From NCBI GenBank assembly GCA_015067705.1, contig SVLW01000005.1, positions 14,666 through 78,665 on the forward strand: 64,000 nt of DNA. Direction: 5' to 3'. The stretch comes from Oscillospiraceae bacterium (GTDB taxonomy: Bacteria > Bacillota > Clostridia > Oscillospirales > QAMX01). The number at the start of each line of letters is the position of its first letter. Position 1 is the first letter of the stretch. Positions 1 through 64,000 of the stretch are shown here, piece after piece. Under the pieces are notes generated by a model. That model did not search any database and was not told the DNA's origin. It saw nothing but the letters and a program-made list of their open reading frames with translations. The position numbers and the translations under genes were made by a program.

Positions 1-1157
1 TCGGAGAGTTCCCGCAGGGCAGTCACCAGTGCGGTGAGCTTCGCGGGATCCCTGGGCTGTGCCTTCACCCGGAAGAAGGGATTTGCCAGAGAATAAAGGC
101 CGCCGGGGCGGCGTTCGCCCAGATAATCCCCCACGCGGGCGCCGGACAGGCCGCAGAGCGCCGCGATATCGCCGGCAGACACTTCGCCCACGTCCACATA
201 TTTTTGGCCGTTGAACTTGCGGATCTGCGCGATTTTCTCCTGGGGCCGTTCCTCGTCCCCGTTCCTCGGTTCGTCGTTCTGCAGCGCAACGGTGTCGCGG
301 CTTTTCAGGGCGCCGCCATAGAGGCGTACATGGGCGATCTTGCCCATGGTTTTATCATGTTCGATCTTGAAAATCAGGGCGGAAAGGCCCTCCTGTATGT
401 TCTCCGATGCAGAGGGCAGGCAGGACGTGACGGCATTCATCAGGGTCTCTACACCCAGGCCCTGTCTGGCACAGCCAAACACCACCGGCGTGATGAGCCC
501 AGATGCCACCGCCTCCGCCACGGCGCGGCAGAGCTCTTCTCCGGGGATCTCCTCCCCTTCCAGCCAGCGCTCCGCAATGCCGTCGTCAAATTCCGCCGCC
601 GCTTCCGCCAGACGCTCCGAAAGCGCCGCATCTTCCTCCACGGCACAGTCCCGCTCCCCTTCCCGGAGTACCACGTTCAGCGGCAGGAAGTATCCGCCCA
701 GCCGGGCGCGGAATTCCGAGAGGATCTCCGCGGAGCGGCTGCCGGTGCGGTCCAGCTTGTTGATGAAGAGAATGCGGGGCAGACGGGATGACGTCAGCGC
801 ATTCCAGAGATTTTCCGTATGGGACTGGATGCCCTCCACCGCAGATACCACCAGCACCGCTCCGTCCAGTGCCGCCAGACTGCGCTCCACCTCGCCGGCA
901 AAGTCCAGATGGCCGGGGGTGTCCAGCAGATTCACGGTATAGCCCTGCCAGGAAAGACTGGCCTGGGCGGCACGGACAGAGATGCCCCGCTGTCGCTCAA
1001 TGTCCAGCCAGTCGGTCTGGGCGGTGCCCTCATCCACGCTGCCCGCCTTGCGGATGGCGCCGCAGGCATAGAGCATCTGCTCCGTCAATGTGGTCTTGCC
1101 CGCGTCCACATGGGCAAGAATGCCGATATTTTTGATTTTGCTGCTGTCTGCCGCCAT
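1..1157 (-). CDS. translation-factor GTPase, TetM/TetO/EF-G-like (N-terminal ~385 aa; C-terminus runs off the window start)
   Basis: Reverse complement from the ATG at 1157 reads MAADSSKIKNIGILAHVDAGKTTLTEQMLYACGAIRKAGSVDEGTAQTDWLDIERQRGISVRAAQASLSWQGYTVNLLDTPGHLDF...ILFINKLDRTG. This carries the G1 (AHVDAGKT), G3 (DTPGH) and G4 (NKLD) motifs. The frame stays open to position 1. It is absent from the ORF track because it has no in-window stop. Confidence 0.8.
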   Translation of the reverse strand, partial: MAADSSKIKNIGILAHVDAGKTTLTEQMLYACGAIRKAGSVDEGTAQTDWLDIERQRGISVRAAQASLSWQGYTVNLLDTPGHLDFAGEVERSLAALDGAVLVVSAVEGIQSHTENLWNALTSSRLPRILFINKLDRTGSRSAEILSEFRARLGGYFLPLNVVLREGERDCAVEEDAALSERLAEAAAEFDDGIAERWLEGEEIPGEELCRAVAEAVASGLITPVVFGCARQGLGVETLMNAVTSCLPSASENIQEGLSALIFKIEHDKTMGKIAHVRLYGGALKSRDTVALQNDEPRNGDEERPQEKIAQIRKFNGQKYVDVGEVSAGDIAALCGLSGARVGDYLGERRPGGLYSLANPFFRVKAQPRDPAKLTALVTALRELS

Positions 1158-1158
1158 A

Positions 1159-1935
1159 TCAGTCCATCAGCTTGCGGAAATATGCCGCGCAGTCTGCGCA
1201 GACGTCCGCGTACTCATACTGGTAAAGGTCAAGGCCCAGACCACCGTCAAAGCCCACTTCCCGGAGCTTATTCAGATAGGCGGACAGATCCATGTCGCCC
1301 TCCCAGGGCACCAGATGATTATGGATGCCCGTGGCCATATTCTCCACATGGCACTGCAGGATGTAGGGAGCGCTCTGCTCGATGGCCTTCATAGGATCGG
1401 GATCACAGAGGAACACATGGCCGATATCACAGTTGATGCCCATGACGGGAGAATCGATCTCCGCAAAGGCTTTCAGCAGCAGCTCCGTACTGTCGATGAC
1501 GAAGCCCGGCTCATATTCCACCGCCAGACGCAGGCCCAGTTCCTCCGCCGCCGCGGCAAGAATTTTGGTGTCCCGGATCATGGCGTTCCACTGATCCTCG
1601 TATTTTTCCGCCTCTCTGCGGATGGCGCCGTTGATGATCACATACTCTGCGCCCAGTTCCTTCGCGATCTTCAAAGTCTCCAGTACGATCACCAGAGCCT
1701 CAGGGGACTCGGTATAGTCCTTGTGGGCGCTGACGGAGAAGCCGCGCACACCGTATTTTTCCATGGCGGCCTTCATGCGTTCTGCAAAGCCCGGCAGGAA
1801 GAACTCCGGACGGGTGCGGAAGGATTTTTCAAAAATGCTGATTTCGACACCGTCAAATCCGGCGTCCATGATAAATTTCACCGCTTCTTCGTAAGAAAAC
1901 TGCGGGAGCATCTGCGTGCGGCCGTAAAGTTTCAT
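1159..1935 (-). CDS. sugar phosphate isomerase/epimerase (xylose isomerase-like TIM barrel family)
   Basis: 258-aa ORF with a GFDGVEI...H...E pattern typical of AP_endonuc_2/TIM-barrel isomerases. Its stop lies 1 nt before the ATG of the downstream GTPase gene (TGATATG). Confidence 0.65.
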   Translation of the reverse strand: MKLYGRTQMLPQFSYEEAVKFIMDAGFDGVEISIFEKSFRTRPEFFLPGFAERMKAAMEKYGVRGFSVSAHKDYTESPEALVIVLETLKIAKELGAEYVIINGAIRREAEKYEDQWNAMIRDTKILAAAAEELGLRLAVEYEPGFVIDSTELLLKAFAEIDSPVMGINCDIGHVFLCDPDPMKAIEQSAPYILQCHVENMATGIHNHLVPWEGDMDLSAYLNKLREVGFDGGLGLDLYQYEYADVCADCAAYFRKLMD

Positions 1936-2000
1936 GATGGTTCTCCTTTTTCTTTATCGTTTGTCTGCATTGTATCACAGGGGCATGGGGACTGTCAAAT

Positions 2001-2037
2001 AAAGAGAAAACACCGGGAATCGCAGGGATTCCCGGTG
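2001..2037 (-). terminator. intrinsic terminator after trpB
   Basis: On the minus strand, CACCGGGAATC-CCTGC-GATTCCCGGTG (2011-2037) is followed by TTTTCTCTTTATTT. Confidence 0.7.
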
Positions 2038-2053
2038 CAGAAAAGAACAGGAT

Positions 2054-3283
2054 TTACAGCTTGAAGTTCTCGCCGTAGCCGTAGTTTTCGATGACATAGT
2101 CCATGTCCTTGTCGCCGCGGCCGGAGAGATTCACGAGGATGGAGTCGAACTTGTTCTCCTTGGCGGCGCGAATGGCATAGGCCACCGCGTGGGCGCTCTC
2201 GAGCGCCGGAATGATGCCCTCATAGCGGGACAGGGCGTAGAAGGCGTTGACGGCCTCTTCGTCGCTGACGGTATCATAGGTCACGCGGCCGGCGTCCTTG
2301 AGATAGGCATGCTCGGGGCCGGTGGCCGGATAGTCAAGACCGGAAGCCACGGAATAAACGGGATTGGGCTCGCCGTTTTCATCGGCCAGCACATAGCTCT
2401 CAAAGCCATGGAGAATGCCGCGCTTACCGTAGGTCATGGATGCGGCGTGGTCGCCCACCTTGCTGCCGCGGCCCAGAGGCTCAACACCGATGATCTCCAC
2501 AGGATCGGCCAGGAAAGGCACGAACATACCGATGGAGTTGGATCCGCCGCCCACGCAGGCGCAGACCGCATCCGGCATCAGGCCGGTCATCTGCATGAAC
2601 TGCTCACGGGCCTCAATACCCACCACCATCTGGAAGTCACGCACCATCAGCGGGAAAGGATGGGGACCCACAACGGAACCGATGCAGTAAATGGCATCCT
2701 TGTACTCACGGAGATAGGCCTCAAAGGCGGCGTCAACCGCTTCCTTCAGGGTCTTCATGCCGGCGGACACCGGCACGACTCTTGCGCCCAGAAGCTTCAT
2801 ACGGGAGACATTGGGGGCCTGCTTGGCGATATCCACTTCGCCCATGTAAATGTCGCACTCAAGACCGAAATAGGCCGCAGCCGTAGCCAGTGCCACGCCG
2901 TGGGAGCCGGCGCCGGTCTCGGCGATGATCTTCTTCTTGCCCATGAACTTGGCGAGCAAACCCTCGCCCATGCAGTGGTTGATCTTATGAGCGCCGGTGT
3001 GGTTTAAGTCCTCGCGCTTCAGATAAATCTGGGTGGTGCCCAGCATGTTGGACAGCTTTTCGCAGTGATAGACCGGGGTGGGACGACCCTGGAACTCGCG
3101 GCGGATCCGGCGCAGCTCACTGATGAACTGGGCGCTGTGGCAGATCTGACGATAGGCCGCCTCGATCTCACGGAACGCAGCCATCAGTTCTTCCGGCATA
3201 TAGGCGCCGCCATAGGGGCCGAAACGGCCGTCCTTCGACGGGAATTCTTTCAGATAATTGTCAAATGCAGCATATTTATTCAT
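2054..3283 (-). CDS. trpB: tryptophan synthase beta chain (stand-alone TrpB)
   Basis: 409 aa. Contains the PLP-lysine motif [19 protein letters not shown], and the GGGSN loop (VGGGSNSIG). No trpA is adjacent. Confidence 0.85.
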
Positions 3284-3289
3284 GATTTC

Positions 3290-4843
3290 TTACTCCTTTT
3301 CGGGATCGCCTGACACTTGATCCCGGCGAACCGATGCTAGATGTTTCGATTGTACCACACGAAGCATGGCCCATGCAAGTCCCAGAATCGACCAGAATAC
3401 CAACATAACACGGGGATAAAACCAGATATATTCCACCAATTCCATAAATAACAGGCCAAAAAGCGCGGAAAACAAACCAATCGCCAGATATTTTTGCTCT
3501 GCTAAATCGGTAAACACCGACACCAGCGTGTTTTTCAGCGTGGAGAGCATCAGTGTAACGCCGCTGAGAAAGCCCAGGATCCCCAGCTCCAGCCAGAGCT
3601 CAAAATAGAGATTGTGGGCATGGGTCGCCACCTTGGCCTCGTCCAGCATGAAGCGGCGATAGGCATCGTAGAAATTGTTGGTGCCAAGGCCCACGCCGGA
3701 GATCCAGTTCTCCCGCAGGGCATCCCCCGCGCCCTCCCAGATATAGACACGGTATCCGACAGAGGTATCCGTGCCGGAGAAGAGAGAGAGGATGCGGTTC
3801 ATAATGCTGGCGGGCAGGAAGGGAATCGCCAGGATCAGCAGAATCAGGCAGGGCGGCACCAGCCAGAGATTCGAGAGCGCGATGAAGGATCCCACGCTCA
3901 GGGCGAAGGAGATCCACGCGGAACGGGACAGGGTCAGCACCAGTGCCAGCACCGGCAGAGCGAAGGCCGCCCAGAGCAGGAGCTTTGCACTGCGGGTGAT
4001 GCGTTCCTCCGTCCAGATAGCCGCAAAGCAGCAGGGCATCAGAAGCACCAGCACTTCCGCGAAGTTATTGGGGTTTATGAGCGTTGCGTACACGCGGCCG
4101 GAGGTGTTGGGGTTAGTGCTGACATCCGTATAGGAAGTATTCACCGCCACACCGCCCACGGCCTGCAAAATCGCATACACCGAGACGAAGATCAGAGCGC
4201 CATAGAGGATCAGGAGCACTTCCCGGATATCCCGCAGACTGCGGACAGAACCCGCCAGCACCACCATAAAGAGGAAGGCCGTGAGGAAATAGGTGAACAC
4301 CCGCATGGCCTCGGACACGAAGCTTCCCATGAATACCGCGAGGGCACAGGAGAACATCAATAAGAAGAGCGAAGCCGGCAGCGCGGGATGATGCTCCCCC
4401 GCTTCCCGGGTGCGCTGGATCAGATAAAGGGCCGCAACGAAGAGCGCCGCCAGGAGTCCATAACCGTTATTCCATCGGCTGTCGTCCACGCAGAGGATCA
4501 CAGCCAGGAGCACCGCGGTCACCCGGGACACCTTCTGCCGGATCAGCCAATCCGCAAACGTCGTCAGCCACGAGAAGGGCGGCAGATGGGAAAACGCCGT
4601 ATACACCAGGCGCACCGCCGCCAGGATCCAGGCAAAGAGCCACTTTGCCGCGCCGTACAGCACGCTCTCCTCCCGCATCCGCAGGAAGAGATCCTGTCGG
4701 ACGAAGAAGGGGCGCACCGCCTGGACGATCCGGCTGCGCCGGCCGGCAGAGGCGATTCCCCGTCCCGCGCGCGTCATCAGCGAAACCGCAGACCGGCAGA
4801 TCACACTGCGGGATACGCTGTCTTTCAAATATTCCACAATCAT
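3290..4843 (-). CDS. O-antigen ligase/polymerase-like (Wzy_C) polytopic membrane protein
   Basis: 517 aa with many TM segments. Contains a loop with HAHNLYFELWLELGILGF, typical of the Wzy_C/O-antigen ligase family. Confidence 0.7.
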   Translation of the reverse strand: MIVEYLKDSVSRSVICRSAVSLMTRAGRGIASAGRRSRIVQAVRPFFVRQDLFLRMREESVLYGAAKWLFAWILAAVRLVYTAFSHLPPFSWLTTFADWLIRQKVSRVTAVLLAVILCVDDSRWNNGYGLLAALFVAALYLIQRTREAGEHHPALPASLFLLMFSCALAVFMGSFVSEAMRVFTYFLTAFLFMVVLAGSVRSLRDIREVLLILYGALIFVSVYAILQAVGGVAVNTSYTDVSTNPNTSGRVYATLINPNNFAEVLVLLMPCCFAAIWTEERITRSAKLLLWAAFALPVLALVLTLSRSAWISFALSVGSFIALSNLWLVPPCLILLILAIPFLPASIMNRILSLFSGTDTSVGYRVYIWEGAGDALRENWISGVGLGTNNFYDAYRRFMLDEAKVATHAHNLYFELWLELGILGFLSGVTLMLSTLKNTLVSVFTDLAEQKYLAIGLFSALFGLLFMELVEYIWFYPRVMLVFWSILGLAWAMLRVVQSKHLASVRRDQVSGDPEKE

Positions 4844-4846
4844 ACG

Positions 4847-5362
4847 TTAACCGGTAATTCCTTTTGCAAGTGCCGCAGGCACATCGGGGTTATCGTACAC
4901 CACATCGCTGACGTTGCAGCTGAACTTGGCAAAGCCGGCCCGCAGGGCAATGGTGTGGCCCACGGAGAATTCCACGCCGGAAAGGCGGATGCCATAGGCG
5001 CTGGGCTCGCCGCTGATGCGGGTCACAACCGTGACGGCCTTATAGTTATCCATGGAGGACTGCACCAGCTCGCCCTCCGCATTGGGAGACCACACCACGG
5101 AATCCTCCACTTTGAAATCGATCACTTCACCCATATAGATGTTGCGGTCGGCGTCCACCACGGGAGCGCCCACATAGAGCTTCTGTGCCACAAAGTCCGG
5201 CACTTCCGCAGAATAGAAGGAGAGCTCTACCTCTTCATAGGAGGCGGCGCTGCCGGAGGGCATCATTTGATATGCCGCAAATGCCAGAACCGCCAAAACC
5301 GCCAAAATGATCACGGCGTCCAGCAGCGTAAAACGGCGCTTCTTGTTTGTCTTTTCCATCAT
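4847..5362 (-). CDS. membrane-anchored protein, DUF4330-like
   Basis: 171 aa. N-terminal KKRRFTLLDAVIILAVLAVLAFAA anchor. Lies 3 nt upstream of the ligase-like gene. The family call is from recollection of the N-terminal pattern only. Confidence 0.5.
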   Translation of the reverse strand: MMEKTNKKRRFTLLDAVIILAVLAVLAFAAYQMMPSGSAASYEEVELSFYSAEVPDFVAQKLYVGAPVVDADRNIYMGEVIDFKVEDSVVWSPNAEGELVQSSMDNYKAVTVVTRISGEPSAYGIRLSGVEFSVGHTIALRAGFAKFSCNVSDVVYDNPDVPAALAKGITG

Positions 5363-5377
5363 CAGTTTCCTCCAAGT

Positions 5378-6466
5378 TTATGATTCATAGGCTTTCATGA
5401 TGTTTTCATACATCACTTCTTCCGAAAATTCCCGGCGCACCCGCTCCGCCGCAGCGGCGCCCATCCGGGCCCGCAGGGCGGGATCCTCCGAAAGGCGGCA
5501 GAGCCGATCCGCCATGGCGGCGGCATCGCCGAAGGGCACCAGATACCCGCCGTCTGCCTCTGTAGGCACGATCTCGGGATTGCCGCCCACTTTCGTGATG
5601 ACCACGGGAAGGGAGAGAGACATGGCCTCCGTGATGGCAAAGCTCAGTGCCTCGCTGCGGGAGGTATTGATGCTGACGTCTCCGGCGCAGAGAATCGCGT
5701 CGGTATCCCGGCGGAAGCCGGCCTGCAGGAAGAATCCCTCCATGCCGTACCGCTTGATGGTCTCTCTTGCGCTTTCAAATTCGCTGCCCTGTCCGGCGAT
5801 CAGGAAGCGGGCCTCCGGCAGCCGTTTCTGTACCAGTCGCGCCGTTTCCAGCAGCATGTCCGTACCCTTCACCGGTTCATACCGGGTCAGGGTCGTCACC
5901 ACAAAGGCGTCCTCCGGGATCCCGAATTCCGCCCGGATCTCCCGGCGCAGCCGGGCAGGATCCGCTACCCGGTCGAAAGGCACGCCGTTATGGATCACCC
6001 GCAGACGGTCGGGACGGATGCCGTTTTTCGTCAGCTGATCGATCTGTGCCTCACAGACACAGAGCACCGCGTGATTCCGCGGAGAGAACAGTCGATTGAT
6101 CACCCGCCACTTGGCGTCACAGGCAAAGACCAGATGCGCCGTGGTGATCACTTTCGCAGAAAGGCCCATACGCTTTGCCAGAATGGCAATGCAGTTTTCT
6201 CTGGGGTAATGCGCGTGGATCACGGAGATTTCGCGCGTCCTGGAGATCCCGCGCAGTGTCCGCGCGGCCTTCAGATCCAGGATATGCCGCATGGGCATCT
6301 GCAGGACTTCCGCGCCTGCCGCCGCCGCGTCGCCCACCAGCGGGCCTTCTATTCCATAAACCAGTGTGCAGGTATGACCCGCGGCGATTTGCCGCCGGAT
6401 CAGGGTCAGCACATACTTTTCCGTGCCGCCGCTCCCCGCATAATGGATCAGGTGCAGGATATTCAT
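5378..6466 (-). CDS. glycosyltransferase family 4 (GT-B fold)
   Basis: MNILHLIHYAGSGGTEKY N-terminus and a C-terminal E-x7-E-like region (SEALSFAITEAMSLSLPVV). I moved the start to the ATG at 6466 because GGAGGTG lies 7 nt upstream. The ORF track starts at 6490. Confidence 0.8.
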   Translation of the reverse strand: MNILHLIHYAGSGGTEKYVLTLIRRQIAAGHTCTLVYGIEGPLVGDAAAAGAEVLQMPMRHILDLKAARTLRGISRTREISVIHAHYPRENCIAILAKRMGLSAKVITTAHLVFACDAKWRVINRLFSPRNHAVLCVCEAQIDQLTKNGIRPDRLRVIHNGVPFDRVADPARLRREIRAEFGIPEDAFVVTTLTRYEPVKGTDMLLETARLVQKRLPEARFLIAGQGSEFESARETIKRYGMEGFFLQAGFRRDTDAILCAGDVSINTSRSEALSFAITEAMSLSLPVVITKVGGNPEIVPTEADGGYLVPFGDAAAMADRLCRLSEDPALRARMGAAAAERVRREFSEEVMYENIMKAYES

Positions 6467-6637
6467 TCTTCCCACCTCCACATCAGGCATTCAGTATATC
6501 ACATTTCATTCCCCAAGGAAAGCCTGATATTCATAAATTCAAAAAACATGGATGATTTTCCGTCGTTTCACCCCGATTTTTGTCAAACTTAGAAAAACCG
6601 AACACTATCCAGATATATTATTTTGGTTAAATACGTG

Positions 6638-6666
6638 TTGACATCTCATGGGGAAGTGCGTATAAT
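6638..6666 (+). promoter_or_regulatory. sigma-70-type promoter (TTGACA-17 nt-TATAAT) driving the riboswitch transcript
   Basis: TTGACA at 6638-6643, exactly 17 nt of spacer, then TATAAT at 6661-6666. Confidence 0.7.
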
Positions 6667-6677
6667 ATCAAGTAAGA

Positions 6678-6797
6678 TATGACGCTGAGTGCCATTTTGG
6701 CAGCGGGAGAACCATTTTTGGGGTGTATCCGTCCTTTGGACGGTAGGGTACCTTCTGGCCCAAACCCGACAGCTAATCTCGTAAGCGACGAAGGACA
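6678..6797 (+). promoter_or_regulatory. c-di-AMP riboswitch aptamer (ydaO/kimA class)
   Basis: Reads CGCUGAGUGCCAUUUUGGCAGCGGGAGAACCAUUUUUGGGGUGUAUCC..GGUAGGGUACCUUCUGGCCCAAACCCGACAGCUAAUCUCGUAAGCGACGAAGG. As I recall them, this parallels the B. subtilis ydaO leader (..AGCGGGGGACCCA..GGGGUGAAUCC..GGUAGGG..CCCGUCAGCUAACCUCGUAAGCG) and the Thermoanaerobacter crystallised aptamer (..CACCCGACAGCUAAC..). Confidence 0.85.
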
Positions 6798-6836
6798 CAG
6801 TAAACGGATGGATGAAGCGTTTACTGTTGCTTGCAG

Positions 6837-6864
6837 CGTCCGTCTTACTGCGGGCGGTTTTTTT
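6837..6864 (+). terminator. riboswitch expression-platform terminator
   Basis: Stem CGUCCG (6837-6842) pairs with CGGGCG (6851-6856), followed by a U7 tract at 6858-6864. An overlapping alternative hairpin, CTGCGGG (6848-6854) with CCCGCAG (6869-6875), is followed by TTCTCTTTTTTGTTT. Confidence 0.6.
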
Positions 6865-6953
6865 ATGTCCCGCAGGTTCTCTTTTTTGTTTGCACTTCAT
6901 CTTTTCATGATTCTCCCCTTTCTCTTGGTATCGTCAGTTCGATACCGCAAGAA

Positions 6954-6990
6954 ACCGCCGTACCGAAGAATGGAACGGCGGTATTTTTTT
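6954..6990. terminator. bidirectional hairpin terminator (serves ttcA-like gene and any plus-strand read-through)
   Basis: ACCGCCGT (6954-6961) pairs with ACGGCGGT (6975-6982). ATTTTTTT follows on the plus strand and TTTCTTG on the minus strand. Confidence 0.65.
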
Positions 6991-7015
6991 GCACCTTTGG
7001 GGGAGAATCGAGAGT

Positions 7016-7756
7016 TCAGCGCACTTTTTCCCAACCGGACAGGGGCAGGCGCTGCATGGAGCCGAACATCCGCTCCTGGATGCCGGGGGCCTCCCGGTCC
7101 AGATCCCGCAGGAGTTCCTTCACATACTGGCGCTTGGTGTTGCCGTCGGCGGGACAGGGATTTGTCACAATGGGCAGATCCATGCTTCTGGCACAGCCGC
7201 GCACCAGCTTCTCCGGCGTGTAGAGCAGCGGGCGGATCACCGTCACGTCCTTGCGGTCCAGATAGGTCACCGGCATAAAGCAGGAGATGCGGCCCTCATA
7301 GATCTGGGACATCATGAGCGTCTCCACCGCGTCGTCCCGATTGTGGCCCAGGGCGATCACTCGGCAGTTCCGGGCAACGGCGGCATCATGAATGGCGCCC
7401 CGGCGCATCTTGGCACAGAGCGAGCAGGGATTGGACTCTTTTCGCACCTCAAAGATGATTTCATAAAGCTGCGTCTTTACAATCGTATAAGGTACGTCCA
7501 GTTCTTCGCAGAGGCGTTCGATGGCGTCAAAGCGCATGCCGGGGATACCGGGATCGATGGTGATGGCCTCCACTTCATAGGGAATGGGATAAAAACGCCG
7601 CATGGCGGCAAGCGCCTCTAACAGCACCAGAGAATCCTTGCCGCCGCTGACGCCCACGGCGATCCGGTCGCCGGGCTTTATCATATCATAATCTTCACAG
7701 CAGCGCCGCACATGAGAAAGAACCTTTTGAAGCACAGGGACAATCTCCTTTTCCAA
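7016..7756 (-). CDS. TtcA-family tRNA 2-thiocytidine biosynthesis PP-loop ATPase
   Basis: 246 aa. Contains the PP-loop SGGKDS and the cysteine motifs CSLCAKMRRG and NPCPADG. Confidence 0.85.
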   Translation of the reverse strand: MEKEIVPVLQKVLSHVRRCCEDYDMIKPGDRIAVGVSGGKDSLVLLEALAAMRRFYPIPYEVEAITIDPGIPGMRFDAIERLCEELDVPYTIVKTQLYEIIFEVRKESNPCSLCAKMRRGAIHDAAVARNCRVIALGHNRDDAVETLMMSQIYEGRISCFMPVTYLDRKDVTVIRPLLYTPEKLVRGCARSMDLPIVTNPCPADGNTKRQYVKELLRDLDREAPGIQERMFGSMQRLPLSGWEKVR

Positions 7757-7960
7757 TCCATAGTCTGATCCGAATACCGTTTATTTTACAGGAAAATCCC
7801 CTTTGATTCAATCGTTTTTCCGCACTTTGTAAACATCGCATGAATTTGTGCGTGTCGCCTTGAATCCTTTCAGTTCCTTTGCTATAATAGGGTCGAAAAT
7901 GGAGGATCATCGGCCCCGTCCGATCCCTGATCCAAAAATACATTGAACGAGGGAACAGTT

Positions 7961-9130
7961 ATGGTATTCTGGAAAGTGAAACCCGATCCGTATGAAGAGG
8001 CCCGCACCGGCCGCAGAAGTCTGCCGATTTTTCTGACGATTCTTTTGGCCGGCGCCATCTATTACGGGTTTTCGGAACTGAGTTATCTGCTTTACACCAA
8101 GATCTTTGACGCCGTCCAGTCCGGCATCACCAATTATAAAATTGATTCCTACGCCCCCTTCCTGAATGATTTCAATATCATCGTTCGCTCCGCACTTTTC
8201 CTGCTGATCGGTGTCCTGGGTGTGCTCTATGTCCGTTTCCTGGAGGGACGAAAGCTCTCCACCATGGGCTATCATAAAAAAGGACTGGCCGGCGGCCTCC
8301 TGGGCGGTCTCGGTATCGCCGTGCTCCTGATGGGCAGCATGATCGCCGTGTTCCTGTTTGCGGGCAGCATCCTCTTTGAGGGGGAGCTGGACCTGCACTT
8401 CGGCACAGTACTTCTGGACATTCTGGCGCTTTTGATCCTGGGCTTTTCTTCTGAGCTTTATTTCCGCGGATTCCTGCTGTCCAGTCTGGGCGCCCGCTGC
8501 AAGCCGCTGCTGGCCGTCCTGCTGACGGCGCTGGTCTCTACAGTGGGGCATAGCTTCTACTGGGGCTGGAACATCTTTTCCTTCTATAATAATCTCCTCT
8601 TTGATCTGCTGCTGGGTCTTCTGGCGGTACGCACCTGCAATGCCTGGCTGGCCGGCGCGGTTCGCTCTTTCTGGCTGATCCTCTGCCAGCTGGTCTTTGG
8701 CATTCTTTATTCCGGCCAGGCCTGTTATTATAAGTTGATCCCCAATGTGGTGAACTATGAAAACGGCAGCTGGGTGGGCGCCAGCTGTGTGGACACCGGC
8801 AATGTGTTCACCGCCGTGATGCTCATCGGAATTCTTCTGGTGCTCCTGCTGCCGAAGAAGGATCCCCGGGATGAAGAAGAAGAGCAGAAGCCCTTCTTCC
8901 AGCATGTGCCCGTAGAGAAAAAGACCCCGGATGCCGCGCCTGCCGCCGCACCCGAGAAGATGGTCGCGGAGCCTGTCCTTCGCCGTCCCGAGAGCCTAAA
9001 GAAGGCGCCCGCCCCCGCAGAAGAACCTATGGAATCACCCGCCGAGGAGGACGAGGAAAACTGGGACGAAGAGGAGACCCGCGCCATTGTCCATCCCGAA
9101 TTCAAAAATCCCGAGCAGTACTTGAAATAA
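7961..9130 (+). CDS. CPBP-family intramembrane glutamic endopeptidase (CAAX protease/Abi) with disordered acidic/Pro-rich C-terminal tail
   Basis: Multi-TM protein with SSELYFRGFLL (EExxxR motif) and a later H-containing motif. I moved the start to the ATG at 7961, which has GAGGGA upstream. The track start at 7943 is a TTG. Confidence 0.75.
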   Translation: MVFWKVKPDPYEEARTGRRSLPIFLTILLAGAIYYGFSELSYLLYTKIFDAVQSGITNYKIDSYAPFLNDFNIIVRSALFLLIGVLGVLYVRFLEGRKLSTMGYHKKGLAGGLLGGLGIAVLLMGSMIAVFLFAGSILFEGELDLHFGTVLLDILALLILGFSSELYFRGFLLSSLGARCKPLLAVLLTALVSTVGHSFYWGWNIFSFYNNLLFDLLLGLLAVRTCNAWLAGAVRSFWLILCQLVFGILYSGQACYYKLIPNVVNYENGSWVGASCVDTGNVFTAVMLIGILLVLLLPKKDPRDEEEEQKPFFQHVPVEKKTPDAAPAAAPEKMVAEPVLRRPESLKKAPAPAEEPMESPAEEDEENWDEEETRAIVHPEFKNPEQYLK

Positions 9131-9147
9131 AGAGAAAGGGAGACACT

Positions 9148-9825
9148 ATGAAAAAGTTTTATTTTCTGACCGCAGATTACTATCATCCCGACACGGTCCT
9201 GCGCCCCGGTCTCGAGGCGGCATTCGGTACGGAGAACTGCGTCTATGTCAATGATCCCGCCGAAATTCCCTGGGACACGCTTTCGCAGGACGCGGCATTC
9301 CTGTTGATCGCCAAGATGGACGATTATTCCAGCCAGCTGGGTCATCCCCGCTATGAGGAGCTTTTTGCGCCCGAGGCGGACTGGATGCGTCCGGAGTGGG
9401 CCGCGGCGCTGGAGCGCTATGTGTCCGAGGGCGGCGGCTTTATCGCCCTGCATTCCGGTACGCTGTGGCATGAGGATTCCGACATGGCGCGCCTCACCGG
9501 CGGGTATTTCCTCCGTCATCCGCCGCAGTGCAATGTGCGCGTGGTGCCCACTATAGAGCATCCCATCACGGAGGGCGTGGAACCCTTCACCGCCAATGAC
9601 GAGTACTATATGTGCCGTGTCTACGGCGACCATGTAAAGCCTCTGGCGCTGGCCTGGTCTCCGGAGCCCCAGGGCGAGCCCACGGTGGTGGCCGCCTGGT
9701 GCCGGGAAGTGGCGTGGGGCCGCGTGGCCGTCTTAACGCCCGGCCATACCCTGGACGCCATCCTGAATCCCAACATGACCCGTCTTTTGCAGAATGCTGC
9801 CAAATGGGTCACCAAAACCTGCTGA
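9148..9825 (+). CDS. ThuA-domain protein (class I glutamine amidotransferase-like fold)
   Basis: 225 aa. AAGGGAG RBS. Pattern ...GGGFIALHSG...HPITEGV...DEYY...GRV...TPGH is typical of ThuA. Confidence 0.7.
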   Translation: MKKFYFLTADYYHPDTVLRPGLEAAFGTENCVYVNDPAEIPWDTLSQDAAFLLIAKMDDYSSQLGHPRYEELFAPEADWMRPEWAAALERYVSEGGGFIALHSGTLWHEDSDMARLTGGYFLRHPPQCNVRVVPTIEHPITEGVEPFTANDEYYMCRVYGDHVKPLALAWSPEPQGEPTVVAAWCREVAWGRVAVLTPGHTLDAILNPNMTRLLQNAAKWVTKTC

Positions 9826-9830
9826 TCCTT

Positions 9831-9867
9831 CCCCGTACGGCCCTTTCCCGCCGTACGGGGATTTTTT
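9831..9867 (+). terminator. intrinsic terminator after the ThuA gene
   Basis: CCCCGTACGG (9831-9840) pairs with CCGTACGGGG (9851-9860), followed by ATTTTTT. Confidence 0.75.
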
Positions 9868-10151
9868 CCATCATCCCCAATATTTAGCGGATTCCAGACG
9901 CACAGGATGCGATATCTATGGTATACTACTCATTGTGTGCGAATGCCGCGGTCAAAAAAACCGGCGTTCCGAATGATTGGATCGGGGCGGGTGCGCTTGG
10001 TGAAAGAGCAGAAAAAATTTCCGCTTCCTCTCGCAAATTTGCCCGATTTACCATTGTCAAATCTTTCGGAATTCTGTATAATATACTCGAGTATGTTAAT
10101 ATGGGGAAATGAGGGGATTCATGCCCTCATCCCAAAAGGAGGAATATATCA

Positions 10152-11531
10152 ATGAAGGTCCAGTTTACCGAGACCGTGTTAAGAGATGCCAACCAGTCTC
10201 TTATCGCGACCCGTATGCCGATCGAGAAGTTCCGCGAAATTCTGCCGACTCTTGATAAGGCCGGTTATTATTCCCTGGAGTGCTGGGGCGGCGCTACGTT
10301 TGACTCCTGCCTCCGCTACCTGAACGAAGATCCGTGGGAGCGTCTGCGCACCATCCGTGCCGCCTGCCCCAACACCAAGCTGCAGATGCTGCTGCGTGGT
10401 CAGAATCTTCTGGGCTATAAGCACTATCCGGACGACGTCGTCCGTAAGTTCGTCGATCTGTCCGTCAAGAACGGTATTGACATCATCCGTATCTTCGACG
10501 CTCTGAACGACCTGCGCAACATCCAGGTGGCCGTTGACCAGACCCTCAAGTCCGGTGCAATCGCTTCCGGCGCGATCTCCTACACCACTTCCCCCGTTCA
10601 TACCCTTGAGAACTATGTGAAGCTCGTCAAGGAAATGAAGGAAATGGGCTGCCAGACCATCTGCATCAAGGATATGGCCGGCGTTATCACGCCCAAGGAG
10701 TCCTATGATCTCGTCAGCGCTATCAAGAACGCTCTGCCGGATATGCCCGTGATCCTGCACACCCACTGCACCACCGGTATGGCCTTCATGAGCATCATCA
10801 AGGCTGTTGAGGCCGGCGCAGACATCATCGACACCGCCACCTCCTGCCTGTCCGGCGGTACCTCCCAGCCCGCTACCGAGACCATCTACGAAGCTCTCGA
10901 GCAGATGGGCGTCGAAATGAACCTGAACCGCAAGGTGCTCAAGGAAGTCAACGACTTCTTCAAGCCCATCCGTGACGAGTATCTCGCCTCCGGTCTTCTG
11001 AAGGCCAAGGCCATGGCCACCGATACCGACGCTCTGACCTATAAGGTTCCCGGCGGCATGCTGTCCAACCTGATGGCACAGCTCGAGGCCATGAATGCTC
11101 TGGATCGTCTGGACGAGGCTCTCATCGAGACGCCGAAGGTCCGCGAAGACCTGGGTTATCCTCCCCTGGTCACTCCGCTGAGCCAGATGGTTGGCGTTCA
11201 GGCTGCTACCAACGTGCTGGTTGGCGAGCGCTATAAGAACGTTTCCAAGGAAGTCAAGGCATATCTCCGCGGCGAGTACGGCCGTGCACCCGGTAAGATC
11301 AACGAAGAACTGCAGAAGCAGGTTCTCGGCGACGAGGAACCCGTCACCTGCCGTTACGCCGATCTTCTGGAGCCGGAGTTTGACAAGGTGAAGGCCCAGC
11401 TGGGCGACACCGCCCGCTGCGACGAGGATGTTCTGTCCTACATTGCTTTCCCGCAGGTTGCCGAAAAGTTCTTTGCTGCCCGTAAGGCCAAGGAAGAGAA
11501 CGTCGCCAAGTACACCATCGTCGAGGCATAA
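10152..11531 (+). CDS. oadA: oxaloacetate decarboxylase alpha-type carboxyltransferase subunit (PycB/5S-like, no fused biotin domain)
   Basis: 459 aa. FTETVLRDANQSL...ECWGGATFD...RIFDALND are HMGL-like carboxyltransferase motifs. AGGAGG RBS. Confidence 0.8.
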   Translation: MKVQFTETVLRDANQSLIATRMPIEKFREILPTLDKAGYYSLECWGGATFDSCLRYLNEDPWERLRTIRAACPNTKLQMLLRGQNLLGYKHYPDDVVRKFVDLSVKNGIDIIRIFDALNDLRNIQVAVDQTLKSGAIASGAISYTTSPVHTLENYVKLVKEMKEMGCQTICIKDMAGVITPKESYDLVSAIKNALPDMPVILHTHCTTGMAFMSIIKAVEAGADIIDTATSCLSGGTSQPATETIYEALEQMGVEMNLNRKVLKEVNDFFKPIRDEYLASGLLKAKAMATDTDALTYKVPGGMLSNLMAQLEAMNALDRLDEALIETPKVREDLGYPPLVTPLSQMVGVQAATNVLVGERYKNVSKEVKAYLRGEYGRAPGKINEELQKQVLGDEEPVTCRYADLLEPEFDKVKAQLGDTARCDEDVLSYIAFPQVAEKFFAARKAKEENVAKYTIVEA

Positions 11532-11543
11532 GGAGGTACCGTT

Positions 11544-11885
11544 ATGTTCGTTCTGGCCACTAACGTTACGATCCTGGAATCCCTGGGCTATTCCGTCCTG
11601 GGTATTGCCATCGTTTTCGCAGCTCTGGTTCTCCTGATGGGTATTATCAAGCTGCAGTCCATCATTCTGAACAAGAAGACTGAGAAGCCTGCCGCTCCTG
11701 CCGCAGCACCCGCCGCTCCCGCTGCTCCTGCTGCCGCACCCCAGCTGGCTCCCGGTTCCGCCGGCGAAGTCAAGCTCTATGACGTTCCGGATAAGGTTGC
11801 CGCTCAGCTCATGGCAATCGTTGCCGACACCGTCAAGAAGCCCTTAAATGAACTGCGTTTCATTTCCATCAAGGAGGTCAAATAA
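11544..11885 (+). CDS. OadG-like small membrane subunit of Na+-translocating decarboxylase
   Basis: 113 aa with an N-terminal TM helix followed by an Ala/Pro linker. It sits between the carboxyltransferase and the biotin carrier. Confidence 0.6.
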   Translation: MFVLATNVTILESLGYSVLGIAIVFAALVLLMGIIKLQSIILNKKTEKPAAPAAAPAAPAAPAAAPQLAPGSAGEVKLYDVPDKVAAQLMAIVADTVKKPLNELRFISIKEVK

Positions 11886-11887
11886 TT

Positions 11888-12289
11888 ATGAAGTACAAGA
11901 TTACGCTCAATGGCAAGACTTATGAAGTAGAAGTCGAGCATGGCGAGGCCATGGTCGTTGCTGAATACGAAGCTTATGCTCCCGCTGCTGCTCCGGCACC
12001 CGCCGCTGCACCTGCCGCAGCTCCCGCTGCCGCTCCGGCACCCGCCGCTGCACCCGCTCCTGTGGCCGCTGGCGCAGGCGAGGCTGTTGTCTCCCCCATG
12101 CCCGGCAACATCGTTGACGTGCGTGTTGCCGCCGGTCAGGCTGTCAAGTCCGGCCAGATCCTGGTCATCCTCGAAGCCATGAAGATGGAAAACGAAATCG
12201 TTGCTCCCCGCGACGGCGTTGTCAATCAGGTGGTTGTCTCCAAGGGCAATACGGTTGATACCGGCGCTACTCTGGTTCTCCTCGGTTAA
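11888..12289 (+). CDS. biotin carboxyl carrier protein (biotinyl domain)
   Basis: 133 aa with an Ala/Pro linker followed by the EAMKMENEI biotinylation motif. Confidence 0.85.
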   Translation: MKYKITLNGKTYEVEVEHGEAMVVAEYEAYAPAAAPAPAAAPAAAPAAAPAPAAAPAPVAAGAGEAVVSPMPGNIVDVRVAAGQAVKSGQILVILEAMKMENEIVAPRDGVVNQVVVSKGNTVDTGATLVLLG

Positions 12290-12304
12290 GCAGGAGGGTC
12301 ACAA

Positions 12305-13486
12305 ATGAATGTTCTTGATATTTTAGGCACTCTCTGGGGCAATTCCGGCTTTGCAGGCCTCATGGTGGACTGGCGTTCCCTCGTCATGATCCTCGTGGGC
12401 TGCGTGCTCCTCTATCTTGGCATCGTCAAGAAGTTTGAGCCGCTGCTTCTGGTCGGTATTGCTTTCGGTACCATTCTGACGAACCTCCCCGGCGCAAACC
12501 TCTACCATCCCGAGCTGTGGGATGCCATCATCGCTCATGAGAAGTCCTGGGGCGCAGTCTTCACCGAAGGCGGCTTCCTGGATATCCTCTACATCGGCGT
12601 CAAGGGCGGTATTTATCCGTCCCTGATCTTCCTGGGTGTTGGCGCAATGACCGACTTCGGCCCGCTGCTGTCTAACCCCAAGAGCCTGCTTCTGGGCTCC
12701 GCTGCCCAGCTGGGCGTTTACTGTGCATTCATTCTGGCAATCCTCCTCGGCTTCACCGGCGAGCAGGCTGCCTCCATCGGTATCATCGGCGGCGCCGATG
12801 GTCCTACCGCCATCTTCCTGACCTCCAAGCTGGCTCCGGAGCTTCTGGGTGCTATCGCCATTGCGGCATACTCCTACATGGCTCTGATCCCGCTGATCCA
12901 GCCCCCGCTCATGCGTGCCCTCACCACCAAGAAGGAGCGCGAAACCAAGATGGAACAGCTTCGTACTGTTTCCAAGACTGAGAAGATCGTCTTCCCCGTC
13001 GTGGTTTCTATCTTCGTTATCCTGCTGCTGCCGGATACCGCTCCCCTGATCGGCTGCCTGATGCTGGGTAACCTGTTCCGTGAGTGCGGCGTTACCGATC
13101 GTCTCTCCGATACTGCTCAGAATGCTCTGATGAACATCGTCACCATCTTCCTGGGCATCAGCGTCGGTGCCACCACCGTGGGTTCCCGCTTCCTGACTCT
13201 TGATACCATCAAGATCGTGCTGCTGGGTCTCCTTGCCTTCTGCTTCTCCACCGTTGGTGGCCTGCTGCTGGGCAAGCTCATGTACAAGATCACCAAGGGC
13301 AAGATCAACCCGCTCATCGGTTCCGCCGGCGTTTCCGCCGTCCCGATGGCAGCCCGTGTTGCTCAGGTGGAAGGCCAGAAGGCCAACCCGTCCAACTTCC
13401 TGCTCATGCACGCCATGGGTCCGAACGTGGCCGGTGTTATCGGTTCTGCTGTTGCCGCAGGTTTCCTGCTGGCTCTCTTCGGCTAA
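12305..13486 (+). CDS. oadB: sodium ion-translocating decarboxylase beta subunit
   Basis: 393 aa polytopic protein of OadB/GcdB/MmdB type (..IGGADGPT.., ..[20 protein letters not shown]..). Confidence 0.85.
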
Positions 13487-13500
13487 ATCCAAACAACATA

Positions 13501-13534
13501 AAAAAGCGAGAGAATTTCTTCTCTCGCTTTTTTT
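13501..13534. terminator. bidirectional terminator between convergent oadB and MBL genes
   Basis: AAAAA-GCGAGAGAA-TTTC-TTCTCTCGC-TTTTTTT. Confidence 0.8.
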
Positions 13535-13544
13535 CATGCAGTTT

Positions 13545-14339
13545 TTACGGATCCTGCCGATAGAGTTCCAGAGCGTTCTTTCTGGTTTCGTCCAGGAATC
13601 GTTTCCACTCGGTGGGATCAATAAAGGGATTAGGCGTCTCGCCCAGATGGGGCAGTTTCTCGGGCGCATGGTTATTCCAGAAGTGATTGCCCATAAAGAC
13701 ATCCACCTTTTCCTCATAGACCTTTTCAATGCTCCGAAGGAAATCATCCCGATAGGACAGGGGCAGACCGTATTCCTCCAGGAAAGCCCTGGTCAGGGAA
13801 TTGATGCCCGCGCCGCCGAAGGTTCCCACGCGGTAGGTCTTGCCTTCCTCCTCCACGTCGAAGAAGAGGGACATGGTGCCCGGCGTATGGCCGGGAGTGG
13901 CAATGCAGTCAATGGTGGTATTGCCGATGGTGAGACGATCTCCGTCCCGGAGCAGTACGTCCGGCTCAAAGGGTTCGATATACTGATAATAGCCCAGTTC
14001 TTTTGCCCAGGAGAGATCCAGCGTGCCATTGGCATACTCCCGATCCGGTGCGCCCAGATAGGTCTTTGCGCCGGTAAGCTCGGCAAGAGCCCGGGTGCCG
14101 CCGCAGTGGTCGTAATGACCATGGGAATGGATAATATGCCGCACATCGTAGGGATCAAAGCCCAGGGCGCGGATGTTCTCGAGAAGCCAGTACACCGTCT
14201 GCGGATAGCCGGTGTCGATCAAAACCAAACCGTCTCCCGTGTCGATCATGTGCGACGAGCCCTCAAAAGTACCTACAAAATATAAATTGCCGATCATGCG
14301 AAACGGCTTTACTTTCTGTTCCCAGTAAGGATATACCAT
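13545..14339 (-). CDS. MBL-fold metallo-hydrolase
   Basis: 264 aa with the HSHGHYDH (HxHxDH) motif. Confidence 0.8.
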   Translation of the reverse strand: MVYPYWEQKVKPFRMIGNLYFVGTFEGSSHMIDTGDGLVLIDTGYPQTVYWLLENIRALGFDPYDVRHIIHSHGHYDHCGGTRALAELTGAKTYLGAPDREYANGTLDLSWAKELGYYQYIEPFEPDVLLRDGDRLTIGNTTIDCIATPGHTPGTMSLFFDVEEEGKTYRVGTFGGAGINSLTRAFLEEYGLPLSYRDDFLRSIEKVYEEKVDVFMGNHFWNNHAPEKLPHLGETPNPFIDPTEWKRFLDETRKNALELYRQDP

Positions 14340-14460
14340 ATGGTCACTCCCCTTCTCTTGTTTCTTTCATTATACGCGCCCTGTCAAGCGATGTACAGAG
14401 ACTCTTGCCAAAGCGTCTCCGGGCGCGTATAATAGACCCAAACGAATCAGGAGGGGCGAT

Positions 14461-14757
14461 ATGAAGGAACTGGACTTCATCCGGGATCAGATTGTCCGCA
14501 TTGCCGATCCCACCCGCATTTATTTATTTGGCTCTTACGCCCGGGGCACCCAGCGCCCGGAAAGCGACTTTGATATCTGCATCGTGGCCCGCACCGAGAA
14601 TAAGCGCCGTCTTTTGACAGAGCTTTATTTTCTGGTGGAGGCGGAACATCCCATTGACTTCCTGCTCTATACGCCGGAGGAATGGGAGGCATGCCTTGCC
14701 GACGAGCTGAGCTTTGCCAGCCAGCTCTCCCGGGAGGGGGTGCTGCTCTATGGCTGA
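14461..14757 (+). CDS. nucleotidyltransferase-domain protein (MNT-like, minimal NTase)
   Basis: 98 aa. LFGSYARG...SDFD is the Pol-beta-type NTase signature. Confidence 0.8.
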   Translation: MKELDFIRDQIVRIADPTRIYLFGSYARGTQRPESDFDICIVARTENKRRLLTELYFLVEAEHPIDFLLYTPEEWEACLADELSFASQLSREGVLLYG

Positions 14758-15136
14758 CAGCCGTCGTTACAACGACTGGTATGACAAGGCGCGGCATGAT
14801 CTGGACGGTGCAAGAGTGCTGGTGGAGCACGGCGGCATCTATGATCTGGCGGCCTTCCACTGCCAGCAGGCCATCGAAAAGGCCCTCAAGGGATGGCTGT
14901 TACAGCACACCGGACGGCTTCACGACGGGCACAGTCTGGTATTCCTCTCCCGCGAGGCCAAGCGCCGGGGCGCCAAAATCGACCGCTATATGCGGGACTG
15001 CGCCTTTGTCAACCAGTTCTACATTGAGACGCGCTATCCCGCAGACATTCCCACAGAAGTTTCCCGGGAGGACGCCGCAGAATGCTGTCAGATCGCCGAG
15101 GACGTGATGGAAGCCCTCATGAAGATCGATGTATAG
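14750..15136 (+). CDS. HEPN-domain protein (partner of the MNT)
   Basis: In-frame ATG at 14750 overlaps the MNT stop (ATGGCTGA). Contains AFHCQQAIEKALK and ETRYP, typical of PF05168-type HEPN. The track start at 14714 is probably too early. Confidence 0.75.
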   Translation: MADSRRYNDWYDKARHDLDGARVLVEHGGIYDLAAFHCQQAIEKALKGWLLQHTGRLHDGHSLVFLSREAKRRGAKIDRYMRDCAFVNQFYIETRYPADIPTEVSREDAAECCQIAEDVMEALMKIDV

Positions 15137-15137
15137 G

Positions 15138-15405
15138 AAAAAGAAAACCCCGCTTAGGCAGTCCCAAACAAGAAACCATAGCCCGCAAAAAGGATCTTTT
15201 CGCCGGACTCGTCGTTATTTTCTCTTGTGTTACACAAAGTAGCACTGCGAGAAAATGCCTCGATTCCGGCGAAAATCTCTCTTTTTTCGGCGCTGACGCG
15301 TTTTGGCCCGTAAGCATCTGCTTACGGGCCAAAATCTATGTTTTCTTATTCGGAACTGCCTCTACAGGGCGCTTGATCGCGCCCTGTAAGCGAGGTTCTT
15401 TTCTT
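15138..15405. repeat. nested imperfect palindrome / cluster of REP-like hairpin units
   Basis: Arm 15156-15179 (AGGCAGTCCCAAACAAGAAACCAT) matches the reverse complement of 15338-15361 at 20 of 24 positions. 15193-15211 pairs with 15260-15277. 15217-15224 (ATTTTCTC) pairs with 15249-15256 (GAGAAAAT). The right arm carries perfect hairpins GGCCCGTAAGCA-TC-TGCTTACGGGCC (15305-15330) and ACAGGGCGC-N6-GCGCCCTGT (15364-15387). Confidence 0.6.
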
Positions 15406-15413
15406 ACCATAGC

Positions 15414-16388
15414 TTACAGCTGCAAGGTCATGCCGGTCTCTTCTGCCATCTGGCGGATGTGGTCGGCACTGAGGGTCACGCGGCTGTCCACCACGCTGAA
15501 ATGCCGCACCAGTGCATCCGGCAAAAGATCCGCAAAGAGAATGTTTGCACCGGACTCGATGGCCAGCAGATTGCCCTCCCGGTCGCCAAGACCGCGGGAG
15601 AGATCGGGGCCGGGCTGCTGTGCTGTGATGAGGATCTCCGGCATCATGAGACGGAGAATGGAGATCTCCCGGAGATTCAGGGTCAGGTCTCCTCTGCCGC
15701 CCTCTGCGGCCAGCGGCGTACCCGTGGCCGGCATATAGGGCACGATGGGCGCCCAGCTAATGTCCAGGTCGCGCATCAGGAGAATATCATCTGCCATCTG
15801 CTCGATGGTATGGCCGGGGAAGTCCACGATATTGCCGGAGGCCAGCTTCATACCGCTCTTCTTCACGGCCTCGATGCTGCGCATCCGCTGGGTGTGGGAC
15901 GTGTTGGGGTTCAGGCGATTGAAGGTGTCGGGATCGGACATCTCAAACTTCAGCACATATTCATCTGCGCCCAGTGCCGCAAATTCCTCATACTGTTCCG
16001 GCTTGAATTCGCCGCAGGCCATGCTGAGGTGGAGGCCCAACTCCTTGATGCCGCGTACGATCTGCAGCACGTTTTCATAGCCATAGCCCAGATCCTCGCC
16101 GCTGATGATGAAGATGCGGGTAAAGCCCATTTCTTTGGCGGTACGAGCCGCAGCCACCACATCCTCCGGTGCCACGCGATAGCGCTTCAGGCAGGTATTG
16201 CCGCCCCGCATGCCGCAGTAAAGGCAGTTATTCTTACATACGTTGCTGTAGCCCAGCATGGCAGAACCGTAGAGCACATTGCGGTCGCGGACATACTGCT
16301 CCCGGGCTTCCTTCCGGATGGTCTGTTCAAATTCTGCGTAGGGAATCGTCAGAAGGTCGATGAGTTCCTGTTTGGTATAGTTTTTCAT
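15414..16388 (-). CDS. radical SAM enzyme, HydE/BioB/PylB-like
   Basis: 324 aa. CKNNCLYCGMRGGN (CxxxCxxC) near residue 52, plus IISGED. Its start overlaps the ATPase stop by 4 nt. Confidence 0.8.
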   Translation of the reverse strand: MKNYTKQELIDLLTIPYAEFEQTIRKEAREQYVRDRNVLYGSAMLGYSNVCKNNCLYCGMRGGNTCLKRYRVAPEDVVAAARTAKEMGFTRIFIISGEDLGYGYENVLQIVRGIKELGLHLSMACGEFKPEQYEEFAALGADEYVLKFEMSDPDTFNRLNPNTSHTQRMRSIEAVKKSGMKLASGNIVDFPGHTIEQMADDILLMRDLDISWAPIVPYMPATGTPLAAEGGRGDLTLNLREISILRLMMPEILITAQQPGPDLSRGLGDREGNLLAIESGANILFADLLPDALVRHFSVVDSRVTLSADHIRQMAEETGMTLQL

Positions 16389-16969
16389 ACGATTTTCCTC
16401 ATTTCCATAACGGAGGCCTGCATCATGCGGGCTTCCTCCGGGTCGTGGGTGACCATGATAACGGTCTTGCCGCGGGTGCGGCGGCGGATGGATGCGGCGA
16501 CAATTTCCCGGGTGCCTTCATCTAAACCCTTAAAGGGCTCATCCATGATGAGAAGCTCACCCTCGGAGAGCAGCGCCCGGGCGATGGCCACGCGGCGCTT
16601 CATGCCGCCGGAATAGGCGCCCACCACTTTCCCGGGATCCTCGGAAAGCCCCAGTTCCCGGAGGCAATCGAGAATGTCCGCATCCGGAACGGTTTTTCCG
16701 GTCACCAGATGAATATTTGCCAGCGCGGAGAACTCTTCACAGAGGCGATCCTCCTGGAACACCACGGAGATGCGCGCCGGGATGCCCGCCACAGTGCCTG
16801 CATCGGGGGATTCAAATCCCAGCAGGATGTTCAGAAGTGTGGTTTTGCCGCAGCCGGAGGGGCCCATGATACAGACCGTCTCCCCTGCGGGAAAAACTGC
16901 GGAAAAGTCCCGCAGCACCTGCTGTTCCCCAAAGCGTTTGGAGAGGGCGTTGATCACAATGTCTTTCAT
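16385..16969 (-). CDS. ABC transporter ATP-binding protein (short, NitT/TauT-type)
   Basis: 194 aa. Walker A GPSGCGKTT, signature YSGGMKRR, Walker B LIMDEP, H-loop VTHD. Confidence 0.85.
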   Translation of the reverse strand: MKDIVINALSKRFGEQQVLRDFSAVFPAGETVCIMGPSGCGKTTLLNILLGFESPDAGTVAGIPARISVVFQEDRLCEEFSALANIHLVTGKTVPDADILDCLRELGLSEDPGKVVGAYSGGMKRRVAIARALLSEGELLIMDEPFKGLDEGTREIVAASIRRRTRGKTVIMVTHDPEEARMMQASVMEMRKIV

Positions 16970-17718
16970 TTTCTCAAAAGCCTCCCAAATCCACCGCGCA
17001 GAAGCGCCAGGAACAGTTTTTCAAAGCCAATGCTCACCGCCACAATGATGACGGTCCAGGCAAAGAGATCCACGGTATTTAAGTACGCCTTGGCGTTATA
17101 GAGCATTTCTCCGATGGAGCCGTCGGGGATGCCGATGATCTCCGCGGCGATACCGGATTTCCAGGCAAGGCCCAGCGCCATGGTGCAGGCAGAGAGCAGG
17201 TACGGGCGGATCTGCGGCAGCCAGAGATAGTGCAGGCGTCTCGTCCACGGCACATGGAACACATCCGCCATCTGGGTCATCTTGGGATCGATACTGCGGA
17301 TGCCCTGCAGAACATTGGTATAGACAATGGGCAGCACCATCAGAAAAGAGATGAAGATGGAGAGATTAGCAGAAGTGAGCCAGATGAGACTGATGACGAT
17401 AAAGGACGCCACCGGCACCGACTTGATGGCCATGAACATGGGCCAGAGCAGGATCTCCAGTGTCTGAAACTTCCCCGACAATACCGCCAGCAGCACGCCC
17501 AGGAATAGACCCAGGGCAAATCCGCCCACAATGCGGATGAAGCTGAACCAGATGGAGGAGAAGAACTGTTCCTCCGTCCAGATGGTGCCCAGGCGCAGCA
17601 GCACGGAAACCGGCGAGGCCAGCAGAACCTTTTGATCCAATATCATTGCTGCCGCCTGCCAGACGGCAAGCGTCAGGAAGACGGCAGCAATTTTTTTCAG
17701 AACAGCTTTATTCTGCAT
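16966..17718 (-). CDS. ABC transporter permease (TauC/SsuC-like)
   Basis: 250 aa, about 6 TM segments, with a binding-protein-dependent transport EAA-like loop. Overlaps the ATPase start by 4 nt. Confidence 0.85.
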   Translation of the reverse strand: MQNKAVLKKIAAVFLTLAVWQAAAMILDQKVLLASPVSVLLRLGTIWTEEQFFSSIWFSFIRIVGGFALGLFLGVLLAVLSGKFQTLEILLWPMFMAIKSVPVASFIVISLIWLTSANLSIFISFLMVLPIVYTNVLQGIRSIDPKMTQMADVFHVPWTRRLHYLWLPQIRPYLLSACTMALGLAWKSGIAAEIIGIPDGSIGEMLYNAKAYLNTVDLFAWTVIIVAVSIGFEKLFLALLRGGFGRLLRK

Positions 17719-18682
17719 AGTAGAAGTCTTCGTCCGGCAGCGTGCCGCCTACGGACTTGGGATTCTGCTCAAAGAGCACGGCCAGATATCCGTCCATGGG
17801 GGCCTTCATATCGTCGCCGGCGATAAAGGTGATGTTGCAGTACGGGATGGCCTTTTCGGCTACAGCGGCCTTGACAATGCCGACCTTTTCAATGATGACG
17901 GAGGCATCAGCGGGGTTTTCATTGACAAAGGTGGTGGATGCCTCGTATTCCTCCAGGAAATCGGCCAGAGCCTGGGGATGTGCCTCGGCGAATTCGCGGC
18001 GCACCAGCAAGACGCCGGTGAGCAGCATGCTGCCGTTATCCAGTGCATCCCACGCCTCGGTCAGATCGATGGCCACGCGCAGGCCCTCTACGGAACCCTG
18101 TGCCACGGTGACAAAGGGCTGGGGCAGCATGGCGACGCCGTCCTCGGTGGAGTTCAGAGTGGCGACCACTTCGGTGGGCTCGCTCTTCCACTCGATGGTC
18201 ACATCGGTGTCAGGATTCACGCCGTTCTCGGCCAGGATATAGCGGAGGGCGTATTCGGGAGTGGAGCCCTTGCCGGTGGCATAGATGGTCTTGCCCTTCA
18301 GGTCGGCAACGGACTGGATGCTCTCGCCCTTTTCCACAATGTAGATCACGCCCAGGGTGTTGATGGCCAGAAGCTGGACAGCGCCCTCGGTGTTATTGTA
18401 AAGAACGGATGCCAGGTTGGCGGGAACTGCCACGATGTCCAGTTCGCCCTGGATCAGCTTCGGGGTCACTTCGTCGGCACTGGCCGCGATGGTGAATTCA
18501 TAATCATTTAAGGACGTACCGGCTTCGTCATCTTCCATGACCTTCACAAGGCCCATGGAGGTGGGGCCCTTCAGGCCGCCGATCCGGATGGTCACGTCTT
18601 CTTCGGTGGTTTCAGCGGCGCAGCCGGCAAATGCCGTCACAAGAAGCGCCAGAGTCAGCAGGATAGCAACTAATTTTTTCAT
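17708..18682 (-). CDS. ABC transporter substrate-binding lipoprotein (NMT1/TauA-like)
   Basis: MKKLVAILLTLALLVTAFAGC lipobox. I moved the start to the ATG at 18682, which has a GGAG RBS. The track start at 18766 would overlap the regulator gene. Confidence 0.8.
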   Translation of the reverse strand: MKKLVAILLTLALLVTAFAGCAAETTEEDVTIRIGGLKGPTSMGLVKVMEDDEAGTSLNDYEFTIAASADEVTPKLIQGELDIVAVPANLASVLYNNTEGAVQLLAINTLGVIYIVEKGESIQSVADLKGKTIYATGKGSTPEYALRYILAENGVNPDTDVTIEWKSEPTEVVATLNSTEDGVAMLPQPFVTVAQGSVEGLRVAIDLTEAWDALDNGSMLLTGVLLVRREFAEAHPQALADFLEEYEASTTFVNENPADASVIIEKVGIVKAAVAEKAIPYCNITFIAGDDMKAPMDGYLAVLFEQNPKSVGGTLPDEDFYYAE

Positions 18683-18716
18683 ATGGGTGATTCTCCTTTC
18701 GTCTGTTGACGATTGT

Positions 18717-18758
18717 AGTATACCCCACTTTTCCGCGATATGACGTTGCTTATGCAAC
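18717..18758 (-). promoter_or_regulatory. predicted activator-dependent promoter: GTTGC-ATAA-GCAAC palindrome plus TATACT -10 box
   Basis: Palindrome at 18745-18758. The -10 box TATACT lies at 18717-18722 (minus strand). There are 29 nt between the palindrome centre and the -10 box, which places the centre at about -41.5. No good -35 hexamer is present. Confidence 0.45.
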
Positions 18759-18762
18759 GGAA

Positions 18763-19440
18763 TCACTTGCCGTTTTCAGCGAATAAATGCGGGATCACAA
18801 AGGAGTTTTTGTGAAAATCGATGATACCCTCTTCCCGCATACGGCTAAGCTCCCGGGACAGGGCGCTGCGGTTCACGCCGAGATAGGTGGCCATGTTCTC
18901 CCGGTCGAAGGGGATGGTGATGCGGCCGCTGCCGGAACGGCTGGCATACTGGGAGAAAAAGGTGATAAGTTTATCCCGGATGGTAATTTTCGAGAGGATC
19001 TGGATCCGGTCATTCATGGCAAGGGTGCGCTGGGCCAGCATGGAGATGAAACGATTTGCAAGCATGGCATCCCGGGGATCGGTGGATGCGCTCTGCCGGT
19101 GCAGGCGATCCACGTGCATCCATAAGACCTCCGACGCCGTGACGCTGCAGATATAGACCGGGGCATCCTGGCCCAGGAAACAGAGGGACTCGCCAAAGGT
19201 GTCTCCCTCCCCTACGTTTGCCATGATCATATGATTGCCGTCGATGTCATCCATATAGACCTGGATGGTGCCGGAGAGCACCATGCCGAAGCAGGGCAGC
19301 GGCGACCCCACCCGATTGAGGAAATCCCCGCGCTCATAGCGCTCCACCTTTGCCGAAAAATATTCCAGCGCATATGCCCGATCCGCCGGGGATAAGCCGG
19401 AAAAAAGCACACTTTTTTCTAAAATCAAATCCTGTTCCAT
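18763..19440 (-). CDS. Crp/Fnr-family transcriptional regulator
   Basis: 225 aa. cNMP-binding-like N-terminal domain (GDTFGE) and a C-terminal HTH (ATYLGVNRSALSRELSRMREEGII). Confidence 0.8.
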   Translation of the reverse strand: MEQDLILEKSVLFSGLSPADRAYALEYFSAKVERYERGDFLNRVGSPLPCFGMVLSGTIQVYMDDIDGNHMIMANVGEGDTFGESLCFLGQDAPVYICSVTASEVLWMHVDRLHRQSASTDPRDAMLANRFISMLAQRTLAMNDRIQILSKITIRDKLITFFSQYASRSGSGRITIPFDRENMATYLGVNRSALSRELSRMREEGIIDFHKNSFVIPHLFAENGK

Positions 19441-19470
19441 ACCCTCACCATTTTAAATTCCGGATACCTG

Positions 19471-19505
19471 ATTATAGCAAATTTCTGTTGCCGCTGCAAC
19501 AGAAA
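19471..19505 (-). promoter_or_regulatory. predicted promoter of the Crp/Fnr gene overlapped by a 24-bp perfect-arm palindrome
   Basis: On the minus strand, TTGCAG (19494-19499), 17 nt of spacer, then TATAAT (19471-19476). The palindrome TTTCTGTTGC-CGCT-GCAACAGAAA at 19482-19505 covers the -35 box. Confidence 0.45.
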
Positions 19506-19581
19506 ATCGGTTTCCATGCCGCATTATCCGTTCTCCCGAAAAAACGTGCGGAAATCGCGCACTTCTTGTATGGTACTCCGA

Positions 19582-19610
19582 TTGAAGCGGGCAGATGGGG
19601 ACGGTATAAT
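19582..19610 (+). promoter_or_regulatory. candidate promoter for the ABC exporter gene
   Basis: TTGAAG (19582-19587), 17 nt of spacer, then TATAAT (19605-19610). Confidence 0.4.
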
Positions 19611-19640
19611 AGAAGCAGAAAAAAGAAATGAGGAGCGACT

Positions 19641-21365
19641 ATGTTAAAACGATTCATTCGGTATTACCGACCCCATCGCAAGCTCTTTGCGCTGGACATG
19701 GGCGCATCGCTAATCGTGGCGCTGATCGGTATTGTCTACCCCATCGTCACCCGCACCATGCTGAACGATCTGATTCCCAATCGCCAGTACAAGATGATCG
19801 TGTATTTCGGCCTGATCCTGCTGGGTATTTATATACTCAGAATGCTTTTGAACTATTTCATCCAGTATCAGGGGCATATGATGGGCGTGCGGATGCAGGC
19901 CGAGATGCGCAGCGATATGTTCCGGCATCTGGAGAAGCTGCCCTACAGCTTCTATGACAATAACGAGACCGGTAAGATCATGTCCCGCATGACAAACGAC
20001 CTGCAGGAAATCAGTGAGCTGGCCCATCACGGCCCGGAAAATCTCCTGATCTCCACCATCACCGTCGTCACGTCCTTTGTCTACTTATCCAGCATCAACT
20101 GGAAGCTGACCCTCATTGTATTTGCCTGTGTGCCCTTCCTGGTGCTGATCTCTCTGGTGATGCGTAAGAAGATGCGCGCCGCCTTTATGAGCAGCCGTAA
20201 GTCCATTGCCGTCATCAATGCTGCTCTCGAGAGCAGCATCTCCGGCATCCGCGTCACCAAGGCATTCACCAATGCCCGCAAGGAATGCGAAAAATTCGAG
20301 GAGGGCAACGGCCAGTTTGTGGCGGCCCGCCGGGACGCCTATAACGCCATGGGTCAGTTCCATTCTTCCACGGCCTTCATTACCGATATTTTCAACGTGG
20401 TGGTGCTGATCGCCGGCGGTCTGTTCCTCTATAACGGCGAGATCGTGTTCGGCGACTATTCCGCCTTCGTGGTGTCCATCGGTCTCTTCATCTCCCCTGT
20501 CATGACCCTCATCAACTTCATGGAGCAGTACCAGAACGGCGTCACCGGTTTTGAGCGTTTCCTGGAGATCCTGGATACCGAACCGGAGCAGGATGCCCCC
20601 GGCGCCACGGATGCCGGCCGACTCTCCGGTCATATTGAATTCCGCGGCGTCACCTATGCCTATGACGGCTCCAAGGACGTGCTGCGGAATGTGAATCTGG
20701 ATATCGAGACCGGCAAGACCTATGCTCTGGTAGGCCCCTCCGGCGGCGGCAAGACCACCATCTGCCACCTGATCCCCCATTTCTATGACATCACCGAGGG
20801 CGAGCTCCTTCTGGACGGCAAGGAAATCCACACCCTCACCGCAGAATCCATCCGGCGGAATATCGGCATCGTCCAGCAGGATATCTATCTCTTCAATGCC
20901 TCCATCCGCGACAACATCCTCTATGGCCGTCTGGACGCCACCGATGAGGAAGTCATCGAGGCGGCGAAGCGCGCCAACATCCACGACTATATCATGTCCC
21001 TCCCCGAGGGATATGACACCCAGATCGGCGAGCGCGGCGTGCGTCTCTCCGGCGGCCAGAAGCAGCGCCTTTCCATCGCCCGGGTATTCCTGAAGAACCC
21101 GCCCATTTTGATCCTGGACGAGGCCACCAGTGCCCTCGACAACACCACGGAGATTATGATCCAGCAGGCCCTGGACGAGCTCTGCAAGGGCAGAACCACG
21201 CTGGTGGTGGCCCATCGTCTGTCCACCATCAAAAATGCCGACGAGATCGCCGTCATCGCCGACGGCCAGATCCTGGAACGCGGCGACCACGAGACCCTGC
21301 TTGCAAAAGACGGGATGTACGCCCATCTCTACCGCCAGCAGTTCCGGGAAACCATCGAAGCATAA
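19641..21365 (+). CDS. ABC exporter, fused permease/ATPase half-transporter (MsbA-like)
   Basis: 574 aa. N-terminal 6-TM domain, then GPSGGGKTT, LSGGQKQRLSIARVF and ILILDEATSALD. Confidence 0.85.
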   Translation: MLKRFIRYYRPHRKLFALDMGASLIVALIGIVYPIVTRTMLNDLIPNRQYKMIVYFGLILLGIYILRMLLNYFIQYQGHMMGVRMQAEMRSDMFRHLEKLPYSFYDNNETGKIMSRMTNDLQEISELAHHGPENLLISTITVVTSFVYLSSINWKLTLIVFACVPFLVLISLVMRKKMRAAFMSSRKSIAVINAALESSISGIRVTKAFTNARKECEKFEEGNGQFVAARRDAYNAMGQFHSSTAFITDIFNVVVLIAGGLFLYNGEIVFGDYSAFVVSIGLFISPVMTLINFMEQYQNGVTGFERFLEILDTEPEQDAPGATDAGRLSGHIEFRGVTYAYDGSKDVLRNVNLDIETGKTYALVGPSGGGKTTICHLIPHFYDITEGELLLDGKEIHTLTAESIRRNIGIVQQDIYLFNASIRDNILYGRLDATDEEVIEAAKRANIHDYIMSLPEGYDTQIGERGVRLSGGQKQRLSIARVFLKNPPILILDEATSALDNTTEIMIQQALDELCKGRTTLVVAHRLSTIKNADEIAVIADGQILERGDHETLLAKDGMYAHLYRQQFRETIEA

Positions 21366-21408
21366 AAAAGAGCCAATCGGAAGTCGGTTCCGATTGGCTC
21401 ACTTTTTT
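21364..21408. terminator. bidirectional terminator
   Basis: AAAAAA-GAGCCAATCGG-N9-CCGATTGGCTC-ACTTTTTT, lying between convergent genes. Confidence 0.8.
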
Positions 21409-21415
21409 CTTAACT

Positions 21416-21928
21416 TTACTGGCCCTGCAGAAGCGCCGCTTTCACTGTGGTGGCCTCGTCTATGGTGCTGGCATGGGACACAAACTCGATCCCCTCAAAC
21501 ACCTCACCGCCGAGAGACAGCCAGATGCGCTCCATGGTTTTATCGGTATTGAGGATCATCGCGCTGGGCGCGAATGCCTCGATATAGCCGCCGCCCATGA
21601 TCCATCCGTCGCCGGTGCGCTGGTGCTCCAACGCCACATCCGAAGCAATCATCCGCTCTCCTGTCGCTGTATTTTCCACGATCACCGCACCGGAATAGTG
21701 CTTATTCAAGAGGAAATTGCGATCCAGTCTGCCGTCCAGGCGCATCGTCGCCTCCGCAATCACTTCATTCGTTGCGCTGTCGATCATCACACCTTCCCAG
21801 GTGCGGGTAAAGACCCGCTGGAACGGCAGCAGATCGAAGAGAAAAATGACACCCATGATCACCACGGAGATACCGGTGATCATCAAAAGACGATGTTTGA
21901 TGTCTGCCCATTTCAGTACCCAACCCAT
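21416..21928 (-). CDS. hypothetical membrane-anchored protein
   Basis: 170 aa with one N-terminal TM helix (LLMITGISVVIMGVIFLF). No recognisable motif. Confidence 0.5.
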   Translation of the reverse strand: MGWVLKWADIKHRLLMITGISVVIMGVIFLFDLLPFQRVFTRTWEGVMIDSATNEVIAEATMRLDGRLDRNFLLNKHYSGAVIVENTATGERMIASDVALEHQRTGDGWIMGGGYIEAFAPSAMILNTDKTMERIWLSLGGEVFEGIEFVSHASTIDEATTVKAALLQGQ

Positions 21929-22031
21929 AGTATGATCCTCCCAAAATCTGTTGGTTTCAGTATACCACCGAAACCCGCAGGACGCAAGACACCCCGGATG
22001 ATTTTCATCCGGGGTGTTTCAATATCAGTTC

Positions 22032-23318
22032 TTATTCGGCCAGAAGCTTTTCCGCGTAGGCAAGTCTTGCACAGACACAGAGCACTTCCATGGCCTTGCG
22101 GAGTTCCTCGGGCTTGGGGAAGGTGGGTGCAATGCGCAAATTGCAGTCCCGGGGATCCACGCCATAGGGGTAGGTGGCGCCCACATCGGTGAGAACCACG
22201 CCCAGCTGGCCGCAGAGCTCAAAGGTCTTTTTGGCGGTGCCGTCCGGCAGGTTCAGGCTGAAGAAATAGCCGCCCTTGGGATTGCCCCATTCGCCGATGC
22301 CATAGGGCGCAAGACCCTGGGAGAACACCTCATTGACCACGTCAAAGCGGCGGCGCATGATCTGGGCATGGAGGCCCATGTGCTCCATCATCTTTTCGGC
22401 AGTGCCGAAGAACTTCACATGACGCAGCTGGTTCAGCTTATCGGGGCCGATGGACTGGGTCTTCAGTGCCGGCATCATCCACTTGGTGTTCGCGGGAGAC
22501 ATGGCCATAAAGGCAACGCCGTTGCCCGGGAAAGTGATCTTGGAGGTGGAGGAGAAGTAGAACACCCGATCCTCGGTGCCGTATTCGCGGCAAAGCTCGA
22601 AGATATTGGCCAGATGCTGCTCCTCATAGACATAGTGGATCGCATAGGCGTTATCCCAGATGATGCGGAAATCGGGAGCGGCCGTTTTCATGGCAGCCAG
22701 GCGGCGCACCACCTCATCGCTGAACACCACACCGGTAGGATTGGAGTACTTCGGCACACAGATCAGGCCGCGCACGTCGGGATCCTTGACCGCTTCTTCC
22801 ACAACGTCCATATCCGGGCCGTCGGCGAGCATATTCACAGTGATCATCTCGATACCAAGGGTTTCGAGGATCTTGAAATGTCTGTCATAACCGGGGGCCG
22901 GGCAGAGGAACTTGACCTTTTTGCCAAACCAAGGGCCGTCGCCGCCGGGCAGGCCAAAGAGCATGATGCGGGCCATGGTGTCATAAATCATGTTCAGGCT
23001 GGAGTTGCCGCCGATGAGGATGTACTCCTCCGGCACTTCAAACACTTCCGCAAACAGGCGGCGCAGCTCCGGCACACCGTCGAAGAGGGTGGCCACATAG
23101 GTACGGCAGTCGCGGCCGTCCGCCGTGAAGAAGTCCTCACGGGATGCAAGCACGTCGTTCATGCCCATGGAGAGATCCAACTGCTCGGCGCAGGGAATGC
23201 CGCGGGCCATGGTGAGATTCAGACGCTGTGCCTTGAATGCTTCGATCTGGGCAGACAGAGAAGCGATCTCGCTGCGCAGCTCGTCTTTCGTCAGGGAAAG
23301 ATACTTCATATTGTTCAT
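22032..23318 (-). CDS. PLP-dependent aminotransferase (class I/II fold)
   Basis: 428 aa. SSTSKITFPGNG (SxSK PLP-lysine context) and YSNPTG. Confidence 0.75.
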   Translation of the reverse strand: MNNMKYLSLTKDELRSEIASLSAQIEAFKAQRLNLTMARGIPCAEQLDLSMGMNDVLASREDFFTADGRDCRTYVATLFDGVPELRRLFAEVFEVPEEYILIGGNSSLNMIYDTMARIMLFGLPGGDGPWFGKKVKFLCPAPGYDRHFKILETLGIEMITVNMLADGPDMDVVEEAVKDPDVRGLICVPKYSNPTGVVFSDEVVRRLAAMKTAAPDFRIIWDNAYAIHYVYEEQHLANIFELCREYGTEDRVFYFSSTSKITFPGNGVAFMAMSPANTKWMMPALKTQSIGPDKLNQLRHVKFFGTAEKMMEHMGLHAQIMRRRFDVVNEVFSQGLAPYGIGEWGNPKGGYFFSLNLPDGTAKKTFELCGQLGVVLTDVGATYPYGVDPRDCNLRIAPTFPKPEELRKAMEVLCVCARLAYAEKLLAE

Positions 23319-23335
23319 TCCTTTAATTTCGAGGA

Positions 23336-24739
23336 TTAGAATTCGGCAGAGCCGGTGGTGCGCGGGAAGGGCAGCACGTCGCGGATGTTGGCGATGCCGG
23401 TGACGTACATCAGGAAGCGCTCAAAGCCAAGGCCGTAGCCGGCATGGCGGGTACCGCCGAAGCGGCGCAGATCCAGATACCACCAGTAGTCCTCTTCCTT
23501 GAGGCCGCATTCCTCCATGCGCTTCAGGAGGACGTCAAGGCGCTCCTCACGCTGGCTGCCGCCGATGAGCTCGCCAATGCCGGGCACCAGCATATCCATG
23601 GCTGCAACGGTCTTGCCATCGTCATTGAGGCGCATATAGAAGGCCTTGATCTCCTTCGGATAGTTGATGACGAAGGTGGGCTTCTTCATGATCACTTCGG
23701 TGATATAGCGCTCATGCTCGGTCTGCAGGTCACAGCCCCAGTAAGCGGGATACTCGAAGTTTGCGTTGTTCTTTTCCAGTTCCTTCACGGCGTCGGTGTA
23801 GGACAGCACGCCGAAATCGGACTCCACGATAAAGTTCAGGCGCTCAATGAGGCCCTTATCGGTGAAGCGGTTGAAGAACTCCATCTCAGCCGGGCAGTTT
23901 TTGAGCAGATGGGCGATGACATACTTGGTCATATCCGTGGCCAGCTGCATATCGTCCTCGAGATCTGCAAAGGCGATCTCCGGCTCGATCATCCAGAACT
24001 CGGCTGCATGACGGGCGGTGAAGGAACGCTCTGCACGGAATGTGGGGCCAAAGGTATAGGTCTTGCCATAGGCCATGGCAAAGGTCTCGGCGTTCAGCTG
24101 ACCGGAAACCGTCAGGTTGGCCTGCTTGCCGAAGTAATCCTCGTGGAAATCCACTTCGCCGTCCTCGGTGAGAGGCGGGTTCTTGGCGTCCAGCGTGGTC
24201 AGACGGAACATCTCACCGGCACCCTCACAGTCGGAGGCGGTGATGATGGGCGTATGGGCGTAAACAAAGCCACGGTCGTGGAAGAAGGTATGCAGGGCAT
24301 AGGCCGCCTCGCTTCTCACGCGGAATGCCGCGTTAAAGAGGTTGGCGCGGGGACGCAGATGGGAGATCTCGCGGAGAAACTCCACGGAATGACGCTTCTT
24401 CTGCAGGGGGTAATCCGGCGTGGAGGCGCCTTCCAGTGTGATTTCCTCTGCCTGCACCTCAAATGCCTGGTTGCCGCCGGGGGACTTCACAACGATGCCG
24501 CGGACGATGATGGCGGCGCCGCCGTTATACTTCATGACCTCGCGGAAGTTCGGAAGCTTTTCTTCCGTTGCCACGATCTGAATGTTCTTGAGATAAGAGC
24601 CGTCGTTCAGCTCAATAAAACCAAATGCCTTGGAATCGCGGGAGGTGCGGATCCAGCCGCCCAGCGTGACTTCCTTGTCTAAGAATGCTTCATAATCTGC
24701 AAAAATTTCTTTTACGGTGGTGCGTTTCATATCGATCAA
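23336..24739 (-). CDS. asnS: asparagine--tRNA ligase
   Basis: 467 aa class IIb aaRS with an OB-fold N-terminus. [24 protein letters not shown] is the AsnRS-type motif 2 region. Motif 3 is [15 protein letters not shown]. Confidence 0.9.
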
Positions 24740-24981
24740 ATCCCTTTCAATGCTTTTTCAATTGCTTTCGCCAGCTGATCGGGGCAGGAGGTGGGCTTTC
24801 TGCCGCAGGTCACGCCGCTGAGACGTGCCACGATTTCCTCTGCCTTCATGCCTTCGGCGAGTCTTGCAACACCCTGTGTGTTGCCGTTACAGCCACCTTC
24901 AAAGACCACATTCTTCACGATACCGTCTTCGATATCGAATTCGACGCTTCTGGAGCAGACACCGCTGACCGTATACTTCAT
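24736..24981 (-). CDS. small TSCPD-domain protein
   Basis: 81 aa ending ...[19 protein letters not shown] (TSCPD motif). Overlaps the asnS start by 4 nt. Confidence 0.7.
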
Positions 24982-25236
24982 CCTGATCCTCCTATCTCAA
25001 TCTATTCACAGTGCAATTTTCTGTGAACGATTATGCAATGTTCAAATAATCGCAAAATATGCGTGTTATTTATTATACCACGCATGATTTGGCATTTCTA
25101 TTGTGACTATGCGAAAAATGCAGGGGGCATATTCTGTCATTCTGTCCAAATTTACCAGAACCGGCCCTATGCTGCACTTCGTGCGGGAAAGACGATATGA
25201 AGCATCCCGCATGCAAACATTCATTTCTGCAAGTTT

Positions 25237-26808
25237 TTAGAGCTTTGCGTCCAAAACGAGCTTATACTCCGCCGCTTCCGAAAGTGCCAGCCAGCAGGCT
25301 TCCAGAATATCCGGGGAGACGCCCACCGTGGACCAGGTGGCGTCGCCGTCTGAATAGGTCATGAGGACCCGCACCTTTGCGCCCATGGCGGCCTCCGGAT
25401 TCAAAACGCGCACCTTTAAGTCACACATCTTGGACTCCGCCAAACGGGGATAAAACTCATAAAGCGTCTTGCGGAGCGCGATTTCCAGGGCATCGACCGG
25501 ACCGCCGCCTTCTGCGGCGTTGATGGCCTCCCGCTCCCCCACCCGCACTTTTACAATGGCGGAAGAGGAAAGCGAGCCGGTATAGGGCTGTTCGCCGGTG
25601 GTTTTATAAAATACCAGATCAAAAAACTTCGGCAGTTTTCCGGTTTCCCGGCGGATCATCAGTTCAAAGCTGGCTTCCGCCGCGTCATAGGAATAACCTG
25701 CCTGCTCCGCCTCCCGCAGCCGCTCAATAATCCGCAGGGTTTCCGGGGATTCTCTGGTCAGCTCCGGCGCGATCTGCTGGATCTTATGAAGCAGGGCGCT
25801 GCGGCCGGACATCTCGGAGGTGAGGATCCGGCGGGCATTGCCCACCTCCTCAGGTGCGATATGCTCAAAAGAGCGGGAGAGCTTCAAAACGCCGTCGGCG
25901 TGCATGCCGGCCTTATGGGTGAAGGCATTGGAGCCGATATAGGGCGAGTGGGACGGAATGGAAATATTGGCAATCTCCGCAATCTGGCGGGCCACTGTGG
26001 TGAGCATGGGCATATTCTCATCGGGGATGCAGGAATACCCCAGCTTCAGCTGCAGATTGGGGATCAGGGTCGTGAGTTTCGTATTGCCGCAGCGCTCGCC
26101 AAAGCCCAGGAAGGTGCCCTGCACCTGCGTCGCACCGGCCAGCACCGCCGCCTGGGTTCCCGCCACGGCCAAACCACAGTCATCGTGACAATGGATGCCG
26201 ATCTGTACCGGAAAGAGTGCTGCTGCCTCCCGGGTGGCCTCGCCGATCTCCTCCGGCATGGTGCCGCCATTGGTGTCACAGAGGGTGATGCACTGGGCGC
26301 CCGCCTCATAGGCAGCGCGAATGGTGGAGAGCGCGTAGTCCCGGTCGCTGCGGCGTCCATCGAAATAATGCTCCGCATCATAAATGACCCGGCGACCGCG
26401 GGCGGCAAAATACGCCACGGTATCGGCGATCATCCGCAGGTTCTCCTCCCGTGTGGTGCCCAGCACATGATCCACATGGAGATCCCAGGACTTACCGAAG
26501 ATCACCACGGTATCCGTGCCCACTGCATCAAGGGCGCGCACACCGGCGTCTTCCTCCACCGGCGTGTCCTTGCGGCGGGTGGCGCCAAAGGCGGCGATCC
26601 GGCTTTTTTGGAAGTGATGCCGCCGCACCCGGCGGAATCCCTCCTGCTCCCGTTCTCCGGTGGACGGATTGCCGAATTCAATGGTGGAGATCCCCAGCAT
26701 ATCTAAAGATGCCGCGATATTCAGTTTATCGTCCACAGAAAGCGTGATGTTCCGCGCCTGGGCGCCATCACGCAGGGTGGTGTCCAAAATTTCAATCTGT
26801 TTTCTCAT
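25237..26808 (-). CDS. cimA: citramalate synthase (IPMS/HMGL family, long form)
   Basis: IEILDTTLRDGAQ...HCHDDCGLAVA plus a C-terminal LeuA-dimer-type domain. The start is placed at the MRKQIEIL Met. The track start at 26835 is also possible. Confidence 0.7.
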   Translation of the reverse strand: MRKQIEILDTTLRDGAQARNITLSVDDKLNIAASLDMLGISTIEFGNPSTGEREQEGFRRVRRHHFQKSRIAAFGATRRKDTPVEEDAGVRALDAVGTDTVVIFGKSWDLHVDHVLGTTREENLRMIADTVAYFAARGRRVIYDAEHYFDGRRSDRDYALSTIRAAYEAGAQCITLCDTNGGTMPEEIGEATREAAALFPVQIGIHCHDDCGLAVAGTQAAVLAGATQVQGTFLGFGERCGNTKLTTLIPNLQLKLGYSCIPDENMPMLTTVARQIAEIANISIPSHSPYIGSNAFTHKAGMHADGVLKLSRSFEHIAPEEVGNARRILTSEMSGRSALLHKIQQIAPELTRESPETLRIIERLREAEQAGYSYDAAEASFELMIRRETGKLPKFFDLVFYKTTGEQPYTGSLSSSAIVKVRVGEREAINAAEGGGPVDALEIALRKTLYEFYPRLAESKMCDLKVRVLNPEAAMGAKVRVLMTYSDGDATWSTVGVSPDILEACWLALSEAAEYKLVLDAKL

Positions 26809-28312
26809 AATGCTCCATGAGGTACCGGTTTGCACCGTTTAAGTAGGATTTGATACTGGCTTCCAGAATATCCGTGGAGAAACCGCGGCCCGATACGCTG
26901 TCGCCATCCTTGCGCAGCCGCACCACGGCCTCGCCCAGGGCGTCCTCGCCGCCGGTGACGGAATTGAGACGATAGCTCTCCAGGACAAAGTCGATGCCGA
27001 TGATCTTATTGACGGCGCGGAAGGCCGCGTCCACGGGACCTTCGCCCAGAGCCGCGCGCTCGTATTCCTGCTCACCGTCGGTAAGCTTCACCACGGCGGT
27101 GGTGGAGATGGTGTTGCCGGTGTTCACCACAAAGCTCACCAAGGCATAGCGCCCGGTTTCCTCGGTGATATGACTGGAGATCAGTGCCTCCAGATCCCGG
27201 TCCAGCACCACTTTCTTTTTATCTGTCAGCGTCTTAAAGCGCTCAAAGGCGCGGTCCAGTTCCTGGGAATTCAGATAATACCCCAGACTGGCAAGCCGTT
27301 CTTCAAAGGCGTGGCGGCCGGAATGCTTGCCCAGCACCATGTTCGTCTCGGGAATGCCCACGGACTCCGGCGTCATGATCTCATAGGTTTCCCGGGCAGC
27401 CAGAACGCCATGCTGGTGAATGCCCGCCTCGTGGGCAAAGGCATTGGAGCCCACGATCGCCTTGTTGGGCGGCGGGAAAAAACCGGTGGTATTCTGCACC
27501 AGATGACTGGTGCGATAGATCTGGCGGGTACGGATCCCGCAGTCCAGATGATAATAGTCCCGGCGGGTCATAAGCGACATGGCCACTTCCTCAAGGGCCG
27601 CATTGCCTGCCCGCTCGCCGATGCCGTTGATGGTGCACTCTGCCTGACGGGCGCCTGCAAAGAGCGCCGCCAGCGTATTGGCCGCCGCCATCCCCAGGTC
27701 GTTATGGCAATGGACACTGAGCGTCACGTCGCCGATGCCCACCACCGTTTTCTTCAGATACTGGATCAGCGCAGTCATCTCCGCAGGGGTGGTATAGCCC
27801 ACCGTATCCGCCACACTGATCACTGTGGCGCCGGCACGGATCGCCTCGGAAAAGGCCTGTGCCAGGAATTTCCGGTCGCTGCGGGTGGCATCCTCGGCGG
27901 AAAACTCCACATCGTCACAGTAGCTTTTGGCATAGGTCACGCCCTCGCGGATCATGGCGAGAACCTCCTGGGGCTCTTTCTTCAATTTAAACTGCATATG
28001 GATGGGAGACGTGGCCAAAAACACATGAATGCGGGGCGAAACCGCACCGCGCACGCCCTCCCATGCCAGATCGATATCACTTGCAAGACAACGCGCCAGG
28101 GCGCAGACCGCAGCGTCCTTGATCATCCCGGAGATCTGCTGCACGGCGCGGAGATCATCCGGGGACGACGCCGGGAATCCGGCCTCGATCACGTCAACGC
28201 CCAGCCGTTCCAGATGCCGGGCAATCTCCACTTTTTCTCCGATATTCATGCTGCAGCCGGGAGACTGTTCTCCGTCCCGCAGCGTGGTATCCAGAATTCT
28301 GACCTTTTCCAT
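26792..28312 (-). CDS. leuA: 2-isopropylmalate synthase
   Basis: MEKVRILDTTLRDGEQSPG...HCHNDLGMAAANTLAA. The ATG at 28312 has GGGAG 9 nt upstream. The track start at 28327 is a TTG. Confidence 0.85.
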   Translation of the reverse strand: MEKVRILDTTLRDGEQSPGCSMNIGEKVEIARHLERLGVDVIEAGFPASSPDDLRAVQQISGMIKDAAVCALARCLASDIDLAWEGVRGAVSPRIHVFLATSPIHMQFKLKKEPQEVLAMIREGVTYAKSYCDDVEFSAEDATRSDRKFLAQAFSEAIRAGATVISVADTVGYTTPAEMTALIQYLKKTVVGIGDVTLSVHCHNDLGMAAANTLAALFAGARQAECTINGIGERAGNAALEEVAMSLMTRRDYYHLDCGIRTRQIYRTSHLVQNTTGFFPPPNKAIVGSNAFAHEAGIHQHGVLAARETYEIMTPESVGIPETNMVLGKHSGRHAFEERLASLGYYLNSQELDRAFERFKTLTDKKKVVLDRDLEALISSHITEETGRYALVSFVVNTGNTISTTAVVKLTDGEQEYERAALGEGPVDAAFRAVNKIIGIDFVLESYRLNSVTGGEDALGEAVVRLRKDGDSVSGRGFSTDILEASIKSYLNGANRYLMEHYEKTD

Positions 28313-28334
28313 ATAGGTCGCTCCCAATTCGTAA

Positions 28335-29240
28335 TCAGTTCATTCGGGTCACAAGCGCCAGCGCCAGATCCTCCAAAAACGCCGTATCGGAGAATGCGGA
28401 CAGCGCGGCATTGGCCTCTTCCGTGAGACGCGCCACCTCGGCGCGGCAGGTCTCCATGCCCAAGAGGGCGGGATAGGTGGACTTGCCCTGTTTTTCGTCA
28501 GCGTGAACGGCCTTGCCAAGGGTCACGGTATCGCCCTCCACGTCCAGCATATCATCGCGGATCTGGAAGGCCTGTCCCAATTTCGCGGCAAAGGTGTCGG
28601 CGGCGGTGATCTGCGCCGCCTCTGCCCCGGCGGCAATACAGCCCATACGGCAGGCCACGCGGATCAGCGCACCGGTTTTCAGCGCGATCAGACGATCCAG
28701 AGTGGCGCGGTCCGGCACACGGCCGTCATAGGCCAGATCAATGCACTGACCGCCGATCATGCCGTAATATCCCGCGGCCCCGGCCAGTTCCCGGGAGAGC
28801 CGCAGGGCGCGGGCCTCTCCCACGCGGTCCACCGCTTCCTCGGAGAGCGCCGTCTCAAAGGCGCGGTTTAAGAGGCCGTCACCGGCCAAAAGCGCCGTTG
28901 CCTCGCCATAAACCTTATGGCAGCAGGGCTTGCCCCGGCGCAGTTCATCGTCATCCATACAGGGCAGATCGTCGTGGATCAGGGAATAGGCGTGGATCAT
29001 CTCAATGGCGCAGGCATAGGGCAGCGCCGCCTCCACACTGCCGCCGGAGATGCGGCAGAATTCCAGGACAAAGGCGCCCCGCAGGCGCTTGCCGCCGCCC
29101 AGGGCGCTGTAGCGCATGGCCTCCATCACTTCCTGCTGGGGAAGTCCCTCCAGGGGCAGGAAATGGGAAAGCTCCTCTTCGATCCGGTTCGCGTATGCCG
29201 CGAGGCGTTCCTTATGCTTCATCGAGAGCACCTGCATCAA
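28335..29240 (-). CDS. ispA: polyprenyl (farnesyl/geranylgeranyl) diphosphate synthase
   Basis: FARM motif DDLPCMDDDELRRGKP and SARM motif RDDMLD. The start may instead be the internal Met at 29222. Confidence 0.85.
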   Translation of the reverse strand: MMQVLSMKHKERLAAYANRIEEELSHFLPLEGLPQQEVMEAMRYSALGGGKRLRGAFVLEFCRISGGSVEAALPYACAIEMIHAYSLIHDDLPCMDDDELRRGKPCCHKVYGEATALLAGDGLLNRAFETALSEEAVDRVGEARALRLSRELAGAAGYYGMIGGQCIDLAYDGRVPDRATLDRLIALKTGALIRVACRMGCIAAGAEAAQITAADTFAAKLGQAFQIRDDMLDVEGDTVTLGKAVHADEKQGKSTYPALLGMETCRAEVARLTEEANAALSAFSDTAFLEDLALALVTRMN

Positions 29241-29457
29241 AGACCTGCTCCGTCACGACGCCCTCGTTATTTTTGAGAAGGATCGTGACCCGGCGCTCGG
29301 CCTGCTCCAAAGCGGTATTGCAGCGACGCACCAGCGCCGCGCCTTCTTCATATAATTCCAGAGACTGCTCAAGCGGCGCATCGCCCCGCTCCAGAAGAGA
29401 GACGATCTCCTCCAGGCGATGGAGCGCCTGTTCAAATGTCATTTTCTGTGCTTCCAT
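29212..29457 (-). CDS. xseB: exodeoxyribonuclease VII small subunit
   Basis: 81 aa. MTFEQALHRLEEIVSLLERGDAPLEQSLELYEEG is typical of XseB. Confidence 0.85.
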   Translation of the reverse strand: MEAQKMTFEQALHRLEEIVSLLERGDAPLEQSLELYEEGAALVRRCNTALEQAERRVTILLKNNEGVVTEQVFDAGALDEA

Positions 29458-30670
29458 GCTGTTCTCCCTCTATGATCTCCTGGACCCGGCAGACGGCGCC
29501 GCCGCGCTCCAGGCGTAAAGTCAAAGTATCTTCCGGGTGAAGCTGTGCTGCGTCCCGCAGGATCGTACCGTCCCCGGTGGTGGCCATGGCATAGCCCCGG
29601 GCCAGCACCCGCATGGGACTTAAGGCATCCAGCATCCCTGCCGCCCGGGCAAGCCGATCCCGGCGTGTCGTGGTCCCGCGCTGCACCATGTCCTCAAAGC
29701 GCCGGGAAAGATGATCCAGCGCCATGGCGCGATCTTCGATATAATTCATGGGACTGGTGAGCACCCGCTTTCCTGCAAGTGCCGCCACCCGCTGGCGTTC
29801 CAGCGTCACACGGGCGCGCCCCAACTGCAGAATCCGGGCCTGGGTCATGCGCAGCTGCGCCGCCAGTTCTGCCCGGTCGGGCACTGCCAGTTCCGCCGCA
29901 TTGGAGGGCGTGGCCGCCCGCAGATCCGCCACAAAATCCACAATGGTGAAGTCCGGCTCGTGACCCACGGCGGAGATCACCGGAATCTGAGAGGCAAAGA
30001 TCTCTCTCGCCACCATCTCATCATTGAACGCCCAGAGATCCTCGATGGAGCCGCCGCCGCGGCCCGTGATGATCACATCCGCCAGACGGTGTTCGTTTAC
30101 AAAGCGGATACCCTCACAGATCTCCGCGGGGGCCTCCGGCCCCTGCACCCGCACGGGATAGATCCGCACCCGGGCGATGGGCCAGCGGGCACGCAGAATC
30201 CGCAGCATATCCCGCACCGCCGCGCCCGTAGGCGAGGTCACCAGCGCGATGCGCGCCGGACAGCGGGGAATGGGCTTTTTATACATGGGATCAAAGAGAC
30301 CTTCGGCGCCCAGCTTTTCCTTTAACTGTTCATAGGCGATATAGAGTGCGCCGATGCCGTCGGGGATCAGGTCATCGATATAGAGCTGATACTGTCCGTC
30401 CCGGGGGAATACGTCGATGCGCCCGTGGGCGATCACCTTCATGCCGTTATCCGGGCGGAATTTCAGTCTGGACGCGCTGCCGCGGAACATCACCGCCCGC
30501 AGCACGCCGCCCTCATCCTTCATGGTCATATAGGCATGACCGGAGGAATGCAGCTTATAATTGGAGAGCTCTCCCCGCACAAAGACGGAAGCGAGAAGCT
30601 CGTCCTGAGAAATCAGTCCTTTCAGATGCTGGTTCACATCTGTAACGGACAAAATCAGAGAAGTGTCCAT
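29432..30670 (-). CDS. xseA: exodeoxyribonuclease VII large subunit
   Basis: 412 aa with an OB-fold N-terminus (SVTDVNQHLKGLI...VRGELSN) and a catalytic core (..GRGGGSIEDLWAFN..). Confidence 0.9.
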   Translation of the reverse strand: MDTSLILSVTDVNQHLKGLISQDELLASVFVRGELSNYKLHSSGHAYMTMKDEGGVLRAVMFRGSASRLKFRPDNGMKVIAHGRIDVFPRDGQYQLYIDDLIPDGIGALYIAYEQLKEKLGAEGLFDPMYKKPIPRCPARIALVTSPTGAAVRDMLRILRARWPIARVRIYPVRVQGPEAPAEICEGIRFVNEHRLADVIITGRGGGSIEDLWAFNDEMVAREIFASQIPVISAVGHEPDFTIVDFVADLRAATPSNAAELAVPDRAELAAQLRMTQARILQLGRARVTLERQRVAALAGKRVLTSPMNYIEDRAMALDHLSRRFEDMVQRGTTTRRDRLARAAGMLDALSPMRVLARGYAMATTGDGTILRDAAQLHPEDTLTLRLERGGAVCRVQEIIEGEQHGSTENDI

Positions 30671-31617
30671 TCCGGTATTTTCCCTTCGCTTCGGATCGCC
30701 GCAAGAATCGCCACGCCCATGGCATTATCGGTGGAAAGCTCCGGGCGGGCAAAGGCGGCGTCATAAGTGTTCCGCATGACGCGGCGGATCCGTTCATTGG
30801 ACGCAACGCCGCCGGAGCATAAAACCGGCAGTCCCGGCCAGCGCTCCAGCGCCTGTTCCGTGGCGCGCATGATGGCACGCGCCACCGTATTGATGACAAA
30901 ATTGGCAATCGCGGCGGGCGGCGCAGTCTTTTCATAAAGCGCCTTCACCTGATTTTCCATACCGGACAGAGAGAAGCGGCAGTCCTTCACCCGCAGGCCA
31001 TAACGCTCGTCGGAAGGCTCTGCGTCGGCCATGGCCGCCAGACTCTTGCCCGCCGGGAATCCCATGCCCAGCAGTACCCCTGCGCGGTCAATGAGCTGGC
31101 CGGCGGAGATATCCGTGGTGCCGCCGACGATCTCTTCCGTCACAATTTCCTCCCGATCCGGGCGGACAAACAATAGTTCCGTAGTGCCGCCGGAAAGGTG
31201 CCATGCCAAAAAGGGTTTCTCCATCAGTTCCGTCCGACCGGAGGAAAAGACCGCCGCGGCGATATGTCCCTGCTGATGGGAGAAGGCATAAAAATCCGCG
31301 CCCTGGGCCGATGCCATGGCCCGGGCCGTCCCCTCGCCCACTAAAAAGCAGGGCATGTAGGAGCCCGCTTTCGCCCGGGGACGGGTGGAGGCCGCAAAAA
31401 TACGGGGAGCTTCCCGCTCCTCCTGCGCCATCAGCTGTGCCGTGATCTCCGGCAGAGCCTTCACATGGGCAAACACCGCGTCGCTCTGGCGGAGGCCCAG
31501 CTCTCCCTGACGAACGGGCAAAAGCCGCGACACATTCGCGCCGCGGCCCGTCTTTGCATCTAAATACGCAGCTGACGTGGTATAGTTGGACGTATCAAAC
31601 GCCAGAATCCCAGCCAT
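30655..31617 (-). CDS. TsaD/Kae1-family (peptidase M22, ASKHA fold) paralogue of unknown role
   Basis: 320 aa. ILAFDTSNYTTS N-terminus, HQQGH (HxxxH), and SGGVASN near the C-terminus. Its ATG overlaps the nusB stop (TAATG). Confidence 0.65.
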   Translation of the reverse strand: MAGILAFDTSNYTTSAAYLDAKTGRGANVSRLLPVRQGELGLRQSDAVFAHVKALPEITAQLMAQEEREAPRIFAASTRPRAKAGSYMPCFLVGEGTARAMASAQGADFYAFSHQQGHIAAAVFSSGRTELMEKPFLAWHLSGGTTELLFVRPDREEIVTEEIVGGTTDISAGQLIDRAGVLLGMGFPAGKSLAAMADAEPSDERYGLRVKDCRFSLSGMENQVKALYEKTAPPAAIANFVINTVARAIMRATEQALERWPGLPVLCSGGVASNERIRRVMRNTYDAAFARPELSTDNAMGVAILAAIRSEGKIPEWTLL

Positions 31618-32066
31618 TACTCCGTGACTTCCTTCCGTACAAAAGTGCCCAGAATGCCGTTGACGAAGGAGGCGGCATCCGGCGTGTCATAGCGCTTGGC
31701 CAGCTCGACAGCCTCATTGATGGCGACGGACGAAGGAACGTCCGGCATATAGAGGATCTCGAACATGGCAAGGCGCATGATGCAGGCGACGATCCGGGAA
31801 ATACGCCCGAACTTCCAGCCCACACTATAAGTCTCGATATATGTATCCAGCTCCACCAGATGCTGGTCAATACCGGTCAGGATGCGGCGGATATAGGCCT
31901 GATCCCGCTCGTCCGGCATGGTCTGGTAAAGCTTGTCTTCCTGAGAAAGTGCCTGAAAGCCCTCTGCACCCAGGCGGCGATCCAAAAGGGTGGCACTGTC
32001 CCCACCGGTGAAATCCATCTCGAACACCAGATGCAGCGCCAGTTCTCTGGCAGTTTTTCTGCTCAT
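31617..32066 (-). CDS. nusB: transcription antitermination factor NusB
   Basis: MSRKTARELALHLVFEM...INEAVELAKRY. I moved the start to the ATG at 32066, which has a GGGGAG RBS. Confidence 0.85.
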   Translation of the reverse strand: MSRKTARELALHLVFEMDFTGGDSATLLDRRLGAEGFQALSQEDKLYQTMPDERDQAYIRRILTGIDQHLVELDTYIETYSVGWKFGRISRIVACIMRLAMFEILYMPDVPSSVAINEAVELAKRYDTPDAASFVNGILGTFVRKEVTE

Positions 32067-32082
32067 ACTCTGCTCCCCGGGC

Positions 32083-32457
32083 TTATTCGCCCTTCTTCTC
32101 CTTTTCAAAGCTCACACCGGACACCGTCACATTGATCTTGCGGGCGGTCATGCCGGTCATGGACTCGATGGCGTCCTTCACGTTCTGCTGCACCTTCAGG
32201 GCAGTCTGGGGAATCTTCACGCCATAGCGCATCTGCACGCAGATGTCCACGTCTGCATTCTCTTCTTCCACCACCACGCGCACGCCGCGGCTGATGCCCT
32301 TCTTGCCCCAGAGCTCTGCAAGATCCAGCGCGGAGGCGGAGGTCACCTTAACGCCGTCCACTTCATTGGCGGCGATGGTCACGATGGATACCACAACATC
32401 CTCGGAAATCTTCACATTTCCGGTATTCACGATCTTATTCTCGTCTTTCATGATCAA
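32083..32457 (-). CDS. Asp23/Gls24-family envelope stress protein
   Basis: 124 aa. ..VKISEDVVVSIVTIAANEVDGV... is typical of Asp23. Confidence 0.8.
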   Translation of the reverse strand: MIMKDENKIVNTGNVKISEDVVVSIVTIAANEVDGVKVTSASALDLAELWGKKGISRGVRVVVEEENADVDICVQMRYGVKIPQTALKVQQNVKDAIESMTGMTARKINVTVSGVSFEKEKKGE

Positions 32458-32586
32458 AACGCTCCTTTATGCCGAATATCTGATCTGAACCTGCCAAAGG
32501 AAGGCGGCCCAGGCGGTCTGACATACTTATACAAGAGTAGTATAACACAGTTCCGCCGCAATTTCCAGTTCTTTTTCCAGAAAGCC

Positions 32587-35500
32587 CTATCGGAGCACCA
32601 CATTTTCCTCGCCCAGCAGTCTGCACAGTTCGGAAAGCATCAAATCGCTGCAGGACACGGTCTCTGCCAGGCGGCGCTTTTCGCCGCTTCGTCCGTCATA
32701 GAGCACCACCGGCACCGTGCCCAGAAAGATCCGACACATGGATTCCGCGCGGGACAGGAGATGGGCATTCTCCTCCGTCAGACGGAGATAGAGCTTCCGG
32801 GACTTCTGCTGCACTTCCGCGGCGCGGACAGGCGGTTCCCGATACGCGCCGGGGCGGCGCTGTTTCATCTGGGCGCCGGGCAGACCGGCCGATGACAGCG
32901 GCGCAATATCCTCACATTTCAGCTTGGGAGCTTCCTCTTCCCGGGCAGTGATCTGCGCCGAGAGCATCACGGTCTCCCCTTCCCGGATCACGGCGGAGGC
33001 CGTGGAGAGCAGCCGGGAGAAGATCATCACTTCCACGCTGCCGGTGGTATCCTCCAGCGTGGTGTAAGCCATCATGGAGTTGGATTTGGTGGTTTTCAGG
33101 CGCACAGGGCCCAGAATGCCGGCGGCAACGAGATAGTCGCCGTCCTGATACGGACAGTTTTCCGCAAAAAGCGTTCCCAGTGGAACCGCATGGATCGCGG
33201 CGATCTCCTCGGCGCGGCTTTCCAGCGGATGACCGCTCATATAAAGCCCGGTCATTTCTTTCTCCATGGAAAGCATACGGCTCCGCTCAAATTCCGGAAT
33301 ATCCGGCAGCTCCGTCTCGTCGGAGGATTCATCCTCCTCCGCCATGATGCCAAAGAGATCCAGCTGGCCCGCCACATTGGAACGGGCGGTCTTGACGATG
33401 CCGTTTAATACCCGCTCGCACACCGCCATCAACTGCGAGCGATATACGCCAAAGCTGTCAAACGCGCCGGAGAGGATCAGACTTTCCAGCGAACGGCGGT
33501 TTAAGTCCACGCCGTACATCCGTTCACAGAAATTCTTGAAGCTTGTGAAATTGCCGCCCCGCTCCCGCTCTGCCATGAGCTTTTCGATAAAGGCACGGCC
33601 CACATTCTTCACCGCCACCAGGCCAAAGCGGATGCTGTCCCCCGCCACGGTGAAGTCGCCGCGGGATTCGTTCACGTCCGGCGGCAGCACGCGAATGCCA
33701 AGCGTGCGGCACTCTGTAATATACCCCACCAGTTTTTCCGTGGAACCCAACACCGAGGTGAGCAGCGCCGCCATGTATTCTCTGGGATAATGGCACTTGA
33801 GATATGCGGTCTGATAGGCGATCAGAGAATAGGCCACGGCGTGGCCCTTGGGGAAGGCATAGCGGGCAAATTCCTGCATCTCCTGAAAGATGCTCTCTGC
33901 CGCCGCCTCGCTGACGCCATGGGTGCGGGCACCCTCTACAAAGGCGGCATGCTCCCGCTCCAGCACGTCATATTTTTTCTTACTCATGGCCCGGCGCACG
34001 ATATCGGCGCGGCCAAGGGAATACCCCGCCAGTTCCCGGCAGATGGCCATGACCTGCTCCTGATAGACAATACAGCCATTGGTGGGACGCAGGATCGGCT
34101 CCAGATGCGGGGTCTTATAGGTGATTTTGGAAGGATCGTTCCGGCACTCGATAAAGCGCGGGATAGAATCCATGGGGCCGGGGCGATAGAGCGCCACGGC
34201 GGCGGTGATGTCCTCCAAAGAGCGGGGCTTCATCTGCATCATCAGATTGGTCATGCCCGCGCTTTCGATCTGGAAGATACCGGCGGTTTTGCCCTGAGAA
34301 AGCATTTCATAGGTAGCGGGATCGTCGTCCGGCACCCGGTGAATGTCAAAGTCCGGGAAGCGCTCCCGTACCAGGCGCTGGGCGTCATCCACTACGGTGA
34401 CGTTGCGCAGCCCCAGGAAGTCCATTTTGAGAAGGCCCAGTTCCTCCAGCGTCACCATGGTATACTGGGTCACCACGGTATCATCGGAACGGGACAGAGG
34501 CACATAGGCGTAAACCGGCCGATCGGTGATGACCACGCCGGCGGCATGGGTGGAGGCATGACGGGGCATGCCCTCCAGACGGCGGGCAGTATCGATCACC
34601 CGGCGGGTGACCTCGTCCCGCTCATAGCGTTCCTTCAGCTGGGGCGACAGCTCCAGCGCCCGATCGATGGTGACATGAAGCTCCGCAGGCACCAGCTTGG
34701 CAATGGCATCCGTATCGGCGTAGGACACATTCAGCACACGTCCCACGTCCCGGACGGCCTGGCGCGCCGCCATAGTGCCGAAGGTGACGATCTGTGCCAC
34801 GTGATCCTCACCGTATTTATGCTTGACGTATTCGATGATCTCCTGACGGCGGATGGCACAGAAGTCCATGTCGATATCCGGCATGCTGACGCGCTCCGGA
34901 TTTAAGAAGCGGTCGAAGAAGAGATCAAAGCGCATGGGATCGATATCGGTGATCCGCAGGGAATAACTGACGATACTGTTAGCGGAGGAACCACGTCCGC
35001 CGCCCACCGGGATCCCGTTCTCCTTGGCGTAGAGAATGAAATCCTGTACGATCAGGAAGTAATCGCAAAACCCCATGCGATTGATGATATTCATTTCGTA
35101 TTCCAGACGGTCATAGTACTGCGGGGCACGTTCTCCATAGCGCATGGAGAGACCCTGATAGCACTTTTCCCGCAGGATCTCCTCATGGGGACGGGGATCG
35201 TCCGTGAGATATTCCGGCAGGTGATAATGACCGAATTCAAATTCCACGTTGCAGCGCTGGGCAATGCGCACGGTATTGGCAAGCGCCTCCGGCTGTTCCG
35301 GGAAGAGCTCCGCCATTTCCCCGGCAGTTTTCAGATAAAGCTCCGGGGAATCATAGCGCATCCGGTCGGTCTCATCCACCGTGTGACCGGTCTGGATGCA
35401 CATCATCACATCCTGGATATAGGCATCCTCCCGGCGCAGATAATGCACGTCATTGGTGGCAACAAGGCCGATCCCGGTCTCCTGCGCGATCCGCAGAAGT

Positions 35501-36066
35501 CCCGCATTCACATCAAGCTGTTCCTGCATCCCGTGGTTCTGCAGTTCCAGGAAGAAATTGTCCTTCCCGAAAATACGCTGGTATTCCAGCGCCATCCGGC
35601 GCGCACCCTCGTAATTGCGTTCCAGCAAAAGCCGCGGCACCGCGCCCGCCACGCAGGCGGAACAGGCGATGAGGCCCTCGTGATGCGCCTCCAAAAGATC
35701 CAGATCCACCCGGGGACGATTGTAAAAGCCCTCCACATAAGCCATGGAGACCAGATAACAGAGATTCTGATAGCCCGTCTGGTTCTCTGCCAGAAGCACC
35801 AGATGCATGGGGCTCTTGTCCTGCTCCGGGTCCCGGTCATATCGGGTGCGGGGAGCCACATAGACCTCACAGCCGATAATGGGCTTGATGCCCGCCGCTT
35901 TTGCGGCACGATAGAAATCGACCACGCCGTACATGACGCCGTGATCCGTAATGGCCACGGCGGTCTGGCCGGTCTCCGCTACGCGCTGCATGATGTCACG
36001 AATGCGGCAGGCGCCGTCGAGCAAGCTATACTCTGTATGCAGATGCAGATGGACAAAGTCCGGCAT
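32587..36066 (-). CDS. dnaE: DNA polymerase III alpha subunit (DnaE type)
   Basis: 1159 aa with a PHP domain (FVHLHLHTEYSLLDG), polymerase core and OB fold. Confidence 0.95.
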   Translation of the reverse strand: MPDFVHLHLHTEYSLLDGACRIRDIMQRVAETGQTAVAITDHGVMYGVVDFYRAAKAAGIKPIIGCEVYVAPRTRYDRDPEQDKSPMHLVLLAENQTGYQNLCYLVSMAYVEGFYNRPRVDLDLLEAHHEGLIACSACVAGAVPRLLLERNYEGARRMALEYQRIFGKDNFFLELQNHGMQEQLDVNAGLLRIAQETGIGLVATNDVHYLRREDAYIQDVMMCIQTGHTVDETDRMRYDSPELYLKTAGEMAELFPEQPEALANTVRIAQRCNVEFEFGHYHLPEYLTDDPRPHEEILREKCYQGLSMRYGERAPQYYDRLEYEMNIINRMGFCDYFLIVQDFILYAKENGIPVGGGRGSSANSIVSYSLRITDIDPMRFDLFFDRFLNPERVSMPDIDMDFCAIRRQEIIEYVKHKYGEDHVAQIVTFGTMAARQAVRDVGRVLNVSYADTDAIAKLVPAELHVTIDRALELSPQLKERYERDEVTRRVIDTARRLEGMPRHASTHAAGVVITDRPVYAYVPLSRSDDTVVTQYTMVTLEELGLLKMDFLGLRNVTVVDDAQRLVRERFPDFDIHRVPDDDPATYEMLSQGKTAGIFQIESAGMTNLMMQMKPRSLEDITAAVALYRPGPMDSIPRFIECRNDPSKITYKTPHLEPILRPTNGCIVYQEQVMAICRELAGYSLGRADIVRRAMSKKKYDVLEREHAAFVEGARTHGVSEAAAESIFQEMQEFARYAFPKGHAVAYSLIAYQTAYLKCHYPREYMAALLTSVLGSTEKLVGYITECRTLGIRVLPPDVNESRGDFTVAGDSIRFGLVAVKNVGRAFIEKLMAERERGGNFTSFKNFCERMYGVDLNRRSLESLILSGAFDSFGVYRSQLMAVCERVLNGIVKTARSNVAGQLDLFGIMAEEDESSDETELPDIPEFERSRMLSMEKEMTGLYMSGHPLESRAEEIAAIHAVPLGTLFAENCPYQDGDYLVAAGILGPVRLKTTKSNSMMAYTTLEDTTGSVEVMIFSRLLSTASAVIREGETVMLSAQITAREEEAPKLKCEDIAPLSSAGLPGAQMKQRRPGAYREPPVRAAEVQQKSRKLYLRLTEENAHLLSRAESMCRIFLGTVPVVLYDGRSGEKRRLAETVSCSDLMLSELCRLLGEENVVLR

Positions 36067-36081
36067 GATCGCGTTCCTCCT

Positions 36082-36978
36082 TTACGGTTTGTCTTCCGCC
36101 AGTTCTACCAGTTTTTTCAGGCGATAGCTCAGAGTTGCCCGGGAAACCGGGGGATCCAGTGCGGCCGCCAGCGTGGCAAGCGATGCCTCGGGACTGGCGA
36201 GACGGGCACGGGCCGCCTCCTGCACCACCTTGGGCTGCAGGGCGAGGCGTCCGTCCTCTTCGAGAATATGGATGGCGCGGATCTGTGCCGCGGCGGCATC
36301 CACGGTTTTGGTGATATTGGCGGTCTCACAGTTGACGTGGCGGTTGATCTGGTTCCGCACGTCCTTCACCACCTTGGCCTGCATCACGGCCAGCGCCGAC
36401 ATGGGCGCGCCGGTCTGCACCAGAAAGTCCTCGATGGCCTCGCTGGACTTAAAATACAGCACATACTTGGACTGGCGGCGGGTGATGCGGGGCTGGAACT
36501 CCGCATCCATCAAAAACGCCGTCATTTCTGTGGAAAACACATAATGAGGCGTGACAAATTCCAGATGATACCGGGACTCGGGATCCGCCACACTGCCACC
36601 GGACAGGAAAGCACCCCGCAAAAATGCCGCCTTGCAGCAATCTTCTTCCAGGATCGCCCGATTCAGACGCACGCCGGAGGCATTGGGATCCAGTCCAAAG
36701 GCATTGAATATTTTGGAAAGTTCCTGTTTTTTTGTGATTTCAAAGACATAGCGGCCCTCTTTGGATCCGCGCCGCGGCTCCACCCGCAGGCCGAAGGCGC
36801 GGAGAAACAGCATCTCCACCCGACGGGCCAGATCTTCATTTCCGGTGATGACCCGCACGCCGTTTTGCCGGAACAGATTGGCAAACAGCAAAATACCATA
36901 GCATTCGCCAAGCGCGTCACAGTCCTCCAAGATATCCACCGCGCAAAGCTCCCGCTTGACCTCCTGGGAAAAAGACAT
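36082..36978 (-). CDS. whiA: DNA-binding protein WhiA
   Basis: 298 aa. MSFSQEVKRELC start, LAGLIDADG-like repeats and a C-terminal HTH. Confidence 0.9.
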   Translation of the reverse strand: MSFSQEVKRELCAVDILEDCDALGECYGILLFANLFRQNGVRVITGNEDLARRVEMLFLRAFGLRVEPRRGSKEGRYVFEITKKQELSKIFNAFGLDPNASGVRLNRAILEEDCCKAAFLRGAFLSGGSVADPESRYHLEFVTPHYVFSTEMTAFLMDAEFQPRITRRQSKYVLYFKSSEAIEDFLVQTGAPMSALAVMQAKVVKDVRNQINRHVNCETANITKTVDAAAAQIRAIHILEEDGRLALQPKVVQEAARARLASPEASLATLAAALDPPVSRATLSYRLKKLVELAEDKP

Positions 36979-36981
36979 ACT

Positions 36982-37914
36982 TCACCACATTTCCACTTCA
37001 CACGACAGCATCACGCCGTATGCGCGATACACCGTCTCTTTGATATGTTCGATGAGGCGGCGCACGTCATCCGCTGTGGCGCCGCCGCGATTGATGACAA
37101 AACCTGCGTGCTTCTCAGAAACGCACGCGCCGCCCACGGCATAGCCCTTCAGGCCGCAGTCCTCAATGAGCTTCCCGGCGAAATACCCCTCCGGGCGCTT
37201 GAAGGTGCTGCCCGCGGAAGGGAATTCCAGGGGCTGTTTCTCCCGGCGGCGACCCATCAGGTCGTCCATCTCCGCCCGAATCGCATCGGGATCACCGGGC
37301 ATGAGAGACAGGTCCGCCGAAAGGATCGTGAGCTCTTTTCGGGATTTGAACACGCTTTCCCGGTAGCCAAAGCCCAGTTCCCCGGCAGAAAAGTGCAGAA
37401 TCTGTCCGTCCCGGTCACAGGCGGTCACCGCCGTCACTACCTGGGAGAGTTCTCCGCCGTAGGCACCGGCGTTCATGTAGACGCCGCCGCCTAAGTTTCC
37501 GGGAATCCCATGGAGAAAGGCAAGGCCGGAAAGGCCTTTTTTCTGTGCATAGACCGCCGCGGCCGCCTTCTGACAGCCGGCACCCACGCGCATCGTCCGT
37601 TCGTCCTGCATTTCGATCCCACCGCAGGAAATTTTCAGTACCACACCGGGCACACCGGAATCGGACACCAGCAAATTGGAACCGCCGCCCAAGATATGCA
37701 GCGGCAGATCCGCCTGACGGATCAGGCGAAGCAGCACCGGCACTTCTTCCGCACGGGCAGGCTGCAGCAAAACTTCTGCAGGACCGCCAATTTTGAACGA
37801 AGTATATTTATCGAGATTCTCCTGCTCGTATATCTTCAAATCAGGTACGGCAGCCGCCGCCGCTTGCAAAAAAGTCTTCAAATGTCCCATCCTCCCGGTT
37901 TCTTTGGGTACCAC
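36982..37914 (-). CDS. murB: UDP-N-acetylenolpyruvoylglucosamine reductase
   Basis: FAD-binding FKIGGPAEVLL...GGGSNLL and the C-terminal MurB domain GSTFKRP. The start is uncertain: GTG at 37914 or ATG at 37890. Confidence 0.9.
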   Translation of the reverse strand: MVPKETGRMGHLKTFLQAAAAAVPDLKIYEQENLDKYTSFKIGGPAEVLLQPARAEEVPVLLRLIRQADLPLHILGGGSNLLVSDSGVPGVVLKISCGGIEMQDERTMRVGAGCQKAAAAVYAQKKGLSGLAFLHGIPGNLGGGVYMNAGAYGGELSQVVTAVTACDRDGQILHFSAGELGFGYRESVFKSRKELTILSADLSLMPGDPDAIRAEMDDLMGRRREKQPLEFPSAGSTFKRPEGYFAGKLIEDCGLKGYAVGGACVSEKHAGFVINRGGATADDVRRLIEHIKETVYRAYGVMLSCEVEMW

Positions 37915-38002
37915 GCAATGGGTGATATCACCCCATGATTATTATAGCGGATTTTTCCCATAAAATGAAGCAGTCAAAACAAAAAATTTTGCAGCGAACG
38001 AG

Positions 38003-38036
38003 AAAAAAACGCTCTGCCCGGGATGGGGCAAAGCGT
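38003..38036 (-). terminator. intrinsic terminator after hprK
   Basis: On the minus strand, ACGCTTTGCCC-N6-GGGCAGAGCGT is followed by TTTTTTT. Confidence 0.7.
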
Positions 38037-38058
38037 GTTTGGATACGGGATTGTCGGA

Positions 38059-39000
38059 TCAGTCGCTGAAGTCCTCGCTTAAGCGGGTCAGAAGCTCGTG
38101 GGCGGCATTAAAGCCCATTTTGCGGTCGCGGTTATTCATGGCGGCCACTTCCAGAATCACGGCCAGATTACGGCCGGGACGCACCGGAATGGTCATGAGC
38201 GGCACATTGATATCAAGAATATTGATCTTCTCTACTTCCTCGCCCAGACGGTCATAGCTGTTGCCGTCCTGCCAGGGCTCCATCTTGATCACCAGGTCAA
38301 TGCGCTCCGTCATCTTAACGGAACCCATACCAAAGATGCGGCGCACGTCGATGACGCCGATGCCGCGCAGCTCTACGAAATGGCGGATCACCTCCGGTGC
38401 GCTGCCCACCAGAGTACGGTTGGACACCCGGCGGATCTCCACCGCGTCATCCGCGATCAGTCGATGGCCGCGCTTGACCAGCTCAATGGCCGTCTCGCTC
38501 TTACCTACGCCGGAATCACCCAGAATCAGGATACCCTCACCATAGACCTCCACCAGAACACCGTGGCGGGTGATCTGCGGGGCCAGCCAGACCTTCAGCG
38601 TGGAAAGCATATCGCTCATTAGCGTGCTGGTCCACTCACGGGAACGCAGCACCGGCACATGATGCTTCTGCGCCATTTCCAGAAGTTCCGGAGCGGGCTC
38701 CAGATTACGGCTGATGATAATAGCCGTGGGATGATAGGAGCAGAGCTTTTCCAGCACTTCCGCACGATCCTCGGGTTCCATGCGCTGTAAATAAAAGATT
38801 TCGTCATTACCCAGAATCTGCAGATGATTGGGATCAAAATAGTCAAAGAAACCGGTCAGCTGGAGACCCGGGCGATTGATATCGTCCGACTCCACCTGGA
38901 TTCGCTCCATTCCCTCCGGCGCATTCAGCACTTCCAGATCAAATTCATGAATCACATCCCCCAGCGGGACACTGGGCTTTTTATATCCGCTGAAATCCAT
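38059..39000 (-). CDS. hprK: HPr kinase/phosphorylase
   Basis: 313 aa. P-loop GDSGVGKSETAIELVKRGHRLIADD. Confidence 0.9.
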   Translation of the reverse strand: MDFSGYKKPSVPLGDVIHEFDLEVLNAPEGMERIQVESDDINRPGLQLTGFFDYFDPNHLQILGNDEIFYLQRMEPEDRAEVLEKLCSYHPTAIIISRNLEPAPELLEMAQKHHVPVLRSREWTSTLMSDMLSTLKVWLAPQITRHGVLVEVYGEGILILGDSGVGKSETAIELVKRGHRLIADDAVEIRRVSNRTLVGSAPEVIRHFVELRGIGVIDVRRIFGMGSVKMTERIDLVIKMEPWQDGNSYDRLGEEVEKINILDINVPLMTIPVRPGRNLAVILEVAAMNNRDRKMGFNAAHELLTRLSEDFSD

Positions 39001-39063
39001 ACGATCCTCCCAAATAAGATGCTATTATTATGGCATATTTGAAAGTTGCTGTCAACGGGGTAA

Positions 39064-39087
39064 GAAAAAAGGCCCGAAGCTTCGGGC
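39064..39087 (-). terminator. intrinsic terminator after tadA
   Basis: On the minus strand, GCCCGAAGCTTCGGGC is followed by CTTTTTT. Confidence 0.7.
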
Positions 39088-39094
39088 AAAAGAC

Positions 39095-39547
39095 TCATCT
39101 ACGTTCTTCAAAAAACTCCCGCAGCAGTGCGGCGCATTCCTCCGCCCGCACGCCGCCATAAAGTCTGGGGCGATGGCCAAAGCCCTCCTCGAAGAGATTC
39201 AAGACCCCGCCGCAGGCACCGGCGATGCGGTCGCGGGCACCATACACCACTTCCGGCACGCGGGCATTGATGATGGCTCCCGTACACATGGCGCAGGGCT
39301 CCAGCGTCACATAGAGCGTGCACTCCGAAAGCCGCCAGCTGCCGAGCACCCGGCAGGCCTCCCGAATGGCCAGAAGCTCCGCATGGCCTGTGGCATCGTG
39401 ACCGAATTCCCGGTCGTTCCGCGCCCGGGCGATCACCTCGCCCCGCCGCACGATCACACAGCCCACCGGCACTTCTCCCGCCGCCGCCGCGTCCTTTGCC
39501 AGTTCGATGGCCAGATCCATATACTGTTCCCGCTCCATATTCAACAC
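39095..39547 (-). CDS. tadA: tRNA adenosine(34) deaminase
   Basis: 150 aa. Zinc motifs HAELLAI and PCAMCTGA. Confidence 0.9.
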   Translation of the reverse strand: MLNMEREQYMDLAIELAKDAAAAGEVPVGCVIVRRGEVIARARNDREFGHDATGHAELLAIREACRVLGSWRLSECTLYVTLEPCAMCTGAIINARVPEVVYGARDRIAGACGGVLNLFEEGFGHRPRLYGGVRAEECAALLREFFEERR

Positions 39548-39990
39548 CGACCCGATAGTATTTCAAAGGCATTTGCCGGGATCAGCACTTCCGCCGTTCG
39601 GTCGATAGTGCTCTCCTCCCGGATATCCCGGGCGTATTCCCGCAAAAGTTCTGCCGCAGAGGCCGAGGACGTCGCCAGATAAAAGCGTCCCGCCTTTCTG
39701 CATAATTGTGCCGCGGCGCCGGGGAAAAGCCGTCCGGCCTCTCTGGCCGCGTCCAGAAGATCCTCCGCCTGCTCAAAGCCAAAATATGTAATACCGTGGG
39801 CGCAGGCTTTTACAAACACCAGGGTCTGGCGCCCGGCGGTGTAGGCGGTCAGCTCCGGCTCTGCCGTTTCCGCAATACCCTCCTGCCGTAATGCGGCGGA
39901 GGCCTGCTGCCGCAGATCCTGCTCCTCCGGGCATTCCGCCCGATCCAGCACCAGGAGGAGGCTGTCCGGCCCGATTCTCTGTACTTTCAT
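39541..39990 (-). CDS. hypothetical protein, possibly a short MecA-like adaptor
   Basis: 149 aa. The pattern MKVQRIGPDSLLLVL ... FGFEQAEDLL ... GRFYL ... LLREYA ... resembles the order of conserved blocks in MecA. The similarity is weak and from recollection only. Confidence 0.45.
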   Translation of the reverse strand: MKVQRIGPDSLLLVLDRAECPEEQDLRQQASAALRQEGIAETAEPELTAYTAGRQTLVFVKACAHGITYFGFEQAEDLLDAAREAGRLFPGAAAQLCRKAGRFYLATSSASAAELLREYARDIREESTIDRTAEVLIPANAFEILSGRC

Positions 39991-40117
39991 TCCGCAATCA
40001 CCTCATACCAAGGATTATACCCCGATGCGGGGCGGAAAGATAGTTTGAATCTTTGGGAAAACCGGAAGGAATTGGCGAAACCCGGCGGAGAACTCTGCTC
40101 CGCCGGGTCAGATTGTT

Positions 40118-41722
40118 TTAATAATCGTCCCGCAGATCGTACTGATCCCGCAAAACGATCTCCACGTCAAAGGTTTCGCCGCTGCGGTATACCGTCAGCG
40201 TAATGGTCTCGCCCACGCGCATCCGGTTCTTGATCACATTGATCTGGGATACTGCATAGATGCGGTTACCGTTACAGTGGGTGATGATATCGCCGATCTC
40301 TACCACGCCATAGGCGCCGCCCAGCGGATCGATCTCCGCCACCATCACACCGGCAGGCGTGGTGCCGTACTGATCCTTGCCCTCCTCCACGGATGCGGCG
40401 GTGAGGCCGATGGCCGGATAGCCGCGCACATAGCCGTATGTAAAGAGATCGGACACGATCAGTTCCAGTTCGCTGGTGGGAATGGCGAAACAAAGCCCCT
40501 CATAGGTCGTGGATACCAAACGCACCGTATTGATGCCGATGACCTGGCCGTACTTATTGAGAAGCGGGCCGCCGGAATTGCCGGGATTGATGGCGGCATC
40601 CGTCTGCAGAAGGCGCATGGTTCTGCCGTTTGCATCCACCGTGATCACACGGTCCAGCGCCGAGATGATGCCGGAGGTGGTGGTGCCCTGCAGGTCGATG
40701 GAGGCGGGGCAGCCGATGGCCACCGAGATCTCGCCCACCCGAAGCTGGGTGGAATCGCCGAACTCCGCAGCCACAAGGCCCTGGGCCTCGATCTTCAGAA
40801 TGGCAATGTCCGCGTGTTCATCCGACGCGATGATCTCCGCATCGTATTCCGTGCCGTCATGCAGCAGAACTACCACACGATAGGCGTCGGCAATCACGTG
40901 ATGATTGGTGATGAGATAGCCGTCCTCCGTAAAAACAATGCCGGAGCCAATGCCATAGCCATCCATGGGATCATCGCTGGCATACTTGATCACGCCCACT
41001 ACAGAGGGCGTGGCCTGCTCCGCAATGTCGGGGATCGAGAGCTCCTCCCGATAGTTCTCGCCTTCCGGCTCCACCGTGATGATCTCCACCCGCGGCGCGT
41101 CCTCAATGGGCGTAAAAGAGGCTTCCGGCAAGGCGGAATCGTCCGGATCGGCGGCATCCTCGGGCCATGAGGGCTGATCGGGGTTTTCAGACGGTGCGCC
41201 GTCCTCCGGAGGAGACAGCGGCGAATCCGAGTCATCGGAATGTGCCGGGGGCGAATCGGGCCTGCCCTCGTCATGCAGAAGCCGGTCGGACTGGTCGATC
41301 CAGGCAACGGTCTGATCCCAGATACCGGTATAAATGAGGCCGAACATCAAAGAACAGCCCAGACCAAACGCCAGCAGAAGCGCCAGGATCGTGAAAAACA
41401 CGGTGCGGGCCTTATGCGGTTTTTTGACATACGCCGCGGGACTATATTCCTGGGGACGCGGCTCCGCCGCGCCGGGCCAGGGCGCCGGCCGGTATGCCGG
41501 CGGCATCTGTGCCGCGAAGGGCTCCCCCACGCGGGGCGGGAATTGCGGCTCTGCCGCCGCAAAAGGCGGTGCGGCAGGCGTCGGCTGTTCCGCACAGGGT
41601 TCTGTGGGGAGGGCAGCGTCATTCTGCGGATCCGGTGTTCTGACCGGATCGGTGCCGGGAAGTGCGCCGCCTGACTGCGGCGCCGGATTTTCGTAGTCGC
41701 GAATCTCCATAAGATCCCCCAA
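40118..41722 (-). CDS. HtrA/DegP-family trypsin-like serine protease with PDZ domain and Pro-rich N-terminal region
   Basis: 534 aa with one TM helix, catalytic blocks (ITNHHV, DIAILK, GNSGGPL) and a C-terminal PDZ domain. Confidence 0.85.
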   Translation of the reverse strand: MGDLMEIRDYENPAPQSGGALPGTDPVRTPDPQNDAALPTEPCAEQPTPAAPPFAAAEPQFPPRVGEPFAAQMPPAYRPAPWPGAAEPRPQEYSPAAYVKKPHKARTVFFTILALLLAFGLGCSLMFGLIYTGIWDQTVAWIDQSDRLLHDEGRPDSPPAHSDDSDSPLSPPEDGAPSENPDQPSWPEDAADPDDSALPEASFTPIEDAPRVEIITVEPEGENYREELSIPDIAEQATPSVVGVIKYASDDPMDGYGIGSGIVFTEDGYLITNHHVIADAYRVVVLLHDGTEYDAEIIASDEHADIAILKIEAQGLVAAEFGDSTQLRVGEISVAIGCPASIDLQGTTTSGIISALDRVITVDANGRTMRLLQTDAAINPGNSGGPLLNKYGQVIGINTVRLVSTTYEGLCFAIPTSELELIVSDLFTYGYVRGYPAIGLTAASVEEGKDQYGTTPAGVMVAEIDPLGGAYGVVEIGDIITHCNGNRIYAVSQINVIKNRMRVGETITLTVYRSGETFDVEIVLRDQYDLRDDY

Positions 41723-41734
41723 AAAGTTTCAGTA

Positions 41735-43189
41735 TCAGAAATGTCTGCCGCCTGCAGCCATGCGGTTATCGGCCGCGACAGGCAGCGTGAAGGTAAAGCT
41801 GGTCACGCCGTTTGCACTGGTAACGGAAATGCTCTCGCCGTGCATATTGAGGATCGACTTTACGATGAAAAGGCCGAGGCCCGTACTGCTGGAATCAATG
41901 CCGCGGGACTTATCGGTCTTATAGAAACGGTCAAATACATAGGGCAGCATATCCGCCGGGATCTCCGCGCCGGAATTTGATACGGTGACCCGGATTTTTC
42001 CGTTCTCGCTGACGGCGGATACCCGCAGCACGCCGTTTTCTTCGCCGTACTTGCAGGCGTTGTCCAGAAGATTATAGACCACCTGGGCGATATAATCCTG
42101 ATCCGCCCGGACAAACATCCGGTCCTGCTCAAAGGACACATCCACCGCCTGGTTTTTCTCTTCAATGCGGTTCTGGAATTCCAGAAGGTTCAGACTGATC
42201 ATCTCCGCCAGATCGAAGACGCCGGGGTGCAGCTGGATCTCACCGGAGGACAGGCGGCTGGCCTGCAGCATACGCACCACGAGACGGGACAGGCGGCGGG
42301 TATCCTTCGAGATGATGGTCAGATACTCCCGCTCCCGCTCCGGCGGGATCGTGCCGTCCAGAATGCCGTCGGCAAAGCCCGCGATGGTGGTCATAGGTGT
42401 TTTCAATTCGTGAGAGACATTAGCAATGAAGGAGGAGCGCAGTTCCTCCAGTTTATTGAGAGAAGCAGACATCTGGTTCATGCTGTGGGCCAGCTCGCCG
42501 ATCTCGTCGGTGCGATCCTCCGGCAGACGCAGGGAGAAATCGCCCATGGCATAGGCGCGGGTGGCCTTGGTCATGGCGCGCAGCGGACGCACCATATAGC
42601 GCGTCATGATATAGGACACCACCATACCGATCAGCAGCACAATGAGGCCGATGATGAAGAAAATCTGCTGGTAATACTCAAACATGACCCGCGCGGAATC
42701 CACGGGAGCGGACACGAACACCGCACCCAGCACGATGCCGTTTTCGTTCACCACGCATCTGCCGCTGGAGTAACTGACAGACTGATAAAGTCCGCCCAGC
42801 GTGCCGGTCTCCGAATAGCTGCCGTTTTGGAACACTTCCGTCATGATCTCATTGGAGATCGACTGGGTAAAGCCCTCGGTATAGCCATCCCGGTTTGCGA
42901 AATACAAAAGCTTGCCCTTGGAATCACAGATGATGATCTGCTCGTCATTTTCATACACCACGGCGGAAATGCCGGTGGTGAACATAGAGCGCGCCACCAT
43001 ACTGTCCCGGCTGCCGAAATAAAGGGAGGTCAGATTTCCCACATTCCGGGAATCATCCTCCAGTGTGGTTTTCAGCTGGCCCAGGGTGTAGGTATAGGAC
43101 TGGACAATAAAGAAGAACCCGAAGAGACTGAAACTGATGAGCAGCAGAAGCATGGTCATGGTGAGATAACGCCAGAAAAGGCTTTTCAT
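41735..43189 (-). CDS. sensor histidine kinase (HAMP-HisKA-HATPase)
   Basis: 484 aa with two TM helices. H-box SHELKTPMTTI and G-boxes in the C-terminus. Confidence 0.9.
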   Translation of the reverse strand: MKSLFWRYLTMTMLLLLISFSLFGFFFIVQSYTYTLGQLKTTLEDDSRNVGNLTSLYFGSRDSMVARSMFTTGISAVVYENDEQIIICDSKGKLLYFANRDGYTEGFTQSISNEIMTEVFQNGSYSETGTLGGLYQSVSYSSGRCVVNENGIVLGAVFVSAPVDSARVMFEYYQQIFFIIGLIVLLIGMVVSYIMTRYMVRPLRAMTKATRAYAMGDFSLRLPEDRTDEIGELAHSMNQMSASLNKLEELRSSFIANVSHELKTPMTTIAGFADGILDGTIPPEREREYLTIISKDTRRLSRLVVRMLQASRLSSGEIQLHPGVFDLAEMISLNLLEFQNRIEEKNQAVDVSFEQDRMFVRADQDYIAQVVYNLLDNACKYGEENGVLRVSAVSENGKIRVTVSNSGAEIPADMLPYVFDRFYKTDKSRGIDSSSTGLGLFIVKSILNMHGESISVTSANGVTSFTFTLPVAADNRMAAGGRHF

Positions 43190-43206
43190 GCGTACTCCTT
43201 TTGTGC

Positions 43207-43896
43207 TCAGGAATTCTTTCTCAGTTCAAATTTATAGCCAACGCCCCAGACCGTGGCAAGATCCCACTCGTCACTGACATTCTCAAGCTTCTCACGAAGA
43301 CGCTTGACATGAACGTCGATGGTGCGGGTATCGCCGAAATAGTCAAAGCCCCAGACTTCGTCCAGAAGCTGAGAGCGAGTGAAGACCCGATTGGGATTGG
43401 AGGCCAGGAAGTAAAGAAGCTCGATCTCCTTGGGGGGCGTATCCACCTTCTTGCCGGCCACCGTCAGGTCATAGGCCTCCATATCGATCACAAGACCATC
43501 GAAGGACAGACGCTTGGAGGACGCAGCCTCCGGCGCATACCGGCGCATCACCGCGTGCACGCGGGCAATGACTTCCTTCATCTCAAGAGGCTTTACAATA
43601 TAATCGTCCGCGCCCATTTCCAGGCCGGAGATCTTGTCGCCGGTCTCGCCCTTGGCGGTGAGCATGATAATAGGCGTGGCGGAATCCCGGCGGATCTCCC
43701 GGCACACCTGCCAGCCGTCCATCACCGGCAGCATGATGTCCAGAAGCACGATATCCGGCTCCACCCGCTTGAATTCCCGCAGGCCGTTGCCGCCGTCCGC
43801 GGCGCCGTAGACCTCAAATCCGTCTTTTTCCAGATAAAGCCGCATCAGTTCGCGGATATTGGCGTCATCCTCTATAATCAATGCTTTTTTTGCCAT
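43207..43896 (-). CDS. OmpR-family response regulator
   Basis: KKALIIEDDANI...LLDIMLP receiver domain plus a winged-helix C-terminus. The ATG at 43896 has a GGAGGA RBS. Confidence 0.9.
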   Translation of the reverse strand: MAKKALIIEDDANIRELMRLYLEKDGFEVYGAADGGNGLREFKRVEPDIVLLDIMLPVMDGWQVCREIRRDSATPIIMLTAKGETGDKISGLEMGADDYIVKPLEMKEVIARVHAVMRRYAPEAASSKRLSFDGLVIDMEAYDLTVAGKKVDTPPKEIELLYFLASNPNRVFTRSQLLDEVWGFDYFGDTRTIDVHVKRLREKLENVSDEWDLATVWGVGYKFELRKNS

Positions 43897-44013
43897 AAAG
43901 CATTCCTCCATTCTTTTGTAGGCTGTATTCATTATACTGCATTTTCTCCCATTTGGGAATGAACAATCTGTAAAAAACGAAATCCGTCGAAAAAGTTTCG
44001 GGGAATCCCGGTT

Positions 44014-45312
44014 TTATGGGTTCTCCCCTGCCTTTTTCCCGGGAAGAACCCTCGGTTCCCGGCGCAGCATCAAAAGCAGCATCCGCAGATTCGGCACCAG
44101 CATCAGCATACTGAAAAGATCCGATAAGGTCCAGGCCAGCTCCGTCAGGAGAAAGACCCCCGCCGCCGCAGACACGATCCAGAGCAGCGCGAAAAAGCCG
44201 CCCGCCCGCAGACCGGTCAGATAAAGCCATGCCTGGCGGGCGATATAGTACCAGCCGATGATGGTGGAAAAGCCCAGCACCACCAAAAATACCGGCAAAA
44301 GCCATTCCCCCACCAGAGGAATCATCGAGAAAGCCCGCCGGGCCAGCAGCATGGGATCCCCAAAGCCATAGCCCTCTGAGAGCGCCGCCGTCACGAAGGT
44401 CACGCCGGTAAGCGTGGCCAGGATCATGGTGTCCCACACGCTCTGACAGGCACAGCCCAGAGCCTGTGTCTCCGGATCCTCCGCGTCCGCAGAGGCCGCG
44501 CTGATGCCCGCGGTGCCAAGGCCCGCCTCGCTGGAGAAAAGGCCCCGCGCCACGCCCCAGCGTGCCGCCCGGCCGATGCCGTATCCCGCCGTTCCGGCCA
44601 GTGCGCTGGGGAGAGAGAATGCCTCCGTCAGAATCGCCCGGATGGCCTCCCCCACCGCATCCCGGCAGAGCAGCAGTACCGCCCCGCAGGCCGCCACATA
44701 AAAAAGCACCAGAAGCGGGATCACCCGAATGCAGAAGGAAAAGATCCGTCCCGCGCCGCCCACCAGCACCAGCGCCGTCAGCGCAGCCAGGATAATCGCC
44801 ACGATCCAGACATTCCCGCCGTAGGGAATGAGCACCGTGCGGATGCTGTTTGCAGGGATCAGCGCGCCCATGGTCAGTCCGCAGAGCACCGCCGCCGCGG
44901 CATAAAGCCATGCGCTGCCCCGGAAGCCCATGGCGCGCAGAGAAACCATGGGCCCGCCGGGCAGATCCTCCGTTTGCCTGTGCCGCAGAGAGCAGAGGCA
45001 CTCGGCATACTGTACACCCATGCCCGCAAATCCCGCAAGCCAGCACCAGAACACCGCGCCGGGCCCGCCCAGCGAGATCGCCATGGCCACGCCCACGATA
45101 TTTCCCACACCAAGCACTGCCGCAAGACTGACGCTGAGGCTGCGGCGCACCGCCCGGTTCCCGGAAAAGGCGGCCCCGAGGCCCCGGAATACCCGCCGCT
45201 GCGGGAAGCCCGCCCGGCAGGATATGTAAAGATATACGCCCAGAAGCAGGAACACCACCGGTGCACTCCAGATCAGGTCGGCCATTTCCGACAGGAAACG
45301 GATCCACGTCAT
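44014..45312 (-). CDS. alanine/glycine:cation symporter (AGCS) family transporter, divergent paralogue
   Basis: GNIVGVAMAISLGGPGAVFWCWL and SSEAGLGTAG blocks parallel the second AGCS gene at 61507. The start is placed at MTWIRF, which has a GGAGAGG RBS. Confidence 0.75.
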   Translation of the reverse strand: MTWIRFLSEMADLIWSAPVVFLLLGVYLYISCRAGFPQRRVFRGLGAAFSGNRAVRRSLSVSLAAVLGVGNIVGVAMAISLGGPGAVFWCWLAGFAGMGVQYAECLCSLRHRQTEDLPGGPMVSLRAMGFRGSAWLYAAAAVLCGLTMGALIPANSIRTVLIPYGGNVWIVAIILAALTALVLVGGAGRIFSFCIRVIPLLVLFYVAACGAVLLLCRDAVGEAIRAILTEAFSLPSALAGTAGYGIGRAARWGVARGLFSSEAGLGTAGISAASADAEDPETQALGCACQSVWDTMILATLTGVTFVTAALSEGYGFGDPMLLARRAFSMIPLVGEWLLPVFLVVLGFSTIIGWYYIARQAWLYLTGLRAGGFFALLWIVSAAAGVFLLTELAWTLSDLFSMLMLVPNLRMLLLMLRREPRVLPGKKAGENP

Positions 45313-45441
45313 TTCATCCTCTCCCCCATGGAACATTCGCGTTTTTTGCATGGTTTTTTATCTATCACGCCAAAATATCCTATGCGGATCGCCATCCCGT
45401 TATGCGCGAACGCATAATTCACACAAATTTTCACAGAATAC

Positions 45442-45470
45442 TTGCCAAATGGCGCGATTTGTCGTATAAT
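45442..45470 (+). promoter_or_regulatory. candidate efp promoter
   Basis: TTGCCA (45442-45447), 17 nt of spacer, then TATAAT (45465-45470). Confidence 0.55.
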
Positions 45471-45515
45471 ACAGGATAGCTATGAGCAATAAGAATTCAT
45501 GGAGGGTTATATCTT

Positions 45516-46073
45516 ATGATTACTGCCGGCGATTTCCGCAACGGTATTACTTTTGAAATGGACGGCCAGGTCTACCAGGTCGTGGAATTCCAGCATGTTA
45601 AGCCCGGTAAGGGTGCCGCATTCGTTCGTACCAAGTATAAGAACGTCATTTCCGGCGGCATTGTGGAGCGTTCCTTCAACCCCACCGATAAGTTTGAAAA
45701 TGCTTACATTGAGCGCCGCGAGATGCAGTATCTCTATGCTGACGGCGACATTCACTACTTCATGGACATGGAGTCCTTTGAGCAGACTCCCATCGACAAC
45801 GGCGTTCTGGGCGACAGCCTGAAGTTCGTCAAGGAAGAAATGATGGTCAAGATCCTGTCCTACAAGGGCAACGTCTTTGCTGTTGAGCCTCCCACGTTTG
45901 TCGAGCTGGAGATCTCCGCTACCGAGCCCGGTGTCCGCGGCGATACCGCCACCAACACCCTGAAGCCCGCCACTCTGGAGACCGGCGCCGAGATCAAGGT
46001 CCCGCTGTTTATCAACACCGGCGACATGATCAAGATCGACACCCGTACCGGCGAGTACATCGGCCGCGCATAA
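45516..46073 (+). CDS. efp: elongation factor P
   Basis: 185 aa. [43 protein letters not shown]. Confidence 0.95.
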
Positions 46074-46097
46074 TTTTATCTGACAGGAGGCGTCACT

Positions 46098-46538
46098 ATG
46101 ACTTCTCAGGAAAAGGTGGCCTATCTGAAGGGCCTGCTGGCCGGCCTTGAGCTGGACCAGGACAAGAAGGAAACCAAGCTCTTTAACGCCATCATCGACG
46201 TTCTGGATGATCTGGCACATGACGTGCTGGACATTGAGGACGACATCATCGATATGTGCGAGCAGATCGACGGCATCGACGATGATCTGGCCGCTCTCGA
46301 AGACGACATCTATGAAGATGACGACGACGAGGATGACGAGGACGATGAGGACGACGAAGACGAGGACGATGATTTCTTCGAGATCAATTGCCCCGGCTGC
46401 GGCGAAGAGCTTTATGTAGACGGCGACATTCTGGAGGATGGTTCTCTGGAGTGCCCCAAGTGCGGCCGCGTGATGGAGTTCATCCCCGCCTGCGACTGCG
46501 GCTGTGAAGATTGCGAAGGCTGCGAAGACGATGATTAA
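46098..46538 (+). CDS. poly-acidic protein with C-terminal zinc-ribbon
   Basis: 146 aa. A long D/E run (EDDIYEDDDDEDDEDDEDDEDEDDD) is followed by CPGCG...CPKCG and a CDCGCEDCEGC tail. AGGAGG RBS. Confidence 0.65.
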   Translation: MTSQEKVAYLKGLLAGLELDQDKKETKLFNAIIDVLDDLAHDVLDIEDDIIDMCEQIDGIDDDLAALEDDIYEDDDDEDDEDDEDDEDEDDDFFEINCPGCGEELYVDGDILEDGSLECPKCGRVMEFIPACDCGCEDCEGCEDDD

Positions 46539-46875
46539 GCGGAAAGAAGAAATGACGGCCCGCGTCGTGGAAAGCGTGCGCGGCGGAAACGGCAATACCG
46601 TTTTTCTTGATTTTCTCACCGAAGAAGAATCTCTGGGCAAGCTTCGGATTGCCGCACTGACCACGCTGGAGAAGGGCTGTTCCATCGGCCGTCATCCCCA
46701 TGGTCCGGACGCAGAGATTTATATCATTACGCAGGGCAAAGGCATTGTCGATGATGACGGCGTTGAGACGACTCTGGAAGCCGGCGATATTATTTACACC
46801 GGCGGCGGTGCATTCCATGCAATCCGTAACGAGGAAGACGAAGCTCTGCAGTTCATCGCGATCGTGATCAACTAA
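46531..46875 (+). CDS. cupin-domain protein (copy 1)
   Basis: G-x-H-x-H-type block (IGRHPHGPDAEIYII) and the second cupin motif (GGGAFHAIRN). The start ATGATTAA overlaps the upstream stop. It is a paralogue of the next gene. Confidence 0.7.
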   Translation: MIKRKEEMTARVVESVRGGNGNTVFLDFLTEEESLGKLRIAALTTLEKGCSIGRHPHGPDAEIYIITQGKGIVDDDGVETTLEAGDIIYTGGGAFHAIRNEEDEALQFIAIVIN

Positions 46876-46886
46876 GTCAAAAAGAA

Positions 46887-46918
46887 AACCGTCTGTCGCT
46901 TTAGGCAGACGGTTTTTT
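46887..46918 (+). terminator. intrinsic terminator after cupin 1
   Basis: AACCGTCTG-N10-CAGACGGTT followed by TTTT. Confidence 0.7.
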
Positions 46919-46940
46919 GCAAAGAAAGGGGAAGCAAGAC

Positions 46941-47285
46941 ATGATCAAGAAATTAACGGAAATGCCCGTCAGCGGGCATGACAACTGGTGCCGGGGCCGG
47001 GGCCATGCCGACGCCCTGCATCTTCTAACGGCGGAGGAGACCCGTGGCCGCATCCGCGACGCCATGCTGATCACCGTGGAAAAGGGCGGCTTCATCGGCG
47101 ACCATCCCCATGTGGATGACGCGGATCTTTATTACATCATCGAAGGCACTGCCCGTGTGGACGATAACGGCGTCCTGAAAGAGATCACGGCCGGTGAACT
47201 GAGCTATACCCAGGAAGGCGAACATCACAGCATCGAGAACATCGGCGACGGCGAACTGAAGTTCCTGGCGCTGGTTCTGCGCTGA
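46941..47285 (+). CDS. cupin-domain protein (copy 2)
   Basis: MIKKLTEM... parallels MIKRKEEM... of copy 1. Also has IGDHPHVDDADLYYII and GEHHSIEN. Confidence 0.7.
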   Translation: MIKKLTEMPVSGHDNWCRGRGHADALHLLTAEETRGRIRDAMLITVEKGGFIGDHPHVDDADLYYIIEGTARVDDNGVLKEITAGELSYTQEGEHHSIENIGDGELKFLALVLR

Positions 47286-47309
47286 ATCAGAGAATAAAGG
47301 AGAATCAGT

Positions 47310-48440
47310 ATGATTTACAAGGATTTTCAGGGTTTGAAGCTGTCGGCCCTCGGTTTTGGCACCATGCGCCTGCCGCTGACAGATACCGATCCCACCCACA
47401 TTGACGAGGGCGCACTGGCCGAAATGGTGGCCTATGCGCTCGACCATGGCGTCAATTATTTTGACACCGCATGGGGCTATCACGGCGGCCAGTCCGAGCT
47501 GGCCATCGGCCGCGCCCTGAAGCAGTATCCCCGCGATTCCTTCTATTTGGCCTCCAAGTTCCCGGGATATGACCTGGCGAACATGGGTAAGGTGGAGGAA
47601 ATCTTCGAGCGCCAGCTTGAGAAGTGCGGCGTGGAGTATTTCGATTTCTATCTGATCCACAATGTCTGCGAGCGCAATATCAATGAATATCTGGACCGCA
47701 GCTATCGTACTTACGAATACTTGATGCAGCAGAAGGCAAACGGCCGCATCCGTCATCTGGGCTTCTCCATCCACGGCAGTCAGGAAGTGCTGGAGCGGTT
47801 CCTGGCCGCCTACGGTGAGGGCATGGAGTTCTGCCAGGTACAGCTCAATTATCTGGACTGGGACTTCCAGGACGCCAAGAGCAAGGTGGCGCTTCTGAAC
47901 GAGCGTGGCATCGCCGTGTGGGTCATGGAGCCCCTGCGCGGCGGCAAGCTGGCCAATGTGGGCGAGGAGGAGCGTGCCCGTCTGGCCGCCCTGCGTCCGG
48001 AGACCACGGTGCCTGCCTGGGCCTTCCGCTTCCTGCAGTCCATCCCCGGCGTCACGGTGACCCTGTCCGGTATGTCGAACCTGCAGCAGATGCAGGAGAA
48101 CATCCGCACCTATGAGACGGAGGAGCCGCTGAACGCGGCGGAGATGGAGGCACTTCTGGGTCTGGCCGCCGACATGGTGCGCAAGACCGCTCTCCCCTGC
48201 ACCGCCTGCCGTTACTGCACCGCACACTGCCCCATGGAGCTGGACATCCCGGCGCTTCTGGAACTTTATAACGAGTACACCTTCACCGGCGGCGGATTCC
48301 TGGCTCCCATGCGCGTGAATGCCATGCCCAAGGAGAAACAGCCCAGCGCCTGCATCGGCTGCCGCAGCTGTGAGACCCTCTGCCCCCAGGGAATCCACAT
48401 CGCCGACGTCCTGGCGGACTTCGCCGAAAAACTGAAATAA
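47310..48440 (+). CDS. aldo/keto reductase with C-terminal 4Fe-4S ferredoxin-like domain
   Basis: 376 aa. AKR N-terminus (LGFGTMRLP...NYFDTAWGY). The C-terminus has CTACRYCTAHCP and CIGCRSCETLCP. Confidence 0.8.
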   Translation: MIYKDFQGLKLSALGFGTMRLPLTDTDPTHIDEGALAEMVAYALDHGVNYFDTAWGYHGGQSELAIGRALKQYPRDSFYLASKFPGYDLANMGKVEEIFERQLEKCGVEYFDFYLIHNVCERNINEYLDRSYRTYEYLMQQKANGRIRHLGFSIHGSQEVLERFLAAYGEGMEFCQVQLNYLDWDFQDAKSKVALLNERGIAVWVMEPLRGGKLANVGEEERARLAALRPETTVPAWAFRFLQSIPGVTVTLSGMSNLQQMQENIRTYETEEPLNAAEMEALLGLAADMVRKTALPCTACRYCTAHCPMELDIPALLELYNEYTFTGGGFLAPMRVNAMPKEKQPSACIGCRSCETLCPQGIHIADVLADFAEKLK

Positions 48441-48441
48441 A

Positions 48442-48484
48442 GAAAAACCCCGGGTGGAAGCAAAGTGCTCCATCCGGGGTTTAT
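48442..48484. terminator. bidirectional hairpin between convergent AKR and comEA-like genes
   Basis: AACCCCGG (48446-48453) pairs with CCGGGGTT (48474-48481). It is flanked by an A-run upstream and TATTTATT downstream. Confidence 0.6.
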
Positions 48485-48877
48485 TTATTCTACGGTAATA
48501 TACGGGCGAATCTTTTCATAGAGGCCGTCTCCGATCCCGGTCACGTCCCGGACATGGGAAAGCTCCTGAAAATCGCCGTTATAGGTGCGATAGCGCACGA
48601 TCCGTTTTGCCAGTGTCTCACCGATTCCGGGCAGGGTCATGAGTTCTTCCACCGAAGCGGTGTTGAGATTCAGACGCGGGCCGGAATCATCCGGTTCTTC
48701 CGCCGTTCCCAAAAGCGCATGGAGTTTTTCCTCCGCCGTCAAGGCATCCGGCACACGTTCGTGCATGGTATACCCGTCACCGGAGATGCCGACATCACGA
48801 AGCCGGCCGAGAAAACACACCAGCATCACGGCGACAAAAAGACCAGCCGCGATCCAAATCCCTGTTTTCAGGCGCAT
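48485..48877 (-). CDS. ComEA-family helix-hairpin-helix DNA-binding protein
   Basis: MRLKTGIWIAAGLFVAVMLV anchor and a C-terminal LNLNTASVEELMTLPGIGETLAKRIVRYR. I moved the start to 48877 so that it does not overlap obg. Confidence 0.75.
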   Translation of the reverse strand: MRLKTGIWIAAGLFVAVMLVCFLGRLRDVGISGDGYTMHERVPDALTAEEKLHALLGTAEEPDDSGPRLNLNTASVEELMTLPGIGETLAKRIVRYRTYNGDFQELSHVRDVTGIGDGLYEKIRPYITVE

Positions 48878-48881
48878 GGCT

Positions 48882-50153
48882 TTAGAGAATATAGTCGAAC
48901 TGATAGCCCTCGACGTCCACGGTATCGCCCTCGTTGATCCCCATTTCCTCCAGTTTGTCATAGACACCGGCCTCACGCAGCGCCTTGTCGAAGAACATAC
49001 GGGATTCGTAATCGGTGAAGTTGGTGCTCTGGATCAGGCGTTCCAGCCAGGTACCCTCCACATAATAGACACCCTCGTCGCAGGTGATCTCGATCTCGCG
49101 GGATGCGCCGACATCGATCATGGGCGGCACATACTCCGGTTCAAAGACGATGACCGGCGGCAGCTCGGAAAGCTGACGGGCGGCCTCCCGCACCACATCC
49201 CGGACACCGGCAGTGGTAGCGGCGGAAATCTCAAAATACGGCAGACCCTTTTCCTCGATATAGGCACGGAAACGCTGGTAGGCTTCCTCATCCTGGATGA
49301 TATCGGTCTTATTGGCCACCACGATCTGGGGACGATGGGACAGCGCCTCACTGTACACAGCCAGTTCGCGATTAATGGTCTCAAAATCTTCAATGGGGTC
49401 ACGTCCCTCAATGCAGGACACGTCCACCAGATGTAAAAGCAGGCGGCAGCGTTCTACATGGCGCAGGAAATAATGACCCAGGCCCGCGCCTTCACCGGCG
49501 CCCTCGATGAGACCGGGGATATCGGCGGCTACAAAGCTGGTGACTTCGTCCACGGACACCACACCCAGGTTCGGCACCAGGGTGGTGAAGTGATAGTTGG
49601 CGATCTTGGGACGAGCGGCAGAAATCACGGACAGGAGCGTGGACTTACCAACATTGGGGAAGCCAATGAGGCCCACGTCCGCCAGAAGCTTCAGTTCCAG
49701 AGTCAGATCGAAACTCTCGCCCTCGAGACCCGGATGGGCAAAACGGGGCACCTGGCGCCGGGGATTGGCAAAATGGCTGTTACCCCAGCCGCCGCGGCCG
49801 CCGCGGGCCACGATAAAGGGTTCGTTATCGGAAAGATCCTTGATGAGTGCGCCGCTGTGCTGCTCCCGGATCAGGGTGCCGCGGGGCACTTTGACGATCA
49901 CGTCCTGGCCGGACTTGCCGTAACAGCGACCGCCGCGGCCGTTCTCGCCGTTGCCCGCCACATACTTACGAGTGTAACGGAAGTCCATCAGAGAGGACAT
50001 ATGGTTATCGGCAATAAAGACCACGTTGCCGCCGCGGCCGCCGTCGCCGCCGTCGGGGCCGCCGGCTGCGATATACTTTTCCCGATGGAAAGATACCGCG
50101 CCATCGCCGCCGCGACCGGCCTTCACATGAATTTTTACAATATCAACAAACAT
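48882..50153 (-). CDS. obg: GTPase ObgE/CgtA
   Basis: MFVDIVKIHVKAGRGGDG Obg fold, GFPNVGKST, DIPGLIEGA, and a C-terminal OCT domain. I moved the start to the ATG at 50153. Confidence 0.95.
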   Translation of the reverse strand: MFVDIVKIHVKAGRGGDGAVSFHREKYIAAGGPDGGDGGRGGNVVFIADNHMSSLMDFRYTRKYVAGNGENGRGGRCYGKSGQDVIVKVPRGTLIREQHSGALIKDLSDNEPFIVARGGRGGWGNSHFANPRRQVPRFAHPGLEGESFDLTLELKLLADVGLIGFPNVGKSTLLSVISAARPKIANYHFTTLVPNLGVVSVDEVTSFVAADIPGLIEGAGEGAGLGHYFLRHVERCRLLLHLVDVSCIEGRDPIEDFETINRELAVYSEALSHRPQIVVANKTDIIQDEEAYQRFRAYIEEKGLPYFEISAATTAGVRDVVREAARQLSELPPVIVFEPEYVPPMIDVGASREIEITCDEGVYYVEGTWLERLIQSTNFTDYESRMFFDKALREAGVYDKLEEMGINEGDTVDVEGYQFDYIL

Positions 50154-50175
50154 ACTTCTGGTATCTCCCACTGGT

Positions 50176-50475
50176 TCAGAATTTGGCAAGAATGGATTCC
50201 ACGGTGGGAAGCTCCGCCGCACGGCGATATTCCCGGCAATCGGCGCTTCTGGTCAGGAATCCGAAATCCACCAGTTCACGCCGCACCAATACATAATCGG
50301 AAAATGCTATTTTCGAACGGATGATGTCATTGATCTCCAATTCGGTATAAACACGATCCGATTCGAAAAATTGACCCACATAGGCCACCACAGAAAGCCG
50401 CTGACCGAATTTCTTGGGACAGCGTGTCACCACACCGTTTTCATCCAATAGTTTTTCAAGAGAAAAGTATTTCAT
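50176..50475 (-). CDS. DUF2087-domain protein
   Basis: 99 aa from the internal ATG at 50475. ...RVYTELEINDII...YVLVRRELVDFGFLTR... matches my recollection of the DUF2087 pattern. The upstream part of the tracked 181-aa ORF overlaps rpmA and has low-complexity composition. Confidence 0.6.
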   Translation of the reverse strand: MKYFSLEKLLDENGVVTRCPKKFGQRLSVVAYVGQFFESDRVYTELEINDIIRSKIAFSDYVLVRRELVDFGFLTRSADCREYRRAAELPTVESILAKF

Positions 50476-50539
50476 ATACACATTCCTCATAGAGAAAATC
50501 CCGAACCTTCGAGAAAAAGGTTCGGGACTTTTTGTTTGC

Positions 50540-50824
50540 TTACTGCTCGAGCTCGTAAACAGAAACCTTCTTGCGGTCCTTACCAACACGCTCAAAACGA
50601 ACGGTGCCGCTGGTGAGGGCAAAGAGGGTATCGTCGCTGCCGCGGCCCACGTTGGTGCCGGGATGGATCTTGGTGCCGCGCTGACGAACCAGAATATTGC
50701 CGGCCAGAACGAACTGACCATCCTGACGCTTCACGCCAAGACGCTTGGACTCAGAATCACGGCCGTTCTTGGTGGAACCAACGCCCTTTTTATGAGCGAA
50801 GAACTGAATACCAATCTTTAACAT
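50540..50824 (-). CDS. rpmA: 50S ribosomal protein L27 with N-terminal pro-peptide
   Basis: The MLKIGIQFF extension precedes [23 protein letters not shown]. Confidence 0.95.
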
Positions 50825-50827
50825 AAC

Positions 50828-51142
50828 TTACACCTCCGAAATTTGTAGAAAACGAGGATATTCCTCAGAAAGTTCCGATAAGTACAGGTAAAGCGCCTGC
50901 AATACCGGCTGAGCAGCCACAGAGGGTTTTTGGAACCCAATGGTGATTTCTGCCCGTTCTTCGTCTGTCTGTACTTCCGCGGAGAGCTTCAGCACGTCGT
51001 TTAACTGACACTCGGCCAGTCTGACGGCGGAAGTGATGGCGGCACACACGATGTCAAAACCCCGCGGCGCGCGCCCGGAATGTCCGCTGACCCGAAAGGC
51101 CAGGAAAGCATCCCCTTCCCGGAAGAACGTGACCCTGGTCAT
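50828..51142 (-). CDS. prp: ribosomal-processing cysteine protease Prp
   Basis: 104 aa. SGHSG...DIVCAAITS (His/Cys dyad). Located between rplU and rpmA. Confidence 0.85.
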   Translation of the reverse strand: MTRVTFFREGDAFLAFRVSGHSGRAPRGFDIVCAAITSAVRLAECQLNDVLKLSAEVQTDEERAEITIGFQKPSVAAQPVLQALYLYLSELSEEYPRFLQISEV

Positions 51143-51454
51143 TTATGCGTTGACCTTTTCGATCTGGATCTTGGTGTAGGGCTGACGATGACCCTGACGA
51201 CGACGATAGTTCTTCTTGGCCTTGTACTTGAAGACCATGATCTTCGGGGACTTGCCGTTCTTCAGAACCTTAGCGGTAACGGTTGCGCCCTCCACATAGG
51301 GATTGCCAAGCTTTGCCTCGCCGACCTCACCGCAAGCCAGAACACGGTCGAAGGTGACAGTTTCATCAGCGGCGACATCCAGCTTCTCGATATAAACGAT
51401 TTCGCCCTCGGTCACTTTGACCTGCTTGCCGCCAGTTTCAATAATTGCGTACAT
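51143..51454 (-). CDS. rplU: 50S ribosomal protein L21
   Basis: [14 protein letters not shown]... I moved the start to the ATG at 51454. Confidence 0.95.
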
Positions 51455-51541
51455 GGTTTTACCTCTCTTCTTTTTTAGAGTCACGCTCTGACGGGTGGAG
51501 AAAAACTCGGCTTACATACCCGTCCCGATGCGGCCTTTGGT

Positions 51542-51570
51542 ATTATAGCATTCGGGATACTCTTTGTCAA
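51542..51570 (-). promoter_or_regulatory. rplU operon promoter, followed by a roughly 85-nt leader with hairpin
   Basis: On the minus strand, TTGACA (51565-51570), 17 nt of spacer, then TATAAT (51542-51547). The leader contains a GACGGGT...ACCCGTC stem. It may be an L21-leader-type element, but I could not verify that. Confidence 0.6.
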
Positions 51571-51616
51571 TACTTTTTCCCCAAAAAAGCAAAGTTTTTC
51601 CGGGAAGATTCCCGGT

Positions 51617-52303
51617 TTATTCGAAATAAAGATGCAGATATCCGTCATATACGGAGATTCCCGCCGGTGCTCTGCCGTAGGAGGCAAAGTAATCGGTGAG
51701 GGCGCGGTTTGCGCCGCTCATCCAGGCATCCGGCAGATAGGATACCGGCAGATCAAGACGCTCCACCGTCATCGTCTGGGGATCCAGGGTGATCGTGCCG
51801 GCGGCGGCGTCATAGTCCAGAAGGAAGCTCACCGAGAAGGTGATCTCCTCCGGCGCCAGCTGCAGCGCCATGCGTTCCAGCGCACCCAGCGCCGTCTCGG
51901 CGCTGTCCATGATCTCCAGGAAGCGGTCCCGCTCCGCCCGGCCGTCCACCTCCATGGTGCCGTCCGCCCGCAGGCTCAGGCTCCCAAGCGTCAGAGGGAA
52001 GCGCTCCGCCATAGCATCCTCCAGAAGCTCCCGCAGCTTTTCCTCCGTGATTTCGATCCGGATGGCGTCATCGGGAACCAGATCGGTCAGTCCGTCGCCG
52101 TCCTGCGGCGCCTCATCAGGGACAGATGCTTCCGGTTCCTCCGACATGGAAAAGCCCACTTTTTCCAGAAGCTCCGTCAAAAGAGTGCCGCCGTCGGTAC
52201 TCTTGACCGAGGAAAACAGTACCGCGATCAACAGCACGGACAGTACCAGCACCATGAGAAAGATCAACACACTCAGGCATCCGCCTTTTCGCTTACCAAA
52301 CAA
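51617..52303 (-). CDS. hypothetical membrane-anchored protein
   Basis: 228 aa with an N-terminal TM helix (LSVLIFLMVLVLSVLLIAVLF) and an acidic extracellular region. No recognisable motif. Confidence 0.5.
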   Translation of the reverse strand: MFGKRKGGCLSVLIFLMVLVLSVLLIAVLFSSVKSTDGGTLLTELLEKVGFSMSEEPEASVPDEAPQDGDGLTDLVPDDAIRIEITEEKLRELLEDAMAERFPLTLGSLSLRADGTMEVDGRAERDRFLEIMDSAETALGALERMALQLAPEEITFSVSFLLDYDAAAGTITLDPQTMTVERLDLPVSYLPDAWMSGANRALTDYFASYGRAPAGISVYDGYLHLYFE

Positions 52304-52436
52304 AGACAGTTCACCTCATCGGGAGATATTCGGTATTCCACCGTATGCAGGCCGTCCCGCATTCATGCAGGACAGCAAAGAAACAGCGCCGCGATGAATC
52401 GCGGCGCGGCATGTTTCTGAAAGACAAAAAACGGAC

Positions 52437-52850
52437 TTACAGGTACTTGGCCAGATGTGCCTCTGCCTCGTCCTTTTCACAGCTCAGCATCACGGTGAAC
52501 TGGATATTGTGCTCCTCACCGAATGCATCGATCTGCTTCACAAAGCGCTCCAGCTCTGCCATATCATCGGTACGGGCGGCCTTCTGCAGGCTGTCGATGA
52601 AGATATGAGTGACATCAAAGTTCTGTGCATAAACGGCGCAGATGAAAGCAAACAGGGAATCAGCACCCGGAGCAAGCGGATATTCACATATATCGATCAA
52701 ACGTGCCTCATACTTAATATCATAAGTCAGACTGCGTCCTGCCTCAATACAAACAATACTACCATGGTCTGCCTCAACAGCGTGGTTGACCATGTCGATC
52801 AGCATCTTGGTCTTGCCAGAGCCTTTTTTGCCAATGATAACCTTAACCAA
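52437..52850 (-). CDS. minimal P-loop NTPase of unknown function
   Basis: 137 aa. Walker A GKKGSGKT at residues 7-14 and a Walker-B-like THIFIDS. TTG start with GGAGGAG 9 nt upstream. Confidence 0.55.
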   Translation of the reverse strand: MVKVIIGKKGSGKTKMLIDMVNHAVEADHGSIVCIEAGRSLTYDIKYEARLIDICEYPLAPGADSLFAFICAVYAQNFDVTHIFIDSLQKAARTDDMAELERFVKQIDAFGEEHNIQFTVMLSCEKDEAEAHLAKYL

Positions 52851-52994
52851 TTTGCATCTCCTCCTTCTTTATTGTGGGGGTCTACTCCTGTCATTATTTT
52901 ACCACAGCTCGCTTCATCTGGCAATGCGTTTTTTGTAAATATTTTTCCCTGCAAAAAACATGCGCGGAAATCCTCCGCGCATGTTCCATTTGCC

Positions 52995-54131
52995 TTATTC
53001 TTTCATCATAAAGTTCCGAAGGAGACCCTCATAGATCTCACCGGTGCCCAGTCTCTCCACGGACTGCGTCGCCACCAGCGGGATCTCCGCCAGGATTTCC
53101 TCCCCCAGACGACAGCGCAATACGCCCAGCCGCTGTCCCTGTTCCACCGGCGCTTCCACGGATTCTGCCAGCGTGATCTCCTGTGTGACGTCGGCCGCCT
53201 GTGCCTTTTCCACCAGCACCGACCCCTCATGCTCCGGCTTTACGCACACTTCTGCCGCAGTCCCCAGGCTTACCGGCACCGGGGCAAGCTGCTCTTCGGC
53301 AGAATGCAGCGACACCACCGCATAGTTGGCAAAGCCGAAATTCAGAAGGCCCGAGGCATCGGCATTCCGATGGGGAGAGGTATCGGCGTGCAGGATCACG
53401 GCGATGAGCTCCATCCCCTCCCGACAGGCGGAGGCCGATACGCAGTATCCCGCACGGGAAGTATACCCGGTTTTCACGCCGGTGGTGCCGTCATAGAAGC
53501 GCACCAACTTATTGGTGTTGGAGAGACCAAACGCCCCGTCCCGGACAGTGTCCATCCAGATGGTGGTATACTCCCGGATCATCTCATGGGACAAAAGTTC
53601 CCGGGACATCAGGGCAATGTCATAGGCCGTGGTATAGTGCTCCTCGTGGTCGAGACCGCAGCAGTTGGCAAAATGCGTATTCTCCATGCCAAGCGCCGCG
53701 GCCCGGGCGTTCATCTGCTCCACAAATCCCGCTTCACTACCGGCCAGATGCTCCGCCATGGCCACACAGGCATCGTTTGCCGAGCTGACTGCAATGGATT
53801 TCAGGAGATCCTGCACCGTCATGCGTTCTCCCGGCTCCAGGAAGATCTGAGAGCCGCCCATGGATGCCGCATATTCCGAGGTCACCACTTCGTCCTGCAG
53901 CCCCAGTTGTCCCCGCTCGATGGCCTCCACCGTCAGGAGCATGGTCATCACCTTGGTCACACTGGCGGGCGCCATGCGCTCGTGGGCATTTTTCTCATAA
54001 AGGATGGTGCCGGTGCTGCGCTCCATCAGCAGCGCACTGGGCGCCATCACCTCCGGCGCCGCGGGTGCGGCCATCGCCGACATGGTCAATAAAAGCGCGA
54101 AAACGCCGCACAATAGAATCTTTTTCATCAT
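52995..54131 (-). CDS. D-alanyl-D-alanine carboxypeptidase (PBP5/DacB-type, peptidase S11)
   Basis: Signal peptide, SVTKVMT (SxxK), SANDA (SxN-like) and KTGYT (KTG). Confidence 0.85.
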   Translation of the reverse strand: MMKKILLCGVFALLLTMSAMAAPAAPEVMAPSALLMERSTGTILYEKNAHERMAPASVTKVMTMLLTVEAIERGQLGLQDEVVTSEYAASMGGSQIFLEPGERMTVQDLLKSIAVSSANDACVAMAEHLAGSEAGFVEQMNARAAALGMENTHFANCCGLDHEEHYTTAYDIALMSRELLSHEMIREYTTIWMDTVRDGAFGLSNTNKLVRFYDGTTGVKTGYTSRAGYCVSASACREGMELIAVILHADTSPHRNADASGLLNFGFANYAVVSLHSAEEQLAPVPVSLGTAAEVCVKPEHEGSVLVEKAQAADVTQEITLAESVEAPVEQGQRLGVLRCRLGEEILAEIPLVATQSVERLGTGEIYEGLLRNFMMKE

Positions 54132-54283
54132 TTCTCACCTGTTTCCTCGATCATTTTTCAGATTTCACAGGTGTATTTTCTGTCCGAGGGTGTAATTTAT
54201 GCGGTTTTCGTCCTTGTATATCCCGGGCAATTATACTATAATAGGGATATTACGCATGAATCCGCACAATCGAGGAAGCTTTC

Positions 54284-55576
54284 ATGAAATTTGCTTTTTA
54301 TACCCTTGGCTGCAAAGCCAATCAATTTGATACACAGGCGCTTGCACAGTTCTGTACGGCCCGGGGACATCAGGTGGTGTCCTGGCAGGAGGCCGCGGAT
54401 GTCTATGTGGTCAACACCTGCACGGTGACAGCGGAGAGCGACCGCAAATCCCGTCAGATGGTGCGCGGCGCCAGACGGCGTGCGCCGGAGGCCGTGGTGG
54501 GCATCTGCGGATGCTTTTCTCAGGTATCGCCGGAGGCCGCCGGAGAACTGGGCGCCGACGTGATCTGCGGCACCCGGGACCGGGAGGAATTCCTGCGCCT
54601 GCTGGAAGCCGCCGCCGCAGAACGAACGCCGAAAACTCATGTCATCCCCTATACGCTGGGCGTGCCTTTTGAGGAGCTTCCCTCCGGCGGGTTCGACGGC
54701 CGCACCCGCGCCCTTCTGAAAGTACAGGACGGCTGTGACAATTACTGCACTTACTGCATCATCCCCTATTCCCGCGGGCACATCCGTTCCCTGCCGCTCT
54801 CTGCGGCAGCCAGAGAAGTGCAGAAGCTGCGGGATGAGGGGTATCTGGAAGTGGTGCTCACCGGAATTGAGATTTCCTCTTACGGCAGGGATTTCCACGA
54901 CGGCACAGGCCTGGCGGATCTTCTCGAGACCATCTGCCATGCCGCCCCGGAGGTGCGGATGCATCTGGGCTCCTTGGAGCCCCGCACCGTCACGGAGGAA
55001 TTCTGCCGCCGTATCGCGGCGCTTCCCAATCTTCTGCCGCATTTCCATCTCTCCCTGCAGTCCGGCTGTGACGAGACCCTTCGCCGGATGCACCGCCGCT
55101 ATACTACTGCTCGGTTTTTGGAATCTGCCACGCTTTTGCGGCAGTATTTCCCCCAGTGCGGCATCACGGCCGATCTGATCACCGGCTTCCCCGGGGAAAC
55201 CGAGGAGGAATTTGCGGAAACGCTTTCGTTCCTCAGAACCTGCATCTTCTCCGATATGCACGTCTTCCCCTATTCTGAGCGTCCCGGCACGCCTGCGGCA
55301 GCCATGACGCAGCTGCCCCGCGCCCTGCGGGAACAGCGGGCCCACGAGGCCGCCGCCGTGGCGGCAGAGCTGCGGCAGACATTTCTGCTGACCCAGATCG
55401 GGCGGGAGGAACCCGTGCTTTTTGAGGCAGACCGAAACGGCGTCCAGCAGGGACACACCACCAATTATCTGCCCATTTCCGTGCTGCATACCGAATCTCT
55501 GAAGGGGCGCATCCTGCCGGTGCGGATCACCGACGTGGAGGGCGACCAACTGACCGGCGAGCTGAAGCCTATGTAA
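54284..55576 (+). CDS. mtaB: tRNA t6A37 methylthiotransferase MtaB (radical SAM MTTase)
   Basis: 430 aa. UPF0004 N-terminus (FYTLGCKANQFD...VVNTCTVT), the radical SAM motif CDNYCTYC, and a TRAM C-terminus. Confidence 0.8.
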   Translation: MKFAFYTLGCKANQFDTQALAQFCTARGHQVVSWQEAADVYVVNTCTVTAESDRKSRQMVRGARRRAPEAVVGICGCFSQVSPEAAGELGADVICGTRDREEFLRLLEAAAAERTPKTHVIPYTLGVPFEELPSGGFDGRTRALLKVQDGCDNYCTYCIIPYSRGHIRSLPLSAAAREVQKLRDEGYLEVVLTGIEISSYGRDFHDGTGLADLLETICHAAPEVRMHLGSLEPRTVTEEFCRRIAALPNLLPHFHLSLQSGCDETLRRMHRRYTTARFLESATLLRQYFPQCGITADLITGFPGETEEEFAETLSFLRTCIFSDMHVFPYSERPGTPAAAMTQLPRALREQRAHEAAAVAAELRQTFLLTQIGREEPVLFEADRNGVQQGHTTNYLPISVLHTESLKGRILPVRITDVEGDQLTGELKPM

Positions 55577-55595
55577 GACAGGGATTTCCCTGTCC

Positions 55596-55763
55596 TCAGC
55601 CGCGGAATACACAGCCGATATCGTCCACAAGATCCCCCATGGATTTCAGTGCGCGGCTGACGCGCTTTCTGGGGTTCTGCTTATGGCTCATGGGAATGGC
55701 CACCATAGCCACCGCGGAACCCAGGACGAGGCCCGCCGCCGCACCTTTTACAAACTGATTCAT
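55596..55763 (-). CDS. candidate 55-aa small membrane protein (below the ORF-track size cut-off)
   Basis: The minus strand reads GGAGGTGCGAATTG-ATG, then MNQFVKGAAAGLVLGSAVAMVAIPMSHKQNPRKRVSRALKSMGDLVDDIGCVFRG with a stop at 55596-55598. It has a strong RBS and one TM helix. Confidence 0.4.
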   Translation of the reverse strand: MNQFVKGAAAGLVLGSAVAMVAIPMSHKQNPRKRVSRALKSMGDLVDDIGCVFRG

Positions 55764-55898
55764 CAATTCGCACCTCCGCTTTCGTTTGCAGCATTAGTAT
55801 TGCCCGTTTTGCATATCGTATCACGGTAGATTCTGTCTCTTGCTGCGAAGAACGCTTCTATTTCCAAATTTATCAATTTTCGAGGAGACCAAAAAGCC

Positions 55899-57164
55899 AT
55901 GGCTGAAGTCAGACCCTTTCGTGCAATGATGTACCATGCGCAGAACGCGGAATTCGCCGCGCTCTGCTGTCCGCCCTATGATATCATTCCCCCTGCCCGT
56001 CAGGAGCAGCTTTATCGGGAGAATCCCGCCAATGCCATCCATCTGGAGCTGGCCCCCGGCGACGGAGCCGCCCGTTATGCAAATGCCGCCGCTACGCTGA
56101 AAACCTGGCTGTCCGACGGCACGCTGGAGATCCGGGAGCAGGATGCCTTTTATATTTACGAAGAGGCCTTCACCGTGGCAGGGCGTGACTATTCCCTGCG
56201 GGGCGTAATCGCCCGCGTGACGCTGGAGGAGTTTTCCAAGGGCATCGTCCTGCCCCACGAGGAGACCCTCTCCAAGGCAAAGCAGGACCGCTTTGACCTG
56301 ATGTGTGCCACCGGCTGTAATTTCAGTCAGGTGTATTCCATGTATATCGACGACGAGCACACCATCACGCCCCAGATCGACGCCATGGCGGATCGCCGTC
56401 CGGACATCGAGTTCACGTATTCCGACGGCGTCACCCATCGTTTGTGGATCGAAACCGATGCGGCAAAGTGCGCCGCGCTCACCGATGCCTTTGCCGGACA
56501 CTCCCTCTTCATCGCCGACGGCCATCATCGCTATGAGACCGGCCTGCATTACCGCGACCATCTGCGGGAAACCGTGGGCTTTGCCGACAATGCGGACGCC
56601 ATTATGATGATGCTCATTGATATTGACCATCCGGGCCTTGTGGTGCTGCCCACCCATCGCGTGCTCTTTGATCTGCCGGAATTCTCCGCAGAAAAGACGC
56701 TGGCCGCGCTTTCGGACACCTTCTCCGTGCAGGAGATCCCCGCCGGGGAGATCGAGTCCGCCCTGGCCGGACAGGATACCCCTGCCTTTGCCTTCTATGC
56801 GGAGAATCGCGCATGGATGCTGCGCCTCCGGGACTTTGACGCCATGGAAAAGGCCGCGCCGGAGCGTTCCGACGCCTATCGCGGTCTGGACGTGGCGGTG
56901 CTGCACAGCCTGATTCTGGAGCCCTGCTTCGGCATCGACCGGGAAAACATGGCACAGGGCAAGAATCTGCGCTATACCCGTGACCCCGGTGAGGCCATGG
57001 CGGAAGTGGATTCCGGTGCCGCACAGGCCGCATTCATCATCAATCCTACCCGCGTGCGCCAGATCAAGGACGTGGCCATGGCCGGCGACAAAATGCCGCA
57101 GAAGTCCACCTATTTCTATCCCAAGATCATCACCGGTCTGGTCTTTAACCATTTCGGGTATTAA
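55899..57164 (+). CDS. DUF1015-domain protein
   Basis: 421 aa. MAEVRPFRAMMY...PPYDII...LFIADGHHRYET are typical DUF1015 blocks. Confidence 0.8.
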   Translation: MAEVRPFRAMMYHAQNAEFAALCCPPYDIIPPARQEQLYRENPANAIHLELAPGDGAARYANAAATLKTWLSDGTLEIREQDAFYIYEEAFTVAGRDYSLRGVIARVTLEEFSKGIVLPHEETLSKAKQDRFDLMCATGCNFSQVYSMYIDDEHTITPQIDAMADRRPDIEFTYSDGVTHRLWIETDAAKCAALTDAFAGHSLFIADGHHRYETGLHYRDHLRETVGFADNADAIMMMLIDIDHPGLVVLPTHRVLFDLPEFSAEKTLAALSDTFSVQEIPAGEIESALAGQDTPAFAFYAENRAWMLRLRDFDAMEKAAPERSDAYRGLDVAVLHSLILEPCFGIDRENMAQGKNLRYTRDPGEAMAEVDSGAAQAAFIINPTRVRQIKDVAMAGDKMPQKSTYFYPKIITGLVFNHFGY

Positions 57165-57182
57165 GGAATGTGAGGCAAACAT

Positions 57183-57596
57183 ATGTGGTTGATCCTGGCG
57201 CTTTTGTCCTCTGTTTTTGCTGCTCTGACTTCTATTCTGGCTAAGATCGGCATTACCGGAGTAAATTCCAATCTGGCCACGGCCATTCGCACAGGTGTTG
57301 TGCTGGTGATGTCCTGGGGCATGGTGGTTCTCACAAATGCCCAGAGCGGGCTCTCTGAGATCAGCCGACGCAGTTGGCTGTTTCTGATTCTGTCCGGCAT
57401 CGCGACCGGCCTGTCCTGGCTCTGTTATTATCGCGCCCTGCAGCTTGGCGAGGCGTCCAAGGTCGTGCCCATTGATAAACTCAGTGTCGTATTCACACTG
57501 ATAATGGCTTTTGTTTTCCTGCATGAGGAATTTACAGTCAAATCGCTGATCGGCAGTATTTTGCTTGCCGCAGGCACCCTGGTTATGGTATTATAA
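57183..57596 (+). CDS. small EamA-domain (DMT superfamily) membrane protein
   Basis: 137 aa with 4-5 TM helices and a single EamA repeat. Lies 18 nt after the DUF1015 gene. Confidence 0.7.
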   Translation: MWLILALLSSVFAALTSILAKIGITGVNSNLATAIRTGVVLVMSWGMVVLTNAQSGLSEISRRSWLFLILSGIATGLSWLCYYRALQLGEASKVVPIDKLSVVFTLIMAFVFLHEEFTVKSLIGSILLAAGTLVMVL

Positions 57597-57621
57597 AGAA
57601 GATCAGACACTCTGCATTTTT

Positions 57622-57658
57622 ATCACCTGCCTGTTTTGGGCAGGTGATTGCTGTTTTT
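57622..57658 (+). terminator. intrinsic terminator
   Basis: ATCACCTGCC-TGTTTTG-GGCAGGTGAT followed by TGCTGTTTTT. Confidence 0.75.
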
Positions 57659-57706
57659 CCGATAGTTTGCCGAAAGTAACTGTGCAGAAAGGATTCCGGT
57701 GATCGT

Positions 57707-58873
57707 ATGTTTTCTCTTCTTTCCCGTATATTCATCAAACAGCCTGAGGACTATGCCTCCCCTGCTGTGCGCCGGGCTTATGGGATGCTGGCCAGTTTTC
57801 TGGGCATCGCACTCAACGTTCTGCTCTTTTTAGGAAAATATCTGGCGGGCGCCGCCTCCGGCTCCATCGCCGTCATGAGCGATGCCTTCAATAATCTTTC
57901 CGATGCCGCCTCCTCTGTGGTGACGCTCATCGGGTTCCGGGCCGCCGGGAAACAGGCGGATGAGGATCATCCCTTCGGCCATGGCCGCATGGAGTATATC
58001 GCCGGATTTGTCGTGTCCATGATCATCATTCTCCTGGGCTTTGAGCTGGGCAAGTCCGCGGTGCAGAAGATCCTCTCGCCGGAGCCTGCGGAGACCAGTG
58101 CGCTCACGATTGTCATTCTGGTGGTGTCGGTCTGTGTGAAACTCTACATGAGTTTCTATAACCGCCGCATTGCCGCCCGTATTGACTCCGCCGCCATGCG
58201 CGCCACCGCAACGGACAGTCTCTCCGACGCCGTTGCCACCACGGTGGTGCTCATCGCCATTCTGGTGATGCATGTCACCGGCGTGAATATCGACGGTTGG
58301 TGCGGTCTTTTGGTGGCGGGATTCATCCTCTACGCCGGGTATCACGCCGCCCGGGACACCATCAGTCCCCTACTGGGCAATCCGCCCAGCGCGGAATTTG
58401 TCTATCAGGTGGAGGAGATCGTCATGGCCCACGAGGAAGTGGTGGGCATGCACGACCTGATCGTTCACAATTACGGCCCCGGCAGAGTCCTGGTCTCCCT
58501 CCACGGTGAGGTCAGCGGCGACGGAGACATCTTCCTCCTCCACGACCAGATCGACCTCATCGAGCGGGAACTGGAGGAAAAACTCCACTGCGAAGCCACC
58601 ATCCACATGGATCCCATCGAGACCGATAATGAGGAAATCGCCCGCCTGCGGGTGCTGGTGAGCACCCTGGCCCGGGAGATTCATCCCGAGCTCACCATCC
58701 ACGATTTCCGCATGGTCAGCGGCAAAACCCATACCAATCTGATCTTTGACGTGGTGGCGCCCCACACGCTTCGACTCTCCGATCAGGAAGTGGAGCATCA
58801 GCTGACAGAGAAAATCCGGGCGGCGGATGCCCAGTATTTTGCCGTGATCCGGGTGGATCGGGCGTACAGTTAA
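57707..58873 (+). CDS. cation diffusion facilitator (CDF) family transporter
   Basis: 388 aa with 6 TM helices carrying SDAFNNLSDA and HxxxD-type sites, plus a C-terminal cytoplasmic domain. Confidence 0.85.
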   Translation: MFSLLSRIFIKQPEDYASPAVRRAYGMLASFLGIALNVLLFLGKYLAGAASGSIAVMSDAFNNLSDAASSVVTLIGFRAAGKQADEDHPFGHGRMEYIAGFVVSMIIILLGFELGKSAVQKILSPEPAETSALTIVILVVSVCVKLYMSFYNRRIAARIDSAAMRATATDSLSDAVATTVVLIAILVMHVTGVNIDGWCGLLVAGFILYAGYHAARDTISPLLGNPPSAEFVYQVEEIVMAHEEVVGMHDLIVHNYGPGRVLVSLHGEVSGDGDIFLLHDQIDLIERELEEKLHCEATIHMDPIETDNEEIARLRVLVSTLAREIHPELTIHDFRMVSGKTHTNLIFDVVAPHTLRLSDQEVEHQLTEKIRAADAQYFAVIRVDRAYS

Positions 58874-58876
58874 GAG

Positions 58877-58919
58877 AAAACGGAACCCTGCAGGCATGAG
58901 CCGCAGGGTTCCGTTTTTT
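58877..58919. terminator. bidirectional terminator
   Basis: AACGGAACCCTGC-N11-GCAGGGTTCCGTT, flanked by AAAA upstream and TTTTTT downstream. Confidence 0.8.
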
Positions 58920-59684
58920 CTATAATTTGATTGCCTTGGTGGCGATGGATGTCGAAATATACGAATCCAGTGCCGTGCCGCCAATGTCCTCATAAAACCC
59001 GACAATGGCAAATCCTGCCGCGATCTGGCCCTGGATCTGATCCTCTAGGGTATGGCTCCAGAGATATCCGCCGCTTTCCACGATTCGTCTGGTTTCTGGA
59101 TCGTCCATGTGATCGATATCGGCATAGGGGATCTGATTTTCCACCACAAAAATTCCCTGTTCCAATTTCCCGGCGTTGAAAATATATTCGATGGGGTTGC
59201 CGAAACCCGACAGCAGAAGGCCGTTTGGCTTCAGCACTCTCCCGCATTCTTTCCACACCGGCAGAACATCGTCGATATACCCATTCGACCAGGGATGGAT
59301 GATCAGGTCAAAGGACTCCGCCTCAAACACGGACAGATCCTGCATATTGCCCTGAATCGTATGGATCGTCAGATGATCCCGCGCCGCCACCAGATGCTCT
59401 TTTTCCAACTGTTTCAGGCTATTGTCAAACACCGTGACGTCCGCACCGGCCGCCGCCAGGATCGGCCCCTGCTGTCCGCCGCCACCGGCCAGGCATAAGA
59501 CCTTTTTGCCGGAAAGTGTCTCCGGGAACCAGTCCCGGGGAACCGGCTTCGTCGGCGTCAGCAGAATACTCCAGTCGCCCTCACGGGCGCGCTGCACGTC
59601 TTCGCTGGTGACAGGGATGGACCAGGTATCCATATTTTCGGACCTTTCATCCCAGATTTTGCTGTTTTCTGCAATATACTGCAT
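58920..59684 (-). CDS. class I SAM-dependent methyltransferase
   Basis: 254 aa. Motif I VLCLAGGGGQQGPILAAAGADVTVFDNS. Confidence 0.75.
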   Translation of the reverse strand: MQYIAENSKIWDERSENMDTWSIPVTSEDVQRAREGDWSILLTPTKPVPRDWFPETLSGKKVLCLAGGGGQQGPILAAAGADVTVFDNSLKQLEKEHLVAARDHLTIHTIQGNMQDLSVFEAESFDLIIHPWSNGYIDDVLPVWKECGRVLKPNGLLLSGFGNPIEYIFNAGKLEQGIFVVENQIPYADIDHMDDPETRRIVESGGYLWSHTLEDQIQGQIAAGFAIVGFYEDIGGTALDSYISTSIATKAIKL

Positions 59685-59702
59685 AGAAATTCCTTTCGCG
59701 CG

Positions 59703-61025
59703 TTACTGTGCCGTCTGCACCTCCGCACAGGCGTCCGGGATCTTCGTGCGATCCACCACGCCCCAGAAGGCGGGCTTTGCATTCATCTGGCGGTCGAAGA
59801 GCAGCGGTGCATTCACACGGCCGGAGACGGGATAGTTATCCAGCCAGCTTCTGCCGTCATAGACGCCCCAGGTCACCACCATGTCGAGGTTGCCCTTCTC
59901 CGCCTGGCGGCGGAACATATCGAAAAGATCCGCATAGCGCGTGGCAAGCTCCGCCTGCAGCTGCGGGGTCATTTCCTTGATCTTGGACTGGTCATCCCAG
60001 GCAAAGATGGACACATCAAGCTCCGTGATCTGCACCTTGAAATCGGGATTGTACTCTTTCAAAGAGGCCAGTTTTTCAATGGCTTTCTCAAAGGTGGCAA
60101 CAGAGGGCCAGCCGATCTGGATATGCGCCTGGATACCGGCGCCATCAATGGGCACACCCTTTTCCAGCATGCCCTTAACAGACTCATAGAAACTGTCCAG
60201 CTTCGCGTCGCCGTTTTCCAGAGAATAGTCATTGATGATGAGCTGGGCATCCGGGTCGGCGGCGTCCGCCAGATAGAATGCCTGCTCGATATAGTCGTTG
60301 AGATTGCCGTCGCCGTCCAGATCACCGATGATGGCGGCGTACTGAGAGCCCTCGTCCTCCATACGCAGACCCTTGCCCTGGTCGGAGAATGCCTCGTTCA
60401 CCACGTCCCACACGGCCACGCGGCCCTGATAGCGGGTCATCACTTCGGTGATATAGGTCTCCATGCGGGACAGGAGTTCCTCTCGTGTGGCACGGCCATT
60501 CTCTCCGCTGCCGCGGAACCACCAGTCCGGCGCCTGAGAATGCCAGATCAGGGTGTGACCGCGCAGAGTGGCCCCCACCTCCTCGCCGAACGCTACAAAC
60601 TGATCCGGCGCGGTGAAGTTGAACGTGCCCTCGGCGGGATTGACATACATGGGCTTCATTTCGTTTTCGGTTACGAATACGTTATAGTGTTTTGTAACGG
60701 TACGATAAAAATCCGTATCGGGTTTTAACTGATCGGTATTGACCGCAGCGCCCACTTTGAAAAGACCGTCAAAGCTCTCCCAGAGAGAGGGCAGCGCTTC
60801 GTCCCAGGCCGGCAGCAGATACTGCGGCGCCGCGGGTTCTTCCACAGGCTCCTCTTCGGGCTCTTCCACAGGTTCCGGAGCCTCCTCCGGGGTCCCGGCG
60901 ATGTCCGCGGGGGATTCTGCTTCCGCTGCGGCTGCGTCGTCCGGGTTCTCCTCTTTCGGCACGGAGCAGGCGGAAAGCAGCAGGAAAAGCGCCAGAAGCA
61001 GTGCCAGATAATTCCGTTTATGCAT
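59703..61025 (-). CDS. GH10 endo-1,4-beta-xylanase lipoprotein
   Basis: Lipobox LLLSAC, GHTLIWHSQ, WDVVNEAF (acid/base Glu) and ITELDV (nucleophile Glu). The ATG at 61025 has a GGGAGGA RBS. Confidence 0.85.
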   Translation of the reverse strand: MHKRNYLALLLALFLLLSACSVPKEENPDDAAAAEAESPADIAGTPEEAPEPVEEPEEEPVEEPAAPQYLLPAWDEALPSLWESFDGLFKVGAAVNTDQLKPDTDFYRTVTKHYNVFVTENEMKPMYVNPAEGTFNFTAPDQFVAFGEEVGATLRGHTLIWHSQAPDWWFRGSGENGRATREELLSRMETYITEVMTRYQGRVAVWDVVNEAFSDQGKGLRMEDEGSQYAAIIGDLDGDGNLNDYIEQAFYLADAADPDAQLIINDYSLENGDAKLDSFYESVKGMLEKGVPIDGAGIQAHIQIGWPSVATFEKAIEKLASLKEYNPDFKVQITELDVSIFAWDDQSKIKEMTPQLQAELATRYADLFDMFRRQAEKGNLDMVVTWGVYDGRSWLDNYPVSGRVNAPLLFDRQMNAKPAFWGVVDRTKIPDACAEVQTAQ

Positions 61026-61149
61026 GATGATTCCTCCCAAAATGCTGGTTTATTTTGTTATTATACCGGAATCATCCGGCAAAGTAAAGGAAAACCGGGG
61101 AGTTTTGTCCCGATATTTCGACAATATGAACGAATTATTACCATCCCTC

Positions 61150-61178
61150 TTGACAGCATATTCATTTTCCGCTAAGAT
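61150..61178 (+). promoter_or_regulatory. promoter of the riboswitch-AGCS unit
   Basis: TTGACA (61150-61155), 17 nt of spacer, then TAAGAT (61173-61178). Confidence 0.55.
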
Positions 61179-61211
61179 ATTTTTATCACAATTTGATATG
61201 TGCTATATGAT

Positions 61212-61377
61212 GTATGCAGGAAAAGGCTTTCGGGCCGCCGAAGGAGTAACACTCTCAGGTGACAGAGCATTCTGTCGGGACTGTATGCGGATAGTACTCC
61301 GGAGAAGCTGCGTTCACCGCAGTGCCGAAGGTGCAACAGCGTTCACTCGCTGAAATCTCTCAGGCAAAAGGACGGAG
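61212..61377 (+). promoter_or_regulatory. glycine riboswitch, tandem architecture
   Basis: Aptamer 2 (61297-61377) reads CUCCGGAGAAGCUGCG..CCGCAGUGCCGAAGGUGCAACAGCG..CGCUGAAAUCUCUCAGGCAAAAGGACGGAG, which is canonical. Aptamer 1 (61212-61288) reads ..GCCGCCGAAGGAGUAACACUCUCAGG-[hairpin]-GGGAC and is closed by GUAUGCAG paired with CUGUAUGC. Confidence 0.85.
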
Positions 61378-61432
61378 AAACCCATCAGATTGATGCTGCA
61401 GCTTTGCAGTATTTGTTTGATCCCGTGTTTTT

Positions 61433-61469
61433 GAGAGAGAATTTGCCGTTGGCGGATTCTCTCTTTTTT
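61433..61469 (+). terminator. riboswitch expression-platform terminator
   Basis: GAGAGAGAAT-N13-ATTCTCTCT followed by TTTTT. It lies 38 nt upstream of the AGGAGG RBS. Confidence 0.75.
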
Positions 61470-61506
61470 ACTTTGGCACGTGTCATAAATTCTAGGAGGT
61501 TTATCC

Positions 61507-63027
61507 ATGGAAAACTTTTTGAGCAAGGTCGCTGAGATCAACAGCGCCGTCAACAATGTGGTCTGGGGCATTCCCGCGCTGGCGCTTCTGATCGGCACCG
61601 GTATTCTTATGACCATTCTGACGAAGGGCTTCCAGTTCACCCGCTTCGGTCACATGATCCGCGAGACGCTGGGCGGCCTCTTCCGCAAGAAGGACGTCAT
61701 GAAGAGCGACGACCGCAACTCCATTTCCCAGTTCCAGGCACTCTGCACCGCACTGTCCGCCACCATCGGCACCGGTAATATCGCCGGTATCGCCTACGCC
61801 ATCACCATGGGCGGCCCCGGCGCCGTGTTCTGGATGTGGGTGGCCGCCATCTTTGGCATGATGACCAACTACTCCGAAAACGTGCTGGGTATCTTCTTCC
61901 GCCGCCGCAACAAGGACGGCGAGTGGAGCGGCGGCGCCATGTACTATCTCCGCGACGGCCTTGGCAGCAAAAAGGGCTGTAAGCAGATCGGCGCGGTGCT
62001 GGCGGTACTCTTCTCCGTTTTTGCAATCGTTGCTTCCTTCGGTATCGGCAATATGGGTCAGGTGGCCTCCATCCGTGAGAGCATTGCCGGCCTGGGCTCC
62101 TTCACCGGCAACGCCACCATTGACAGCCTCGTGGTGGGTGCAGTGGTCATGATTGCCGTGGCGCTGGTGGTTCTGGGCGGTCTGCATCGTATCGCCAAGG
62201 CAAACGAAAAGATCGTGCCCTTTATGTCCGTGTTCTACATCATCGGCGCCCTGATCATTGTCTTTATGCACGTGGATCAGGTGGGCCCCGCTTTCCGCTC
62301 CATTTTTGTGGGCGCCTTCAACATGAAGGCCGTGGCCGGCGGCGTCGGCGGCGCCGTCATTATGCAGGCCATCACCTGGGGCTTCAAGCGCGGCGTGTTC
62401 TCCAACGAAGCCGGTCTCGGTTCCTCCGTTATGGTGCACTCCAATTCAAACGTCAAGGAGCCGGTCACCCAGGGTCTCTGGGGTATCTTTGAGGTGTTTG
62501 TGGACACCATCATCGTCTGCACCCTGACTGCACTCGTCATTCTCACCACCGGCATCGTGGATCTGGAGACCGGCGCATCCCTCTCCGGCGCCACCAAGCT
62601 GGGTCTTGCCACCGAGGCATTCACCAATTCCTTTGGCACCTTCGGCGGTATCTTCATCGCCATCGCCATCACCCTCTTCGCCTTCTCCACCGTCCTTGGC
62701 TGGAGCCATTACGGCAGCAAGGCCTGGGAGTATCTCTTCGGCACCAAGTCCATCGTGGTGTACCGTGTGGTCTTTATCATCGTGGTTCTGGTCGGTTCTG
62801 TCCTGAGCGCAGACCTGGTCATCGACCTGTCCGATACCTTTAACGGTCTCATGGCCATCCCGAACCTGATCGGCGTCATCACCATGTCCGGTACGGTTCT
62901 CGCCATCACGAAGAACTACTCCGAACGGAAACTCGGCAAAACCCCGAAGAACGTAAAGCCCATGCTCTCCGCCTTCGAAGATATCCAGGCAGAACAGGAA
63001 GCTGCCATCAAGGCTGAGGAAAAGTAA
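61507..63027 (+). CDS. alanine/glycine:cation symporter (AGCS family)
   Basis: 506 aa. TIGTGNIAGIAYAITMGGPGAVFWMWV and SNEAGLGSS blocks. Confidence 0.9.
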   Translation: MENFLSKVAEINSAVNNVVWGIPALALLIGTGILMTILTKGFQFTRFGHMIRETLGGLFRKKDVMKSDDRNSISQFQALCTALSATIGTGNIAGIAYAITMGGPGAVFWMWVAAIFGMMTNYSENVLGIFFRRRNKDGEWSGGAMYYLRDGLGSKKGCKQIGAVLAVLFSVFAIVASFGIGNMGQVASIRESIAGLGSFTGNATIDSLVVGAVVMIAVALVVLGGLHRIAKANEKIVPFMSVFYIIGALIIVFMHVDQVGPAFRSIFVGAFNMKAVAGGVGGAVIMQAITWGFKRGVFSNEAGLGSSVMVHSNSNVKEPVTQGLWGIFEVFVDTIIVCTLTALVILTTGIVDLETGASLSGATKLGLATEAFTNSFGTFGGIFIAIAITLFAFSTVLGWSHYGSKAWEYLFGTKSIVVYRVVFIIVVLVGSVLSADLVIDLSDTFNGLMAIPNLIGVITMSGTVLAITKNYSERKLGKTPKNVKPMLSAFEDIQAEQEAAIKAEEK

Positions 63028-63036
63028 GAAAAACCG

Positions 63037-63076
63037 CAAAAAGCCTTCGCACAATGCATTGTGCGAAGGCTTTTTT
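63037..63076. terminator. bidirectional terminator
   Basis: AAAAAGCCTTCGCACAATG paired with CATTGTGCGAAGGCTTTTTT, a 16-bp perfect palindrome. Confidence 0.8.
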
Positions 63077-63530
63077 ATATGGGTTCTTCCAAAATATACC
63101 GCTGCACGCGCAGGCCGTTTTTCTCGTAGAAGCGGATGGCGGTCTCGTTGAAGGCCCAGACATTTAATTCCAGCCGGGTACAGCCCTGGCGTCTGCCATA
63201 ATCGCGGGCGGCCGCGAGAAGCGCCGAACCCACGCCACGGCCCCGGGCGGATTCCTCCACGATGAGATCATCGATCCACAGGATCCCGGCCGGCTGACCC
63301 CGATAGCCCCGTACTTTGCCCATGATCATGCCCTGCACGGTGCCGTCCTCGTCCTCTGCCACCAGAATCAGGCCGTTATCGCCGATCAGTGCTGCGGCAA
63401 CCGGCATGGTATCCGCGGCGAGGGAGGCAAACACATCGGGGCGGGCGGTCCGGTGCAGCTCCGCAAGACTGCGATAGAGGGCATTCACCCGGGCGGCGTC
63501 CGTCATCTCCGCCATTCTCACGGTAATCAT
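63075..63530 (-). CDS. GNAT-family N-acetyltransferase
   Basis: 151 aa. The acetyl-CoA motif is RGRGVGSALLAAA. Confidence 0.8.
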   Translation of the reverse strand: MITVRMAEMTDAARVNALYRSLAELHRTARPDVFASLAADTMPVAAALIGDNGLILVAEDEDGTVQGMIMGKVRGYRGQPAGILWIDDLIVEESARGRGVGSALLAAARDYGRRQGCTRLELNVWAFNETAIRFYEKNGLRVQRYILEEPI

Positions 63531-63536
63531 TGGCCG

Positions 63537-64000
63537 TCACTTCCTTTCGGGCGTATAATCAATTCCCGCCCGGCGCGCCTGTTCGCCGATGCGGTCGTGT
63601 GCGATGTGATAGAGGCGGCCGTCCTTCCGAAAGGACGCGCCGGTTTGTTTGAAGGTAAAGCGCACGCCGCGGCGGATGCACTGCTCTCTTAAACCAAGCA
63701 CCCAGTCATAGTCACAGATCCGGGACTCCGGGCCGGACTCTCCGCCCACGGTAACGCCCTCGATCCAGGCACCTAAGAACCGCTCCAGATCAATGGGCTC
63801 CAGAAGCGGTTCGCACACCAGTTCCCGGTGACGAATGGGCGCTTCCAGAAAAAGCGGCAGACGGCGCTCCGCCATGGCCTGGTTCTCCACGGTGCAGGCA
63901 ATGGTCACATTTTCATAGCCCGCGCCCCAATCTTCCGGCAGCGCCACGGAAAAACGGTCAATACGCTTGGTCACAAAGAAGAAGTGCAGGTCCCGGCGCT
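63537..64000 (-). CDS. DUF5131 / phage Gp37-Gp68-like protein (C-terminal part; N-terminus beyond the window end)
   Basis: The frame stays open upstream of the tracked GTG at 63974 (..RRDLHFFFVTKRIDRF..). FxxLTKR-like and C-terminal FKQTG blocks recall the PF07505 family. Confidence 0.55.
   Translation of the reverse strand, partial: RRDLHFFFVTKRIDRFSVALPEDWGAGYENVTIACTVENQAMAERRLPLFLEAPIRHRELVCEPLLEPIDLERFLGAWIEGVTVGGESGPESRICDYDWVLGLREQCIRRGVRFTFKQTGASFRKDGRLYHIAHDRIGEQARRAGIDYTPERK

Follow-up and report, generated by a model that had tools for sequence, protein, structure and literature searches.

A predicted sensor RNA for the bacterial second messenger c-di-AMP does not lie in front of a gene but at the head of its own conserved, putative non-coding RNA of approximately 320 nucleotides. 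It appears that the signal controls whether an ultra-conserved regulatory RNA tail is made, although this reading is inferred from sequence alone and is held with only moderate confidence. Such an arrangement is known for vitamin B12 sensors, while literature searches for a c-di-AMP riboswitch-associated sRNA found no report of one. The element lies in a 64,000-nucleotide stretch (the window) of an Oscillospiraceae bacterium (assembly GCA_015067705.1, contig SVLW01000005.1, positions 14,666 to 78,665 of the forward strand), and its parts are as follows, in window coordinates.

6618-6637 (+), an A/T-rich element just upstream of the -35 hexamer (consensus TTTTTGGTTAAAAAGTTG in relatives), which may be an UP element or an operator.
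6638-6666 (+), a sigma-70-type promoter, TTGACA-17-TATAAT, with an inferred transcription start near 6673.
6673-6802 (+), the c-di-AMP (ydaO-class) aptamer, with the P1 5′ strand CGCU at 6683-6686 and the P1 3′ strand AGCG at 6784-6787.
6681-6687 (+), the 5′ half of the predicted antiterminator (GACGCUG), overlapping the P1 5′ strand and pairing with 6834-6840.
6797-6827 (+), hairpin H1, a 10-bp stem (6797-6806 / 6818-6827) with a variable 11-nt loop.
6834-6840 (+), the 3′ half of the predicted antiterminator (CAGCGUC), which mimics the P1 3′ strand and overlaps the T1 5′ arm.
6837-6864 (+), terminator T1, the predicted riboswitch-controlled terminator, with stem CGUCCGU/GCGGGCG, loop CUUACU and then U7.
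6848-6875 (+), hairpin H2 (CUGCGGG / CCCGCAG), an alternative to T1 that encloses the U-tract and can form only after read-through.
6884-6930 (+), the ultra-conserved, pyrimidine-rich core of the 3′ domain, predicted to be mostly single-stranded, containing CAU-GAUU-CUCCCC (6906-6918), the complement of AUG plus a Shine–Dalgarno (SD) site.
6927-6946 (+), hairpin H3 (GGUAUCG / CGAUACC) with a variable hexaloop.
6954-6990 (+), terminator T2, a hairpin plus U7 and the predicted end of the RNA gene, likely bidirectional and also serving the convergent gene.

The first-pass annotation had described an orphan ydaO-class riboswitch with its own promoter, a terminator and no downstream gene, and this observation was confirmed. 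The covariance-model search that had been set as its test matched RF00379 at 94 bits against a gathering score of 38 (E 6.9e-21), over model positions 1-134 of 134. The promoter matches the consensus at 12 of 12 positions. A pattern scan identified T1 as a stem at 6837-6856 followed by T7 at 6858-6864, for which RNAfold gives -9.2 kcal/mol. The same simple scan missed T2 because of an internal A.A mismatch; this terminator comprises a hairpin at 6954-6982 plus TATTTTTTT to 6990, at -16.3 kcal/mol. The ORFs that exist before T2 have no SD and their frames are not conserved. Thus, the element is a member of the c-di-AMP riboswitch class by its aptamer but not by its genomic role, as it does not sit in the 5′ UTR of a protein-coding gene that it regulates in cis; the gene beyond T2 is variable and on the opposite strand.

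The same unit, in the same orientation, occurs in seven species-level lineages of an uncultured gut Clostridia clade. It lies next to, and is always divergent from, a glycosyltransferase operon (GT4-DUF4330-Wzy_C) in the orthologous loci labelled L005, L006/7, L009/10/11, L013, L019, L021, L023 and L025. Orthologous aptamers score 73-101 bits in one summary of the searches and 82-101 bits in another. One of these orthologs (L019) came from an exact-motif scan of metagenome contigs, which also returned a chance hit inside an ORF (L020); the same scan of viral contigs gave only a chance hit inside a phage ORF (L027). A scan of genome contigs with TtcA returned only relatives that are about 50% identical and lack the riboswitch. 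TtcA relatives at about 65% identity (L015, L017, L018) and the next-closest GT (40%, L026) have lost synteny and have no RF00379 hit, and the unit could not be traced outside the clade.

The stretch between T1 and T2 is the best-conserved part of the locus, a point absent from the first-pass annotation. Within the core, 45 of 47 columns are invariant across the seven lineages. Invariant columns make up 96% of the core, 83% of T1, 76% of T2 and 71% of the aptamer, compared with 76% at codon positions 1+2 of the flanking TtcA gene, 6% at its 4-fold degenerate sites and 5% immediately after T2. In the alignment of the seven lineages, both promoter hexamers are invariant while the spacer varies, and the A/T-rich element upstream is conserved in six of the seven. 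The core is single-copy in the sequences examined. A low-threshold Rfam scan of 6780-7010 (E up to 10) found no known family in the 3′ domain, the best hit being the ylbH leader on the minus strand at 19.8 bits against a gathering score of 50.

These comparisons bear on the three readings offered by the first-pass annotation, which were partly supported. Its first reading, a stand-alone or trans-acting riboswitch RNA, is supported but requires modification, as the element is not just a terminated aptamer of the SreA type; it has an ultra-conserved 3′ domain between two terminators, which is closer to EutX/Rli55. Its second reading, ligand-controlled antisense RNA or transcriptional interference against the convergent ttcA-like gene, is not supported as the conserved function. 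In the window, L013 and L025 the unit is directly convergent on TtcA. However, a strong conserved terminator ends the unit, conservation collapses right after it, and in four of the seven lineages a different gene lies beyond T2: APH, two flavodoxins, or MBOAT plus an unknown gene. Its third reading, a remnant after gene loss, is rejected, as the unit is retained in seven lineages and its non-aptamer part is under stronger constraint than codon positions 1+2 of the flanking gene. Any abundant aptamer RNA binds some ligand, but neither a remnant nor a c-di-AMP sponge explains 96% invariance of the 47 nucleotides downstream of T1 when neutral sites are saturated at 6% invariant. Antisense action, decay and a mere sponge are all regarded as very unlikely.

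A further possibility is that the riboswitch controls a small hydrophobic peptide, such as that of the ORF at 6812-6910 (MKRLLLLAASVLLRAVFLCPAGSLFCLHFIFS), which resembles a type I toxin or signal peptide. The ATG at 6812 is invariant, a hydrophobic N-terminus MKRLLLL(A/S)ASVL is retained in six of seven lineages, and one gene caller annotated an ORF here in L010. Nonetheless, no SD precedes this ATG, which lies in the loop of H1, and the ORF runs through T1. Indels that are not multiples of three shift the frame, such that the product is 32 amino acids in the window and L013, 64 in L009 and at least 93 in L006, with L023 differing again. The invariant core shows no third-codon-position variation, and there is no Pfam match. 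The plus-strand ORFs at 6866 and 6907 were rejected on the same grounds. A minus-strand ORF of 84-94 amino acids stays open in all lineages, but its frame shifts between them and it is antisense to the aptamer. A conserved peptide on either strand is therefore considered very unlikely.

The predicted expression platform is a terminator that is mutually exclusive with an aptamer helix. Folding of nascent transcripts pairs 6681-6687 with the 5′ arm of T1 in all seven lineages, in competition with P1. The antiterminator duplex is at -12.6 kcal/mol against -5.5 for P1, and the antiterminator and terminator folds are isoenergetic at -61.0 and -61.3. The antiterminator, T1 and the core are invariant, and so their pairings have no covariation support. 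The T1 stem is 100% paired, and the indels in L013 and L023 fall only in its loop. Once T1 has been read through, H2 is at -12.9 kcal/mol against -9.2 for T1; it was chosen by RNAalifold, and one-sided changes keep its pairing in L025 and in most of L023. H1 carries three pairs with compensatory double changes, 98.6% of its cells are paired, and only 2 of 500 shuffles reach the observed covariation. H3 is 100% paired, with an A-to-G change that keeps a G.U pair, and T2 is 98% paired.

Three other structures were rejected. Pairing of the H1 loop with the T1 arm (6806-6814 with 6837-6845) was excluded because the loop positions vary without compensation. A terminator variant, T1b (6828-6836 with 6848-6856), is broken at 6833 in four of seven lineages. 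An extended H1 (6781-6787 with 6828-6834) leaves T1 intact and has a mismatch in three lineages.

The current proposal is that the aptamer is the 5′ sensor domain of a stand-alone non-coding RNA gene (about 6673-6990), that is, a riboswitch-gated sRNA. At high c-di-AMP, the ligand would lock P1 and leave CAGCGUCCGU free to form T1, so that transcription stops near 6864 and yields an RNA of ~190 nucleotides. At low c-di-AMP, the P1 5′ strand would pair instead with CAGCGUC, T1 could not form, and the polymerase would read through to T2, producing an RNA of ~318 nucleotides that carries the 3′ domain. No promoter-like site lies between T1 and the core, so the 3′ domain can only be made by read-through. 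In this view, the core, which carries the complement of a start codon and of an SD sequence at natural spacing, most likely base-pairs with translation-initiation regions of mRNAs encoded elsewhere and represses them. The analysis establishes the aptamer's identity, the promoter and both terminators, the conservation of the unit in seven lineages with extreme constraint on the 3′ domain, the absence of a conserved ORF, independence from the gene beyond T2, and a conserved, isoenergetic alternative between antiterminator and terminator as a prediction. Transcription, c-di-AMP binding, the ligand dependence of T1 and of the two isoforms, action in trans, repression of translation and the targets are inferred.

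The search for targets returned nothing specific or conserved. An RNAduplex scan covered all candidate start sites in the 64-kb window, the start sites of orthologous ThuA, GT, DUF4330, Wzy_C, TtcA, Rce1 and OAD were compared within about 10 kb of each ortholog, and the core's complement was searched by blastn-short against all the sequence collected. All initiation regions score similarly because the core is a generic anti-SD. The top hits in the window (an MBL-fold protein at 14339, a cupin at 46941 and ThuA at 9148) have no evident link to c-di-AMP biology. The predicted probability that the putative seed is unpaired is 0.4-0.7, depending on the state of the aptamer. In the unliganded full-length RNA, the state in which it is predicted to be made, the CUCCC segment is predicted to be largely masked by the aptamer's GGGAGAA (probability unpaired 0.13), which complicates a simple model in which the RNA is active once made. 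The invariant run is also longer than a typical sRNA seed, hinting at further constraints such as a protein partner or intramolecular pairing.

It is possible, though doubtful, that the core exists mainly to pair with the aptamer's own invariant purine-rich cores. The full-length RNA would then toggle between a "zipped" unliganded fold in which the core is hidden and a c-di-AMP-bound fold in which it is exposed; conversely, the 3′ domain could act as an anti-aptamer that resets ligand binding. In either case, c-di-AMP would act post-transcriptionally on the RNA's activity, in addition to or instead of acting at T1. RNAalifold pairs GGGAGAA 6705-6711 with UUCUCCC 6911-6917, GGGGUG 6720-6725 with CAUCUU 6898-6903, and GUAAGCG 6781-6787 with UGUUUGC 6887-6893. 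The duplex is at -32.6 kcal/mol against -24.5 ± 2.95 for dinucleotide shuffles, with 6 of 500 shuffles as good. In addition, 97.6% of cells are paired against 55-70% in slid controls, eight one-sided changes keep pairing, and the probability that 6908-6917 is unpaired rises from 0.13 to 0.67 when the aptamer is sequestered. Such masking would explain why the core is as invariant as the ligand-binding core it pairs with. However, there is no two-sided covariation, and a purine-rich aptamer paired with a pyrimidine-rich tail gives a high chance background, over which the excess is modest (z about -2.7). About half of the invariant core (6894-6897, 6904-6907, 6918-6926) is not in these helices, and the logic conflicts with T1, as the ligand would both prevent synthesis of the tail and unmask it. 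An unlikely but not excluded extension is that release of the anti-SD/anti-AUG core upon c-di-AMP binding is layered on transcriptional gating at T1. A second messenger would then control an sRNA's activity allosterically after transcription, in a two-input RNA device with no described natural precedent.

The closest known systems are EutX of Enterococcus faecalis and Rli55 of Listeria monocytogenes, the AdoCbl-riboswitch-containing sRNAs (PMC8237595, PMC7266159). These are stand-alone RNA genes with their own promoter, a 5′ aptamer, a ligand-controlled terminator that decides whether a conserved 3′ effector domain is transcribed, a terminal terminator and no ORF, with the full-length RNA made only when ligand is low. 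The present element has this architecture, with ligand control of T1 being predicted, but its ligand class is a second messenger rather than a cofactor, and its 3′ domain is a pyrimidine-rich anti-SD/anti-AUG tract rather than a dual-hexaloop ANTAR decoy. There is no linked two-component system and no sequence or Rfam relationship, so it would work like these RNAs without being homologous to them. By analogy, the pyrimidine-rich tract, H3 and T2 could form a binding platform for an RNA-binding protein that riboswitch-controlled read-through would titrate, and the conserved, mostly single-stranded core suits a sequence-specific protein site as well as a seed. This reading is considered unlikely. 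Only H3 and T2 are present, their loops vary in sequence and length (6 or 7 nt), there are no repeated GGA or other known protein-binding motifs, no ANTAR gene lies nearby and no RNA-binding regulator gene is conserved next to the unit.

Canonical c-di-AMP (ydaO/kimA, RF00379) riboswitches share the full-length aptamer and a terminator-type platform that competes with P1, giving OFF-switch logic, which is predicted here. They sit in the 5′ UTRs of K+ or osmolyte transporter and cell-wall genes (PMC7266159), whereas this one is followed by a conserved non-coding domain and a second terminator. SreA/SreB, the Listeria SAM riboswitches acting in trans, and the SAM-II-derived RZ of Sinorhizobium are likewise riboswitch-derived RNAs that act, or are proposed to act, on distal mRNAs (PMC7266159, PMC9373788). 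Those are terminated products of riboswitches that still regulate a downstream gene in cis, and the acting part is the riboswitch itself; here there is no cis gene and the presumed acting part lies beyond the regulated terminator. The C-rich anti-SD sRNAs of Firmicutes (RoxS/RsaE and the streptococcal csRNAs) also carry an unpaired C-rich motif complementary to SD sequences, and for csRNAs a complement to the AUG, and end in an intrinsic terminator. They are controlled by protein regulators (ResD/Rex, CiaR) rather than a fused riboswitch, and the Rfam scan described above gave no hit to any of these families.

c-di-AMP signalling acts through protein receptors and through cis-acting riboswitches on transporter and cell-wall genes. 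A c-di-AMP-gated trans-acting RNA would add a post-transcriptional branch to that regulon, and c-di-AMP would be only the second ligand class, after AdoCbl, for which a riboswitch gates a separate effector RNA domain. The finding indicates that "orphan" riboswitches without a cargo gene can be sensors of sRNA genes rather than annotation gaps or decay products, to the extent that the proposed model holds. The element is compact, with promoter, aptamer, antiterminator/terminator and putative effector tail fitting in about 350 nucleotides, and it occurs in a clade where almost nothing is known about RNA regulation. The model predicts two 3′ ends in a ligand-dependent ratio.

Two details of the first-pass annotation require correction. 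The ATG frame at 6866 had been described as the only one, but an ATG at 6812 opens a 32-amino-acid ORF and there is another at 6907. The ttcA-like coding sequence had been placed at 7016-7756, a 246-amino-acid ORF that gave no match in an exact look-up; it is most likely 7016-7735, encoding 239 amino acids from a GTG start, as in all homologs.

An Rfam scan of the whole window gives two hits above threshold. One of these is the c-di-AMP riboswitch family RF00379, which matches at 94 bits against a gathering score of 38, with an E-value of 6.9e-21 and coverage of model positions 1-134 of 134. The elements of the locus and its flanking genes are as follows:

5378-6466, minus strand: GT4 glycosyltransferase (GT), the first gene of a GT-DUF4330-Wzy_C operon
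6638-6666: TTGACA-17-TATAAT promoter with 12 of 12 matches
6673-6802, plus strand: RF00379 c-di-AMP aptamer
6837-6856: terminator-like hairpin followed by T7 (terminator T1)
6954-6990: second, stronger hairpin with a U7 tail, -16.3 kcal/mol (terminator T2)
7016-7735, minus strand: PP-loop TtcA-like protein

The first-pass annotation had described a c-di-AMP riboswitch with its own promoter and terminator but no downstream gene, convergent on a ttcA-like gene, and this observation is confirmed. It is accurate apart from small details, as more than one ATG is present and the TtcA start differs. The longest ORF for the TtcA-like gene, 7016-7756, begins at a TTG at 7756, whereas all close homologs are 239 amino acids long, which places the real start at the GTG at 7735 (ATG in relatives). 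Elsewhere in the window, at 61289-61385 on the plus strand, a glycine riboswitch aptamer (RF00504, 61 bits) lies about 120 nt upstream of a 506-amino acid ORF (61507-63027) that has a good Shine–Dalgarno (SD) sequence. This is an ordinary cis arrangement. The sequence just upstream of it (about 61215-61285) looks like a possible first tandem aptamer, but it did not reach threshold.

TtcA homologs of 78-99% identity led to contigs from at least seven distinct lineages, with a pairwise TtcA identity of 77-88%. All of these share the synteny OAD-ThuA-Rce1-like-TtcA-[variable]-GT-DUF4330-Wzy_C. Every contig that spans the gap carries an RF00379 aptamer of 73-101 bits at the same place and in the same orientation, and the aptamer is always divergent from GT. 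The gene on its 3′ side is TtcA in the window and in the related contigs L013 and L025. In other relatives, it is an APH kinase (L006), a flavodoxin (L009), an FMN reductase-type flavodoxin (L021), or MBOAT plus an unknown gene (L023). The short spacer between T2 and the TtcA stop is a hotspot for gene insertion or turnover, and otherwise syntenic lineages carry four different cargoes there: an APH kinase, two unrelated flavodoxin-type genes, and MBOAT plus an unknown 332-amino acid protein (L006 5874-6824, L009 5835-6311, L021 3310-3849 and L023 4159-6666). On the other side of the unit, the spacer between the riboswitch promoter and the GT start is about 700 nt in the L006/L007 lineage (L006 7224-7924), against about 170-300 nt elsewhere, and contains no convincing ORF, only arginine-rich spurious frames. 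At about 65% TtcA identity, or 40% GT identity, synteny is lost and no aptamer is present. The unit is therefore a stable feature of one genus-level clade of uncultured Clostridia, with the few named homologs being annotated as Clostridiales, Oscillospiraceae or Ruminococcaceae bacteria.

In the seven-lineage alignment, conservation does not end with the aptamer or with T1. It continues to the last T of T2 and then collapses.

Table. Invariant columns by region in the seven-lineage alignment.
Upstream of the promoter: 21%
Aptamer: 71%
Linker plus hairpin H1: 62%
T1: 83%
Core 6884-6930: 96% (45 of 47)
Hairpin H3: 83%
T2: 76%
After T2: 5%

In the same lineages, the 4-fold degenerate sites of TtcA are invariant at 6% (5 of 78) and codon positions 1+2 at 76%. 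The segment that the first-pass annotation treated as empty is therefore the most constrained sequence in the locus. This rules out a decaying remnant, one of the readings initially proposed. A purely cis-antisense role against a neighbour that keeps changing, another of those readings, also becomes untenable.

ORFs exist on both strands, namely a 32-amino acid frame from 6812, frames from 6866 and 6907, and a minus-strand ORF of 84-94 amino acids. None of these has an SD, and the ATG at 6812 sits in a hairpin loop. Indels that are not multiples of three (TGTCCCGC against TGT-CCGC; GCG-AC against GCGTAA; loop insertions in L013 and L023) put different lineages in different frames, so that the products have different sequences and lengths. 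The invariant core shows no third-position variation, and a Pfam search found nothing. The unit is therefore not considered to be protein-coding.

The structural elements of the RNA include the following:

6797-6806 / 6818-6827: hairpin H1, with three pairs that carry compensatory double changes
6848-6854 / 6869-6875: hairpin H2, -12.9 kcal/mol, which can replace T1 (-9.2 kcal/mol) after read-through

T1, H3 and T2 are invariant or change only to G.U and are 98-100% paired, with indels falling in their loops. An alternative, longer terminator (T1b) was rejected, as it is broken in 4 of 7 lineages.

The nascent transcript was folded up to the T1 loop for each of the seven lineages. Each time, the 5′ arm of T1 paired with the 5′ strand of aptamer helix P1, through the following predicted antiterminator:

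6681-6687: GACGCUG, pairing with
6834-6840: CAGCGUC

The T1 flank (CAGCGUC) mimics the P1 3′ strand (AAGCGAC). The antiterminator duplex is -12.6 kcal/mol, against -5.5 for bare P1, while folds with the antiterminator or with T1 enforced are isoenergetic at -61.0 and -61.3 kcal/mol, respectively. This is the standard strand-competition design of an OFF riboswitch, in which the ligand-stabilised P1 would release the T1 arm and transcription would terminate, whereas without ligand the antiterminator would form and the polymerase would read through. As all the nucleotides involved are invariant, this remains a prediction without covariation support. No promoter-like site lies between T1 and the core, so the 3′ domain can be made only by read-through.

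The core is pyrimidine-rich (UUUGCACUUCAUCUUUUCAUGAUUCUCCCCUUUCUCUUGG). It contains CAU-GAUU-CUCCCC, the exact complement of GGGGAG-AAUC-AUG, which is an SD, a spacer and a start codon. It has no relative in Rfam and is single-copy in all of the sequence examined. A weak, sub-threshold match to the ylbH leader (RF00516) lies on the minus strand at 6905-6990, at 19.8 bits against a gathering score of 50 (E 0.027 for a 231-nt search), and was treated as chance. The minus strand here also carries a strong SD-like AAAGGGGAG followed by ATGAAAAGATGA, a 3-codon ORF, which is simply the mirror image of the anti-SD/anti-AUG core. Within the 64 kb of the genome examined for putative targets, the best-scoring real start sites are strong SDs, those of ThuA at 9148, an MBL-fold gene at 14339 and a cupin at 46941. 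However, the complementarity is generic and is not specifically conserved at any syntenic neighbour. On the plus strand at 7000-7009, GGGGAGAATC is an exact 10-nt complement of the core (GAUUCUCCCC). This site lies 10 nt downstream of T2 in the window and L005 lineage only, and is probably chance (short-query nucleotide search, E 8.9), although it could fold back on the core if T2 were read through.

The core also has a second, non-exclusive property. RNAalifold pairs three invariant pieces of it with the aptamer's own invariant purine-rich strands, GGGAGAA, GGGGUG and GUAAGCG. The duplex is stronger than in 494 of 500 dinucleotide shuffles, and 97.6% of cells are paired, against 55-70% in slid controls, but there are no two-sided changes. 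Sequestering the aptamer raises the predicted unpaired probability of UGAUUCUCCC from 0.13 to 0.67. This could mean that the ligand also controls exposure of the seed, which is the main rival explanation and would be the more novel one. It could equally be a by-product of composition.

Trans-acting riboswitch RNAs are described as rare, the examples being SreA (SAM) and EutX/Rli55 (AdoCbl) (PMC7266159). EutX and Rli55 have exactly this layout: a 5′ aptamer, and a full-length RNA made only without ligand, with a functional 3′ domain (PMC8237595). Known ydaO riboswitches precede K+ and amino-acid transporter, cell-wall and osmotic-stress genes (PMC7266159). Full-text literature searches found no c-di-AMP riboswitch fused to an sRNA, although the literature covered was incomplete and this is not proof of absence. 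By its aptamer, the element is a member of RF00379, but by role it does not lie in the 5′ UTR of a regulated ORF. In its predicted working it resembles EutX/Rli55 but is not homologous to them and lacks their ANTAR-binding motif. The layout itself is already described for AdoCbl, and what differs here is the c-di-AMP class of the aptamer and the nature of the 3′ domain.

The initial interpretation is partly supported. The proposal of a stand-alone or trans-acting riboswitch RNA is right in spirit, antisense action on the convergent gene is not supported as the conserved function, and a remnant left after gene loss is rejected. The element is read as a conserved, self-contained non-coding RNA gene, predicted to be gated by a c-di-AMP riboswitch. 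It is considered very likely that it is a functional stand-alone ncRNA with a selected 3′ effector domain. The specific mechanism, whereby low c-di-AMP causes read-through and the anti-SD/anti-AUG core then represses translation in trans, is held to be about as likely as not. The aptamer match, the conservation of the unit and the absence of a conserved ORF come directly from the sequence analysis, whereas ligand binding and response, action in trans and translational repression are inferred.

At the very end of one SPAdes contig from a relative (L011 6749-6790), a second, same-strand partial copy of the 3′-domain core (GGGGAGAATCATGAAAAGATGAAGTGCAAACAAAAA on the plus strand of the locus) is fused directly to the aptamer at GGGCAACGGGAG and replaces the promoter and the P1 5′ strand. 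Given its position, this is most likely an assembly chimera, although a real rearrangement is not excluded. In a more distant relative (L017 4569-4773, minus strand), a cobalamin riboswitch (RF00174, 76 bits) lies upstream of a 900-amino acid DUF4430/SLH surface protein, which is an ordinary B12-related context unrelated to the c-di-AMP element.

Follow-up and report, generated by a model that had tools for sequence, protein, structure and literature searches.

A translationally coupled ABC importer and HydE paralogue in Clostridia: a possible importer-fed route to H-cluster maturation or salvage without HydG

At the locus described here, which lies within the 64,000-nt stretch of DNA that was analysed (the window), the list of open reading frames contains five minus-strand genes. 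In the direction of transcription they encode a Crp/Fnr-family regulator (18763-19440, 225 residues), a lipoprotein SBP of the NitT/TauT class (SsuA/TauA/NMT1; 17708-18682, 324 residues), an ABC permease of the TauC/SsuC/SaoP type (16966-17718, 250 residues), a minimal ABC ATPase (16385-16969, 194 residues) and a HydE-like radical SAM protein that belongs to a sister clade of HydE (15414-16388, 324 residues). The last four overlap end to start, exactly as the first-pass annotation had described: the SBP and permease genes by 11 nt, the permease and ATPase genes by 4 nt, and the ATPase and radical SAM genes by 4 nt. The open reading frame of the SBP spans 17708-18766, and its start was placed at the ATG at 18682 because a ribosome-binding site, AAAGGAGA, is found 9 nt 5' of this codon and is followed by a lipoprotein signal peptide with the lipobox MKKLVAILLTLALLVTAFAGC. 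A palindromic operator, CGTTGC-ATAA-GCAACG, is positioned before the SBP gene (18744-18759, minus strand), and a second copy, GTTGC-AGCG-GCAAC, before the regulator gene (19487-19500, minus strand). A riboswitch had been reported as lacking, and the Rfam E-value scan of 14500-20000 gave no credible match. The arrangement can hardly be due to chance, since the identical gene order is found again in distant genomes with unrelated flanks.

The family assignments made at first reading (an NMT1/TauA-like SBP, a TauC/SsuC-like permease, a short ATPase and a HydE/BioB/PylB-like radical SAM enzyme) agree with the profile searches. The SBP matches the Pfam families NMT1, NMT1_2 and Phosphonate-bd, as well as SsuA, and scores 73.9 bits against SsuA_fam (cut-off 163.5). 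No other component of the cassette is as well conserved; Cys282 is invariant, and the loops GGLKGPTSMG and TGKGSTPEY are conserved. The nearest folds to its AF2 model (pLDDT 92.9) are 3hn0, TauA, PqqT and SsuA, and its top sequence match in the PDB was deposited as a nitrate transport protein. PqqT, a binder of the cofactor PQQ, falls in the fold class of the SBP, an observation that was counted in support of the H-cluster reading favored below. The permease contains PF00528 and scores 57.3 bits against SsuC (cut-off 347) and 39.5 bits against TauC (cut-off 342). The ATPase contains PF00005 (ABC_tran) with the Walker A, signature and H-loop motifs, lacks a C-terminal regulatory domain and scores 109.5 bits against the SsuB-type profile (cut-off 395). 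Its length of 194 residues, noted earlier as unusual, is a family trait, since most relatives have 193-203 residues and one has 216. Overall, the cassette has the class F SBP fold, the single BPD_transp_1 permease and the single ABC ATPase of the NitT/TauT importers (SsuABC, TauABC, ThiXYZ, PqqT; TC 3.A.1.17), but all its SsuA, SsuC, TauC and SsuB-type scores are under the equivalog cut-offs of SsuABC and TauABC. It differs from these importers also in the short ATPase, in the invariant cysteine of the SBP, in ending with a HydE-like enzyme and in being controlled by Crp- or TM1266-type regulators rather than by sulfur starvation or a THI-box.

The best NCBIfam match of the permease is SaoP (80.7 bits, cut-off 295), and the ATPase also matches SaoA (90.4 bits, cut-off 360). 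These are components of the selenocysteine-assisted organometallic (SAO) system of Clostridioides difficile, for which import of an organometallic compound by an ABC system with an NMT1-like lipoprotein, SaoX, has been proposed (bioRxiv 10.1101/2022.07.06.499078). Membership in SAO was nevertheless rejected because both scores are under the cut-offs, the SBP has neither selenocysteine nor a CC/CU motif but a single invariant cysteine, and the MerB-like SaoL, SaoB, SaoC, SaoE and SaoT are all absent from the 64,000-nt window. Furthermore, SAO has no radical SAM enzyme (bioRxiv 10.1101/2022.07.06.499078).

The radical SAM protein carries the motifs CKNNCLYCGMRGGN and IISGED, both of which had been pointed out earlier, and a CX3CX2C motif (C51, C55 and C58) that is invariant in the family. 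Auxiliary-cluster cysteines are lacking. It had been described as closest to HydE, BioB or PylB. The profile searches rank HydE first (TIGR03956; 169.4 bits, or 169.7 in the genome scan, against a cut-off of 254.6), followed by PylB (TIGR03910; 119.6 against 348.2) and BioB (TIGR00433; 91.7 against 225), so that all three lie under their cut-offs. True HydE proteins of related organisms reach 293-596 bits. Direct comparison gives E=1.5e-51 for T. maritima HydE, 6e-20 for PylB and 1e-16 for BioB, making HydE by far the nearest relative at the sequence level.

An enzyme of biotin, thiamin, pyrrolysine or menaquinone type (BioB, ThiH, PylB or MqnE-like), accompanied by an importer of its precursor, is hardly credible. 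The weak profile similarity, the RefSeq name 'biotin synthase BioB' and the fold class that the SBP shares with ThiY, Thi5 and MqnA-like proteins are in its favor. However, the scores are far under the cut-offs, including that for ThiH (45.3 against 380), the genome encodes a separate true ThiH (511 bits), and there is neither a THI-box nor another riboswitch at the locus. In agreement with the earlier reading, biotin, thiamin and pyrrolysine genes do not occur among the recurrent neighbors of the cassette. BioB, ThiH and PylB are thus disfavored as identities of the enzyme. Members of the family are named either 'radical SAM protein' or 'biotin synthase BioB' in RefSeq, and the latter label is unsupported by the profile scores.

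The AF2 model of the radical SAM protein (pLDDT 94.2) has a predicted (βα)8 fold of the HydE type: the top ten Foldseek matches are all T. maritima HydE, with TM scores of 0.88-0.91. The comparison of the active-site cavity that the first-pass annotation had proposed shows that this fold houses a remodelled cavity. M224, M291, R155 and R279 of T. maritima HydE are replaced by W212, F285, E143 and N273, and H160, T268 and T269 by Phe, Gln and Gln, respectively. The T. maritima residues are kept in 97-100% of 30 true HydE proteins, whereas the family has Trp at the M224 position in 99% and Phe at the M291 position in 98% of its members. A basic residue, K147, is retained at the position of R159. 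In HydE, Met224 and Met291 hold Fe(I)(CO)2(CN)S fragments, and the Arg, Thr and His residues of the cavity also have roles (PMC11826987, PMC10114646). Because the methionines that hold Fe(I) and the cavity arginines are replaced, the enzyme cannot act on the HydG product with unaltered HydE chemistry. In the phylogenetic tree the family forms a separate clade with a long stem and 98-100% SH-like support, sister to the HydE of T. maritima and Oscillospirales and outside the HydE clade. The protein thus shares with HydE (T. maritima structures 3IIZ and 7O1O) the fold, the motifs (CX3CX2C and that for SAM) and a sequence identity of about 30-40%. Its scores and residues make it a HydE-like protein and no bona fide HydE.

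The regulator has two domains, cNMP_binding (PF00027, 44.9 bits) and HTH_Crp_2 (PF13545, 44 bits), and its 225 residues contain no FNR-type cysteine cluster. It had been described as a dedicated regulator sitting immediately upstream, and its orthologs indeed travel with the cassette, being present at nine other loci (43-70% identity) and divergently placed at two more. The SBP promoter has a -10 box, TATACT, at 18717-18722, from which the transcription start was derived. The operator at 18744-18759 is centered about 41 nt 5' of this start, the position of class II Crp/Fnr activation, and probably marks a Crp-dependent promoter of the SBP operon. The second copy is 10 nt 5' of an extended -10 box, TGCTATAAT, and is a probable site of autoregulation of the regulator gene. 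At 10 loci, which represent three architectures, the sequence GTTGC-N4-GCAAC precedes the SBP gene. The 2.2-Mb genome contains only two exact copies, both at the cassette locus.

The cassette occurs in distant Clostridia. Among 30 fully assessable lineages the SBP is kept in 17 and the whole ABC set in 14, so the linkage for which a conservation check had been suggested is indeed conserved among related genomes. The ABC-linked state is scattered over the entire tree of the radical SAM family, and a reverse search starting from the SBP led to the full cassette in all three sampled contexts. Translational coupling of the paralog to an ABC importer is the usual state. The notion of an import-and-modify module, put forward at first reading, stands, as the four genes constitute a conserved unit under a Crp/Fnr regulator of its own. 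In 12 of the 30 lineages, however, the radical SAM gene is found alone, which could mean a function that is independent of import and counts against an import-fed role.

Besides the Crp regulator, two kinds of neighbor recur and no others: HydF, which is bona fide by its scores (530.6 and 516.1 bits, cut-off 325.55), and regulators of the TM1266 family ('iron-only hydrogenase system'; 105.9 and 80.7 bits, cut-off 60.8). One or the other adjoins the cassette or the paralog in 22 of 52 lineages, belonging to several separate clades, with overlapping or nearly abutting genes. HydF follows the cassette directly, the paralog gene being immediately 5' of hydF in several lineages, or else the TM1266-family regulator precedes it, and TM1266 is the first gene of the cassette in at least six lineages. 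In contrast, HydG is not found within the flanks in any of the 52 lineages, whereas 23 of 31 canonical hydE genes of related genomes are within a few kb of hydG.

The source genome, that of a gut member of the Clostridia, encodes three proteins with an [FeFe]-hydrogenase H-domain. They belong to group A and one has all the canonical H-cluster motifs; these hydrogenases thus need a [2Fe] subcluster. All five carrier genomes that were searched, the source genome among them, have [FeFe]-hydrogenase genes, and profile searches of these genomes found no HydG, HydF or true HydE above the cut-offs. The absence of HydG applies to these five carriers; the HydF-linked carriers are Qiania (Qiania dongpingensis CP060634) and Evtepia. 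The paralog is present in none of 37 genomes with a true HydE and in 5 of 43 without it (hypergeometric p ~0.04), a statistically weak mutual exclusion (p ~0.04-0.09 overall). Since just 5 of the 43 sampled genomes that have hydrogenases but lack HydE, HydF and HydG carry the paralog, it is not a general answer to maturase-less hydrogenases. The first-pass annotation had implied that the locus lacks any tie to hydrogenases. This is not the case, because the H-domain proteins of the genome and the HydF and TM1266 genes beside the cassette in other lineages point to [FeFe]-hydrogenase cofactor maturation as the context, and not to orphan small-molecule salvage.

It had also been considered that the gene might be a bona fide HydE, with hydF and hydG elsewhere in the genome and an unconserved linkage to the ABC genes. 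What was found is a HydE score under the cut-off, a genome devoid of hydF and hydG, and a conserved linkage. That the enzyme is the organism's own HydE, doing its canonical job on the HydG product beside a transporter that is an unrelated neighbor or a supplier of iron or cysteine, is very improbable. HydE is its top match and HydF adjoins it in some lineages, but it scores 169.4 against 254.6 bits, forms its own long-stemmed clade, has lost M224, M291, R155, H160 and R279 (conserved in about 100% of the 30 true HydE proteins), is found in five genomes without HydG, and is translationally coupled to the importer in a conserved linkage.

The explanation that we favor, with a probability of about 0.45, is a self-regulated operon through which an imported compound enters the assembly of the [FeFe]-hydrogenase cofactor (the H-cluster) without HydG. 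The locus would then represent a branch of H-cluster maturation or salvage that depends on an importer and not on HydG. The Crp/Fnr-family regulator would bind GTTGC-N4-GCAAC at about -41.5, turning on the SBP-gene promoter, and would bind its own promoter as well. The lipoprotein SBP would take up an extracellular low-molecular-weight ligand, probably an anion, to be carried in by the TauC-like permease and the minimal ATPase. The translationally coupled HydE paralog would then cleave SAM, and the 5'-deoxyadenosyl radical would act on the imported molecule, likely by a HydE-type attack at sulfur. The product may be a building block of the [2Fe] subcluster, which would be handed to HydF where HydF adjoins the cassette. 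In the source genome it would pass straight, or via some scaffold, to the apo-hydrogenases. The lack of HydF in this genome and in the four other searched carriers counts against such a role in H-cluster assembly.

It is rather unlikely, although conceivable, that the cassette serves organosulfur or nutrient salvage apart from hydrogenases. A sulfur-containing amino-acid derivative or a sulfonate-like compound would be imported and its C-S bond broken, releasing usable cysteine or sulfur, and the HydF and TM1266 genes would be relics of an origin in a hyd operon. The three importer proteins belong to the NitT/TauT sulfonate/taurine class, and T. maritima HydE is known to attack the sulfur of thiazolidines in vitro, cleaving a C-S bond (PMC10114646). 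The retention of K147 and the loss of the residues that hold the Fe fragment are consistent with such a substrate, as are the HydF-less source genome, the many copies that stand alone and the many cassettes that have the ABC genes but neither HydF nor TM1266. However, the tight adjacency of HydF or TM1266 in several clades, with TM1266 leading the cassette in no fewer than six lineages, is not easily explained as a relic, and sulfur-assimilation genes are not recurrent beside the cassette.

Import followed by destruction or conversion of a compound that does harm or acts as a signal, for example a small anion resembling cyanide or thiocyanate that inhibits hydrogenase, is quite improbable. The hydrogenase would then be protected or tuned, and its cofactor would not be built. 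The SBP class does include binders of small anions, and the top PDB match of the SBP was deposited as a nitrate transport protein; a structure of T. maritima HydE with bound thiocyanate is available (3cix); and a regulator reserved for this locus, whose operator occurs just twice, suits an inducible response. On the other hand, it would be unusual for a cell to take up a toxin so as to destroy it, the data contain no sign of inducibility by such a compound, and the HydF adjacency indicates assembly rather than protection.

The imported compound of the favored H-cluster reading is unlikely to be the HydG product itself, which is short-lived in water (PMC10114646). It is possible, but doubtful, that the cassette salvages an organometallic compound that is already formed and serves as precursor of the [2Fe] subcluster, either an iron-carbonyl-cyanide-thiolate species or a stable carrier form of it. 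The compound would be released by HydEFG-encoding gut neighbors and unpacked or activated by the HydE paralog. For an importer-fed route in general, the external supply of a precursor has a parallel in artificial maturation in vivo, in which cells without HydEFG gain active [FeFe] hydrogenase from external synthetic [2Fe] complexes (PMC6243476). That, however, is done in the laboratory, relies on a synthetic compound and involves no known transporter, and neither a natural counterpart nor a natural extracellular precursor is known. Also counted in support of the favored H-cluster reading was another, unrelated arrangement without HydG in three genomes of the same order of bacteria, in which HydE and HydF are joined to a BtuCDF/Fhu-type ABC importer, a NifH/D/K-like trio and a TM1266-type domain. 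Here HydE is bona fide (>500 bits), the importer is of the chelate type (type II) and there is a nitrogenase-like reductase, none of which is found in the window. No published description of a cassette combining an importer and a HydE paralog was found in the literature.

At a minimum, these results correct the 'biotin synthase BioB' label of some RefSeq records and define a new subfamily with its diagnostic residues and a regulator-operator pair. Activation of [FeFe] hydrogenases without HydE, HydF and HydG is an acknowledged puzzle in archaea, several protists and some heterologous hosts (PMC11216029). A HydE paralog that is hard-wired to an uptake system, and often to HydF, in HydG-less genomes makes this puzzle experimentally concrete, and the cultured carriers are Qiania dongpingensis, Evtepia gabavorous and Lientehia hominis. 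If a preformed organometallic precursor were salvaged, some HydG-less Clostridia would be 'H-cluster auxotrophs', and the cassette would give the first molecular handle on maturation without the canonical maturases. If the imported compound truly enters H-cluster assembly, the accepted three-enzyme picture of maturation would change, a new cross-feeding dependency would be added to gut hydrogen metabolism, and hydrogenases might become simpler to activate in engineered hosts.

Five minus-strand genes stand in a row at the locus in the window. They encode a regulator of the Crp/Fnr family (Crp; 18763-19440, 225 aa), a substrate-binding protein (SBP; 17708-18682, 324 aa), a permease (16966-17718, 250 aa), a short ABC ATPase (16385-16969, 194 aa) and a radical SAM protein (rSAM; 15414-16388, 324 aa). 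The last four constitute the cassette. The first-pass annotation described them as overlapping by 11, 4 and 4 nt, and the ORF listing reproduces these overlaps exactly. The ribosome-binding site AAAGGAGA serves the SBP start codon (ATG 18682), and the N-terminus of the SBP is a lipoprotein signal peptide. In Pfam and NCBIfam, the SBP matches the NMT1/SsuA/Phosphonate-bd families, the permease matches BPD_transp_1, the ATPase matches ABC_tran, and the regulator consists of cNMP_binding and HTH_Crp_2 domains. No Rfam family was matched in the cassette region. The gap beyond the radical SAM stop codon (15138-15405) is filled with nested palindromes, for example TTTTGGCCCGTAAGCAGATGCTTACGGGCCAAAA, and the operon terminator probably lies within it. 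A nucleotidyltransferase/HEPN pair, a toxin-antitoxin-like MNT-HEPN module, is located at 14461-15136 and is convergent to the operon. This pair, an MBL-fold gene and oxaloacetate-decarboxylase genes are syntenic in the loci L019, L020 and L157.

The transporter belongs to the NitT/TauT class of importers, but it is not an SsuABC or TauABC equivalog. The top NCBIfam scores of the permease are 80.7 bits for SaoP and 57.3 bits for SsuC, and all of its scores are under the respective cut-offs. No striking Cys, His or Met gating residues are conserved in the permease, with C178 retained at just 78%. The SAO organometallic importer resembles the cassette only in a weak similarity of the permease and ATPase. 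It was rejected as a model because the SaoP score, although the permease's best, is far under the cut-off, Sec and CC motifs are absent, and the radical SAM enzyme is foreign to SAO.

HydE, one of the usual [FeFe]-hydrogenase H-cluster maturases, is the enzyme closest to the radical SAM protein. The protein scores 169.4 bits against the HydE profile (cut-off 254.6), 119.6 bits against PylB (cut-off 348.2) and 69.2 bits against HmdB (cut-off 320.9). In phylogenetic trees its family is a well-supported clade with a long stem, sister to the HydE of T. maritima and the Oscillospirales. The AF2 model (pLDDT 94.2) superimposes on T. maritima HydE with a TM score of 0.89-0.91 and an E value of about 1e-30, and BioB and PylB follow at about 1e-21. 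Several defining features of HydE were tested and found to be missing; the protein is therefore not classed as HydE and is referred to here as a HydE paralogue. A column-by-column comparison with 30 true HydE sequences identified about 35 positions that are fixed differently. M224, M291 and R159 of HydE are replaced by W212, F285 and a lysine, respectively, R155 and R279 by E143 and N273, and V105, L157, H160, T134, S136, T162, T268 and T269 are replaced as well; W212, F285, E143 and N273 are diagnostic of the paralogue. In HydE, M224 and M291 keep the Fe(I)(CO)2(CN)S fragments in place as these dimerise (PMC11826987; PMC10114646). The residue contrast makes the paralogue cavity more aromatic and less cationic than that of HydE, so that its substrate or product must differ. 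A canonical HydE function is disfavored by the tested features and appears very improbable.

Homologs of 54-73% identity are named only 'radical SAM protein' or 'biotin synthase' in RefSeq, and three family members (P0245, P0256 and P0272) carry the name 'biotin synthase BioB'. For this family the BioB name is very likely wrong, because the window protein reaches 91.7 bits against a BioB cut-off of 225. A thiamin, biotin or pyrrolysine role was considered and rejected: the profile scores are far under the cut-offs, the genome contains a separate true ThiH, and there is no riboswitch. The tested features similarly speak against an activity of the BioB, PylB or ThiH type, which is scarcely credible.

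The paralogue family is rare: in a 300-genome sample of the class, two genomes carry it. Its genomic contexts were drawn from public assemblies and 80 metagenome loci, with the census made by tblastn. Collapsing at 85% identity gave 52 lineages, 30 of which have enough flanking sequence for judgement. The order SBP-permease-short ATPase-radical SAM recurs amid unrelated flanks. The radical SAM gene is alone in 12 of the 30 assessable lineages. The arrangement TM1266-SBP-permease-ATPase-rSAM, headed by a gene of the TM1266 family, is found in six, the Crp-ABC-rSAM type of the window in three, the same type followed by HydF in three, SBP-rSAM-HydF without permease or ATPase in three, ABC-rSAM in two and rSAM-HydF-TM1266 in one. 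The ABC-linked state is spread across the entire family tree and therefore was probably ancestral and then lost repeatedly. The SBP is the best-conserved part of the cassette (63-80% identity, compared to 54-70% for the radical SAM protein), and a search begun from SBP homologs led to the full cassette in all three sampled contexts. All-against-all clustering of ~900 neighboring ORFs gave no recurrent partners other than the SBP, permease, ATPase, TM1266, HydF and Crp.

The HydF encoded next to the paralogue in other lineages is bona fide (530.6 and 516.1 bits, cut-off 325.55). The second recurring neighbor belongs to the TM1266 family, 'iron-only hydrogenase system putative regulator' (105.9 and 80.7 bits, cut-off 60.8). 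HydF or TM1266 flanks the paralogue in 22 of the 52 lineages, distributed over several separate clades. Qiania dongpingensis, which is cultured and has a complete genome, contains the order Crp-SBP-permease-ATPase-rSAM-HydF; Evtepia gabavorous contains SBP-rSAM-HydF with a divergent Crp gene. HydG is absent from the paralogue flanks in all 52 lineages, and of the 31 hydE genes in related genomes with the canonical set, 23 are within a few kb of hydG. The cassette thus probably belongs, in function, to the [FeFe]-hydrogenase system. The main rival explanation is that the cassette salvages organosulfur compounds and that its HydF and TM1266 neighbors are relics, which we consider unlikely. No description of the module was found in the literature on HydE paralogues, HydE with ABC transporters, nitrogenase-like proteins with HydE/HydF, or hydrogenase in Evtepia.

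A different importer cluster was observed in three HydG-less genomes (L072 in G312, 1818-10297; L073 in G374, 1693-8525; L076 in G333). It contains a bona fide HydE (>500 bits), a BtuC/FecCD-like permease, an ABC ATPase, a NifH-like gene (308 bits), two NifD/E/K-like genes, an IsdE/Peripla_BP_2 lipoprotein and HydF. The ABC ATPase of L073 has a TM1266-like domain at its C-terminal end. TM1266 proteins may thus represent regulatory domains that became separated from importers of this kind.

The window's genome is 94% complete and encodes three H-domain proteins. Two of them belong to the group A [FeFe] hydrogenases, with scores of 897.8 bits for the A6 model and of 537 and 461 bits for TIGR02512, and one hydrogenase has canonical H-cluster motifs throughout. 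The 593-aa group A6 enzyme (contig C27, 99688-101466) carries TSCSPGW in place of the canonical first motif TSCCPGW, and the first motif of the second hydrogenase (contig C20, 36462-38216) is canonical. A profile search of this genome found no true HydE, HydF or HydG. A HydG-like match on contig C18 turned out to be ThiH (511 bits), and the apparent internal TGA is its plain stop codon.

The phyletic sample was drawn from the same order and comprised 80 genomes, to which G101 and G301 were added. PF02906, the [FeFe]-hydrogenase H-domain, is present in all 81 relatives tested. Both HydE and HydF are found in 37 genomes, 31 of which also have HydG, and 43 of the 80 lack all three maturases. Genome incompleteness was rejected as the cause, because the maturases are also missing from every one of the four genomes of the genus and, within the order, from more than 20 genomes with a completeness of 95% or higher. 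All five paralogue carriers (the window's genome, G303, G305, G101 and G301) belong to the maturase-less group, and no genome combines the paralogue with a true HydE (0/37 versus 5/43; p about 0.04). Their mutual exclusion is suggestive, but not strong. G324, which has no HydE or HydG, contains a 106-aa open frame (contig C20, 59274-59552) that matches the C-terminal quarter of HydF alone (143.5 bits) and is possibly left over from a maturase operon that has been lost.

The spacer between the Crp and SBP genes contains the palindrome CGTTGC-ATAA-GCAACG (18744-18759), 22 nt upstream of TATACT, where Crp/Fnr activators have their class II site. Ten loci, representing three architectures, have GTTGC-N4-GCAAC upstream of the SBP gene. 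The 2.2-Mb genome has two exact copies, both in the cassette locus, the second being at the regulator's own promoter (19487-19500). None is near the hydrogenase genes of this genome, even with one mismatch allowed. This distribution of sites points to a regulator that would act locally and is probably autoregulated.

The TM1266-headed cassettes have a conserved RNA leader, CCUGACGCAUUUGGG-UACGY-CCCGGAUGGAAAGGUGACGG, upstream of the TM1266 gene and followed by an intrinsic terminator. It is located at about 5296-5405 in L021 and at the corresponding upstream position in L067, L077, L079, L083, L085, L087, L102, L158 and L159. The leader includes a hairpin, the stem of which is longer in L102 and L158. 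It has no match in Rfam, and nhmmer and regular-expression searches of the window's genome gave no significant copy.

On genomic evidence we tentatively propose, with a probability of roughly 45%, that the cassette would feed H-cluster assembly or salvage through its importer and independently of HydG. Several observations speak against this reading: the window's genome has no HydF, the radical SAM gene is solitary in 12 of 30 lineages, the paralogue is present in just five of 43 maturase-less genomes, and the HydG product is unstable in water (PMC10114646) and is therefore unlikely to be the imported substrate. Hydrogenases without HydEFG are a stated open problem (PMC11216029). In roughly half of this order of gut Clostridia, having hydrogenases but none of the maturases seems to be the norm.
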